NCBI GenBank assembly: GCA_043228905.1
Contig: JBHGNT010000008.1
Location: 10,106,001-10,170,000 of the forward strand
Reading direction: 5' to 3'
Length of the DNA: 64,000 nucleotides
Source: Azolla caroliniana
Lineage: Eukaryota; Plantae; Polypodiophyta
Each line of letters begins with the position of its first letter. Position 1 is the stretch's first letter. The notes under the pieces are model-generated. The model worked only from the letters and a program-made list of their open reading frames with translations, had not been told where the DNA came from and did not search any database. Shown piece by piece: positions 1-64,000 of this stretch. Made by a program: the position numbers and the translations under genes.

Positions 1-3
1 ACA

Positions 4-3000
4 CTATCCCTCCTTCGAGAACGCCAAGTGGAAGTCGGCGTTAACATTGTTGGGCCGGGCTTGTTTGGATAGTGACGATGGAAGTCGTTGACCAGAGCTT
101 CAGCATTACAAACGTTATCGATGGGTTCCCAAGTGCGATCACTCGGAGGATAACCAAGCCAATCAACTAGATAATAAAGCTTATTGCGCACAATCTTAGA
201 ATCGAGAATAGCAGCTACCTCGTATTCGGGGCCGTCCACAAGTTGTACAGAAGGCGGTGGTGGCACAACACGATCAGGAATTAAAGAGGTGTGGAAAGGT
301 TCCAAAAGAGAGCTATGAAAGACAGGGTAAAGCCGCATATGTGCAGGAAGGTTAAGACGAAATGTTGCATCATTAATCTACGCCGTGATGACAAAAGGAC
401 CTAAGCGTTGATAGTCAAGCTTAGCACACGGTCGGGTAGTCTTGATGTGATGACGAAGCAACCATACACGGTCACCAACCTTAAACGGAGACTTAAGACG
501 ATGTCGATCGGCATTGGTCTTATGGTGTGCTTGCGCTTTCTGAAGATGTGACGATAACTCGAACTGGATTTGTTGTAGTCGGTGGAGGTGATGCGCCGCA
601 CTAGGGTTTTGTGACACCTCGGGAAGATCTAGTATACACCATCGAGGGTGGTTGCCAGTGTAGGCAAAGAAAGGTGTAACTTTGGTAGAAGAGTGGACCG
701 TGTTGTTGTATGCAAACTCAGCAAGATGTAAAATTTTACTCCAATCATCTTGTTGATAACTAATGAAACATCGAAGATATTGCTCGAGCGTTTGATTTGT
801 GCGCTCTGTTTGTCCGTCAGTTTGTGGATGATAAGCCGAAGAGAGTTTGCAAGAGATTTTGAGGCCTGCCCATAGGTGCTTCCAAAAGTGTGAGATAAAT
901 TGAGAACCTCGATCGCTAATAATATCATTCGGGAGACCATGATGGCGAAACACTTCACGCATAATGAGATCTGCATTTTCTTCACTATTGATGGTCTTTA
1001 CACATGGTACAAAATGTGCCATCTTGGTGAACCGATCCACTACTGTTAAAATAGTACCAAAGCCTTTGGAAGGTGGCAGATCCGTAATGAAATCCATAGA
1101 AATAGACTGCCATGGCTTGTTGGGAGGGGGTAATGGTTGTAGTAAGCCATAAGGGTGATGCCGGGGTATTTTGGCGCGATAGCAGGTGTCACAAGTGCGA
1201 ACATAATCTTCGACAAATTTTTGCAAATGAGGCCACCAAAACGAACGTTTCACCAGCTCAATGGTCTTGGAAATACCAAAATGTCCAGCCATGGGGGCAT
1301 CATGACAATGTTCCAACACTTGAAGTCGGGGTGATCCGTCGGGGACGTAAAGGAGATTCTTGTAGAAGAGTAAACCATCTTGCCACTTGAAGTCCTGATA
1401 ATGTTGAGATGACCCTGGCAATGTGGAGCAAGATGGACGACTTGAACCACAGTGGGCTAAGACATCCTTAGCAAAATCATCCGAATGAAGTTGTTGCCGA
1501 ATAGTGTCAAGAAGGGTAGAATCAAGTGGTGTGGCATAAATTGTTGTTACCTGTAGCTTTGATGGCCCGAGGAGAGTTTGCATTTGATTGTCAAAGGCCG
1601 GATCTCCAGGTCGAAGTGCTAGATACGAACGCCGAGACAGAGCATCTGCTTTCCCTTGTTGTTTTCCGGGGCGAAAAATGATCTTGAAATCGAAACGCGT
1701 TAGAAATTGGGCCCACCGAGCTTGTCGTCTATTTAATACTCGAGCTGTTTGAAAATATGTGAGATTTAGGTGATCCTTCTCGAAAATGACGCCATTGCTC
1801 GAATGAGTCGACCAGAGCTAGTAACTCCTTGTCATGCACCTCATAGTTTATCTCCGAAACAGTAAACTTTCTCGAGTGAAACGTGACTGGATGTATCTGC
1901 CCGTCCTCGCCTGGTTGCGATAGTCTGCCCGTCCTCGCCTGGTTGCGATAGGATACTCCCCAATGCAAAGTCTGATGCATCCGCCTCAATAGTAAATGGC
2001 TTTTCAGGATCAATATGTGCTAGGATGGGTGCTGATGTGAATGCCTCTTTTAGCTGCGTAAAAGCCTTGTCCGCTTCGATACTCCAAAAAAATGCTTGAT
2101 TTTTCTTGGTGAGTTGAGTAAGGGGCAACACAATGGTTGAATAATTATGTATGAATTTGCGATAGAAGTTCGCAAATCCGAGGAAACACTGGACATCCCG
2201 AACTGAGCATGGGGGTTTCCATTCCAATATTGTTTGGACTTTTGCCGGGTCCATGAAAACACCCTAGGATGAAATAGTGTATCCCAAAAATTCGACTTGT
2301 TTGCAATCAAAACTGCATTTCTCAAGTTTGGCGTAAAGACCATACTTCCTTAGGCGTTCAAGTACTTGTCGCACATGTATATCATGCTCCCCCTGTGTTT
2401 TAGAGTAAATCAATAGATCATCTAGGTAGATGATTAGAGAAATATCCAAGAAATCCCGGAAGATGTCATTTGCCATATGTTGGAATACGGCAGGTGCCTT
2501 TGTGAGCCCGAAAGGCATGACTGTATACTCGAAATGACCATACCGAGTACGAAATGTTGTTTTCCACTCATCTCCCGGTCGAATTCGAACAAGATTATAT
2601 GCACCCCTTAGATCAATTTTGGTAAAATGCTTTGCCCCACCAATGCGTTCTAAGAGATTGGAGATTAAAAGTAAAGCATACCTATTCCTTATGGTGACTT
2701 TATTTAAGCCTCGATAGTCCACGACCAAACGAAGGGAGCCGTCCTTTTTCTTCACAAAAAAGATAGGAGCACCAGCTGGAGACTTTGAATGTCGAATAAA
2801 CCCATGTGCAAGATTTTCCTCGATGTATTCTCGAAGAACCTCAAGCTCAGTGGGTGATAAATTGTAAATCGGACCCCACGGAAGCTCTTTTCCTAGTTGG
2901 AGATCAATAGGACAGTCGTACGGCCGATGCTTTGGAAGAACACTAGCTTTGACTTTGTCGAAAACATCAGTATAGTCTTGATATTTTTTGGGAATTTGGA

Positions 3001-3679
3001 TGTCTGAATTCCCTTGAGTGACACTAGAAGGTGTCACTAATACTGCAAATAAGAAAAGGTCCTCCTTGCCTCCCACTTGGTGCAATTGTTGCAATGTGAT
3101 GGCTGAAATTTGATGAGAAGGATATGGTGCATCGGTAGAACTATATACTTTGGGAGGATAATCCCGAGTTCGATCCTTGACAATGATATTTTCTGCTAAA
3201 GGGCACCTAATTTCTCGCTTCCTGCAATCGATTCTAGGGTTATGTAGCTCGAACCATGGCAAACCGAGGACAATTGGATGCTCAGGACTACGGATTATGT
3301 TAAAGGAAACTACACATCCTAAATCACCCAAGAGTATGTGTATTGGCTCAGACTCTTCAAATATCTTCCCGGAAGCTATGGGGCGTCCATCAATCACTAC
3401 TACGGAAACTGGACAAGGAAGTGTATGCAAGGATATTTGGTGTTTTTGGGCAAAATCTCTATCCATGAAACAAGAATTGGCTCCAGTATCTAAGAGGGCT
3501 TGGACTTGAAGTTGACAACTGGGTGTCCTAACTTGTACTAGGGCTGAGAAGACTCTACTAACATGCTTGGAAGAAATGGAACCCACACTAGGTTGTACAT
3601 ATCTAGGGTTGTCCAACCAAATGGCTCCTATTTTGGCCGGACTTATTCGTTTGACTCCTCTTCTAATTGGCTTAGGACT
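4..3679 (-). pseudogene. pol: Pol (PR-RT-RH-IN-chromodomain), disrupted
   Basis: Frame break at about 2260; 28-bp tandem duplication at 1896-1951; another break at about 1775; TAG at 378-380 before the chromodomain EYEVAAILDSKIVRNKLYYLVDWLGYPPSDRTWEP. Confidence 0.92.
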
Positions 3680-4806
3680 TCAAATTTATTGGACAAGGGT
3701 GGATTATTCATAATATTAGATTCACTAACTACTTCTAAAATGTTGGACTCATTTTTATTGTCATAGTGAATTTGATTTACCTGACGTCTCGGCCTACGGG
3801 AGCAATGAATGGCTATATGTCCTGGACCTCCACAATATAAGCACAGATGGTTTGCTCGACGACGTTGCTTCTCTTCGTCTGACAACGGTCCTCGTCGTTG
3901 AGTCATATCGATCTCCATGGGTGTAGGACTATCCATTGGGACTGGACTACGTGTTTGCCTTGGAGTTGGAGCAGGGCTATACATTTGCCTTGGGGATGAT
4001 TGCGCCGTTACTGATGCATAAGTTGGTGTGAATCTAGATCTTGTTATTTGTTGTTGTCGCTCACATCGACGCTCAAAAAGGCGATTATCACACCGTATTG
4101 CTCGACTAATAGCTTCTGTAAGTGACCTTGGATCCTCGGGGAAGGTAAGAAGTAAGTCTTTGACATCATTACGAAGGCCTGAACGGAATTGCTCCATTAG
4201 GGCTTGTTCATCCCAAGGAATATCGCTTGCGATGAGACGGAAATTGGCAGCATATGTTGAAGCTGGTTGATCACCTTGACGAAGTGTACGAGTCTTGTTG
4301 ATAGTTGTTCTCGCCCCATCAGTATCTCCGAAACAATCCTTAAATTCCTTGATAAATTCCTCGAAATTATTCAGTAGAGGAGAATTGGTCTCTAACAATG
4401 GAGCAAACCACGACAACGTTATGCCAGTCAATAAAGTGCCCACTAGCCCGACTCGTGATGCATCTGTTGGATAACGTGCGGGATGCATTTGAATCACCAA
4501 CCGTACTTGATTCAAAAAACCTCGGAAATGCGCCCTCGACCCATCAAATTTAGCTGGGAGGCTAATTTTGGGCTCCTTGATAAGTCCCTGACCTTCAACC
4601 CTTTGTTGTTGTAACACGACGATTGTCGACTCTAACTGTTGCACTCGTCGCGTGAACTCCTCTTGTTGTTGTTGCTTCTCTATAGTAACCTTTTGTAGAT
4701 CCCCAAGTAGACGTTGATTCTCTACTTCAAGAGATGTGAACTTGGATTTAAGGTTCTCCATTTCTACAACAAGGGTGAGATATTCTTCTGAGTTAATGGC
4801 AGCCAT
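3643..4806 (-). CDS. gag: Gag (coiled coil, Ty3-type capsid, CCHC knuckle)
   Basis: Intact 387-aa ORF: PAKFDGSR, LRQGDQPASTY...F, PMEID, CLYCGGPGHIAIHC. Confidence 0.92.
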   Translation of the reverse strand: MAAINSEEYLTLVVEMENLKSKFTSLEVENQRLLGDLQKVTIEKQQQQEEFTRRVQQLESTIVVLQQQRVEGQGLIKEPKISLPAKFDGSRAHFRGFLNQVRLVIQMHPARYPTDASRVGLVGTLLTGITLSWFAPLLETNSPLLNNFEEFIKEFKDCFGDTDGARTTINKTRTLRQGDQPASTYAANFRLIASDIPWDEQALMEQFRSGLRNDVKDLLLTFPEDPRSLTEAISRAIRCDNRLFERRCERQQQITRSRFTPTYASVTAQSSPRQMYSPAPTPRQTRSPVPMDSPTPMEIDMTQRRGPLSDEEKQRRRANHLCLYCGGPGHIAIHCSRRPRRQVNQIHYDNKNESNILEVVSESNIMNNPPLSNKFEVLSQLEEESNE

Positions 4807-4856
4807 GGTTTCAGGATGGTTACAAAGGAGGATAAGAGAGAGAGAGAGAGTGAGAG

Positions 4857-4868
4857 AATTCGAATCAA
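4857..4868 (-). promoter_or_regulatory. Self-priming primer-binding site (not tRNA-complementary)
   Basis: TTGATTCGAATT lies 2 nt after the LTR and is the exact complement of AATTCGAATCAA at 5002-4991, which starts 32 nt downstream of the TATA. Confidence 0.85.
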
Positions 4869-4870
4869 AC

Positions 4871-5281
4871 TGTCAGAACCAAGGATAAAAGATAGAGTGA
4901 TGGAAGAAGGATAGAGAAGAATGGATGTATAAAAGATAGAGAAAGAAAGAGAATGGATACAAGATATGTAATGAGAGCTAAAGACTGGTGTTGATTCGAA
5001 TTGATTTGAGAATACATGTATGCACTTATTTATAGGTTCCTATAGAATAGCTTAGAGATTTCTAGAATGTTCTAGAATGTTCTAGACCTAGAATGCTCTA
5101 GGACATTCTAGAACATTCTAGAATAATCTAGAGTTTTTACAATAATCAATGTAATACAAGAAGTAGCTTTTATTGTTTCATATAACAATAAGCTATCTTA
5201 ATGGTTGAGGTTTTCAAGTATGAATTACAAGGTTCGAGGTTCAAGTCCGGGTGACGCCATAATGGTCATGTGTTCATGACA
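4871..5281 (-). repeat. 5' LTR of chromovirus (411 bp)
   Basis: TGTCA...TGACA termini; TATAAAT at 5034-5028; U3 TCTAGAA repeats at about 5050-5135; abuts an interrupted integrase at 5282. Confidence 0.9.
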
Positions 5282-6012
5282 CTGAGGAGCTGTTCGACCG
5301 GCTAGGCGTCAAACTCTCTCTCACTACGGCATACAATCCGGAGGCAAACAGAAAGGTGGAACGTGGGCACGGTCCGATCGTAAAGGCGTTGGTGCGTGCT
5401 TGCGGAGGGCAGGTCGGAAATTGGCCGCGGCTCCTTCCTTACGCACTATGGGCGGACCGAACTACGCACAGTTCGGTGACAGGGTTTATGCCGGCAGAGC
5501 TGATGTATGGACAAAAGCCGATCATGCTGGTGGAATAGATGGTTTCTTCATGGACGGTGGTAGATTGGAAGGACGAAATGAGCCGGGAGGAGTTGCTGGC
5601 GGCGCGGATTCGGCAACTTGAGCGGAGGCCGGAGGACGTGATACAGGCAAAGGAAAAGCTATGAGCGGCAAGGGAGCGAAACAAGACCCAGTTCAACCGG
5701 ACGCATCGGTTGCGACCAAAGAAGATCGAGGAAGGCAACTGGGTCTTGGTATACGACAGCAGCCTCGACAATTAGCACAAGGCGGTGCGAAAGTTCGCTA
5801 GGAGATGGTTCGGGCCCTACACGGTGACGAGCGTGAACGACAACGACACGTACCACCTCGCGGAACTCGACGGTACACGGTTAGCGGTGCCGGTGGCCGG
5901 GAAGTGGATCAAAGAGTTCAAGAAGTGGTTCGAAGATGAGCCAGAGCCGGCGAGTGAGAGTAACGACGACGATCAGTTCGGGCCCGGCGGAGAATCGGAG
6001 ACCGACGAGTGA
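5282..6012 (+). pseudogene. Gypsy (non-chromovirus) integrase, C-terminal half
   Basis: TTAYNPEANRKVERGH, WPRLLPYALWADRTT, RRWFGPY; several in-frame stops; 5' side cut by the chromovirus LTR. Confidence 0.85.
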
Positions 6013-6077
6013 AGCCGGTTTTCTTCGGTACCCGTCTCTGGCGCATGCCGGTGGATGCGCGGTTTGGTGGGGGTGGA

Positions 6078-6660
6078 TGTCGTGAAGAAAACCGGCCATA
6101 GGCGGAATCGAAGGAAAAGGCACATGAATCGGCTCTTACACGGGTGGACACGAGGATTGATATATTGTACATAATTCGTAATTAAGGCGACTGGTGTAAA
6201 TACTAGGTAGTGCGCATTTATTAGGGGATTTTCTGCGTATCTTTGTCGACAGGAACAGGGAATAAAGCAGTTTAGCTAAGGAAAAGGGGGCACCCCTTTT
6301 GGGGGGAACTATTTAAGGAGGGAGGGGAAAAAGGAACAGGTATCGTGCGCTAGGGAGGACGAAGTGTTGCTGCTGATCTAGGTGCCGAGCTCTCTCTTCT
6401 CCTCCGATCGTCGGTCTCTGTGGGTCGGGAGTTCGCTGCCTCTGACTCGTGGACAGCCCATGCGCTTCCAACAGAGGCTCTCCCCCCTTTGTTTTGTTTC
6501 TAAGAGTCGAGCGAGTGCTGTCTGTGTGCGTGAGTAGGATCCCCGTGTCAGGTCCATCGCCTTGTCGGTTGTAACCGTTGTATTCTCTTGTCATTGTAAT
6601 CTCTTGTTATTGAAACCAAGTGTTACGCTCTATATCTCTCCTTCTTGCTCCGCGTATCTA

Positions 6661-6753
<93 letters not shown>

Positions 6754-6814
6754 CCTCGGTTCAAGACCCCCGTGGTCCCGCCCCTTTTACACACACGCAC
6801 GTAACAACGCGACA
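6078..6814 (+). repeat. 3' LTR of gypsy element 1, containing (CT)n at about 6665-6750
   Basis: Follows the PPT-like GGTGGGGGTGGA; TGTCGTG...ACGCGACA termini. Confidence 0.8.
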
Positions 6815-6849
6815 ACGTACCGGTGGACGTGCGGTTTGGTGGGGGCGGA

Positions 6850-7551
6850 TGTCGTGAAATTTCTGGCACATAGTGAGAAACCGAGAGATATTGGAGGGAT
6901 CGGCGAGGTGCACCGTGTGCACCCATCCTTGTAAAATTGTGTGAATAGTAGGATTCAAGTCGGGATAGAGAATCCCATGTAAGTTGGGATTTATCCCACA
7001 TTGTAACACATCCCTCTCCTTGTTCTATAAAAGGAGGGGATGGTCCCTTGTAGAAGGGTTGCCCATTTTGAGTCGTAAGGGTATACCATTTGTGTTTCTT
7101 TCTAGGTTAGCTTCTCTTCTTCTATGCGTAGCCGGCTCGGGACCGTGGTTGTATCTTCCCCTTTTTTTTTGAGGTTTGCTTCTACTTGGTCCTGTGCAAG
7201 ACCCCGCTCGGCGCGATAGCCCGTGAGCTCCCCGACCGGCGGCTCAGCAACCGACAACAGTTGTAACCTACCTTGGTCCGACTAGAAGCCGGATTTGTAT
7301 TATTTCCCTTGTAATATACACATTTGCGTTTGTTTGTGCATATCGGTGTACTTGGTGGTGTCGAGCGCACAACTCCTTTGCTTCCTATGCAAAGGAGTCG
7401 GTGTCGCACGCACGCTCTCTCTCTCTCTCCCTCTCTCTTGTTCGGTTGCTTCCGGAACGCGCCCGGAATCGTCTTCTCGGCTTCCCTTCTTCCCTCGTCC
7501 GAGACCCCCGTGGTCCCTCCCTTATACACGCACACACGTAACAACGCGACA
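6850..7551 (+). repeat. 3' LTR of related gypsy element 2
   Basis: PPT-like GGTGGGGGCGGA, then TGTCGTG...ACGCGACA; last about 55 bp are homologous to LTR1; followed directly by copia protease sequence. Confidence 0.8.
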
Positions 7552-10500
7552 TTGGAAAAGTAAGGAGTGATCAAAACAAGAGACCACACTCCGCATACCA
7601 TCGAACATGTTGGTGAAGTTCCCCTCAATCACGTTGGAAAACATGGGAAGCTCATGAACGTGCTACAAGTCCTGACAATAACCAAGAACCTAGTGCCGAT
7701 CGGCGAGATCGTTGACCAAGGGATGCAAGTTCGATTCACGCATCTCAGGTGCTTCATAGAAGAGGAAGGCAAGATAATTGCGCAAGAGCATTGTGAAGGG
7801 AGGATGTTTATCTTCGAGACCAACGATGTAGGCAACGCTATGTTCACGAAAGGACAAAAGGTCGAATCAGATATCGACATGTGGCACAAGCAGTTCGGCC
7901 ACGTCAATTTCCCGAAGTTTCGAGAAATGCAGACGAAAAATATCGTTTTCGGCTTGCCGAAATTTAGTGGTCGAAAGGGCCAAGTCTGTGAAGCCTGCCA
8001 ATTGGGAAAGCATCACTGACTTCCATTCCTCAATGATCATAACCGGAGTCGAAATACGCTCGATGTGATCCATTCGGATGTATGGGGATCGGCACAGAAC
8101 GTGAGTCTCGGTGGAAGCTGATATTTTGTGACTTTCATCGATGACTTCTCTCCGCACACTTGGGCATGCTTGATCGGGAAAATGAGCGAAGTCTTCGCAT
8201 GTTTCCTGAAGGTAAAGAGCCTTGCGGAAAGGGAAACTGGGCGTAAGATCAAGTGCCTACGGTCCGATGGTGGGAAGGAGTACTTCTCCGACCAATTCGC
8301 AAGTTATCTACAGAAGGAGGGAATCCGACACGAATTCTCGTGTAGATACACGCTGCAGCAGAACGGTGTGGCCGAGTGGAAGAATCGGACAATCGAAGAG
8401 GTGGCAAGGGCGATGCTTGAAGAGAAGCATCTACCGAAGTTCTTTTGGGCTAAAGTGGTCAGAACAGCTGTCTACCTACAGAATCAGACTTCTACCAATG
8501 GAGGAGTGTCGCCACATGAGCTGTACTTCAGCAAGAAGCCGAACTTGGCACACCTGAGGGTTCTCGGTAGCATCGCGTATGTGCATGTACCGAAGGAGAC
8601 ACAGAGGAACCTAGACACCAAAACCGAAAAGTGTATCTTGGTTGGCTACTCAGACGAACAGAAGGGTTATAAGTGTTATAACCCCCAAACCAAACAAGAT
8701 CGCGTAAGTTGAGACGTTGTGTTCGAAGTCCGCTTCGTGGTACTTGTCTTCGCCCCCAGTACCCAATGACTCCACTCCAAATTCTGACGAAGAGGTCAGC
8801 AAGGCTGATATGCCTTCACACAATGAGGAGATAGGAGTTGTGGGAGAGAGTCCAATCTCATTTCGGCCAAGTGGGCCGAATGAGGGGTTGAGCCGAAATG
8901 GTCAACCATGTGAAGAGCCGGTGAATAGTGGAGACTCGGTCATGTTGTCCCCGCGTAAGGAACCAAGGAGACCGTTTACGTGTAGAGAGAAGGGGAAGAA
9001 GAAGATGTCGAAGTATGAGTTCGGCAGTGCCGAGTTAGATCGGAGTGAATCTGACTTTGGGCCAATCGAAAAGGAACCTCCGCGAAAGAGGTCGAAGTCA
9101 GCCGAGAGGGCCGTGAAATCGGCTAATCACGAATTACGTTGATCTACCTGCCTAAAGAACCCCATAAAGAGATACAGGTATAATGAGTACATGGCACACC
9201 ATTATGCATACATGACGCGAGTGGCAGAAGTGCGTGAGCCAAAGAGTTACGCAGAAGCGGCGAAAGATGCAAACTAGCATGCCGCGATGGAGGAAGAGAT
9301 GTGTGCGTTATCGAATAATGAGACTTGGGACCTGGTTGACGCACCAAAGGGTGTAAAGTTGATCAGATGCAGATGGGTGTATAAGGTCAAGTACAACACT
9401 TACGGCTCTATCAACCACTACAAGGCCCGATTAGTGGCGAAAGGCTATGCGTAGAAGCACGGTGTGGATTACGAAGAGACCTTTGCGTTGGTCACGAAGA
9501 TGACCACCATGTGTGTTCTGCTAGTCGTAGCAGTGGCGAAGGGGTGGCATCTACATCAGATGGATGTGAAGAATGTATTCCTGCAAGGTGACCTTCAGGA
9601 GCAGGTGTACATGGTACAGTCCCCTGGATTCTTGTCCGAACAGAACACTTCAGCAATGTGTTGATTGAAGAAGTCGTTATACGGACTTAAACAAGCCCTG
9701 CGAGCTAGGAACACGAAGATTACGCAACGGTTGTGTAAGTTAGGGTTTGTGCCATCGAAGTGGACTCTTCATTGTTCGTTCGGCAAGGTCAATATGGACC
9801 GGTTTGTCTTTTACTTTATGTTGATGATTTAGTCATCGCCAGTGCCGACCTGGATGAAATCGGTCGCGTAAAGTCTTAGCTTGCGACATCATTCAACATG
9901 AAGGATCTTGGAGACCTTCATTACTTCCTTGGGATCGAAGTGATCCGCACCCCCGAAGGCATATTGATCAGCCAACGTCATTATGCGTTGAATATGCTCT
10001 TCAAGTTCGGGATGGCAGATTGTAGGCCCATCTCAACCCCTCTTGATAGAAACGTCAAGCTTCGCCAAGATTTGGGAAAGGCGTCCGACCCAACACGATT
10101 CCGACAAATTGTTAGAAGCCTAATCTATTTGACGATCACTCGGCCGGATATCAGCTACCCGGTCAGCCTGATCAATCAATTTATGTCGCAGCCGACGGCC
10201 GAACACTTTGAATGCGTGCAAAGGATACTGCGATATGTCAGCGTCACTAAAGACATGGCGTTGTATCAGGCAGGCGTAGCCGAATAGTTAGTTGGCTACA
10301 TTGATGCCAATTGGGCCGGAAATGCCAACGATCGTAGATCCACATCCAGATACGCATTCTCAATGGGAAGTGCGGCGATCGCGTGGAGCAGTAAGAAGCA
10401 GCCAACAGTAGCACTATCAAGCACGGAGGCCGAATATCGAGGGGCAACTATTGCTATGTGTGAAGTCATTTGGCTAAAACAACTATTACGGGATCTACAT

Positions 10501-11667
10501 GTGGAGGTGTCCGCTCTGACGAAGATCTATTGTGACAACCTCAACAACATCCACCTTGCAAAAAAACCCGTATTTCACGCTCGGACCAAGCACATTGAGG
10601 TGCATTACCATTTTGTCAATGAGCATGTCCTTTCTGGTGAAGTTGAACTAGCGTATGTTCCAACAGGTCGGCAGATTGCCGACATATTCACCAAGCCACT
10701 AGGTCTCGACAAGTTACAACAATTCTCAGATGCGCTTGGGTTGCGCCACCTCGACACGCCGAACTTGAGGGGGAGACAAGAATAGGAGCATGAGCTTGAA
10801 AGGAACGAGAGTTGTCATCGCGGTGGAACTGATCACCACGATGCCGAGTCGGATGAAGAATTCAATTTCGGGTCGGCTGAAGAAGCCGAAGATGAGTACA
10901 GGAGTTGTAACCACAAGGAAGAGCTCAAGACAGCCGAAAAAGGTGGCGATAAGGCCAAGACCAAGACGTGGTCTGACATTGTCAAAGGCCTAAAGACTAA
11001 AGACGAATTGGAGATAGCCAATTCGGATGTAAGCGGAAATGAATCGAAAGTGACCGATTCAATCGAAATGTTCGATTCGGACATGCCGAATCAACTGAGG
11101 GCCAAGCGGAGGAAAGGGCAGTGAAAGAAGCGCCAACACAGCGACAACAAGGGAGCTAAGAAGGGGAGCAGACAAGCCGACCGGAAGGGTCGAGGAGTGC
11201 GTGCGAGGCATGAAGCCAGGAGAAGCCAGAGCGAAGATCCGAAAGAGCAGATGGAACCTCAAGTTGAGATTGAGGGGGAGTGTTGACATACAAGCTCAAC
11301 ATTGGGTGCGTAAACGGGTGCGTAATCCAGTGCGTAGATTGGCTGCATAAAACCGTACGCACAAAGGCCATTAGAGCGTTATTCCTCGTAAGGAATAATT
11401 TTGGGAGTTAGTGTAGGAAGCTCATTAATGAGCATTGAAGTATGTGTTAGTACTCTAACAGTACTTCTGTCTGTCCATAAGGACTTGTATAAAAAGCACC
11501 GATTGAGCGTATCTTGTATAGAGTGTCTGAGAGTTATTTTTAAATCTAAGTTTTGAGTGTTCAACACACACTCTCTCTCCTGCACACGTTGTGTCGTGTT
11601 CAAAGCTTTCCATTAAACCTTCTCTTCATCATCTGTGTTACACGGTTGTGTCTGTTACACTTCCACA
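7552..11667 (+). mobile_element. Degenerate Ty1/copia, 3' part (PR-IN-RT-RH, extension, PPT, 3' LTR 11281-11667)
   Basis: WHKQFGH...[50 protein letters not shown]; TGAGGGGGAG then TGTTG. Same family as 34370-39947. Confidence 0.92.
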
Positions 11668-11689
11668 CACACACTATGGTTTTACATAT

Positions 11690-11872
11690 ATATAATAAAT
11701 AAAAGTGAATAGCTTAGTGGTTCGAGCTATCCACTAGGTTGAAAGGGGTGCAAAGTTTGAATCGATTAATTGTTCCCTTCTCTTTTTCAAAGAAAGAAAG
11801 GAAATAAGCACATCCAATGCAAATTTTAGGCACCTCTTTTTCTCTATAGAAAGAGGAGAAGAGGGCTTAATT
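11690..11872 (+). repeat. LTR-like fragment, inverted homolog of 12797-13005
   Basis: Aligns by eye to the reverse complement of 12797-13005 (TAATAAATAAA.GTGAA ... AGTTTGAATC ... AGGAGAAGAGGGCTTAATT). Confidence 0.7.
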
Positions 11873-12469
11873 GGGGTTGTCCACTTTGAGATTTTTTTGG
11901 AGCATACCATTAGGTTTTGCCTCTTCTTTGAGGTCACGAATTTTACCTCAAGGGTGCACCATTAGGAGGACGTTTGTTTTTGTTTGGGGGTGTACTATTA
12001 GGGTTTTCTTTCTTCTTTTGCTTCTTCTCCTCAACCTACTAGAGGTTTTAGAGTTTATTTTCAGTCTTCTTTGCAAGTAGTCTTTTTAATTCTTCTCCCT
12101 TGAGGGTTTCTTATAGGTATTCTTCTTCGGCGGCTTCTTCGACTTTCAAACTTTTTACCTAATTACATATTTTTGGGGGGTTCGGTCTTCTTCTAAACAA
12201 TGGAGAACACTACGTGTCAGCAATTTCCCCACAAGTTAGGCTATCTCGCACTCCAGTCATTGAAAGGAGGACAAAGTGACACGGGAACACTACACTGTCA
12301 TCTGGGCACCATAGCCAATGGTCATGGTTATGGTCTCGATAGTTCACTTGACTCACCTTCAATGGAAACTCCATAGCCTCTCTTTCATTTGTTTCATTTT
12401 CGTTTGTGTTTGAATCGTATGATCGTTTTGTAAAAACCATTGAAATCGTGGTACTCTAGCTCTAATCGT

Positions 12470-13287
12470 TGTAAACCCTAATTTGTAAAGAGATCCCTTG
12501 CATTTTTTTGTTCACATTTTTGTCTTAATCTCTTGTGCATTCCTCTAATCGTGTGTTTCGATCCTAATCACATGTTAATCATCATTAGTGTCGTCGCTCC
12601 CTTCGACTTTGGGTTTCCTTTGTCTCTAGGCTTCCTTCGACTCTAGGGATCTTTCGAGTCTAGGGGTCATTCAACTCTAGAGCACCCAAGAGCGTTTGAG
12701 TCCACTAACGTCCACACCTTCCAACGTCCTCCTTGGTCCAAGTTCCCTGTGGTCCCACTCCAATAGCACACACACACGCACGCATTTTCACGACTTGAAT
12801 TAAGCCCTCTTCTCCTATTTTTATAGAGGAAAAGAGATGCCTAACTTCCGCATTAAATGCGCTTATTCCCTTTCATTCTTCAAAACAAAAAAGGGAATAA
12901 TTAATCCTTAATATGCACCACAATGTTAGAGATTCAAACTCCACACCCTCTTCAATTTAGTGAATAACTCTAACTATTGGGTTGTTCACCTTTATTTATT
13001 ATAAATGTATATTTTTATATGTACATATATTTGTGTGGATGTGAGCAGACCTTCCTTTTTTCCACTTTTCTACCTTTGGCCACGCCACATCATGACAACA
13101 TCCTTCCATTTGGATAGAAGTATGCCAAAAAAGGAAATTACGCTCAAATTTGTTCGTCGTCCTAATTTTAGACCTAGGAACTTCAAAGCATCCTTGGGCC
13201 TTAATTTCGAACCTTGGGACATAACTATATGTAGGTGTACCCCTTACTTCGTCCATAGGTCCTTTGTTTAGACCTAGGGTGTCCACA
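12470..13287 (-). repeat. Probable LTR (TGTGGAC...TTTACA) of an unassigned element
   Basis: TG...CA ends, CTATAAAAA box, homology to 11690-11872, short CGACTCTAG repeats. Boundaries are tentative. Confidence 0.4.
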
Positions 13288-14732
13288 TTCAACTCTAACT
13301 AGGGCTAAAAAACTCAACTCAGTGGCTCGTCACTAAACAAACTAGCTATTCAGCAGAGCACTTCCCTTTTGGTGCTTTCTTATCCCGCACATTTACACAT
13401 TCGTAGATCACTCGTTACAAACACACACGCATAACGTGAACACACACACATATTTGCATAAAAATAGTTATTTATGCAACCATATGCTAACATTAACATG
13501 AGTATGATTGTGTATTTAGAGTTGTCAATGCATGTATTCATTCGTGTATGGTGGAAACATTGCTCATTTGATGTGCACATGCAGAATGAAGCCAAAATAT
13601 ATACACGTTCTTGTAATATATAGTGGCATCTACAATCCTCATATACATTGAGACATACCACGCAAACAACCCCCTTTTGGTGTTGGAAAATATTATTTGA
13701 TGACAAATTTGGCATCCACCTTTCTATGGTTTGTTACAATTCAAAGGCAATATTGAACAATGTAAAACCTCATTCTAAAACAAGAAATCAATATAAAGCC
13801 TTCGCCCTTTGTCTCGTGAATGTTTTCTATTTTTGAACATGCCCTGTGGAGAAATACCTTCCCATCTTGAAATAGTCATACCACTTCCGTTCCCCAGATG
13901 GAGACGGAATGCATCTAGTTGGGATAAACATAACATTGTTGGGTAAGAAGAGAAACAACATCCCTAGATGGATGGAGGCAAGTGTGGCATCACTCATTTT
14001 CAAGGGAGACACACTTGATGGGAACATATGTGGGAAACATCTCGAAACTCCTCAATGGGCACAACTTCCATATCTAGATGAGAAGTAGGGTTCTGAGCAT
14101 ACGACACTTTCAAGGTACATCACGAAGAGGTGGTGGGTGAAACGACCATGGCCGTTGCTTCTTTTGCACTATTCAAGTGGAAGATAAAACTTATTATTTG
14201 GTACAACATCCGATTGCTTGTTAGATTTGTCATTACAATTCTCAAATTTGGCAAGTTTTGTCACATTGTTAGTAGACGTCAAGACAGTGGGTGTTTGCAC
14301 AATGCAATTCGCAAGAGGTCGATGACCGAAAATCAGAAATGGAGATCGTTTTCCGATTGTCTAAGATATTGAGGATTCGTCATAATTGGGATACACACAA
14401 TGCTTTTGTATTTGATGGTAGGCACAAGGGTAAACGCAGATATACGAAAGTTAAAGGGAGTACTATGTGACAATTCTCTTTGTTGCTGTTAAGTAGAAAT
14501 TAATTCCTTTCCTCGGTGGAGTGTTTGCCTTATTGCGTATTGGCAGGCATGTCAACATGTTCCACTACCCATGTAGTGTAGAGTGTAGTGGGTGACCAAC
14601 ACCATACTCACTCGATTGTGATACTTGTTCATTCATTCATTCATTGTTAAGTAATAGTAGTAGTAGTTGTAGTGTATTTCACACACATTTACTAATAAAA
14701 ATAGACATACATAATTATGTGTTTTTCACCAA

Positions 14733-14766
<34 letters not shown>

Positions 14767-15028
14767 TGTGTGTGCCAAAATCGAACCCTACACGATTTGG
14801 AGACGAAGAAGAAGATAACCCTAACCGTAAAGCAGGAGGAGACAAAGAAGAAACACACCCACCAGTCAGTCAGTCAGTGAATCTACGAACTAGTCTTTCT
14901 TCCGTCATTCTTCTTCTGCACGTCCCTTCCCCTTTCCTAAAACGGGAGAGAGAGAAGCAGGAATCTGCCCTTCTGTCTGTCTGTCTGTTTGTCTCTCGCT
15001 CCGTACGCGTGTGTGCAGTGCAGCAGCG

Positions 15029-18000
15029 ATGGGGATAGAGAATTATGGACCGAGGAGAGAGAGACGAGAGTTCGATCGATCTTCTCGCAGACATGCTCCC
15101 TATAGCCCTCCTTCCTCTGCAAGAACGAGACGTACTCCCAGGTATTCCTTTTCCCTCCACTTCCTAACCCAATCCAAACCCACTCTTTCTTTACATCTGT
15201 ATTGAAACGATCTGTACATTTCATTCCTTTTTTCGTAGATCTAAATCTGGCGCTCACTTTGCATTATTTGATTCTTTTGTTTACATTTACATGCATTAGA
15301 GGGATATGCAAGATCTAAATCTTGTATCCAAAATGTATAACTCAGAGAGGAGTTAGCTTTAATTTCTAACTTCTCATTCTTTTTTAATTTCTCACCATTG
15401 CATTTGCGCTGGATCTAAACCGAAACCTTAAATTGTAACTCTCTACAACATTCAATTTATGCCGTCTTTCCTTTTCTTTCTTTAAATTTTTACATGTATG
15501 AAATTGATTTTGGTATCTTCAACCATGAGCGAAACTTTTGTCCACCCTACGTTGTGATGCATAATTTCTGTACCTTGACTCTGAGTAGCTCGATTTTTAT
15601 ATCTGAAAGGAGGTATATAATGCTTGGTAATTTTTGTATGTGAAAGGTATATAATGCCTAGTAATAATTTCGCTTGACTGTAACTTTCTTTCTTTCTTTA
15701 CATTTATGTGTGCTAGAATGATATGCCCAGTAATAATATTTGGTTTGATTTTGTGTATCTTAAAAAGCTCGACCCTTTGGAAAATTGGTTGTAGTTTTGT
15801 CTTACTAATCCTAGCCTAACCAAAATTTCACATTTTTCCTTCTTTACATTTTATATTAGATAAATTTGATTGATTCTCAGCTATACTAGTTTAGTCATTC
15901 TTCCTTTCTCTACATTTTCCAGCACACAGATTTTTACATTTATAGAGATCAAAATTGTATAGAAATGCATCACTAAGAGATTGTCTTTAAGTTTCTGTAC
16001 GTTGCATCTGTATTTTCTTTCTGCCAAGGCTTTGCACTTTCTTCTTCTTCTGTTGCTAACCCTAATCCTGGTATTTTGTTTTGTTTGTGTTAGTTCTAAC
16101 CCAGCTCTAACTTTTCTGTCATTTATTCATTCTTTACATCTTACACCAAAAAGGTTTCTACATTCATATGTGCTAGCCCTAACCCTGGCTTTTAAGTTAT
16201 TTGTTTGTTCATTCCGATGTGCTAGCCCCGACCCTGACTTTTAAGTTATTCTTTTGCTCATTCGGATGTGGTAACCCTAACCCTAGATTTTCAGATTCTT
16301 TATTCATTTCTTGTTGTAAAAGTGTATTCCATCACTTGGTACATTTGAATAAAATTCGGGTTTTATACATGAAAGGTATAATTTAGAGATTGTTACTTGT
16401 TTTCTGTTGCTTTCATCATTTCAAGTAGTTCAGCACATTTTTTAGTTGTAGTTTTCCTGTTAGGTAAGTTTGCAGTATCAGATCCAATTTATATGTCTGA
16501 AATGTTCAGATCTATCATGTTATTTTCCTTATTTTTAAGCTAGAGGATCTTATTTAATGTAACACTCTGGATGTTTATTAGCTCCTTTTTATTCACCATA
16601 TCCTTACAAAGAGGTATTTTGACACAACGTTATCCATTTTAGTGGCTTTGATCGTTCTGGACATCATTTCTACGTATCAGGGGGTAACACTGGACTCATC
16701 CTAAATGTCGACCCCCAAATATTATTCCCCAGTCCATTTTCAAACCATTTGCAAAACGAACCAGTGGAAGTTCCGAGGGTGGTAGAATGCTAATCAAACG
16801 GCTAATTTAGCTATAATTTGGTAACCAGAAAATTCTTCATTAAAAAAGAAACAACTCCTTAAGATTTTGGACTCCCTTAAAATTGATATCACATTAAAGA
16901 AGCGAGATTGCTCTTGAACAAGGACGTTGACATTCTATTAGAACCACATTTGGTTCTCTTTAATGGTTTTTAATACATGAGGATTCAATGAGGTAGAGCC
17001 CAATACCTAGAATACAACCATCCACTATTTGATCAAATAAAATCCTTGTGTAGGACTTCCAAAATACTCATCACAGAACAGTTGAAAAAGTAGCAAATCA
17101 GCTCTTTTAAATGACTTTTTATTATTTCAAAAGCTGAAAATTACTATAAGTTGGAGTATTTTAGTCTTACTCATGTTGCCAGGAGTCACATCTCCAAAGA
17201 AAATATTGTACTCGAATCAGTTATTTACTGACTTAAAACTTTTAAGTGACTTCATGTAGGGCCCAACTTAAATTGTCTCTATAAAGCATAACATTATGAT
17301 TGGGCACTCACCTCTTAATATAATGAAATCACCACATGCGGATCCTCGGTCAACTGATGATTGCTCCCCTGACCTAGGAACTGTTGGTCCTCAGCTATTT
17401 CACATTGTCCATGATATCTTATCTTCACTGATTGCAAGTGTTTCAAGAGACAAAAAGAAGAAGAGAAAGCAAAACTGCAATAACTATTCACCCAACAATA
17501 GTCAAAATGTTTATTTCTATGGTAGGAAACCTATTCTTGCTATGGTAGATTTGAGGACTCTTTGCAGAGTTAGTATTTTTAACTGTGCTGTGCGAATTCC
17601 TAAAAGGTTATATAGTAGTGATGTGTTGCTTGAATGTTTGAATAATGAGATTTAACTCTATTATGTACATATTTCGTTGTCTCATTCCATGCACTGTTGA
17701 AATACTTGAGTGCCATAATTTTACACTGTATAACTGAGTTTAAACAATGCATTTTAATATTATTGATGTAATTTCCCGTCTTTATTATGACTGACACTAA
17801 TATTAATCTGCTTTGCTAGTATCTTTTCTCATTTGGACACAATCCCATTCCATGTACTGCTGAGATACTTGATTCCCATAATTTTACACCGTATAACTGA
17901 GTTTATACAATGCATTTTAATATTATTGATATAATTTTCCGTCTTTATTGTGACTGAAACTAATATTAATCTGCTTTGCTAGCATCTGTTCTCATTTGGA

Positions 18001-19303
18001 CACAATCCATTGTGGATGGTCGAAGGCAGGAAGGCACATGCATTTATATGATTTGTGGAACCCGATTTAAATTTCCATTATCTGTTTACTAGAGTGTTCT
18101 GAATCTTTGAAGCATTGATGGAACCCTCCATCTCTTCATTTTTCTGCAGTTCTTGTGTATTATCTTTCTATTCATTTGAGTGTTGATCATATGAATATTT
18201 ATGTCCATTCTGCATTGTCCAAAGGAATTGTTTTCTGACTCAACCAAGAAATCTTACTGTTATTTAACTTCTATAGACTATGTATGTACTGGTCTGTAAT
18301 TTGTTTATCACCAAGAGATAGTATCATTTGCATCCTCATCTCTGTCTTTGTCAGGCTTCCTACAAATGTTTGCAATAACTGCCACGAATCGGGACACTTT
18401 GCACGTGATTGCACCAATCCAGCTTTATGCAATAATTGTGGGCTCTCAGGGTGAGTCTGTTTGAGATTTCAACATATATGTTATTGTCAGTGCAAGTCAT
18501 GGCTGTACACTATTTCTGATGGAGATAGGGTTATATTCCAGGGGAAAAATACCAAAATGCCTGTAGTTTCTGGGTATTTACCAGACAGCTTAGTTTCCTA
18601 ACTTACCAGAATACTTCTTGTGAATGCATAATTTAATACCACAGGAGATTTGGTATGTCTGAAAACTTAACATGTTCTGGTAAATGCCAATACGCATTGC
18701 GTAGTTTGGGGTTTTCAGTATATGTCATTTCCAATTTGTAGGTTCACAATTTTTGATGTATTCTCTGGCTTCTACAGACATATTGCATCTGCTTGTGCTG
18801 GAGAGTCGATTTGCTGGAATTGCAAGACTCCAGGACATAATGCGAAGGAGTGTCCCAATGAGGCTGTATGCATTCTATGCAGTAGGCCTGGCCACATGGC
18901 CAAGGATTGCACTGCCAAGGAAGGTGATACTAGGCTTTGCAACAATTGCTACAAACCAGGTCATTTTGCAGCAGATTGCAAGAATGAAAAAGCGTGTAAC
19001 AATTGCCATAAACCTGGTCATCTTGCGAGAGACTGCAATAACAGCCCGGTGTGTAATGTTTGCAATCAAGTGGGTCACATTGCACGCGAATGTGGTAGCG
19101 CTGGTGGTTTGACTGGCTTTTCAAGAGGTGGGAATTCTCCTCCTTTGAGGGAGCCTCTATCTTGTAGGAACTGTAGGCAGATAGGGCATCGTGCACGTGA
19201 CTGTTCACTCCCAATGATATGCAATATTTGTGGTGGTCGTGGACACATGGCTGTGGAATGCCCCTCTGATCCCTGGGTTTTGCGCCGAATGAGGTATCGC
19301 TAA
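15029..19303 (+). CDS. CNBP/GIS2-like zinc-knuckle protein, 9 CCHC knuckles, 244 aa; exons 15029-15141, 18355-18450, 18778-19303
   Basis: Both GT-AG introns are phase 2 and join in frame: MGIENYGPRRERREFDRSSRRHAPY...PR|LPTNVCNNCHESGHFARDC...CNNCGLSG|HIASAC...; nine CX2CX4HX4C motifs; Arg/Ser-rich N-terminus. Confidence 0.93.
17683..18008. repeat. Intronic tandem duplication, 2 x 163 bp
   Basis: CATTCCATG...GGACACAATCC repeated at 17683 and 17846 with scattered substitutions. Confidence 0.9.
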
Positions 19304-22300
19304 AATTTTATTGAAAGAAATGATTGATCACTCCAGATGATCGATCAATGTCTAAAATCGTAGTAGTCAGGATGTTCGTGGTGAAGATGTTTGATCAATC
19401 TATGTCTAAGATTGTAATAGTGATTTCTCTGCTGCCATAAATGAAATACTTGGTTGGAGCTTGAAGAAAGAAGCAAGATCATGTCTAAATTTCAATCTTA
19501 GGCACAAATGATGCCCGCTTTGCCGTTTTACTTTGAATTGTTTTTGAGTCATAATTTGTGTGGTGTTTACAAAAGTTACAGGAGTGGAAATGGTGAGTTA
19601 TGCAGGGAAGTTTGTTGTGTAAACAAGATTAATTAATGCATAGAAAGTGGACGGTAAAGGTCAACAGATATGAATGATGTGTGTGTTGACTTGAAGGTGC
19701 TGCAAGATAAGTGTTGTGTGGTATCAAGAATAAATAGGAAATAGTAACTGAAGGTTTAGTTGCAGGGATGTGGTTTTGGTTTGTTTATGTCATAGAATGC
19801 ACTGAAATTATATCCGTTAGATCGCGGCAACCAAGTACAAGGGATCATGAAAAAAATCTTGGGAAACAAATATTTGATGTTCAATGGAGGCGTCATTTGT
19901 TTTTTTGCCCTGTGGTAAACTGATTAGAAGAAGAAAATATTATCCTCATTGCAGGAGCTAACTTTAGTACTGGAAAATTTGATGAGCATACAACATAAAT
20001 TTTCGATTAGCTGGTGGCATATTGTGTTATGCTGCTACATTCAAATACTGCAGTACAACAGTGTGGATGTGTGGATGTCAATAGCAATGACATTGACAGA
20101 AAGTATTATGTAGTATAATGCCTGTGCTGCATAAATGATCAACTATTGAACAGGAATTGTTGAATAATTGTCATTTTGATGAATAATAAATTACGAGCTA
20201 GTTTCATTTCAAATGACATCATTATGATTTGTTCTCGAGGTGCAGTTGTGGAAATGTAGTATGTTGGACTGAGATGGTCTTGATGATCATCTGTTTCCTG
20301 CATGCCTTGTTGCACTGCAATTGCACCTTCTGTGATTTGTTTACTGTAGAGTAATGGTCCATGGGCCAACACGAACCTGATTCTTACTATTAATGTAATG
20401 GGCCTTATATTTGTAATACTTTCTCGGTTTTTCTATCTCACAATTTGAAATTATGGTATGAAATTGATGTAGTAACTCAAAACGTAGTGAAATTTATGTA
20501 ATTTAAACATAATTCTTCTTAATATCAACGAATTGTGTTGCTTACTCGTATTCGAAGAAGTATAGGACAAACAGTTGAATGTGGCCATGCTGGCATTTAT
20601 TAGATTGCCATATCTATACTTAGCCATTGGTGTTGTGTGGAAGTATGGCTGCATTTATATAGCCTTCATTATAATTGGAAGTAAGGCTGTGTACAAATCA
20701 GTATCCCTTCAAAATTAAAATTGTGTAGTGTTAGGAGTTCATTTGAATAATGACTTCAACAATTCCCATTGAATCAATTTGTTTTTATGACTGAGTTGCT
20801 ATCTCCTTAATGTCTAAGCTCTTGTCAGAAGTATTTTATTAATAAGTAGATTCTCCTAAAAATAGGTTTTTACGTAAGAACATTCCATATTTGTGAAACA
20901 TTGTTCCCAAATTTCAGGAAATTAATACAATTATATTTTCTTTAATTTGGTGGATTCTTTAATACTAAAATATATTTTAATCTTAAAGTGGGGTTTGTTG
21001 AACGTTTTGTGAATTGGGTTAATTACTAGGACTTCAAATCTATATGCAATGTCATTAGCTTACATTGAAAAGTCTTTCGGTGCATGAGTAATGTCAATTT
21101 GTTTAAAGCAAGGTGGGTCCTTTAGACTTGTCATCATGATCTTGATATTGTGAATGGAGCTTGGAGAGGTGTAGTTGTAGACGCTTCTCTGCTTTTATAA
21201 TGAGGCGGAGGGATGGTGAATATCTCAAACTATGATTGAAGCATCTTAAACTGGTAATGGAAAACCTTATCCATACATTTGATTGTGGATTTGGATCATT
21301 GTCAACGTTAGCATGATTTAGTGTTAGTTTTGGCTCATTGGTTGATTAAAATAACTAACCGTATCTCAACTATGAAGTACAATTGCTAAGGTAGCCAAAT
21401 TGTTTATTTAACATGCATTTCACATCAATAAGTTACATGAAACAATTGTCTTGAACCAAGATACTTTCATAACAATTTCAGTTGAGGTTGTTTGCTAGAC
21501 TAGGCACTAAACTGAAATTTGGTAGCTCCAACAAGGAAAACTTGTTGAATGCTTCTGCCATTTCTACACAAAATGCATAAATCTCTCTCAATTTCTCTTC
21601 TGATGCTTTGTAAACTTTCTCATCAAGTTGTGTTGGTTGCCAAAGATACTATAATCAATCAACACCCAATGTCCTTCAAATTTTCTCAGATGAACATGAT
21701 GTTTCCTATCAAAAATTTCTTCGTTCTTGTTGCCCTCTACTATTCTATCATTATCTCTATGTTTGCAAGCCACCTTTTGAGTTTCCTGATCCTTGTGTGA
21801 GAAGGTCTTGCTTTGCTTATCTCTTCCTCCCATGGAATAGACTTCCATCAAGTAATACTCTTCTCAGTAGGCTTGATTGACTTTTTTTGAAACTTAGGCT
21901 AATTGACATTGCTAGAATAGAAAGGCGCATTAGTGATGCTAAAAGTCATCACAAAACACATCATTAATGGCGTTGCTATTGGCCAGTTGCCATGTGATGT
22001 ATTTAGTGATGAACATTGCGACGTGATTTTCCATGTGTCACTAAGCAACACATGATTAATGTCACACATCGATGTGCATGCGTCATAGATTGACACATGA
22101 GTGGCGTTGATCATCAATGTATTGGCATTGTAGGGCAACACCCTCAAACGACTATTCCTAATATATAAAAAAGGCCTCCCTCTCATTTTTTTTCCGTAAA
22201 TGTATGTTTGTTATTAAACCAAAAGATGATAATACGACCCTTGTTATGTCCACTACTTCATTAGTAGTGATATGGCAAGGTAAACCCTCTCAAGTGTTGT

Positions 22301-22824
22301 AATACTAGATGGCATAACTCTACCTCGTCTTGGGACAACGTCCCCATACAACATAGTTGTGAAAATTGCCAAATCAACAAGTTTCCCTTTCATCCTACAG
22401 AGTTTTTGTGTTACCCAAATAAGCCCCTCAAACAAGAACCCATTTCTCATGGTCCAATTAAACCACATCCCCCAATACCTAAATAGTCAAACACAAGTTG
22501 ATATGATGGCATGGGTATAACTTTATCATTATCAATAAAAACCCACTTAAAAGGTGACAAAATACTTCTTGTTATTGATGCCCAAATTCGTGATATAACC
22601 ACTCAAACACCTTTAGCAACTGGACATGTAATGAACCTATGTCTGGAATCGGCGTCAACTAATGTATAGAAAAAACATGTCCCATTTGAAATATGTCTTC
22701 GTTTTAAAGCAATTGCCAAAAACAACCCACCGGCCACCATTGCACGCCAAAGAAACAACTTTACATGTCGAGCAATGTACTATGTATCCAAAACCTTATT
22801 TGCTAACCAAGCTCTTTCTTCAAA

Positions 22825-22988
22825 CAACTTATGGTATAATCATTAGTGTGCACCACAAGTATAGATTTCACAATACCAAATGACCAATCTTTCCATGATT
22901 CCACCAACTTATGGTATAATCATTAGTGTGCACCACAAGTATAAATTTCGCAATACCAAATGACCAATCTTTCCATGATTCCACCAAC
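22825..22988. repeat. Tandem duplication, 2 x 80 bp
   Basis: CAACTTATGGTATAATC...GATTCCAC repeated at 22825 and 22905. Confidence 0.9.
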
Positions 22989-23139
22989 ACTGGAATCGAT
23001 AAAACTAAACTAGGCAATGCCACTATTGATTGTCTCCATCTCATTCTCTCCCCCATGATCTTGTACTCCCTCCCTCCCTCCCTCTCCCTCCCTTTCTTTT
23101 AAAGAAAGATCTAAACCTCTAGTCAATGTAAAATACATT

Positions 23140-24110
23140 ATTGGATACTCCCTATGCTACACACCGCTTAGAGGCGGGTAAGAGAGCATACTATGCATTT
23201 GAGAACACATGCAATCATGGAGATATTAAGTGTTGGGTCCTCAAGCAATATCTTTTCGACACTTTGGTGACATTGGTTCTACTTTATGGGATGGAAATAT
23301 GGGGCGGTAGCATCCCTAAATCTACATGGAAAGAGTTTGAAAATGTCAACATTTTTTTACAAAGTTTCTACAAGTTAAGAAATGAATGCCTACACCCTCC
23401 TCCTTGAGACATGATCACTTCCCATTGAGATCATGGTCATGGAAAGAGTTGTTGAATACATGCTTAAGGTTCAAAAAAGTTCCTCACATCAACTTCCTAG
23501 AAGTGCATGGGAAACAAGCAAAAAGATCCAAAAGACGCATAAAAGCAAAATTTTGTGTTCCGGTTGGATGCAAGATATGGAAAAATGGTTTGGTAGATGG
23601 GATGCAAGACACTTGCTTCATGATGCATCACTAGATTCCTTTGTAAATGAGGACTTTTTACAATGCCAATTTATCATGATATGGGACAAATGTGGAGGCT
23701 CATGCTTCACACATTATACTACACATGTTGCACCTAACTACAAAACCATATTCTTCACAGAATGGGGAAACCGTACACATCGATACATCTTAGAGTTCAT
23801 CCCGTTAACTGCCATTTGAACCATTGCTTCCATGTGACTTAGCTCACATGCATTGTGATGTGAGACGGGTTGATGGGGCACAAGTGATGAGAGTGGCCAA
23901 CTCTGCACACTTTTCCCTAAACAAGTTCGAGAGTTTGAGTATCACACTTTGATACAATGCTCTGACTTTGATCACATTCGACAATGCTTTCCACATATCT
24001 TCGACCAAGCCCAACCCTTGCACGAATTTCTCTCACAACCACAATTTGCACTCTCGATTGCAACATTCATTGGTAAAGTTCTTGAACATCGAGAGTCGCT
24101 ACTCACTTTC
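23140..24110 (+). mobile_element. Non-LTR retrotransposon ORF2 C-terminal remnant (RTE/RTE-X-like)
   Basis: LFDTLVTLVLLYGMEIWG, then degenerate LSSHAL*CETG*WG...LCTL...EYHTLIQC..FDHIR zinc-finger-like tail. Confidence 0.7.
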
Positions 24111-24117
24111 ACACGTA

Positions 24118-24866
24118 TCACGTTGTCGTGCCTTTTGGCGCCGGATCGGTTTGACTTGTGCATATCTGCAGTTTGCGCTTAACTTGGACGTATCCTTGTT
24201 GCCGCTCCCTTAACACCTTCGCACTGAATCGGATGGAGAACCACGTTCCAGTTTCATATTCCTGATTTACAATCCATCCTATTCCGGTTGGCCTTGTGTC
24301 CATTGTAATGAAAATCAGAGAGTACTTGTACACTGCTTTTTGGAGAGCCAGTGCCGCCGAAAGCATCCCCTTTAGTTCCCAAATCGCCTCTGAGTGCTCT
24401 TCGCCTCGTACGAATTTCTGACCTTTCTCAGCAAGCTGTAGAGTGGATCTGCGATATGCGCGTAATGGGGAATCCAAATGTGGTAGAAGGCGCACACTCT
24501 CGAAACCGTTAGACCTTCGTGACCGACCTGCACTATTCCTTCATCACCAAGATGGCCTCTACCTTCGCCGGAAATGGTTTCCAGCTGTATGGTCTGGACA
24601 GTTGTCCGACCACTAGGATCTACGATTGTCCGAAGGCTGACTTCTCCCCGGAGAAGGTAAGTTGAGCAACCTCAAGCCTCTGCAGTATCTTCTCACAATT
24701 GAAGATGTGGTCCACGACAAATTTCCGACATCCATTCGTTCCAACCGATTTGTCCATCTCGTCCTCTAGACATCCCTTGATCGGGATGTCGTCCAGAAAT
24801 AGCATGGTGATGTCCAGGATGCAATCCCTTAACACTTTGTTCATTGCATTCATCATGTGCACTACC
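24118..24866 (-). pseudogene. Gypsy RT-RNase H fragment
   Basis: MNAMNKVLRD...FLDDIPIKG, LTFSGEKSAFG, ITMDTRPTGIGW...RFSAKVL; cut by an LTR at 24867. Confidence 0.8.
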
Positions 24867-25106
24867 TGTTGGGAAACAAGTCCCTCCAAATAGGATCCGG
24901 ATGAGTTGGATTAGACAAGCCGAAGGAAGGAACCAGACTGGATGGATCCGGAAGGAGTCCAGCCGGATCTGGTATGAACCAACAAATAGGAACATATTAG
25001 TAAATATGTTTAGACGTGACCGTTGAGGTCATATTTGTAAATAGCCCTAAAGTTATATAAGTATAAATATAACTAGGGCAACTATGTTCATATGTTGTTA
25101 TCATTG

Positions 25107-25142
<36 letters not shown>

Positions 25143-27516
25143 CAGATGACTAACAAGTTGTAATAGGGTTTTTTTTTTACATGCAATTAATATAATTGTG
25201 TGATTTTACCAAAAAAAGAAAAAGAAAAAAGAGATACAGAAAGTTGTTCTGTTGTAACTGTCGGTAGGCGAAGATAGAGCTCGAGGTCGTTGCCTCCGAG
25301 TCTCTCTTTGTACCATTCCTCTCATAGTGATAGTTGGAGTCTGTGGGCTCCTGTGGTTTTCTCCCGATTAGGGTTTTCCACATAAACATTCGGTGTCGCC
25401 TCTATTGTCTGTGTAAGTGCATTGCTATTTTTGTTTATTTCTTCCATCGTGAGTTTGAGACTCGATTGTGGTGGAGTGCTATTCCGCACAAACTGGTATC
25501 AGAGCATGGAAGATCCATTCGGTGGCATGTTCAAGCTCACCGGCTCCAACTACCCAGTGTGGAAGTCAAAGATGAGGGACATGTTGGTGGTCAAAGATCT
25601 CTGGCTGTCGGTATAGTTCAGAGACAAAAGACTAGATAAAATCGATGCCACAAACTAGGAGGTGATGCACATGAAGACGAGGGCATACATTCGATGCTTA
25701 ATCAACATGAGCCTGTACAACAACTTCAACGAAGAAAGGCCCATGTGCTCTAGGAGAAAATCGGTACCATGCTAGAAAGGAAAAACACGGTGAATAGGGT
25801 CTCATTATTTCGGAAGTTAGGGAGACTCCGATACCAAGACGGTGTCATGAAGGATTTGCTTCACGATATAAAAATGAACTTATCCCATGCCTATTTTCAT
25901 ACATGAAAGCTCAAATGAGCGAGATGTCTATCATGCATCACATGTAATGCATGAATGCTAAATGGTGATCATGCATCACATGCATGTTTTGTACCCTCAC
26001 ATGCATTATATGCATGGGGGCACCTATAAAAAGAGGGGAATCAAGTAAGGAAGGGGGCAAGAGAAAGTTAGAGAAATAATATAATTACCAAACAAGTTAG
26101 GTCATTTGGGAAGAGGTTCGTGTTTCGAAGTTGGATTCAAGGGTTCGAATCTAGAGTTTTACGAAGAAAACTCGTATCTTGTATCAACATTGTACAGTTG
26201 GTAAAATCTTGTATTCTTAATATTAAAGCTTGTTCTTATCATATCATTTCAATTCTTCAATCATACATTGTCTCGAATCTAGAATTTTACGAAGAAAACT
26301 CGTATCTTGTATCAACATTGTACAGTTGGTAAAATCTTGTATTCTTAATATTAAAGCTTGTTCTTGTCATACCATTTCAATTCTTCAATCATACATTGTC
26401 TCTGTCTCTTATCTATGCTCGTCTCTCTCTCGCACATTACTTGTAAAATTCTTCTTCTTCCTATCCTTAATCTTTCTAACATCGTTTCACAAGCCTTATT
26501 AAAATTTCGCCAATTCCCTTTAACCTTAGTCCCTATGACTTCGCCGCACGAACCACAACTACCCCGACAACAGGTCCAGTATGGCGGAGCACATGAATGC
26601 CTTTAAGGGGCTAATAAATCAAAAAACCTCGTTGGAAGGACCTCTAGGTGATGAGGTACTCGCGTTGGTCCTACTTGGTTCCCTCCCAGATAGTTGGGAG
26701 GCGCTAGTTGTCACTTTTGGCAATGCTAGGCCGGAAGGAAAACACCTATCCCTAGCAAGGGTAAAATCAAGTTTACCGGATGAAGAAGCTTGCCGGAAGG
26801 ACATGGAACCGATCCGAAGGCCGTGGTTACGGAAGATGACCATAATCGGGGAAGAGGCCGGAGTCAGAGTCTCCAGAACCAGGAAAAGTCGGGGACGAGG
26901 TCGAACTCAAGGGGGAGGCCAAAGCTGGGGCACTTCTAGAAGAATTGCCGACACTTCCGAAAGGAGGAAGGAACCGATAATGTTGTCTCGAAGAAGGGTC
27001 CGAGCCGGAGGATTTTGGATCGGAAAGGAACATCGGCAATCACAACAAGCGAGGAAGAATCACTGCTCATCACCGAAGAGAGCGAGCCACATCTTGTCAG
27101 CGAAGAGACGACATGGGTGGTCGACTCCGGAGCGTCGTTCCATCTGACCCCCGATCGGAAATGCTTCCCATCGTATAGAGCCGGAGATCACAATTGTGTC
27201 CGGATGGGTAATGAAGGTGCATGCCGGATTGTCGGCATAGGAGATATGTGGTTGACTATGTCAACCGGGTGCAGATTGCTACTGAAGGATAACCGACACG
27301 TTCCGGAGGTTCGGTTGAACCTGATATCAGCCGGTCGGCTGGATGATGAAGGCTACACGGGCAACATCCGGAATGGAGTCATGAAGTTCAACAAAGGAAC
27401 CTCTTTTCGAACAAGACCACCGATGAGACGGAATGCACTGCTGGAACTTGTGCATACTGATGTATGCAACGTGGACACGAAGTCACATGCTCGGTTACAG
27501 TACTTCATGACGTTCA
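24867..27516 (+). mobile_element. Copia A (Tork/Tnt1-like): 5' LTR 24867-25490, PBS-Met, gag-PR-partial IN
   Basis: TGGTATCAGAGC at 25494-25505; MEDPFGGMFKLTGSNYPVWKSKM; LLGSLPDSWE; WVVDSGASFH; LELVHTDVC. Confidence 0.88.
25843..26569 (+). mobile_element. Solo LTR inserted in copia A gag; internal 128-bp tandem duplication at 26145-26402
   Basis: TGTCATG...CCCGACA; flanks ACGG/ACAG; removal restores QDGSSMAEH; second copy at 31414-32036. Confidence 0.88.
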
Positions 27517-29627
27517 TGTTAGGAATATGTCCCTCCAATGGGAGGAGCCGATTAGTCGGAGAGAGCCGACAGTCGAAGACAGGGAACAACCGACTGATTG
27601 GATGAGAGCTGACAGTTGAGGAGTCGACTTAGAGAGAGTTGATCGAGGTCGAAGACACGACTGGCTAGTTAGGCCAACCGGATGGTCAATGACCAGGCTG
27701 ACTAGTCGGACCACCCCGGTAGTTGATGAATGAGTTGGCTGATATAGTAAGACTATTATTATTATTATTGGATAATAATAATGACCATGATTGTAAATAG
27801 CCCATTCTATGTATTAGTATAAATACACCTAGGGCAAACAAAACATACGTGAGATAGATGTGTGATCCTCTGTAGTGTAACGCAATCGTGAGGAGTGTGT
27901 GTGAGAGCAGGAGAGAGTGAGCGGCGCCATAGTTGTGTTTAGTAAAAACATATGCCAAGAGCCCTGAGAGGGTGTTTAAGCTGTGTGTAGGGAGAGTGTT
28001 GTACTCTGATCTCGTTGTTGTATATCCAATGTATAGTGAAGCTCCGTTCTCTGTGGTTTTCTCCCGCTTTAGGGTTTCCACGTTAAATCTGTGTATTTCA
28101 GCATATTCCTTTTCTAGCGGATTGACGATTCGTTTCTCAACAAACTGGTATCAGAGCTTGAGGTGTAAGGATGGAAGGAGGTGTGAGTGGCTTCCTAGGA
28201 ATGATCGTTCTAAACTCTCAAAACTATGTAGACTGGAAGATAAAGATGGACTTAGACCTTCTCATAGTCAAAGACCTGTACGAACCGATAGACAGAGTAG
28301 AATACCCACAGGGGTATTAAATTCGGAATGGAAACTTCTTAACAGAAAGGCAATGGCCACCATCCGACAATGCGTCGATGTAAGTGTCCTTCAGCATGTG
28401 GTGAACGACACAATTGCCCACAAGATGTGGCAGACACTGTTAGGTCTATATGAGAGGAAGAACGCCCTCAATAAAACCTCATTGATCAAAAAGATCGTAC
28501 AACTGAAATACAGAGACGATGAGAGCATCGTCAAACACATCGGCACATTCATGGGGTATGTAAATCAACTTGATGCAACCAAGTTTCCCCTTCATGATGC
28601 TATGCAGGCCATCCTGCTGATGTGCACACTACAGGATAGTTGGGAGAACCTGGTGGTTACTCTCAACACCTCTTGTTAAGAAGAGAACTTGTCTTTACAA
28701 GTGGTGAAGACAAGCATCCTAAATGAGGAAGCGAGAAGGAAGGACAAGGGTGTCCTAGTCCAGTCAGAGTCAAATTTGACTCAACCCATCGGCAAAGAAA
28801 GGAACCAACAAAGAAGTCCACCAAGGAGAGAAAAGTCTCAAGCCAGGTCGAAGTCCAGAGGAAAGCTCATGTGCTTTGATTGTGGAAAGCCTGGACATTT
28901 CCAGAAGGACTGCCGACACCTCAAGAAGGAAAAGAGTGTTGGTAATAATGTCGAAACTAGGAAGATTCCTGAAGAAAAGAACACTTCAACCATTGCTACG
29001 AGCAATGAAGAACTCTTGTTCATTTTTTAATGCACTTGGGTGATAGATTCCGGTGCATCCTTCCACATAACTTCGTCGAGAGAAAATTTCTCGACTTACA
29101 TAGCTGGTGATCATGGTTATGTAAAGATGGGTGACAGTGGGGAGTGCAAGATAGCCAGAATCGGAAGTGTCTGCCTAACAACGTCGACAGGGTGTCGACT
29201 CACTCTGAAGGATGTTCGACACGTCCCTGATATCAGATTGAATCTGATATTGACTAGAAGACTGGACGACGAAGGCTACAATGGTAGTTTTCGGAATGGC
29301 AAGTGGAAGTTCTACGCAGGAAATCTTATAGTGGCCTGAGCACAAAAGGAAAGCACATTATATATGATGCAAGCCCGACTGTGCAAGTCGGAAGTGAATG
29401 TGACAACCGACTCGGTAGGACAGATATGGCATAAGAGGCTAGGCCACATGAGTGAGAAGGGACTGCATCTGTTGGCTGACCAGAAGCTTCTACCAGAAGT
29501 AAAGGGAGTGCACCTAGAGAAGTGTGTCGACTGCTTAGTCAGAAAGTAGAACAGAGCAGCATTCCACACACGACCACCAAGAAGAAGAGAAGCTGCACTG
29601 GAACTGGTACACACGGATGTGTGTTAC
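27517..29627 (+). mobile_element. Copia B (related to A): 5' LTR 27517-28142, PBS-Met, gag-PR-partial IN, 3' truncated
   Basis: PBS at 28146-28157; LNSQNYVDWKIKM; CFDCGKPGHFQKDC; IDSGASFH; [12 protein letters not shown]; ELVHTDVC. Confidence 0.88.
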
Positions 29628-29984
29628 AATGTGCTCAGTGAGCACTTTTATACAAGTCCTTAAAAGGACTGACAAAAGTATTGACATGTACTTCAATGCT
29701 CGTACCGAGTGACTGACACTAACTCCTAAAAATATGCCTACATACTAGGCTAGGATTGTAGGCCTCTAATAGCCTACTGGTTACACTTTGATCTGGACAC
29801 TAATCTGGCTCTCCGTTCTGGACACCGATCCAGCTCTAGGCTTATTCATCCGATCTGGACCATGTTTAGCGTGTCCGCTCAATAAAGGGTTTTGTGTGTG
29901 CTCGCCAAAAAGTTGTGCTTGTTCTGTCTCTGCCTATTTTTCACTACAAGTACAAACAACAACCTTCTCCCTCACCCTCCAACA
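29628..29984 (-). repeat. Partial copia LTR related to the 34370/39573 and 11281 LTRs
   Basis: Shares TACAAGTCC...GTACTTCAATGCTC...ACACTAACTCC; TGTTG terminus at 29984. Confidence 0.75.
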
Positions 29985-31413
29985 AGGTATATGTAGTTGA
30001 CAGGTTTGCCAAGTGTATTGTATACCTCACAATAGGATTTGATTTCAAATTTTGAAAATTCTAACTTGGTTTAAAGATTATAGATGGGTTAAATGTAGAT
30101 CACAATGGGTTAAAAAAATCTAGCCAGGTTAGATGCAGATAATAGGGTTAGAAATTATTGGTTGTGTCCGAAAATTTGGTTGATTTAGAAAATAAATGGA
30201 CTATGTTAGATGTAGATAATCAGGTTAAAAAATAAATGGAACGGGTAAGATGTATGCAACCTAGCTAGAAAATATATATCAGTCATGTGAGGACAAATAG
30301 GTTGGGCTGGAAAACATATTGTTTTGGTTAGAATAAATGGGTTAGGTTTGAAAATATTTTAGGTGGGCTATAAACATTCGACTAGGTTAGAAATGACAAA
30401 AAATAGAGACAACGTCTAATTAGAAATGATAGAGGGATGATAGAACAAGGTTAGAAATAAAGGTCCTACTTGCATGCTTTTACTAAAAAATGATCTATGA
30501 GTGTAGATTTGAAACTAATCCTAAAGCCATCCTTGCACTGTTGGTTGTTGCAATTCCCTCATCTCCCCTATTTAATATTTAGGAGAATGTGGCTCTCCTT
30601 ATGCTATAATAAGCTTCTTCATTAAGCTTTCACTTGTGTAGCACACTCTTCAATGCAAATGGCTCTTCTCTAATAGTATTATGAGATAAGACTCATTCAA
30701 ATTTTGAGCTCCAATCCCACTCCTTACAATGATATACATATCTTTCATGTTCCATGAAAACTTTGTTGAAATAGGCTTATCAACATTGAGTTATGATGTT
30801 TGATCATTATTTACTATTTTTCATGCATTACATTGTATAGATGTAGTTCATAAAGAAAAGAACCAACAAACAACTAATGCAATGTTGTCTTGGAAAATAC
30901 CATCAAATTTTGAAAATAAGATCAGTATAAATGAAGAGTTACATGTGTGTGAAGAATCCGTTGGGGAAGGATGAACCTAAGACAAAAAAATTCTACTACT
31001 AAAGAGATAACTAAACTAAAAACAAGGTCAACACCACCATGAAGCTCAAGTATTTTGTTGATAAAAAAGAATTTGTTTTTTGATAACATGTCAAGATTTA
31101 TGAGATTTGTTTGGTTATGGTAGTGTATATGTATATTGATTATACATCATATCGATGGGGGTATGGAAGGTATAAGTTCTTCTACATCTTTAGCAAGCAT
31201 CAAATAGTTCACTATATTGTTGTTTGATGCTCGTTGTGTTTACTATATATTTGCAATGTGCATGCCATGGCCCTCAATAAATTGGTTATTTTTGGTTGAT
31301 AAGTTTTCCAAATGGTAAAGGTAGAGTTGCACGTGAAAAAACTAAAGAAATGCTATATTATGGATGCCTTGATGCTAAGTCGAAATTGGTTGGATAAGCC
31401 ATTGACGATACGT

Positions 31414-32036
31414 TGTTGGGGTAGTTGTGGTTCATGCGGCAAAGTCGCGGGGACTAAGGTTAATGGGAGTTTACGGATATTTTCATCAGGCTTGTGCGGC
31501 AATGACATAAAGATTAAGGATAGAAGGAATAAGAGTTAAAATAATGTGCAAGAGAGAGACGATGAGAGATAAAGACAATGTATGATTGAAGAGGCAAGAA
31601 AATATGATAAGAACAAGCTTTATATAAAGAATATAAGATTTTACCAAAGATATAATGCTTGATTGTAAGATGAGGCTTTTCTTTTGTGAAAACCCCGGCT
31701 TTGAACCCTTGACTTCACCATCTAAACAGAAAACACTTCCCAAATGAGCTAACTTCTTCTTATTGATTTTATTTTATTTTATTTTCCCTTGATTCTTTGA
31801 TTGTCCTTCATTCATTTATAGGTGCACTCAGGCCTATTAGGATGTGAGGGTGCATGGCATGCATGTAATGCATGTGATGCATGATAGTCATCCTGCTCAT
31901 CAGCTCCCATGTATGAAAAAATGATGATAACTATAGAGAAAAACTTATCCTAATGGTTTATACTTGGTGTATAAGGTTATGGGTTTCAAACAATATTCAA
32001 GTTTATTTTATATTGTAAAGCAAATCCTTCATGACA
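31414..32036 (-). mobile_element. Solo LTR, same family as 25843-26569
   Basis: Reverse complement begins TGTCATGAAGGATTTGCTT and ends AACCACAACTACCCCAACA; flanks ACGT/AAGT. Confidence 0.85.
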
Positions 32037-32973
32037 AAGTCATAAAATTTTGGTAATGATATTTGAATTGTAATATTGATGGGGCATGATGTTCCTAATT
32101 TGATTCATGTACATTTTATTGCCCATATATGCCCGGGTTCATATATCAAAATAAACTTTTGGGAATGATATTTGAATTGTTGATGGGGCATGATGTTCCT
32201 AATTTGATTGATGTGCATTTTATTGCTCGTTACAAAGCATTAGTAATTGCAAATGTATGTAAGTATATCCTTGCACTCATGCTTGTTGAGAATGTTGTAA
32301 ATGAAGTTTCGTCATGGGCTAATAACTCTACGAGAAATCATCTAAAATTATGCAATTGGTTGGTCACACGTCATTGCAAATTTACATTATTTGATGGTTT
32401 TTAGGTTGACAATGAAAGATTAGTGAATTTAATGCATGTTGTTAAATGACTTGAATTAATTTTTGTGGTTTGTTAAAAGCCACGTCTCTCATCTGCATGA
32501 AGTATATATAAAGGCCCATGCATGCATCATTATCATGCAAAAGTTAGTGAAGTGAGGGCTATATATATAAAGGCACCCTTAGTCATTTAAAAAGTATGAC
32601 CACCAAGAGTTGTAGGCTTGTGAGATTTGAGAGAATTAGAGAGTTGGGAAACACCATTTTAGAGAATTCTTGTGAGAGAATTGTGAGGTTATTCTCTTGG
32701 GTGTTGGGTTTAATTAGAGAATAATTTCTCTAATTGTTGTAAACTCTCTGTTACATTTTCTTATAGTGGAATCACTCTCCTTTCCGTGGACGTAGGCTAA
32801 GTTAGCCGAACCACGTAAATACTCGTGCCATTTATTTCTCTGCTCCTATATTATCATATTATTGTTTTCTATTTAATCTAATGTACTATTTGATCTGAGT
32901 GTCATCCTAACAAATTGGTATCACAACCCTAGTTGTTAGTACATTAGTTTTGGTATTTTCTTGTTAACTCAAG

Positions 32974-33759
32974 ATGTCGACAACAAAATTTGATGTCGAG
33001 AAGTTCGATCGAAAAATCAACTTCTCTCTTTGGCAAGTAAGGATGCACGCGATCCTTGTGCAGAACGGAGCTCAGAAGGCTTTAGATGTAAGGCCCGACG
33101 GTATGATGGACACCAGGTGGGAGGATATAGACGAGAAGGCCCGCTCAGCGATTCAACTGTCTTTGGCAAATGAAGTTTTGCGGGAGGTAATCTCTGAGAA
33201 GACATCGAAGGCACTATGGGAAAATTTGGAGTCTCTCTATCTGAAAAAGACTCTGACGAACAAGCTTTATAAGAAATAGTGCTTCTATTCACTACGGATG
33301 AGTGAAGGTACATCTCTCAGTTTTCATATTGATGAGTTTGAATCTATTCTCATGGATTTGCAAAATCTCGATGTTACTATTGATGATGAAGATAAGGCAT
33401 TATTGTTGTTGTGTTCATTGCCCCATTCATATAGACATTTTAGAGAAACTATGTTGTATGGGAAAAATACTATTTCTCTTAAAGATGTTAAATTTTCTTT
33501 GGAAACTAAAGAAAAGATTGATCATGATATCACTGGACAAACTAGTGATAGTCAGGCACAGGGTTTATATGTAAGGGGTAGATCTAAACAAAAAGGGAAC
33601 AATAGAGATAGGCCTAAATCTAGAACTAAATCCAGAAGTAGATATGTTGTGTGTTGGCACTGTAAGGAACCAGGCCACGTTCGCAAGAATTGTGATAAGT
33701 TGCAGAGAAAAAAGAATACTCCACAAGATAAAAATGAGGATGCGGGTAAAGCTATTGTT
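32974..33759 (+). pseudogene. gag: Copia C gag
   Basis: MSTTKFDVEKFD..NFSLWQVRM, LLLLCSLP.SY, CWHCKEPGHVRKNC; one internal stop. Confidence 0.92.
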
Positions 33760-34369
33760 CCCGGGGACTCCACTATATATAAGAGCATTGTATCACGTGC
33801 ATTCATGACATCATTTATAAACCCCTTATATGTATGGTTTTTACTATTTTAGTGACCCTTTTGTAGAAAAAAGATTAATAAAAATACCCCTTACTACCAA
33901 TATATTATTTGATAACCACCCATTTTAAATACCCTTCCATATAAAATATATATGCACACATAGTTTCGAATCCTAGAAGGGATCAATGACCAACTTTACA
34001 ATTGATGACTCGCAAAATTATGAATGAGCTTTTAAACATCATATGCAATTCCTAGAAATGCTTCATCAAGTGCCACATAGATTGAAAACACAATGTGTAA
34101 AGTAGAAAGTAATGTACACACAATTAGGAAACATTACCCAAAAATACTAGAGGTATAACATATATAAGCCACATATAAGTTTTTCTTTTAGCTTATTGAG
34201 ACATATGAAGAATATCGAGTGATAAAAAACAGTGTAATTTACAATAAAACAATCTTGAACTTGAGATATATATCTCAAAGAGCACACATGGAACAATCCA
34301 AAATGCATATCAATAATGAAATTACTAACAAATTAACATTATGTTTGGTTTCATGGATAGACTCATATG

Positions 34370-37300
34370 TGTAGAAAGTAGCGTGCGGAAGCAAGTATAA
34401 AGAGAGAACAGAAGGAAGAACACTCAGGTTTAATGGAGAGCTTGAGCTTACGCAGTATACGCGGGAGAGACCGAGAGAGTAAGAGAGAAGACACCAAAAA
34501 GAGAATATATTCAAGAAAGACAAAAAACAATACATATATGTGTTCAATGAACACTTTGTACAAGTCCTAGAAGGACTAACCGAAGTATTGACAGTACTTC
34601 AATGCTCATTAAGAGCTCCTACACTAACTCCCAAATATATTCCTCATGGAATATCTTTCCTAACGGCCTAACTGATCCGTCCCAACCGATTCGGTCCTCG
34701 GCTTCTTCAGCCGATCCGGCCGATATTGAGCTTGTCTCTCAACACTCCCCCTCAAGCTCAACTTGAGGCTCTTCGGGATCTTCACAGCTCCGGTTCCTCC
34801 TGGCTTCACGCCTCGCTCGCGCTCCTCGACCTGTTCGACTCCGTGCGATTCGACCCTTCCGGTTGGCTTGTCTGCTCATGTGGCCCTTATCAGCTCTTCT
34901 GCCGTTGCGGTGTCGACACTTCTTCTGCTGCCTTTTCTTCCGCTTGGGCCTCGGTTGATTCAACGTGTCTGAATCAAACATCCGAACCGACTCGGCTACC
35001 TCCGATCGGTTTTCGCTCTCGTCCGAGTTGGCTATCTCCAACTGGTCTTCGGTCTTCTCGCCCTCGATGGCGTCATCTCCCCCATGCGTGGTTGGCTTCG
35101 GCTCTCTCCTTCGGCTGCTCCCCTTCTGTCCGCTTCTGGACTTTTCCGCGGGTTCGCCCTCGGCTTCTTCAGCCGATCCGAAGTCGAACTCGACAACTGA
35201 CAGCCTTGCTTGGTCGTTCGGGACTGTTCTCCCCCTCAAGTTTGGCACGTCGAGGTGACGCAATCCGAGCGCACCTGAGAATTGCCGCAACTTGTCCAGA
35301 CCAAGAGGCTTTGTGAAGATGTCGGCACGTACTAAAGTTCGACTTCACTGGAAAGGACACGCTCACGGACGAAATGGTAGTGCACCTCAATGTACTTGGT
35401 CCGTGCGTGGAAAACGGGGCTCTTCGCAAGCTGGATGTTGCTGAGGTTGTCGCAGTAGATCATCGTCGGATCTGACACCTCTGCTTGCAGGTCCTTAAGT
35501 AGCCGCTTCAACCATATGGCTTCGCATGTCGCGACAGCCGCTCCTCAGTACTCAGCTTCGGTGCTCGACAGTGCAACTGTCGGCTACTTCTTACTACTCC
35601 ACGCGATCGCGACACTCCCGAGGGAGAACGCGTATCCGGACGTGGATCGGCGATCAGCGGCGTTGCTAGCCCAATCAGCATCGGTGTAGCTGACTAACTG
35701 CGCGGCTGCACCGGTCCGATATAGCAGTCCGCGGTCCTTAGTGCCACTTACGTACCGCAATACGCGTTGCGCACATTGAAGGTGCTCCTTGGTAGGTCGC
35801 ACCATGAACTGACTGATCACCCCGACCGGATAACTGAGGTCGGGTCGGGTGATTGTCAAGTATATGAGGCTTCCGACAATTTGTCGGAACCTCGTCGGGT
35901 CGCATACCTCTCCCGTATCGGGACGAAGCTTGATGGTTCTATCCAGAGGAGTCGAGACGGACTTACAGTCGGCCATCTCGAGTTTGAAGAGCATACCCAG
36001 CACGTAATGACGTTGGCTGATCAATATGCCTTCGGGGGTATGGATCACTTCGATCCCGAGGAAGTCATGAAGGTCCCCCAGATCCTTCATGTCGAACGAT
36101 GCCGCAAACTGGAGCTTCACGCGGTCGATTTCACCTAGGTCGGTGCCGGTGATGACCAAGTCATCGACATATAGTAGAATACTAACCGGTCCGAGTCGAC
36201 CTTTCTGGATGAACAGGGAAGAGTCTGATTTTGATGTGACGAAGCCCATCCGACGCAGTTGTTGCGTGATCTTCGCGTTCCAGGCACGCGGGGCTTGCTT
36301 CAGTCCGTAAAGGGACTTCTTCAGTCGGCATACTGTTGAGGAGTTCGTTCTGGAGTGAAATTCGGGGGGCTGTACCATGTACACCTGTTCCTCAAGGTCA
36401 CCTTGCAAGAACGCATTGTTTACATCTATCTGATGTAAGTGCCACCCCTTCACCGCAGCTACTGCGAGCAAAACACGGACGGTCGTCATTTTCGCGACCG
36501 GCGCAAATGTCTCATCGTAGTCGATGCCGTGTTTCTGCGCGTAGCCCTTTGCCACTAGCAGAGCCTTGTACCGGTTGACTGAGCCATCGGTGTTGTACTT
36601 GACTTTGTACACCCACCTACACCCGATCGGTTTTACCCCTCTTGGTGCGTCAACCAGGTCCCAGGTCTCGTTCTCCGCCAATGCGTGCATCTCTTCCTCC
36701 ATCGCGGCACGCCAAGTCGCGTCTTTAGATGCTTCTGTGTAGCTCTCCGGCTCACGCACTTCCGCTACACGGGTCATGTACGCATAATGATGCGCCATGT
36801 ACTCGTTGTATCCAAACCGCAAAACAGGATCCTTCTGTTGGGTAGATCAGCGTAATCTCGCATTAGCCGATGTCGAGGCCTTCTCGATCGACACAGACTT
36901 CACTTTTAAAGACCCGTCACCGGTTCCCTCGGAGTCGGACTCGCGTCGGTCTGACTCGTTCCTATCCGTGCCAGAATCCGACACCTTCTTCTTCCCTTTC
37001 TCTTTGCGTGTAAGCCGTCTCCTCAGCTTCCTGCGCGGGGAATGCACGACCGAGTCTCCACTACTCGCCAGCTCTTTATCAGATTGGTCATACCAACTCA
37101 GTCGTCCAATCGATCCACTTAACCGGAGTGAAATCGAACTCTCTTCGCGGATCTTGATTTCAGGCTCATCCGGAGGCATCTCGGCCTCGCTGACCTCATC
37201 GTCAGAGCTTGGATTGGAGTTGGGGTTCGTAGTCGGGGGCAGGTACCAGGACGCGGACTCGTCAAACACAACGTTGCGGCTGCCACGCGCTTGTTTGGTG

Positions 37301-39947
37301 CGAAGGTTATAGCACTTATAACCCTTCTACTTGTCCGAGTAACCGACCAAGATGCATTTCTCGGCCTTTGCGTCCAACTTCCTCCTTTTCTCCTTCGGTA
37401 TATGCACATACGCAATGCTACCGAACACCCTCAAGTGTCGCAAGTTCGGCTTCGTTCCGAAATATAGCTCGTGTGCCGACACTTTGTCTCCGATCCGGTT
37501 CTGGATGTATACCGCGGTCCTTACCGCCTCGGCCCAGTAGAACTTGGGCAAGCTCTTCTCCTCCATCATTGCCCGTGCCGCTTCCACAACTGACTGATTC
37601 TTCCTCTCGGCCACACCGTTTTGCTCCGGCGTGTATCTACAACTGAATTCACGCCGAATTCCCATTTGTTGTAGATAACCGTTGAATTGACCGGAGAAGT
37701 ACTCTTTCCCGCCATCCGACCGCAGGCACTTGATCTTTCGTCCCGTTTCCGTTTCCACGAACCCTTTGAGGTCCTGAAAGCAGTCGAAGACTTCGTTCTT
37801 CCTCTCAATGAGGTAGATCCACGTGTGCCGTGTGTGGTCGTCGATGAAGGAGACGAAATATCGGCTCCCACCAAGACTAACGTTTTGTGCCAGCCCCCAT
37901 ACATCGGAGTGTATAATGTCGAGCTTGTTCCGTCTCCGGTTTCGCTCGTTGGGGAAAGGAAGTCGGTGTTGCTTCCCGAGCTGGCAGGCTTCACAAATTT
38001 GTGCCTTTCGGCCACTAAATTTGGGCAATCCGAACACTACCTGTTTCGATTGCAGATCTTGAAGCCGCTGTGGTTGACGTGGCCTATCCGCTTGTGCCAC
38101 AAGTCGATGTCCGACTCAGATTTTATTCCCTTCGCGAACATTGCGGTGCCGCCGTCAGTGGAGTCGAGGATGAACATCCTCCCGTCTCTGCACCCTTGCG
38201 CAATCACACAGCCTTCTTCCTCAATGAAGCACCCGAGGTGTGTAAACCGAACCTCCATCCCTTGGTCGACGATCTGTCCGACCGAGACCAAGTTTTTCGT
38301 GATTGTCGGAACGTGCAACACGTTCATGAGTTTCCCTTTCTGCCCGACATGGCTAAGGGGAACTTCTCCGACATTCGCGATCAGATGCGGAGTGTTGTCT
38401 CCAGTTGCGACTACTCCAGGTTGTATCAGTTTTTCAAGGTACGAGAACCACTCCTTATGGCTCGTCCTGTGGTTTGACGCGCCGGAGTCTACGTACCACA
38501 CCTCGTCCGATCTCGGGGTGCTCTGTTTCATTGAGTTAGCTTTGTGTCTCGTCACGAAGGCAGACCCTTCTCCGGCTCTCCCGGAGTCTTCGGCGTAGTG
38601 CGATTGCTGCCGATTTCCCTTGTCAGTATGTCTAGAGACGTTTCCGGAACCGGTTCTCTCCGAATCGGTGCGCTTCTTCCAGCACTCACTTTCCCTGTGG
38701 CCTTTCTTGCTACAGTACCGGCACTCCGCGATGGCCTTCCCTTGCCGGTTTTCATCGCTTCGACTCCCCCTGTTTCCGGAGGGTCCGGAGTTGATGTCGG
38801 CATCAGTTTGGTGCCTTCTTCCTTGATCTCGTTGGCCGCCTCCATTGCGCGCCGAGTCGCCTCGTCCTCCACGTCCACGGGGCCTATCTCCCTTTGTGTA
38901 CAACATTCTGCTGTCGGTGTGCGTGCTTGTAGACGCACCCGCGTGGTTCTCCTCTACCAGGAGCATTGACTGTAAGTCAAAAAAGGACGGCGTATTCTCC
39001 CGGGTACACATAGCCGTTCGGAACGCTCCGAACTTCGACGCCAAACCTCCCAGACAGATATGGATCATCTCGCTCTCCTCGATGTTCACCTCTATGGAGG
39101 CGAGGGAGTCGCAAATATCCTTGATCTTCGAGGTATAGTCCGCCACCGACAAGTCGCGTTGTCGTAGGTTGCTCAACTCTTGTCGGAGCTTAAGCTTCCT
39201 AGTTGTGGTGCTCGCGGCGAAAATCTTCTTCAGATTTTCCCACGCACCCTTCGGCGTCTTTGCATCCCGAACATAGCTCAATAGCTGTTCGCCTACACAC
39301 GACGCGAAACAATATAATACCCTGCTTGCTGATTGCTCCCATGACGGGAAGTCTCTGTGTGTCGATTCGAGTGCCGCGTCATTAGCTCCTTCGATATAAC
39401 TCCAGTAGCCGTGCCCGAGCAGGTACTGGTGCATCTTGTAGGACCAAGACGCGTAGTTGCTTCTGTCAAGCTTCTCTATTGGAAGCGAGCTCGCCATGCC
39501 TCTATCCATCGTTCTTCTTCGTCAAGCTGTGTTGGCTGCAGAGAGGTTCTCAACCCTCGCGCTCTGATACCATGTAGAAAGTAGTGTGCAGAAGCAAGTA
39601 TAAAGACAAAACAGAAGGAAGAACACTCAGGTTTAATGGAGAGCTTGAGCTTACGCAGTATACACGGGAGAGACCGAGAGAGTAAGAGAGAAGACACCAA
39701 AAAGAGAATATATTCAAGAAAGACAAAAAACAATACATATATGTGTTCAATGAACACTTTGTACAAGTCCAAGAAGGATTGACCGAAGTATTGACAGTAC
39801 TTCAATGCTCATTAAGAGCTCCTACACTAACTCCCAAATATATTCCTCACGGAATATCTTTCCTAACGGCCTAACCGATCGGTCCCAACCGATCCGGTCC
39901 TCGGCTTCTTCAGCCGATCCGGTCGATGTTGAGCTTGTCTCTCAACA
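34370..39947 (-). mobile_element. Copia D, full length (5578 bp)
   Basis: 375-bp LTRs at 34370-34744 and 39573-39947 (14 mismatches); TSD ATATG; PBS-Met at 39572-39561; gag (CRYCSKKGHRESEC), PR (VDSGAS), IN, RT, RH with a few breaks. Confidence 0.97.
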
Positions 39948-40159
39948 ATATGAAACCATAACTTTACTTTTTCTCAAACATATTGATCAAACAAATGACA
40001 ACCTATTTTATATTTACATTTGAAATGTAAGACATCATCTATTCACATATTCTTACCCAAATCAAAATAAAATAAAATAAATCATTTTGTTATTGCAATG
40101 TCTACTTAAAAAACTTATTACAATAAATGTTACTCTCATAAAGACCAACTATATAAAAA

Positions 40160-41437
40160 GAAAACCCTAAGAAGTTGCCTTTCTCCCAAATCTCTTTGTA
40201 GTGCTTAATGATGGTCCATCTAAAATTTTAGAAACAAAGTTGTGTAATCTTGGTCCACCACACATTTTAATCATGACAAAAATTGCCTTAGATGTGTCTT
40301 TAAATCATAATTGTCCATGTGGCTTTCGAGTAAGCTTTTGTGCAACATCTGTCAAGAAATCCCATAATGCATTCTTTCCACCAAATTTTCCAGCTCAATG
40401 AGCCTCAATAATGTTATTACAAAATCTTCGAACATCCTTCCATTCCACACTCTCAACGGATGCTTCCTTGAGAGTCATTACCTTTACTGAAAGCATTGCA
40501 ACTTTGCAAGCTAGCCACCATATTTGTGTATGAGCACAACGGATGGTTTGCTTAGAACTTGACATTTCCTTTCTTGTCTCTTCTTGACTAAGATAATCTA
40601 GTCACCTACCCTCCCCAGTTCCTCGATTACCTCTTTTGACTTTAGCCCTATACTCCCTATACACCCTCATATGGAAATCATTACATTTTGGAATTTCATT
40701 ACATTTTTCACATGTAAGATTATGAAAGGGTTCTTCAATCTTCGATACTCTTTTTCAATCAAAATGGCCAAAACATCCATCAACACTCTTGCATCTCATA
40801 CATCACAACAACTTTGGTGTAAGGCTCAGAGAACCATAAGGTGCCATGATTTTGATCGATGAGAAATTATTTACATGTATTTCTTCATCATTTATCAATA
40901 TGCTATTATGCCAATATCCCCAACACAATAGTGACAAACCAAAATAATGTGGAGTAAAGAACTCACATTCTTGACTAGACGAAAGTCGCAAGGTTAAAAC
41001 AAGAAATTTGCTCAAGGTTTGTTGATTTGAAGGTAAAGCTTCTTGTTTTCGTGGACGACCCAGAAATCCACTCATTATTGGCATGTCGGACCATCTCCAT
41101 CGACGTTAGATGGGTCTTGGATTCTATGTGTTGAAAAAAAATTGTTGACAAATCACTCCATGGAGGGCATAATGGTAACCAAGATCCATCAATCTTGCAT
41201 TTTACCTTCACCATTGCCTTATCTTTATATCCATGAAGTGTTGCCTTTATAAATCAAATTCTGCATCTATAAAAAAATAGTTTTCACATATGAATAATGT
41301 GCTAATATATGTGAAAACTGGTTTTTTAGGTAACCAAGTTGAAATAATTGAATAATCTGCTAATAATGTTTTAGATAGGCCTCGTCATCTATTTTAGACA
41401 AGTTTATTGATTCATCTTGTTGGCTTAACCCCCTTCG
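40160..41437 (-). pseudogene. Putative transposase-like gene, downstream segment
   Basis: Decayed frames: KVKCKIDG..LCPP...QHIESKTH; LCWGYW; TCEKCNEIP..NDFHMRVYRE; GKFGGKNALWDFLTDVAQ...IKMCGGPRLHNFVSKILDGPSLSTTKR. No catalytic domain visible. Confidence 0.6.
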
Positions 41438-41454
41438 AGCATAATATCGTTTTT

Positions 41455-44400
41455 TTTTTCCATAAAACATATGCTCCATTAGTATTAATAAAAAGCTCGA
41501 AGGCAGTATACAAATAGTACATAATATTGTTTCATCTCCACCAATATATCTGAACTGATTCTAGCATTTGTAAAAACTGTTGGGAAAAAAAACAGCCATA
41601 AAACACAGCATTGATTCCAGTTATCTATTGCAGAAAACAAAATTTCGAGATCTTAGAACAGAACTCCATAGAAAACTTATATTTCACATGATATTCCATG
41701 TCCTCCGTCTTTCCAATCATATGTGTCAGGTGTGGAGCTGTAAGAAGATTCACCATCCCAAAAGAAACAGTTGCAAACAGATCTGAACTGATTATAGCAT
41801 TTGTAAAAACTGTTGGGGAGAAAAAAAAAACAGACCATGAAAATGAAATGTACTATACTAATCTCCACCTCTCACCCCATTTGCTTTGATCCCCACAACT
41901 TATTCACTCTCCCTTCATGGTGTGCTTCGGCCCCCTCACCATCATCACTCCTAAAAACCAAATTGCTTCATTCAATCCACCTCCACCATCTCGCGGAATG
42001 CCACCAATGTCCTGTGGAATTAACAACAAAATAAGTAAAAAAATACCTCATCTCCTCATGAGCTGCTTCGATCCCCCCTACCATCATCACTCCTAAAACA
42101 GACACATTGCTTCCTTTAGTCCACATCCACCCACCATCTCGCCGAATACCACCAATGTCCTGTGCAATGAATCAACAAAAATGAGAAATTGTTCCTCATC
42201 CCCTCATGATTTGCTTCGTTCCCCCGCACCATCGTCACTCCTAAAAACAGAGAAATTGCTTCAATCAAACCACATCCACCATCTCGCCGAATACCACCTC
42301 TGACCTATACAAATAACAACAAAAACAAGTGAATAATGGTTCCTCATCCCCTCATGATTTGCTTTTGTCCCCCCCACCATCATCACTCCTAAAAACAAAC
42401 AAATTGCTTCAATCAATCCACATCCACCATCTCGCCGAGTACCGCCAATATCCTGTGCAATTAACAACAAAATAAGTGAACAATGATTCCTCTCCCCTCC
42501 GGATCTGCTTCAGCCCTCGCACCAACACCACTCATCCTCACACCATGACAAAGTTGCTTCAAATCCCACTGCCATCATCCCGCAACCTATGAGAACCATA
42601 ATATCTGTCTTAAATCAGCCCATATCTGGGGTATCTTGCTTCCCCTATTCCATCTCACCGATTAACGCGGCCCTGTAATCACAACAAAAAATGAGGGAAA
42701 ACCATTTCTCGCCTTCTCATAATAATCTGCTTCAGCCCCGACTCCAACATCACTCATCCTAACCACAAAAAACAGAAAAACGGCTTCTTCATGTCCCCAT
42801 CTACCATCTCGCTATCTCCGATTCGACAATCATGTTACACTAACAACCAACAAACGAGTAGAAAACAAACAGAAATCCTCACCTTCTCCTAGTAATCTTC
42901 GACAACCCCCACCAACATCAGTCATCCTAATCACAAAACAACTTAAACCTATTTCAACCTGTCCACATCCACCATGTCAATGTCTCTGATTATCACACGA
43001 AATCTGCCTCATACCACTAAAATCTTCTTATACTAGTCTGATTCAGCATCCAGAATATCATCCCATTTCCTCATATCTTCTTCTAGCATATGTATATCTT
43101 ACCTACATTAAAATAAGCTTCCTACATGCCGCCACCGTCTCCTCCCTGTTATCTCATGTTGTTCGCCATAAGAATGGTACTGGTGGTGGGAACAACCAAC
43201 GAGGTGGCACATAATTCCACCTAACCTCCGTGCTTGCATCTAACATTATAGGAATAGCTGACCAAACTCGTCGTAATCTCTTTCTTTTTCGAATGGCTGT
43301 GTTTCCATAGCCTTTATACCTGTCATACTCACCTTTAACTGAATGTACTAATAAATTCCAAAAAGACTTTACTTGATCCACAACGTGAATGTCTTCATCA
43401 TTGTATAACTTGGAGCACCTAGCTTTCCAAAGAACCCATAGAGACAACGAAGAGACAATCTGCCAAACATAACTCCGCGAGAAGAACTTGACTCCCTGCA
43501 AGGAACTTGAAGTAGAATATACCTGAAAACTTCTTACATATAAAGACAATGAAGAATGATTATAATGATAAAAAGCCCTTTGTTGATCCAACATTCCCCA
43601 AAAGACTGCACCCCACGTAAAAATAGCAGACCTATACTTACGACCTAGAAGCCTAAGAATTCGACACCAAAAACTTTTTGCGGAAACACATTCCCAAAAT
43701 GCATTATGCAATGTCTAATCCACAAACCCACACATAATACATGACCGATTACTCACCGATCCCCTCAATAAATGGCCTATTGGCAATGCATAATGAATCA
43801 TCAACCACCGAAAATGCAATATCTTATTCATGCATTTAATAGACCAAAACTGTTTCCAAAACATAACCATTTGAGTAGATGAAACATTACCTTCCTCCCA
43901 ATACTTTTTTCCAGCAGGTATCGGCTCGGTCTGCCTCAACATAAAATTCCTGCCAAACGCTACTGAATATTTGAAAAAAGGAAGGAGCTTAGTCGAAGAG
44001 TCAGATATAGATAATTTCCAACCATAATCCGTTGGATCCCACTGCAGGTCATGAATAGGTTTAGAGTCTAACACCGAAATATGAGATGAAAAATTAACTA
44101 TTAGTGGACTAGGATCAATATATATATTTTTATCTAATCTAGCAATTACTCGCACTGGCAATTGCTTCGCAGCCAACATGATTTGAGACTCCTCATCCAC
44201 TAGTATCAACCTACCATTGTCCAACACTTCATAAAAATAAATGCTACCATTTTGATCATATAACCGAGCTCCTATAAGTATATTGAGTGTCAAGAACATA
44301 CCGTACCAACTCTGAAAATGATCGAATTGCAATGTAGGCACTGTGACCTGATACACCCTGGACAATTGTGATAACATGATCTTAGCCCCTCTTAAGTTAG

Positions 44401-46939
44401 ATAACCTATTACTTTGCTCCAACGTAGAGGACTGCATAAACCTTATCCAATCCGCAACCGTACGAGCTGGTCCACTATCCATTGTAGCCCATGATAACCT
44501 AGGGCGTAAACCCAAAACACATGCAGCTTCATTAGTAAATAAAGGATTCCATATCAATGGTTGACGCATAAATTGATGATAGCTTTTCGGTGGCAAGAAA
44601 ACAAGCACTTGCCGAAGAGTTTCCCATGCCCGAAAAATTCCATTGAAGAAGCGCAATGATCCATCATTGGACTTAGGTAGCTGGAAATCTGCATTGAAGA
44701 ACCATTTAAGACTATCCTTCCATTGACCACCTACCGAAGGCTTGACCTTATATAGATGTTGCATCCATAGTTTTTTCCATAACTCTTGTCCTGGCAATAA
44801 ACTCCTAACAACATGTTTAGTAAGTAAAGCTTTGCTTTGCATAAATGGATCAATCAAACCTAAACCATCTTTTTGTTTAGGTTGTATCAGAATAGACCAA
44901 GCTACCTTTGCTACAGGATTGACTGACCTATTGTTCCCCCAAATAAAATTCCGTACTAAACGTTGAACTTTCAACATTATTGACCTAGAAAACAACCATG
45001 TAGATGCTATATACAAAATCGAGGACAACAACACCGCATTAGCTACAACTACACGTCCTGCTAAAGATAATTTTTCTTTATTCCAATATACTAATTTATT
45101 TCTTAATCTTAACAATAAGGGTGCAATCATATCTTTTGACTTTAATCCCACACCCACTCGACAACCTAAATACCTAATGGACTAACCTTGTGGTATCCAT
45201 GTGAATCCTAAAGAGGGTACATTAACTAGCGGATCTCCCTAAGCGACCCAACAACCTGATGACTTATCCCAATTTATCAATGCACCCGATGCATCTGAGA
45301 AATCATCCACGGCCTTTTGCACATGAAACAAATTACCATGTGAGGCCTGAACATATAAAGTTGTATCATCAGCGAATTCACAATCCACATTTGCGTTTGC
45401 TACTGGTAGTGCTAAACCTTTAATATTTACATATGGAGAATTTAAATGTACAGAGAATGCTTTGGTACTAACAAAAACAGGAAAGGAGCAAGTGGACATC
45501 CCTGGCATACAGATCTTGAAATAAAAAAATGCCTACCAATGTCCCCTGCAAATAATAGAGAACTACTTGCATTACGATATAATGCTGAAACTCCTCGTAT
45601 CCAATTACTTGGAAAACCCATCCTAACGAGTGTTCCCTCCATAAAATCCCAATCCACTCTGTCGTAAGCTTTTTCAAAATCAAGAAATAACACCGCCAAA
45701 TCTTGTTTCTGCGCTTCAGCGATGGTCACCATTTCCCAAAAGAGAATAATATTATCAAAAATACTTCACTCTTGCAAAAAACATGTCTGGGTATCATGAA
45801 TCAACTCCGAAAGATAAGGTTGTAACCGTCTAGCTATCGTTTTTGCTAATATCTTATAAATAACATTCAACAAGGTAATTGGTCTCCACTGGCTAAGCTC
45901 TTCTAACTGTCCACTTGTTTTAGGAATCATATAGATTAAACCCTCCTTCCATTCTTGGGGCATATTTCCAGAATCTAAAATTTGTTGATAGGCCTTAGTC
46001 AGCCCATCACCTATCAAATCCCAATACTGGATATACCATTGAACTCCCAACCCATCCACACCAGGACAAACATCCTTTGCAAGGGCTTTTACTGCTTTAA
46101 AAACCTCTTGAGTACTTAATGGTTGTAAAAGACAACGTAAAAGATTTCTAGAAACCCTATTCTGAACCCTAGACCATATAATGTCCCTCTTAACCATATC
46201 ATCCTTAGAAAATGGTCTAGCTTTTAACAAAGCTTCATAATAATCAGAGGCTATTTGTCGCATCTGGCTAGGATCCGTGGTATAAGAGCCATCAAGACAT
46301 CTTAATCTAGATATCCTCGCTGATGACTTATGATGATTATGCACTACAAAGAACAACTTGTTGACTTTATCTCCCGATTCTGCCCATGTGGATGATGTAT
46401 TGTGATAGTTAAAATCAACAGAAATCTTTTGTAAGTCCAATATTTGATTCCCTACTTGAACCACTCGAGCACTTATATAACTTGAATGTGGTCTTCTCTC
46501 TTGCAAATGTTGCAGGGATTCCAATCCCCTACGCAGCCTACCTATTTTAGTTAAAGATGCATAAAATACTTGTTTAGCCTTCTTGTAAAAAATTGTTGTG
46601 TTTCACTAATAGCCTTGTGAACACTAGATAATGCATAATCATAGGAGTAGTCATACTTATTCCAAATATTATGCATCGTAGGGGAACAATCTGGGCTAAG
46701 AAACACATGATTCGGAATTCTAAACCTTGAGTTCTTATACTGCTCCTGTAAGACTATAACTAACTGAAGCGGTGCATGATCAGAAAAGGAAAATGAAGGT
46801 ATGATTCCAATGGAACCTCCTTTGTCCCACAAAAACTTATCAGCATAAAATCTATCTAACCTAGACAAATTTGCATGTGATTGTCTTCTATCTGATCTTG
46901 AATACTCTAAGGAATCTTGTATCCTTGTAAAAGAAGACA
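41455..46939 (-). mobile_element. 5'-truncated L1-clade LINE with 1.7-kb 3' region and poly(A)
   Basis: EN end (SRLDRFY, SDHAP), RT (WRPITLLN, LDFEKAYD, QGCPLAP, FADD), zf-RVT-like C-terminus ending at 43154; poly(A) at 41459-41450; 17-bp TSD AGCATAATATCGTTTTT at 41438-41454 and 46940-46956. Confidence 0.93.
41860..43000. repeat. Tandem array, unit about 145 bp, about 7 diverging copies, inside the LINE 3' region
   Basis: CCATCATCACTCCTAAAA...TTGCTTC...CCACCATCTCGC recurs at about 41939, 42081, 42229, 42376, 42521, 42746 and 42912. Confidence 0.88.
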
Positions 46940-47577
46940 AGCATAATATCGTTTTTCATGACTTTGACTCTTAATATGACTTCTAAAAAAATTATTAAGA
47001 CGCACATTTGCTACTTTTGCTTCCATAGAACCAGCACCATAGGGTTCTCCACCCTCATTGCACCATAATCTTATGACTGTTTTTCGATAAAAATCCTCAA
47101 CCTTCAACTCAAATTTATAATCTCGAGGAATTGTAACATTACTTAATTTTACACGTATCCTATTACATTCTATCATCCATTACCTAAAACATCTCTAGGA
47201 ATCTTATCCTTGATTGTTTCAATTGGAGATGTAACTTTAAAATTGTCCCCGGCTTGACCCAACAATGAACCCTCAACATTAGTGCATGATTCTTTTGAAG
47301 AGACTTTTTGTTTATCAATACTAGGCTTGATATAGACTTTATTTTCTTTTAAACGCCATTTGTCTTCTTGTTTCCCATTCAAAATATTATTTTTTCTGTA
47401 CACAAAGGAAAATGGTTCATAAAATATACCGTCCTCAATTATTTTGACTCGGATCTTTGCATATGTAAGAGTTCCTCTCACACTTACAATGCCCAAAGGT
47501 TTATCTTCATCATCCCTCTCATGTTCAAACACTTCAATAATAGATTCTTCATCCAATCTACACATAGAATGGCCCAC
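46940..47577 (-). pseudogene. Putative transposase-like gene, 5' segment
   Basis: ORFs 47577-47173 and 47176 onward (IRLWCNEG...NNFFRSHIKSQSH); joins in frame across the L1 TSD: SHEKRYYA|RRGLSQQ. Confidence 0.6.
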
Positions 47578-47761
47578 CTATCACTTTTCATATAACCATA
47601 CATCATATATATGTGTGTATGTGTGCATTGTGAATGTGGTATTCATGTGTGATTTGTGTGTATATATGTTCCATACATCATATATGTTTGTATATGCATG
47701 TGTGTTGTTTGTTATGTTTGTGTGTGTGTATGTATGTTCCATACATCGTATATGTTTGTAT

Positions 47762-47930
47762 CATAGTTCTAGCCATACGTCCCATTCGTGTCATACTCAA
47801 ACGCCAATATTCGTATCATACTCATACGTGAAAAGGCTCCAAGTATGATTGAAATCCATACGCGGTACATAGATATATTATATATACATATGGTGTATAT
47901 GGTGTACATAGTGTGTGTGTGTGTGTGAGG

Positions 47931-47967
<37 letters not shown>

Positions 47968-48346
47968 TGTGTGGTCTAGAGAGAGAAGCCCTGTTTTGCA
48001 TGTGTGAGGAGACAGTGATTGAGTGTATATCTAGACTCTAGAGAGAGAGAGAGAGAGGAGCTATGGGTTTTGTCTGTGTGAGGGAGTATGTAATATGTAT
48101 ATTAGATATCTAGATTTTGTAGAGAGAGAAAATCTGTCAGTTCTCGTGTGAGAGAGAGAGTGTGTGTGTGTATGTGTGTCAGATATCACTTCTATTCACA
48201 AAATATTATGAATATCAAAAATAAAAAAAACCCAAAAAAAGTCAAAAAAAAAAAAAGCCAAACGAATATCGCGTATCATACGCGTACGTTTGCAAACGTT
48301 CGCGTACGTCCAGTAAATTGGACGTACGCGAATATTAGGAACTATG
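47762..48346. mobile_element. Non-autonomous hAT-like MITE (585 bp)
   Basis: TIR CATAGTTC...GAACTATG; perfect 8-bp TSD GTTTGTAT; subterminal CGTATCATAC/CGCGTACG motifs. Confidence 0.88.
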
Positions 48347-48564
48347 GTTTGTATGTGGTATGCATGTGTGTTGTGTGTTATGTGTTATGTTTGTGTGTGT
48401 GTGTGTGTTTGCGCGCGCGCGCGCGCGTGTGTGTGTGTGTGTATAGGTATGTGTGTTATGTATGTACATATTGTATTGTATTTTATTTAATTGCATTTAT
48501 TGTATGTATAGCATGTGTGATGTGTGTTATGTTTGTGTGTGTGTGTGTGTATTCTATTGTATTC

Positions 48565-48603
<39 letters not shown>

Positions 48604-49001
48604 TCTATTGTATTCCATGTGTGTGTGTGTGTGTGTGTGTGTGTTTATGTATGTATTCTATTGTATTCCATGTGAATTTATGTGTTGGTTTATGTACGTG
48701 TGCATTATGTATGTATGATGTTTGTACTTATGAGTACTTGTAAAATATTTGTAGAGTTGTTGTGGCAGCCCCGAGAAAGAATAATGGTGAGCAAAAGCGG
48801 CATTACAAGGCGAATGGCGGCGGCGACGACAGCAAAACGAGAACAGGGGCGGCAAAACGAGAATAGAGGCGGCAAAACAAGACTAAAGGCGACAAAACGA
48901 GGACAGAAACAACAAGCGGAGAAGAGGCGACCGACAACAATGGGAGAGAAGAGGAGGTAGAGCAAAGGAGGAGGTGGCAAAAATCTAAATTAAAAAAAAC
49001 T

Positions 49002-49880
49002 TGAATGTTTGAATCTTATGTTTAGTATGTATGTATGTATGTATGTATGTGCACGGAATGTATGCATGTATGAATGAATGAATATATATATATGTAATGT
49101 ATGCATAAAATATGTATGCTTGCATGAATGAATGAATATATGAATGTACATATGTGTATATATGTAATATGTAATGTATGCATATTTGTATGTGTATGCA
49201 TATATGTGTGTTTGGATGTTTGTTTGTAATATGTATGTATGTATGTGTATGTATAATATATATTGTTCGTAAGCATGAGACTACGTTTAGTAACGATGCA
49301 TTCCCTTTTATATCTCTTTATCTCTCTTGTTCTCTCTTGTAGTTCATATGCCCGGGACTACACATGGTAGTCGGGATTTTGTATTTCATTTTTATTCATG
49401 TTGTATCTCCAACCCTACAGTCTATCGCATAGCACGGTGTTATATTTGTCACCAGCCTATGTACTCACCCCTTATAAAAATCTTTATATTCTAAGCCCTA
49501 CCCCTCCCTAACATTCTCCTATTTTCAGCCCTACCCCTCCCCTACTTTCTCCTATTTCTAGCCCTACCCCCCTTACTTTCTCTTATTTTTAGCAGTACCC
49601 CTTACCCATTTTTTCCTATTCTCACTCATACCCCTCTCCCAATTTTTTTTATTTTTTCTTTAGAATGTTTTCACTTATCACTTTTATAATTTAACTTAAA
49701 CATTCATACCCCTCATATATACATTTTACATACACATACATACGTATTACAAACAAACATCCACACACATATATACACACACATACAAATATACATACAT
49801 TACATATTACACATATACACATATGTACATTCATATATTCATTCATTCATGTTTATTCATGCAAACGTACATATTTTATG

Positions 49881-49925
<45 letters not shown>

Positions 49926-49999
49926 ATTCATTCATACATGCATACATTATGTGCACATACATACATACATTCATATTAAACATAACATTCAAACATTCA
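49002..49999. repeat. Inverted repeat (arms about 49002-49257 and 49724-49999) around a spacer with a minisatellite of about 32 bp (49494-49650)
   Basis: Arms align as reverse complements, including non-microsatellite words (TGAATGTTTGAAT, GTGCAC, GCATAAAATATGTA, GGATGTTTGTTTGTAAT). Confidence 0.85.
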
Positions 50000-50308
50000 T
50001 GTACGAATGTACATATGTGTATGCATATATGCATATGTCATGTATGTCATGTATGTGTATGTATGTCCATGTACGAATGTACATATGTGTATGCATATAT
50101 GCATATGCCATGTCTGTAATGTATGTGTATGCATATATGCATATGTAAATCTACATGATTCAATGTATGTGGATGTTTGATTGTAATATGTGCATAATAT
50201 CTATGTATATATGTGTATGTATATGTAGCAATGTATAAATTAATATATTTATGTCCATGTACAAATGTACATATATGTATGCATGTATCCATATGTAATG
50301 TATGTATG

Positions 50309-50339
<31 letters not shown>

Positions 50340-50973
50340 GTATGCATATATCCATATGTCAATGTACATGATTCAATGTATATGAATGTGTGATTGTAAT
50401 ATATGCATATGCAATGTATGTACATATGTGTATATATGGAATATGTAATGTATGTATGTTTGTATGTGTAACAGTGTGTGCATATATGCATACATGAGTG
50501 TGTGGACGTTTGTTCGTAATATATATGTATATATGTATATATGTATGTATGTATGTGTATGTAACGTATTTATGTGTATGGATGTATGTTTGTAAAACTT
50601 ATAAAATTGTAGGCATATGTATGTATATATATATGGTGATATGTGGAATATGTATGTATGTATGTGTATGCATATATGTATGTATATGTCAATATACATG
50701 ATTCAATGAGTATGAATGTGTTTGTAATATGTGCATAATATGTATGTATATATCCAATGTATGTATGTGTATGTATATGTGTGTATGTGTATGTGGTCAT
50801 ATGTATGTAAATGTATGAATGTATGTATGCATATATATGTAATGTATTTATGTCTGTATATTTTTGGGATATTTTCATGTTTAGTATGTATATGGCTTGT
50901 ATATGGATGTACGTTTGTAATATGTACGTAACATGCATGTATATATCCAATGTATGTGTAAGTATACATATAC

Positions 50974-51018
<45 letters not shown>

Positions 51019-51700
51019 ATATGTGTATATGTATATATGTAAGTATTGTGGTTTGTATGGTCCAGTATAATCTATATATATGGTGATATGTGGAATATGT
51101 ATTTACATATGTAATATATCCATGTATGTATCTATATATGTATATATGTAATTTATCTATGTGTAAATTTGTATATTGTGTAATAGTTATGGATTATATT
51201 CTATGTAATACCTAATTTATTTATGTGTGTGTGCACGTGTATATTTATGTAAAATATACAACTTGTTTGTAAGTATGAAGATTTGTATACATATAATATG
51301 TAATCTTTGGTATTAATATGTATGTGTATGTGTATATATATAATATACAATTTATGTTTTTGTGTTTTGTATGTATATATGCATTTGTGTATGTATATAT
51401 GTAATATGTAATTTTTATGTATGTATGTATTATGTATATATGTATGTCAATATATAAGGCCGATTCTAATATGTATGTAGTATGTAATGCATGTATGTAT
51501 GTGTATGTACATATTTACATATGATAATATATATTTGTACATATATTTATGTTTAGTCAGTATGCATGTATAAATGGGTGTAATGTATGTATATACATAT
51601 TCATGGATGTAATGTTTGAATGTAGGTATATATGCATGCATGCATGTATATGTATGTATGTATGTACGTATATATGCTACTCCAAATTTGAGTATTGTTT
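50000..51700. repeat. Cryptic (TA/TG/TATG)n low-complexity tract
   Basis: Almost entirely ATGT/ATAT/GTGT words, with local duplications. Confidence 0.9.
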
Positions 51701-51822
51701 GTAAAATATATTCTTTACTATCTCATTGAAATATCTAATATTTCATGGGGTTATGTAATTTTTTTTTCCAGCATAATTGATAATACCCTTATGTAAATAT
51801 ATTTTCAAATCTTTATTAATAC

Positions 51823-51856
<34 letters not shown>

Positions 51857-51957
51857 ATATATATATATTCTGTATCTCATTGATTAATTAAAACCCCTTT
51901 TGATGAACTCACGTGCTAACATACAAGTTTTGATAGTGAAGCCCCCGGGCTATTGTT

Positions 51958-54900
51958 GCTGAAGTGGGAGGCAATGTTGATGTGCTCCTTGTGACGGAAA
52001 AGTCAATCAAGCTGAATAATGAGTGGATTATGGATACTGGTTGTTCTTATCATATGTGTTCCAATTAGGACTGGTTTTAATCATACGAGTCTATTGATGG
52101 AGGAGTAGTTTTGATAGGGAATAATGCTCCATGCAAGACTATTGGAATAGGAACAATACGGATCCGGATGGCTGATGGGATTGTCAGAACATTGACTGAT
52201 GTGAGGCATGTTCTTGATCTGAAGAAGAATCTCATCTCATTGGGCACCCTTGACGCCAACGGGTGCAAGTTCTCAGCTGAAGGTGGAGTATTAAAAGTTA
52301 GCAAAGGTGCGTTGGTTGTGATGAAGGCTAGAAAAGTAGGAAGCCTGTACGTATTACATGGCTCGACAGTGATGGCTTCTGTAGCAGTTTCTTCATCGTC
52401 TATGTCAGATTCTAATGTTACGAAGTTATGGCACATGAGGCTCGGGCATATGAGCGAAAAAGGTTTAACCTTATTGAGCAAACGAGGACTACTTTGTGGC
52501 CAAAGTATGGGAAAGATAGATTTTTGTGAGCACTGTGTATTTGGAAAGCAGAAGAGACTCAACTTTGGCATTGGAATCCATAAGACTAGAGGTTCTTTGG
52601 ATTATATTCACTCTTATTTGTGGGGACCAACACCAATTCCATCAAAAGGAGGAGCTCAATATCTTTTGACTTTTATTGATGATTTTTCAAGAAAAGTTTG
52701 GGTCTATTTTCTTAAACACAAAAGTTATGTGTTTGATACTTTTAAGAAGTGGAAAATTCTGATCGAGAAGCAAACGGGAAAGCTGAATAGAAGACTTCAA
52801 ACTGATAATGGTTTGGAATTTTGCGGAGGAGATTTTAACAGGTTTTGCGAGGCTGAAGGAATTTCCAGACATCGCACAGTAGTTAAAACACCGCAGCAAA
52901 ATGGCGTAGCTGAGCGCATGAACAGAACTCTTTTGGAAAGGGCTCGTTGTATGCTTTCCAATGTTGGGTTGTCCAAACACTTTTGGGCTGAAGTAGTTTC
53001 CACGACATGTTTCCTAGTGAATTGTTCACCGTCAACGACAATTGAGTTTAAAACTCCTGAAGAGGTATGGTCTGGTAAACCTGCTAATTATTCAAATTTG
53101 AGAATATTTGGATGTCCTGCTTATATGCATGTTGGTGAAGGAAAATTGGAGCCTCGAGCTAGAAAATGTATTTTTCATGGTTATGCTTCTGGGGTGAAAG
53201 GATATAGGTTGTGGTGTCCTAATCCTAAGTCACCTAAATTCGTAATTAGTAGAGATGTTACTTTTGATGAATCTGCTCTACTAAATCCTTGAAAGGAGCC
53301 TGTGTTTTCTTCTGATACATATAAGACAGGAAGTACATCAAAGCAGGTGGAGATTGAAGTTCCAAGTTCATCAGTGATGGCTGAAACACCTGCTCCTGAA
53401 TCTATAGAAGAGGAGCCTGATGTCGTAGAAGAAGCACCTCCTGAGGAAGAACGAAGTATTGCAAGAGATAGACCAAGAAGAGAAATTAGACCACCACACA
53501 GATATGTTGATATTGTTGCATATGCTTTATCAGTTGGAGAAGAAACAAATTTTATTGGCGAGCCAACTTCTTACTCTGAAGCCGTTTCTTCTGTTGATTC
53601 CACCAAGTGGTTGTTTTCTATGCAAGAAGAAATTGAGTCTCTTTATAAAAACAAAACTTGGGTACTTGTGAAGCCACCAGCTAGAAAAAGGATTGTTGGT
53701 TATAAATGGATCTTCAAAATAAAGGTAGGAATTCCTAGAGTAGAGAAAGCAAGGTACAAGGCACGGTTAGTAGCTAAAGGCTACAGTTAGGTACCAGGTG
53801 TTGATTTTAATGATATTTTCTCACCTGTTGTGAAACATAGTTCTATTTGTGTCTTGCTTGCATTAGTTGCTATGCATGATTTGGAGTTAGAACAACTTGA
53901 TGTAAAAACCGCATTTTTGCATGGTGAACTTCAAGAAGACATTTACATGCAACAACCAGAAGGGTTTGTTGTTGAAGGAAAAGAAGATCATGTTTGCCTA
54001 TTGAAGAAATTGTTATACGGTTTAAAACATTCTTCGAGATAGTGGTACAAGTGATTTGATTCCTTTATGGTTGGCAGTGGATACTCAAGAAGCAGTTATG
54101 ACAATTGTGTCTATTTCAGGAAGACTCATGATGGTTCATTTATCTATCTGCTTCTTTATGTTGATGACATGTTGATTGCAGCTAAAAATATGTCGGATAT
54201 TGAAGAATTAAAGAAGCAGTTGAACAGAGTGTTCGAGATGAAGGATCTTGGTGCAGCAAAAAGGATCCTTGGCATGAAAATCGAAAGAGATCGTATTGGT
54301 GGAAAGTTGTATTTAACTCAAAAGAGTTATATTGAGAAAGTGTTGGAGAGGTTTGGTATGAAAAATGCTAAACCAGTATCGACTCCGTTTGCAACGCATT
54401 TCAAGTTATCAGCTTCTTTATCACCAAAGTCAGATAATGAAAAGAGATGCATGGCAAGAGTTCCCTACTCCAGTGCAGTTGGTAGCATGATGTATGCTAT
54501 GGTTTGTACGCGTCCAGATATTCCACATGCTGTGAGTGTGGTCAGCAAATACATGGCTTGTCCTGGAAAATCACACTGGAATGTAGTGAAATGGATTCTA
54601 AGATATTTGCGTGGGACTTCAAACGCTTATCTGGAGTTTGGCAAGAGTAGTAGTTCTCTAGTTGGCTATGTTGACTGTGACTATGCTGGTGATCTTGATA
54701 AAAGAAGATCACTAATAGGGTATGTATTCACTCTGGGTGGAAGTGCAATTAGCTGGAAAGCTTCGTTGCAGCCCGTGGTTGCGTTATCAACGACAGAGGC
54801 AGAGTACATTGCAGTGACAGAGGTGAATTAAAGAAGGGATATGGTTAAGAGGCTTACTTGGGGAGCTCAGGTCTTGGTCAGACAAGATCGACATTTTATG

Positions 54901-55123
54901 TGATAGTCAAAGTGCCATTCATTTGACTAAAGATCAGATGTTCCATGAAAGAACTAAGCACATCGATATCAAGTATCACTTTGTTCATGATGTTATTTCG
55001 TGGGGTGATATCTTAGTGAAAAAGATTTCAAGTTATGAAAATCCCGTAGATATGTTGACGAAGCCTCTTCCAAGAATCAAGTTCAAGCATTGCTTGAATT
55101 TGATTGGTGTTGCCAATAATTGA
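51958..55123 (+). pseudogene. pol: Copia C pol (PR-IN-RT-RH)
   Basis: [69 protein letters not shown]; a few stops and a frameshift. Confidence 0.95.
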
Positions 55124-56565
55124 GTTATCTGGCAAAGGTGGACTGAGACTACTATAAAATTCAAGTCAAGGTGGAGATTTGTTAAATGACTTGAATTAAT
55201 TTTTGTGGTTTATGAAAAGTCACGTCTCTCATCTACATGACGTATATATAAAGGCCCATGCATGCATCATTATCATGCAAAAGTTAGTGAAGTGAGGGCT
55301 ATATATATAAAGGTACCCTTAGTCATTTAAAAAGTATGACCACCAAGAGTTGTAGGCTTGTGAGATTTGAGCAAATTAGAGAGTTGGGAAACTCCATTTT
55401 AGAGAATTCTTGTGAGAGAATTGTGAGGTTATTCTCTTGGGTGTTGGGTTTAATTAGAGAATAATTTCGTGGGTGTTACATTTTCTTATAGTGCAATCAC
55501 TCTCCTTTCCGTGGACGTAGGCTAAGTTAGCCGAACCACGTAAATACTCGTGCCATTTATTTCTCCGCTCCTATATTATCATATTATTGTTTTGTATTTA
55601 ATCTAATGTACTATTTGATCCAGAGTGTCATCCTAACACCTGCCATACTAACAATTTGGAGGAGAGAAAATCTAAAACAAGGGTACAACAAAGCATGTAT
55701 CTTTAGTGTGCAATTTTGTCAAGAGAAGGGAACAATTTAGTATTTGAAATGTGCAAGAGGTTGGATATTTGGAAATACAAGATCAAGATGACATTACTCG
55801 TAGATATAGTTTATGTTTGGACTAAACTTCCATGGACAAGACTAGTCACAATGATAACGAACCTAAAGACGTGATGATGCCTCACATAGGTTGATCACTT
55901 GAAAGTTGGATATGATTATGTCAAAATTACGCTGAAAAGTTAGAGGACTAAATGTATCCAAATTATTTAGTTCACGACATTAGGCCCATGATGATCTAAG
56001 GGTAGGTAGAGCAAAAAGATGGTTGGAAGTTTTGATTTCTAACATACAGTAAAAGTTTGATGTCAATGCATGCTCTCAACAAATTCACTATGTATACTAA
56101 GCTTTTCAACCGGAGCTCTTTGGCTTTCATTTAATGCTCAGTTTTTGAATTGGATATGATCAAAGATTCAGAAACAAATCTATCACATACATACATTCCA
56201 TTCCATTCCTACTAGGAAAGAATTTGTGCAAATTAAACTAGCATCCGATAGATGAAGACGGTAAAAAATTTCCTGGAAACTGTCACTCGCGGCCGTATGC
56301 ATAGCATAAGATTTGAGCGATTCAGGAATTCAAAGAAACTGATTGAATGATTTACTCTGACATATACATGTATATATATTATAGGAATTCATTGTTTAGT
56401 TCAGCATTGTTTGGGAAGGTAACTGAAAAGCATGATCCTTCCTTCTTTCAACACGTAGTATCAGTTTGGATGTTGATGATCATGGTACTAAAATAGAAGA
56501 GAAGTGTAATTGCAGTACGTAATATAATGGTGGTGCCTGCAGATTATTTCAATTGCTGGATCCAT

Positions 56566-57908
56566 TTATTCGCCTCCTGATGACATGCTTGCTCCTCCGT
56601 CTCCATAGCCGGTCGATGACTGCGAGATCAACGCGAGCATTGCTCCTGATCCACCTCCTCCTGCATCGAAATTACCCATCATCACATCCAGGCCTCCACC
56701 TGATCCTATTGACGAATCCACATTAGCATTTGTATTAGCACTATATCCGGTTCCCCCGCCATACGCATAATTTCTGCTACCGCTACCACTTCCACCCACA
56801 CCAGTAGTATTGTTGTAATTATACCCAGGTGTCGATGAGGTGGGGTTCTGTATGCCACAAACAGCTGAGATCGTCTTCTTTTTCGTTGGAGATGTCTCAT
56901 GATGATGACGATGATGATGAAGATCTGAAGAAGAAGAAGAAGAAGAAGAAGAAGAATTATACTGTGGCACAGCAGAGGAGGCATGCTGCTGACTGTGACG
57001 ATTACTACCTCCATCATTAGCGGAGGTCGCCCCAGCAGCAGCAGCAGCATCTCCTTTGGCTTTGAAATCCAAGAAATCTGGGGCGCGATCCTTAGCTGTA
57101 GGTGCAGGTGCTTTCTGATGATGACCTGCAACTCCCCCCCTAACCTCTACTCCGCCGCCTGCAGGTGTGGAGTCCATAGATGAGAGGAACTGCCAAGAGT
57201 CTCGAGAATTCATCTGCCCCTTCTTCTTAGTCTTCCTCCCAGTCTCCTTCTCCGCCTCATAATCAGGAACTGTGGACGGAGTAGTTGAAGTGGGGGCAGA
57301 GTTTATGGGTGCGGTTGAGGGATTCGCAGATTCAGGGAGGACGTGGTTGAGAGAGATCTTAAGGAGGCCCTGTGTTCGTCCAGAAGGTCGGGACAACTGG
57401 CACACCATGTAATGGAGCTGCTGCTTATCACGGCCGCCTGCGCTGGCGGTGTGAGGATGTAATTGGAAGGCATGGGTCAAGTTGATCTTGGTACTGCCTA
57501 GCAGGGTATCGGAATTCCAGACCTCCACAGTTAAAAGCGGGCCTGCTCCTGCTCCTGCTCCTGCTCCGCGTGGCGATGGACATAGAGATGATGCAGATGA
57601 AGATGGGTGATTGTAGAGAAGATGATGATTGGGGGGGAGAGGCAGACGGAGGCAGCAACCCCAGAGGGGTGAGGGGCCGCCATTGTGGGCCACATTGCTG
57701 CGCAGTTTGTTGTGAGGTGCATCGAGCAGCCAGACGACGCAGTAAGGACTCATGCAGCTCCCGAACATTCTGGACACATCCTTCAATTCCTTGGCAGATA
57801 TGAGGGTCACCTCTATGTACCCTCCTCTCTTCTTATCTCCTCCTCCTCTTCCATGCCCATTCCAAGATCCTGCTTCTTCATGCTTATCACGATCGTCTCC
57901 TCCGCCGC
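56566..57908 (-). CDS. SRC2-like C2-domain protein with low-complexity C-terminus; start unresolved
   Basis: YIEVTLISAKELKDV..FG..MSPYCVVW...NGGPSPLW...LTVEVW..DTLLG...LSRPSGRTQGLLKIS; Gly/Ser/His-rich tail; no in-frame ATG before the C2 domain. Confidence 0.8.
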
Positions 57909-59834
57909 CTGCACAGACTCACATTTCTTCTAAACCAAAAATGAATTTGGGAAAGGAGTTGGGGGGAGAGAGGGGAGCGGAGAGGACGGCCAGGAATTGT
58001 AAAGAATGAAGGAACTGTTACGGCTCGTCTACTTACTCCATGATTTATCAGCCATATGTGTCGAATCTCTGAATCTGTGATCTACCGTCCTCCTCCTCCT
58101 CCTCCTCCTCCTCCTCCTCTGCAACACCGCCTGGCTTCTGCTAACTCACGACGCTTCATGTCTCTCTGTGTCTGTGTCTGTCTTCGTCTTCTTTGTGGAC
58201 GACATCGTTTAAGGAATGAATGCGGGGTGCGAATAGCAGCCCGCACACAACCCAACCAAACCAACCGACGTTCCTTCCTTCCAAATTCCAATTATAATCT
58301 GGTGCCGTTCCTTCTATTTCTCCCAAATGAGATAATATTATGCACCATTTCCATACATACATACATACATACATGCATGCATTTCCAATCGTTGGGCAAT
58401 GTTGTTTTGAGCTCAAGCTTCCATGTTTAATATTTGCTGACGCAGTATACAATAAATACATTTCTTCTATATGGAGTTCCCCAATCACCTTCTCTTATTT
58501 TTAGATGAATGATCATAAAGAAATGGAGATTCGAGATATTGTAGACTTCGAATTCATCCATTGGGTGTTTGTACTTCATCGATGGGGAGATCAATAATGC
58601 TCCCTAGGTGATTGATTACACATGGGAAGCCGTTCACAATTGGACTATTAATGCACACCATAATAAGACTATTTATTGGGTTTTCGTACCCATTATCCCA
58701 ATACTCCGACCGAGATTAAGCGTACACCTTATCCCAATACTCCTAGTTTAAGTACCTTAGCTACAAGTTTGTATTGTTGTCATAATAGGGCGGTGTTGGT
58801 TGGTGTCACTGTTCACAACTACATAGATGAATATTATTTATATACGATCATATCATCTGGTGATTGGTCTCTCTTGGTCAATTATACCCCTTAGAAATGG
58901 TAATGGTGGTTGTATCTAGAATACTATTAAATTATCCCACATTTATGGCAAAGTGCCTCCGTTGACCCTTAAATTCATAGAGTAGAGTTTGCATAGAGAA
59001 TGCATGGAATAGTAGAATACTCTTATGCCTATGATCTCTTAGGTTGTGCTCAAGTGGCACATGTTATACTATTGGCTTGCATTCTCCAAGATATATGAAT
59101 TTGTGAACTGCTTCACTTGCCTCCATTATAGGTCAAGAACCATTTTCAAAGTGTTTTTGTGTACCATTAATCATCGACTTTCGGTTTGGAATGCTTTCAA
59201 CAATAAGTGTCAATTTTAGCCATGTTAAGAAAATGAGAAAATGACTTTCCACAACCGAAGCTTGAAAACAATAGCGATGTTCACATCTAAGAGAATATGC
59301 TAGATAGTCATTTGAGATGTAGTGAAGATGTGATAAATCTAAGCTACATGAAGATACAAGCCATCCTTGACATTTGGGCCAGCACTACCATAACTTTCAC
59401 AATTGAGAATCATATTCCCATATTATAAATTAGGCTTCATTCCAATTGAAGGTTGCATTCCGATGGGAGGAGGGCAGCGAAGCGTTGGTGCAGTCTCACG
59501 TATATTCAAGTGTTATTATTCATATGTTTTTAAGGGACAGGGTGCCCCCTCAATTTTATGATCATATGAAGTCCCAAGCTATCACCAATTTTATTGAGGG
59601 AGAGAGAGAGGGGGGGGGGTAAACGGAGAAGGAGATTGAGAGAGAGAGAGAGAGAGAGAAAACGCAGAAACAGTGTAAAATGAGAAAGAGAGAACGAGAG
59701 AGAGAGAGAGAGAGAGAACAGGGGAAACGGGAAACGAGAGGAAAAACGCAGAAAGTAAACGCGACAACGCAGACGTCATCTTTCTTCTTAAGAACTCTGT
59801 TCCATCATCATATGTACATATATATCTTTTATCG

Positions 59835-59869
<35 letters not shown>

Positions 59870-59949
59870 CGTACGATACGTGACGTCCATCTGCATCGCC
59901 ACCCTCCTCCATTCTTCTTCTTGTTCTCTCGTCTGGTCTGCTTCTGGTC

Positions 59950-61143
59950 ATGGCCATTTCGCTGCAGAAACGTAGTGATGATGGATCCCTATCTCATCCT
60001 AGAGGCTCGACCTCCGTCAGGCTCCGAGGCTTGGAGCTTATCCACCCACCCTTGGGTCAAGGTGGCTTCGGCGTGGTCTGGAAGGCCAGATCCATCGCGT
60101 TTGGCTGCTTCTTGGCCATCAAGATCCTTCTCTGGATGGATGGTTCACAACAGCAGCAGGAACAAGCTGTTGCAGAAGCTCGGATATGGAAGTTCCTGTC
60201 GGATGAGGCTTACTTAACAGGCACGGACGTGCCCCTGCTCAAGATGTACGGCGCTTGCTCCACAGAGGATGGGCGGCACTTCTGCATCCTCATGGAGCTC
60301 TGCTCTGGAGGAACCTTAGGGGATGCCATGAAGTCATCGCCATCTACTACTACTACTACTACTACTACTTCGTTGTCGGAGGAGAAGGAAGAGGAGGAGG
60401 AGGAGGAGGAGGAGGAGAAGGCAGCAGCGCTGGCACACAGCATGGCCCGAGCTCTGCATTTCTGCCATGTCCGGGGCGTGCTGCACCTGGACGTGAAGCC
60501 AGAGAACATCCTGTTCCCTTCGGCAGAGTGCAGAAGGACATGGAGAGGGGCACGCCTCGCTGATTTTGGGCTAGCTCAGATGGTTCCTCCGGGCAGGACA
60601 CACATCTTGACGGCTCGCTGCAAGGGGACTTGCGGTTACATGGCTCCCGAGGTCATCACGCACGGAGCTTATAGCCCTGCTGCAGACGCTTGGAGCCTTG
60701 GGGCCGTCCTCCTGCGGGCCCTCACAGGATTCCTTCCCCCACATGATCCTCATGACCCCACAGACCTCATCGCCCACTTTGAAGACTGGGGATGTAGCAG
60801 CAGTTTAGACATAGCAGCAGGTTATGGGAGGTCATGGCTGGATGAGTACATGACGGAGGGGGTGCTTCACCCCCGCATCTCCTGCAGGTGGAGGGCCATA
60901 TCTGCACCTGCCAGAGATGCAGTCAAGGGCCTTCTCTGCCCCGATCCCTCACACAGGCTTACGCTACCCCAGCTGCTCTCCCATCCATGGCTCGCACGTC
61001 AGCAGCAGCAGCAGCAGCAGCAGCAGGTGGCCATACATATCCATCGCCCTGTTCATATTGTTAACATGTCTGCTGCTGCTACCCCAGGGTCATTGAAAAT
61101 GTCTGCCTGCACGGCTGGTGCCGCATGTGCAGCAGCAAGGTGA
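59950..61143 (+). CDS. Intronless Ser/Thr protein kinase (CAMK-group-like, non-RD), 397 aa
   Basis: GQGGFGVV, LAIK, alphaC Glu, MELCSGG, HLDVKPEN, DFG, GTCGYMAPE, DAWSLG, PDPSHRLT...HPW. Confidence 0.9.
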   Translation: MAISLQKRSDDGSLSHPRGSTSVRLRGLELIHPPLGQGGFGVVWKARSIAFGCFLAIKILLWMDGSQQQQEQAVAEARIWKFLSDEAYLTGTDVPLLKMYGACSTEDGRHFCILMELCSGGTLGDAMKSSPSTTTTTTTTSLSEEKEEEEEEEEEEKAAALAHSMARALHFCHVRGVLHLDVKPENILFPSAECRRTWRGARLADFGLAQMVPPGRTHILTARCKGTCGYMAPEVITHGAYSPAADAWSLGAVLLRALTGFLPPHDPHDPTDLIAHFEDWGCSSSLDIAAGYGRSWLDEYMTEGVLHPRISCRWRAISAPARDAVKGLLCPDPSHRLTLPQLLSHPWLARQQQQQQQQQVAIHIHRPVHIVNMSAAATPGSLKMSACTAGAACAAAR

Positions 61144-63043
61144 TGGATCTTGAGGTATATCTCGTCCCCGCCTGACATTCATGGCTTTCAAATCATTAAC
61201 CTGAACTCTACAAATCATGTATGGCTGCTGTCCCAGGCAGAAAATCTGATTCTTTGGGATGGATGTCTTCTGCTTTTTTGTTCAAGAATCAGCCTCACAT
61301 CTTAAACATTCTGGTGTTTAAAAAACATAAGTCAAGTAGAATCAGATCTTACACATTCTGCTGTTTAAAAAGCATAAATCTTCCGCTTATAGCCTTGTGC
61401 ATGCACCTCTGTCTCAGTGACCGTAATCAAGTAGTACATTTCATCTGGGTTGCTCTGACCTTGAAAGTTCTGATTTGTTTGCGATGATTGATGCGTCCTG
61501 CAATGTTTCCCCCCCCTCAATTATGTGGATCTTAGGTTGTTGTCTCTTTTTAAAACATTGGAGATATCCCAGCTGCAATCCTTCACCTCCCATTATGCGA
61601 AGCTTAGATTAGATTGTAACTGTCTCCTTAAACATTGCAGTCTGCAGGATTTAACGAACGAACGTCCACGTTTTGGTTAGTGAACTATTATTGCATTGTC
61701 GGGTTTTTGTCTGAACTTAGGCATCCGTGGTGAAGTCGTGCAGAGGAGCACAATCAGGTGGATGATCTAATTACTAAAACATTTGTCTATGACTTCCATC
61801 AAATTTGCATGTAATGAATAATTCGAATGAGGATATGTCTTGCCTTCTCACCACAACAAAATATCCTCAATGATTTAATGTCCGTCTGACTCAAGTCCCT
61901 CAACATATTTTCCAATTGTATTTACGCAGACTAAGGCCTCACATGTAGAAAAACATTGAATCAACCCTATTAATCACGACTCTAGATATTAGAAGCTCAA
62001 ATAACACTTTGTTTCGTGAATATAATATATCATAGTCTAGACATGCAAAGAATCTCTTCCAAGACATTAGTATTAGCTTGACGATTGCATTATTTTCATT
62101 TAAGCCGAATTAGAAGTCACTAATGAATGGCCAACCTTATGTTGCACTCCATTGGATAACATATTTGAGTGGACAAATGCAAACGAAATTTGAAGAAGTG
62201 TCGTTTACTCGCTTATCTAGGGCTTTGTAAATCAAGTATTGAATAGTATAGTGTTGTTGTTATGTATACAAGTTATTTGCAACACTAGCATTGTTTACGT
62301 GGATTAGACATTGCCATTGTGTGGCCAACACTATTTTATGCATGAGGGACAACATATCTGAGCTCACAAACCGCAATCAAAACACTTTTAGTGTCCCAAC
62401 AGCCAAACATTATGTTATATTATGCTTTCAAAGTTTAGATAAATACGATCCTTACATTAAATGCTTATCTTCCCTTTTTGCTTGGAAAATGCAAAAAGAG
62501 AATGATTCTCCCTTTTTCAGATATACAAATTTATGTTTTTGTGGTTGTGTCCAGTCCCCTTCTTTTCCCCTTTCTACATTTAGACCCGCCATAACATGAT
62601 ATGTTTTTCCCTTGGTTATGGCACCTTTCAAACCTCCCCTTTGTCGTTAATCTCCTTTGCCTTCCCCCCTCATTAGGCCCCATGGAACATTGACCCTAAC
62701 TACTTTTTGTAGTCCCTCCTTCAAGTATATGTTTATGTTCAGTCCATTAGATGCCCACATTGCATGTCTCTAACTTCGTTCTTTGTCATGGTGCACTCTC
62801 ATTCTAGAGTTGCCCACCCTTCGTTCATTCTTCGTATTAGTTTCCTCGTTCGAGTTTGATTTTGCCCAACCTTCTCAGACCTCCTTACGCATTTATGTGC
62901 TTCCTTTGGGCTCTTCTTCCCTTGCTTCAACATTTCTTTCCTCAACGCCATCTTCCTTCTCTTGGGTCTTACATTGGCTCAAGCTCGACTCTTCCACGAT
63001 GGTCCTATCTCCATTGTCTTATTTGTTCCCATTCACCACAATT

Positions 63044-63333
63044 CAAGTTCCAAGAATTGGTGGAGTGGAAAACCAACACCCTCACTATCCTCCATCCCAT
63101 TGCTTTCAACTACCACCTCTTTAAGCATGTGGGCCTCATATTCTCCATTGCTCTCAAGAACCTTGTTAATTCCTTGCCACTGGATCCACCAAGTCCCAAG
63201 AAGTGGTGGAGTGGAAAACCAACACCCTCACTATCATCCATCCCATTGCTTTCGACTACCGCCTCTTTAAGCATCTGGGCCTCATATTCTCCATTGCTCT
63301 CAAGAACCTTGTTAATTCCTTGCCACTGGATCC
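63044..63333. repeat. Tandem duplication, 2 x 146 bp, in unidentified decayed sequence
   Basis: CAAGT.CCAAGAA.TGGTGGAGTGGAAAACC...GCCACTGGATCC at 63044 and 63190. Confidence 0.9.
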
Positions 63334-64000
63334 CCTTTACCTCTACTTTGTTGTCCACAACCACCTCCTCCATCCATCCTTCAAATGAGGCTTCAATCAC
63401 AACACATCTCTAATCTCTCTTCCACTTCCACAAGCATTGGCTCGTCTTCATGTGTTGTTTCTTCACACGGCTCTTCCAACTCCTGAGATGACATCCATCT
63501 CCTTTTCTACTCAAATGGGTCAATATTGGCCTCTCTATGGATGATAAAAGTATCTATCTATCTATGTATTTGTGCCTCATAATTAACTTCCTCAATTCAA
63601 GAAGTATCAATTTGCACACCTCATTCAAAGTAATTGATTTCTTGAAAATCTACATTTCAATATCTTGGCAAAAAATTGTTTCTCACATAATGTTTGGAGA
63701 ACAAAACAGACGTGTTTACTGTGTTCTTGTGAGGGTACAACTACAAATAAGAATATCATCCATACAACAACAAATTGTTTGAGTTGGTCTTGAAACATAT
63801 TTCCTATTGGGGTGTGGTCAGAGTGCTAGTCAAACCAAAGATGTTAGGAAATCATAATGGCTCTAACTGGTACACAATGATGTTTTTGGAGTATCATTTT
63901 CAACAATGCAAATATTGTGATAACCAATTTTCACATCAATTTTAGAAAAGTATTTAGCTCCTTTCAAACAATCTATCAAATCATTGGGTTGATGCACCGT

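Follow-up and report, generated by a model that had tools for sequence, protein, structure and literature searches.

Structure of the Insertion

The window analyzed here, a 64,000-nucleotide stretch of DNA from Azolla caroliniana (contig JBHGNT010000008.1), contains a single insertion of 18.2 kb at positions 33760–51949, which lies inside a copia gag-pol frame. The insertion is flanked by a perfect 8-bp target-site duplication, CTATTGTT, at 33752–33759 (left copy) and 51950–51957 (right copy). When the copia flanks were joined in a script, solely for a test of the frame, with one copy of the duplication retained, the host frame was restored (...NEDAGKAIVAEVGGNVDVLLV...WIMDTGCSYH); two further stops are present downstream in the host copia despite this restoration.

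The termini are 17-bp inverted repeats, located at 33760–33776 on the plus strand (CCCGGGGACTCCACTAT, the 3′ end in gene orientation) and at 51933–51949 on the minus strand (reading CCCGGGGGCTTCACTAT), which are identical at 15 of 17 positions and have no other match in the window at three or fewer mismatches. An inner inverted block, CACGTG.(A/G)TTCAT, was identified at the same offset (35–47) from each end, with CACGTG at 35–40 and TTCAT at 43–47; it occupies 33794–33806 on the plus strand (CACGTGCATTCAT) and 51903–51915 on the minus strand (reading CACGTGAGTTCAT), is kept in all copies of the family, and represents a candidate transposase-binding site. Subterminal ACCC(C)TT motifs are clustered near both ends on the plus strand: four at the left (33821–33937; starts 33821, 33855, 33886 and 33931), which are kept in the related contigs L001 and L003, and three at the right (51785–51899; starts 51785, 51821 and 51893), the last of which is kept in the relatives L052 and L053. 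Within 200 bp of the two termini, seven such motifs thus lie on the plus strand and none on the minus strand, compared with approximately 0.17 expected at the window-wide rate (Poisson P ~8e-10, for a motif picked post hoc). Both clusters are on the same chromosomal strand, so that their orientation with respect to the nearer terminus is opposite at the two ends.

An earlier note on this DNA had reported the perfect duplication, an imperfect inverted repeat with CACGTG at a shared offset and TTCAT beyond it, the similarly oriented ACCC(C)TT clusters, the in-frame restoration of the host copia and a decayed internal gene, which lies on the minus strand; all of these features were recovered here. 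Its description of an 18.2-kb transposon holds for the insertion but not for the size, which is not native; the nested retroelements described below had been missed.

Nested Retroelements and the Body of the Element

Approximately 11 kb of the 18.2 kb is secondary and consists of a 5.6-kb copia element and a 5.5-kb L1 element, each with its own duplication. The copia LTR retrotransposon, which is foreign to the element, occupies 34370–39947 on the minus strand, is flanked by the duplication ATATG, has LTRs that are approximately 97% identical (34370–34744 and 39573–39947), and is absent from L001, L003, L013, L014 and L015. The named relatives of its reverse transcriptase are only 45–53% identical and are all from seed plants, nearly all of them angiosperms. 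The L1 element, likewise foreign, is 5′-truncated and occupies 41450–46951 on the minus strand; it shows RVT_1 and zf-RVT matches, has a T11 poly(A) tail at 41450–41460 and a duplication, AGCATAATATCG, at 41438–41449 and 46940–46951, and is absent from L001, L003 and L015.

The remaining segments belong to the element itself. The sequence at 39948–40172 (minus strand), downstream of the transposase gene, is 91–94% identical to L001:4312–4540, and it is followed at 40173–40176 by the point from which 2.54 kb of internal sequence has been deleted, a junction that shows a 4-bp microhomology, AACT. The missing part corresponds to L001:1772–4311, and its loss takes out the entire catalytic core and the C-terminus of the transposase. 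The gene remnant is divided into two parts on the minus strand. The first, at 46952–47761, comprises the N-terminal region with a CxxC...H...H finger together with upstream sequence conserved in the family, and is 96% identical to L015:21–853; the L003 frame homologous to this part aligns with residues 182–322 of a 1520-residue relative. The second, at 40173–41449, extends from the second zinc finger to approximately residue 351 of the 1122-residue frame and contains stops and frameshifts. A TG/TA-rich, microsatellite-like body at 47762–51870, which separates the gene from the right end, is 70–77% similar to the body of L052 and L053. The window copy is a dead, internally deleted, non-autonomous derivative.

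The transposase exons of this copy were queried singly, with no joined or repaired protein made. Pfam searches with all stop-free pieces of the remnant returned no match even at E 10, and a full phmmer search with the 134-residue N-terminal piece returned just 10 weak or fragmentary matches.

Related Copies and Their Duplications

Five contigs identified by protein searches (L001, L003, L013, L014 and L015) carry neither nested insert and retain the missing 2.54 kb with an intact 1122-residue frame. The ends are also found at other places, alone or paired. The CCCGGGG terminus is the point at which more than 25 independent junctions stop; the sequence ...CCCCGGG followed by unlike flanks was found in at least five related contigs, including L001, L013, L014 and L015, and in approximately 25 further ones, and 31 raw reads carry unlike flanks that begin exactly before 33760. 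A metagenome scan with the 17-bp terminus identified 93 loci, approximately 60 of which were ignored as chance matches; these ignored loci lie in GC-rich, probably bacterial contigs. Both ends occur together in the same arrangement on L052 and L053, which are non-autonomous relatives, and in both of these, which also carry the left end, the right end is approximately 90% conserved over 80 bp.

No matching duplication was found in the flanks of L052 and L053. These are probably chimeric short-read repeat assemblies, and they therefore support the pairing of the ends but not the duplication length, so that within the exact family the 8-bp duplication is documented solely in the window copy. Two related families, 40–48% identical, provide three additional 8-bp duplications. 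One of these, in the L007 family, is a perfect duplication, GCCACACG, flanking CCCGGGGGGGG...CCCCCCCCGAG; the other two, in L004/L005, are swapped between two inverted copies that are 99.86% identical. L004/L005 thereby show an inversion via recombination between such copies, of the kind described for Galileo and BuT5 (PMC3698922, PMC2775673). A search for element boundaries in the Calypogeia copy L006 found none. Named relatives are restricted to ferns and liverworts.

Predicted Transposase

The intact relatives encode proteins of approximately 1100–1500 residues, which comprise, from the N- to the C-terminus, C2H2/BED-like zinc fingers, a helix-turn-helix (HTH) region, an RNase H fold with an insertion domain, and an extra C-terminal beta-barrel. 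An alignment of 37 sequences shows that the catalytic residues D389, D511, D556xxH559 and E746 (P0003 numbering) are invariant or nearly so, with the spacing D(121–122)D(45–51)DxxH(181–195)E; two shorter, likely truncated members have DxxH-to-E distances of 146 and 153. The corresponding residues of the P element are D230, D303, D339xxH and E531, with an insertion domain at 339–528, 73 residues between the first two aspartates, and 192 from DxxH to E (PMC8230255). In the predicted structure, the DxxH follows directly on beta-5, and a helical insertion domain of approximately 190 residues is located where the P element has its GTP-binding domain.

The AlphaFold model has a pLDDT of 78.7 overall and above 90 across most of the core (approximately residues 350–750), and the comparisons of fold given here use this predicted model, not a solved structure. 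Its best Foldseek match is 6P5A, the Drosophila P-element transposase (E 1.8e-10; target-normalized TM 0.70). VIA-align superimposed residues 291–781 of the model on 140–566 of the 6P5A chain with Z 26.9 and an rmsd of 4.2 (402 of 442 chain residues aligned), far ahead of Transib (Z 12.4), RAG1 (up to 10.7) and Hermes (9.1; rmsd 7.5), although sequence identity to 6P5A is only 14–15%. The nearest named Atlas clusters by language-model features carry PF21787, PF21788, PF21789 or PF12017, with scores of approximately 0.95.

Sequence profiles recover little of this similarity. The Pfam P-family models (PF21787, PF21788, PF21789 and PF12017) miss 36 of the 37 members, and for the first member none matches even at E 10; the one match, to PF21787, has an E of 2.6e-4 and falls below the curated cut-off. 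No THAP domain was matched by Pfam in any member, CxxC...H...H fingers being present instead, and a profile of the 37 members searched against PDB sequences found no relative. Because the Pfam P-family models do not recognize these proteins at usual thresholds and the profile has no match in the PDB, the link to the P superfamily rests mainly on the predicted structure.

Classification of the Family

On the predicted fold, the family is a divergent lineage of the P superfamily. The sequence at 33760–51949 is very probably a single old, non-autonomous member of a cut-and-paste family that exists in multiple copies and whose intact members encode a P-element-type DDE transposase. The earlier note was right that the transposon is of the cut-and-paste type, generates duplications of 8 bp and is not a hAT, CACTA or MULE element; its statement that the transposon fits no standard superfamily, with P named as a possibility only, gives way to a transposase that is P-element-like by fold, catalytic signature and language-model features.

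The P superfamily (P element, THAP9/Pdre of vertebrates, 1360 and Galileo) shares with the plant family a 7–8-bp duplication (8 bp in the window, the L007 family and L004/L005), short terminal inverted repeats with an inner inverted block that may be a binding site, an RNase H core with the catalytic residues D, D, DxxH and E, a helical insertion domain of approximately 190 residues at the same position, and internally deleted non-autonomous derivatives. The predicted order of HTH, split RNase H fold and helical insertion domain is that of 6P5A, and the superfamily is the best structural match by a wide margin. P elements likewise make 8-bp duplications and have internal transposase-binding sites in addition to their terminal repeats (PMC7776569).

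The plant family also differs from the known members. Its proteins are approximately 1100–1500 residues in length, whereas that of the P element has 751; approximately 48 extra residues separate the first two catalytic aspartates; C2H2/BED-like fingers are present rather than a Pfam-detectable THAP domain; a C-terminal beta-barrel is added; the termini start with CCCGGGG; one end is set apart from the gene by several kb of microsatellite-like sequence; and the hosts found here are land plants, ferns and liverworts being the sources of the named relatives. Termini like CCCGGGG are not known from P, 1360 or Galileo elements. Some of these differences lend substance to the alternative that the family forms a superfamily of its own, a sister of P and not a branch within it, defined by its CCCGGGG termini, DNA binding by zinc fingers other than THAP, 121-residue D-to-D spacing and beta-barrel. 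The failure of the Pfam P-family models on 36 of 37 members, the lack of a THAP match, the D-to-D spacing of 121–122 against 73 in the P element (PMC8230255), the extra C-terminal domain and the 14–15% identity to 6P5A all agree with such a rank. We nevertheless regard it as improbable, since the Z of 26.9 over 402 residues, insertion domain included, is far above that for other transposase folds, and P is also favored by the distance from DxxH to E, by the length of the duplication (8 bp) and by the language-model neighbors; superfamily rank is, moreover, partly a matter of convention.

Transib and RAG1, the second-best structural matches (Z 10–12), likewise carry a helical insertion domain in their RNase H fold, but they match far less strongly than the P element does. 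Transib elements make 5-bp duplications and have ends like recombination signal sequences.

A divergent hAT element is a very unlikely identity, even though hAT elements (Ac, Hermes) also combine an 8-bp duplication (here seen in the window and the L007 family) with a zinc-finger N-terminus, often of BED type and comparable to the CxxC...H...H fingers found here, an RNase H fold interrupted by an insertion domain, and a DxxH motif (PMC9587614). The structural match to Hermes is far weaker (Z 9.1 and rmsd 7.5, against Z 26.9 for the P element), and neither the hAT dimerization domain nor any other hAT Pfam family was matched. The termini differ as well, those of hAT elements being typically of the (C/T)A type.

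Least credible of all is a MULE, the duplications of which are 9–11 bp long. A 9-bp reading, GCTATTGTT, is formally possible because a G both precedes the left duplication copy and ends the element; the exact 8-bp duplications of the related families, the more than 25 junctions at CCCGGGG and the right end of L053, which also reads ...CCCCCGGG before a different flank, bear out the preference of the earlier note for 8 bp, and the fold is P-like, with no MULE or SWIM Pfam match. CACTA was rejected, as were Zisupton/KDZ and Merlin, the 37 members having no Pfam match beyond the one weak P-family match. Novosib elements also make 8-bp duplications.

Proposed Mechanism

With the anatomy, copy multiplicity, duplication length and fold as observed, a history of the P-type element can be proposed, together with a mechanism in which DNA binding, cleavage geometry and any GTP dependence are presumed. 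The element very probably inserted first into the copia gag-pol region, generating the 8-bp duplication; 2.54 kb was then lost, the 4-bp microhomology fitting an interrupted gap repair; and the copia element and the L1 inserted later into the deleted element. The transposase may recognize the 17-bp termini (5′-CCCGGGG) and the inner block CACGTG.(A/G)TTCAT at offset 35–47, pair both ends, excise the element, and integrate it with an 8-bp stagger like P elements. The opposite orientation of the ACCC(C)TT motifs relative to each terminus may allow the ends to be told apart.

Host Range

To our knowledge, P-type transposons are known from animals and, through automatic labels, from some fungi, and appear in no account of land-plant mobile DNA. 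Full-text literature searches did not link P-like elements to land plants, and no description of this family was found in the literature searched, in agreement with the view of the earlier note that the family is poorly described. A fern repeat census lists 17 DNA-transposon superfamilies, and P is not among them (PMC6890710). If ferns and liverworts host a multi-copy lineage with recent activity, this would widen the host range of the P superfamily and would account for sequences left unclassified by repeat pipelines in fern and bryophyte genomes. Such a lineage would also provide a second, very divergent system in which to ask which P peculiarities (the use of GTP as a cofactor, the 17-nt stagger of the cuts and the asymmetry of the ends) are ancestral.

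The C-Terminal Beta-Barrel

A model of the C-terminal domain by itself matched mostly BAH, chromo, Tudor and PWWP readers, at Z ≤7.0 and Foldseek E ≥0.007; a search for a Pfam BAH match was negative. The predicted barrel thus weakly resembles BAH and chromo domains, which is a lead rather than a finding. It is conceivable, if rather doubtful, that a plant-specific P-type lineage replaced THAP with other zinc fingers and gained a chromatin-reader-like barrel (BAH/chromo-barrel) that steers integration to particular chromatin. We know of no chromatin-reader barrel in a cut-and-paste transposase. Such a domain would be a counterpart to the chromodomains found in chromovirus integrases, and its possible presence offers a testable idea on the choice of integration sites.

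The insertion and its nested retroelements

The 18.2-kb insertion at 33760-51949 is a real feature of the window, interrupting the gag-pol frame of a host copia. Its left junction reads ...GTAAAG CTATTGTT / CCCGGGGACTCCACTAT... and its right junction ...ATAGTGAAGCCCCCGGG / CTATTGTT GCTGAAG..., the slash marking the element boundary. The 17-bp termini are identical at 15 of 17 positions and are the sole two matches in the window at ≤3 mismatches, and both ends carry CACGTG at offset 35-40 and TTCAT at 43-47. In the terminal 200 bp of both ends, ACCC(C)TT, a motif picked post hoc after the data had been inspected, is present in seven copies (~0.17 expected), all of them + strand and none −. When the flanks were joined with one copy of the duplication, a join made for the test of the frame claim only, the copia frame was restored from the gag zinc knuckle to the protease DTG, with two stops still present further on. 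The duplication, termini, inner block, motif orientation and frame restoration described in the earlier note were all confirmed. A 475-bp direct repeat (93.5% identical), located at 32439-32912 and 55179-55638, may represent the two LTRs of the host copia, which would then be older than the copia nested within the element, with its LTRs at ~97% identity.

The span of 18.2 kb stood, its junctions being confirmed, but it is not the native size of the element, since ~11 kb consists of two later insertions and the element's own sequence comes to ~7.1 kb. The first insertion is a copia LTR element on the − strand (34370-39947) with 375-bp LTRs that are ~97% identical, an ATATG duplication, gag, integrase and RVT_2 domains, and a GC content of 53-56% against a background of ~35%; the closest named relatives of its RT are just 45-53% identical. 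The second is a 5′-truncated L1 on the − strand (41450-46951) encoding RVT_1 and zf-RVT, with a T11 tail and the 12-bp duplication AGCATAATATCG. The 3′ untranslated region of this L1 is unusually long (~1.7 kb, 41450-43153) and includes four tandem repeats of 148 bp each (41983-42539), whose + strand is strongly enriched in C.

The element's own sequence comprises 0.8 kb of non-coding left-end sequence, a decayed gene on the − strand (47761-46952, then 41449-40173), and ~4.1 kb of TG/TA-rich microsatellite-like sequence reaching the right end. A Pfam search with all pieces of the gene remnant gave no match. A related copy on contig L001 holds 2.54 kb that is missing from the window copy, in which the deletion junction (40173-40176) shows a 4-bp microhomology, AACT. 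The window copy, which lacks residues from ~352 onward (numbered as in P0003, the intact 1122-aa transposase frame of related contigs), is unable to move by itself; it is dead, and carries this deletion as well as the two nested retroelements. The microsatellite-like body also contains an 89-nt inverted repeat (49123-49211/49763-49851, 96% complementary), surrounded by several weaker ones, which may be a foldback or a palindromic duplication.

Related copies and paired ends

A 100-aa piece of the window gene retrieved a protein 85% identical to it, and the contig encoding this protein, L001, carries another copy of the element, which is uninterrupted across both nested-insert sites and has the same terminus as the window copy, followed by a different flank. 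Further copies were found on contigs L003, L013, L014 and L015. The L001, L003 and L015 copies are mutually 99.1-99.4% identical, and those of L013 and L014 match L003 at 95-98% identity; the 1122-aa frame is intact in L003 and L015 and nearly so in L014 (1082-aa call). Unrelated flank adjoins the terminus ...GGAGTCC(C/T)C(G/A)GG in L001, L013, L014 and L015; the last three bases of this terminus are missing in L003. The L015 copy interrupts the RT region in a member of the window copy's host copia family (L015:5517-6663 corresponds to window 53856-55003). The L013 copy is inserted in a different copia-like element at a position in the gag-protease linker (L013:8336) homologous to window 33759, with the flanks CACTATAG in L013 and AACAATAG in the window; this shared position may reflect target preference or chance.

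Searching metagenome contigs for the 17-bp terminus identified ~25 more junctions, every one with a different flank and all from one series of plant-associated assemblies, which fall into two subtypes. Type A junctions have the same end as the window copy and go with the transposase gene, whereas type B junctions have only ~190 bp of the left end in common (82-88% identity) and lack the gene. Raw reads of one plant species (run X21) were aligned to window 33300-34400, and 31 reads had loose parts starting exactly before 33760, with a mutual agreement of only 39%; the terminal 130 bp was covered ~3-4x deeper than the element interior. The differing flanks and the raw reads indicate that the family is multi-copy and that its terminus is defined to the base. 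Two type B contigs, L052 (270-6764) and L053 (54-5577), carry non-autonomous relatives that also have the right end, ~90% identical to window 51870-51949, in the same arrangement as the window copy and with a similar microsatellite-like body. The left and right ends are therefore a recurrent pair. No duplication was found in the flanks of L052 and L053, which is attributed to chimeric short-read assembly of the repeat, and both contigs were left out of the evidence on duplication length.

Length of the target-site duplication

The window alone fits a duplication of 8 bp, or of 9 bp counting a shared G. In a related family (L007), whose transposase is 48% identical over 72% of the query, a 6827-bp element, CCCGGGGGGGGCAC...GTGCCCCCCCCGAG, is flanked perfectly by GCCACACG. 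Another family (40% identical) is represented by two 7.74-kb copies (L004:9146-16887 and L005:9147-16886) with a mutual identity of 99.86%, which lie in inverted orientation on a single 1.26-Mb contig, separated by ~52 kb, and have the termini CTCGGGGGGG...CCCCCCCGAG. Their 8-bp flanks are exchanged, one copy having GCTTTGAG and TGTAAAGG and the other TGTAAAGG and GCTTTGAG. This is the inversion signature of two insertions with 8-bp duplications followed by recombination between the inverted copies, as found for Galileo and BuT5 at Drosophila inversion breakpoints (PMC2775673, PMC3698922). The right end of L053 likewise finishes ...CCCCCGGG before unrelated flank. On these two families and the L053 right end, the 8-bp reading favored earlier stands over the 9-bp one, and the wider group is characterised by C(C/T)CGGGG termini.

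Transposase and classification

For P0003, 89 relatives were found with E-values of 2e-41 or lower, none of them with a precomputed Pfam domain in the transposase part. The named relatives are from the fern Adiantum nelumboides (45-57%) and the liverworts Calypogeia fissa and Riccia sorocarpa (~31-50%), with no seed-plant protein among the named matches. Since relatives reach 1400-1530 residues, an upstream frame with a CxxC...H...H finger is part of the same protein. In a 37-member alignment, EDET (388-391), S-GDSR-R (508-515), E746, S750 and G753 are invariant, and Q555, D556, H559, K562, K563 and N566 nearly so.

When the AlphaFold model of P0003 (pLDDT 78.7 overall, >90 for the bulk of the core at about residues 350-750) was compared with known structures, as proposed earlier, the Drosophila P-element transposase 6P5A ranked first in Foldseek (E 1.8e-10, target-normalised TM 0.70) and in VIA-align (Z 26.9, rmsd 4.2, 402 residues aligned, model 291-781/chain 140-566), followed in the latter by Transib (12.4), RAG1 (≤10.7) and Hermes (9.1). 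The model places D389 on beta-1, D511 after beta-4 and DxxH after beta-5, with a helical domain of 181-195 residues between DxxH and E746. This predicted signature fits that of the P element (D230, D303, D339xxH and E531, insertion domain 339-528; PMC8230255), whereas the spacing of the first two catalytic D residues is 121-122 here and 73 in the P element. Two weaker lines agree with a P-type reading: the language-model neighbours are clusters annotated with P-family Pfam domains (scores ~0.95), and PF21787 weakly matched one of the 37 members. Counted against P membership are the Pfam P models, which otherwise matched none of the 37 members, the search of PDB sequences with the family profile, which found nothing, and the failure to detect a THAP domain.

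Membership in hAT, MULE, CACTA, Zisupton and Merlin was rejected on testing. Among known kinds the P superfamily comes closest, agreeing in duplication length, catalytic signature and fold, and the window family is classed as a divergent lineage of P-type transposons from land plants. The earlier interpretation of a cut-and-paste element with an 8-bp duplication, outside hAT, MULE and CACTA, is retained; its view that no standard plant superfamily fitted is corrected, in that fold and signature fit the catalogued P superfamily, which the earlier note had listed only as a possibility. What sets the family apart from that superfamily is a sequence diverged past the reach of Pfam and a larger protein, in which no THAP domain is detectable and to which a further domain is added at the C-terminus; the element also has CCCGGGG termini and a microsatellite-like body of great length, and its hosts are land plants. 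Full-text literature searches turned up no publication that connects P-like elements to land plants, and a fern repeat table has no P class; an existing entry in Repbase or Dfam is possible.

In the whole model, residues 972-1086 align to BAH domains (EBS, SHL, DNMT1 BAH1 and AIPP3; Z 7.5-8.6). Folded alone (pLDDT 83.9), the domain gave match lists led by BAH, chromo-barrel, Tudor and PWWP readers, with weak scores (Z ≤7.0, Foldseek E ≥0.007), and Pfam and an Atlas shape search added nothing. The likeness to BAH-type readers is a tentative lead, somewhat doubtful, rather than a finding.

Architecture of the ends

P elements have terminal inverted repeats, inner transposase-binding sites that are spaced differently at the two ends, and 8-bp duplications (PMC7776569), and the architecture of the window family may parallel theirs. 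Its conserved inverted parts are the 17-bp block at the terminus and, at offset 35-47, CACGTG.(A/G)TTCAT. The ACCCCTT motif adjoining the CACGTG block has opposite orientations relative to the two termini, so the ends are asymmetric. The G-rich counterparts of this motif in the L004 family are in inverted orientation, which limits the asymmetry to the family of the window copy. Both strands end in a 3′ G, like those of the P element, in which the terminal G is contacted by GTP (PMC7776569).
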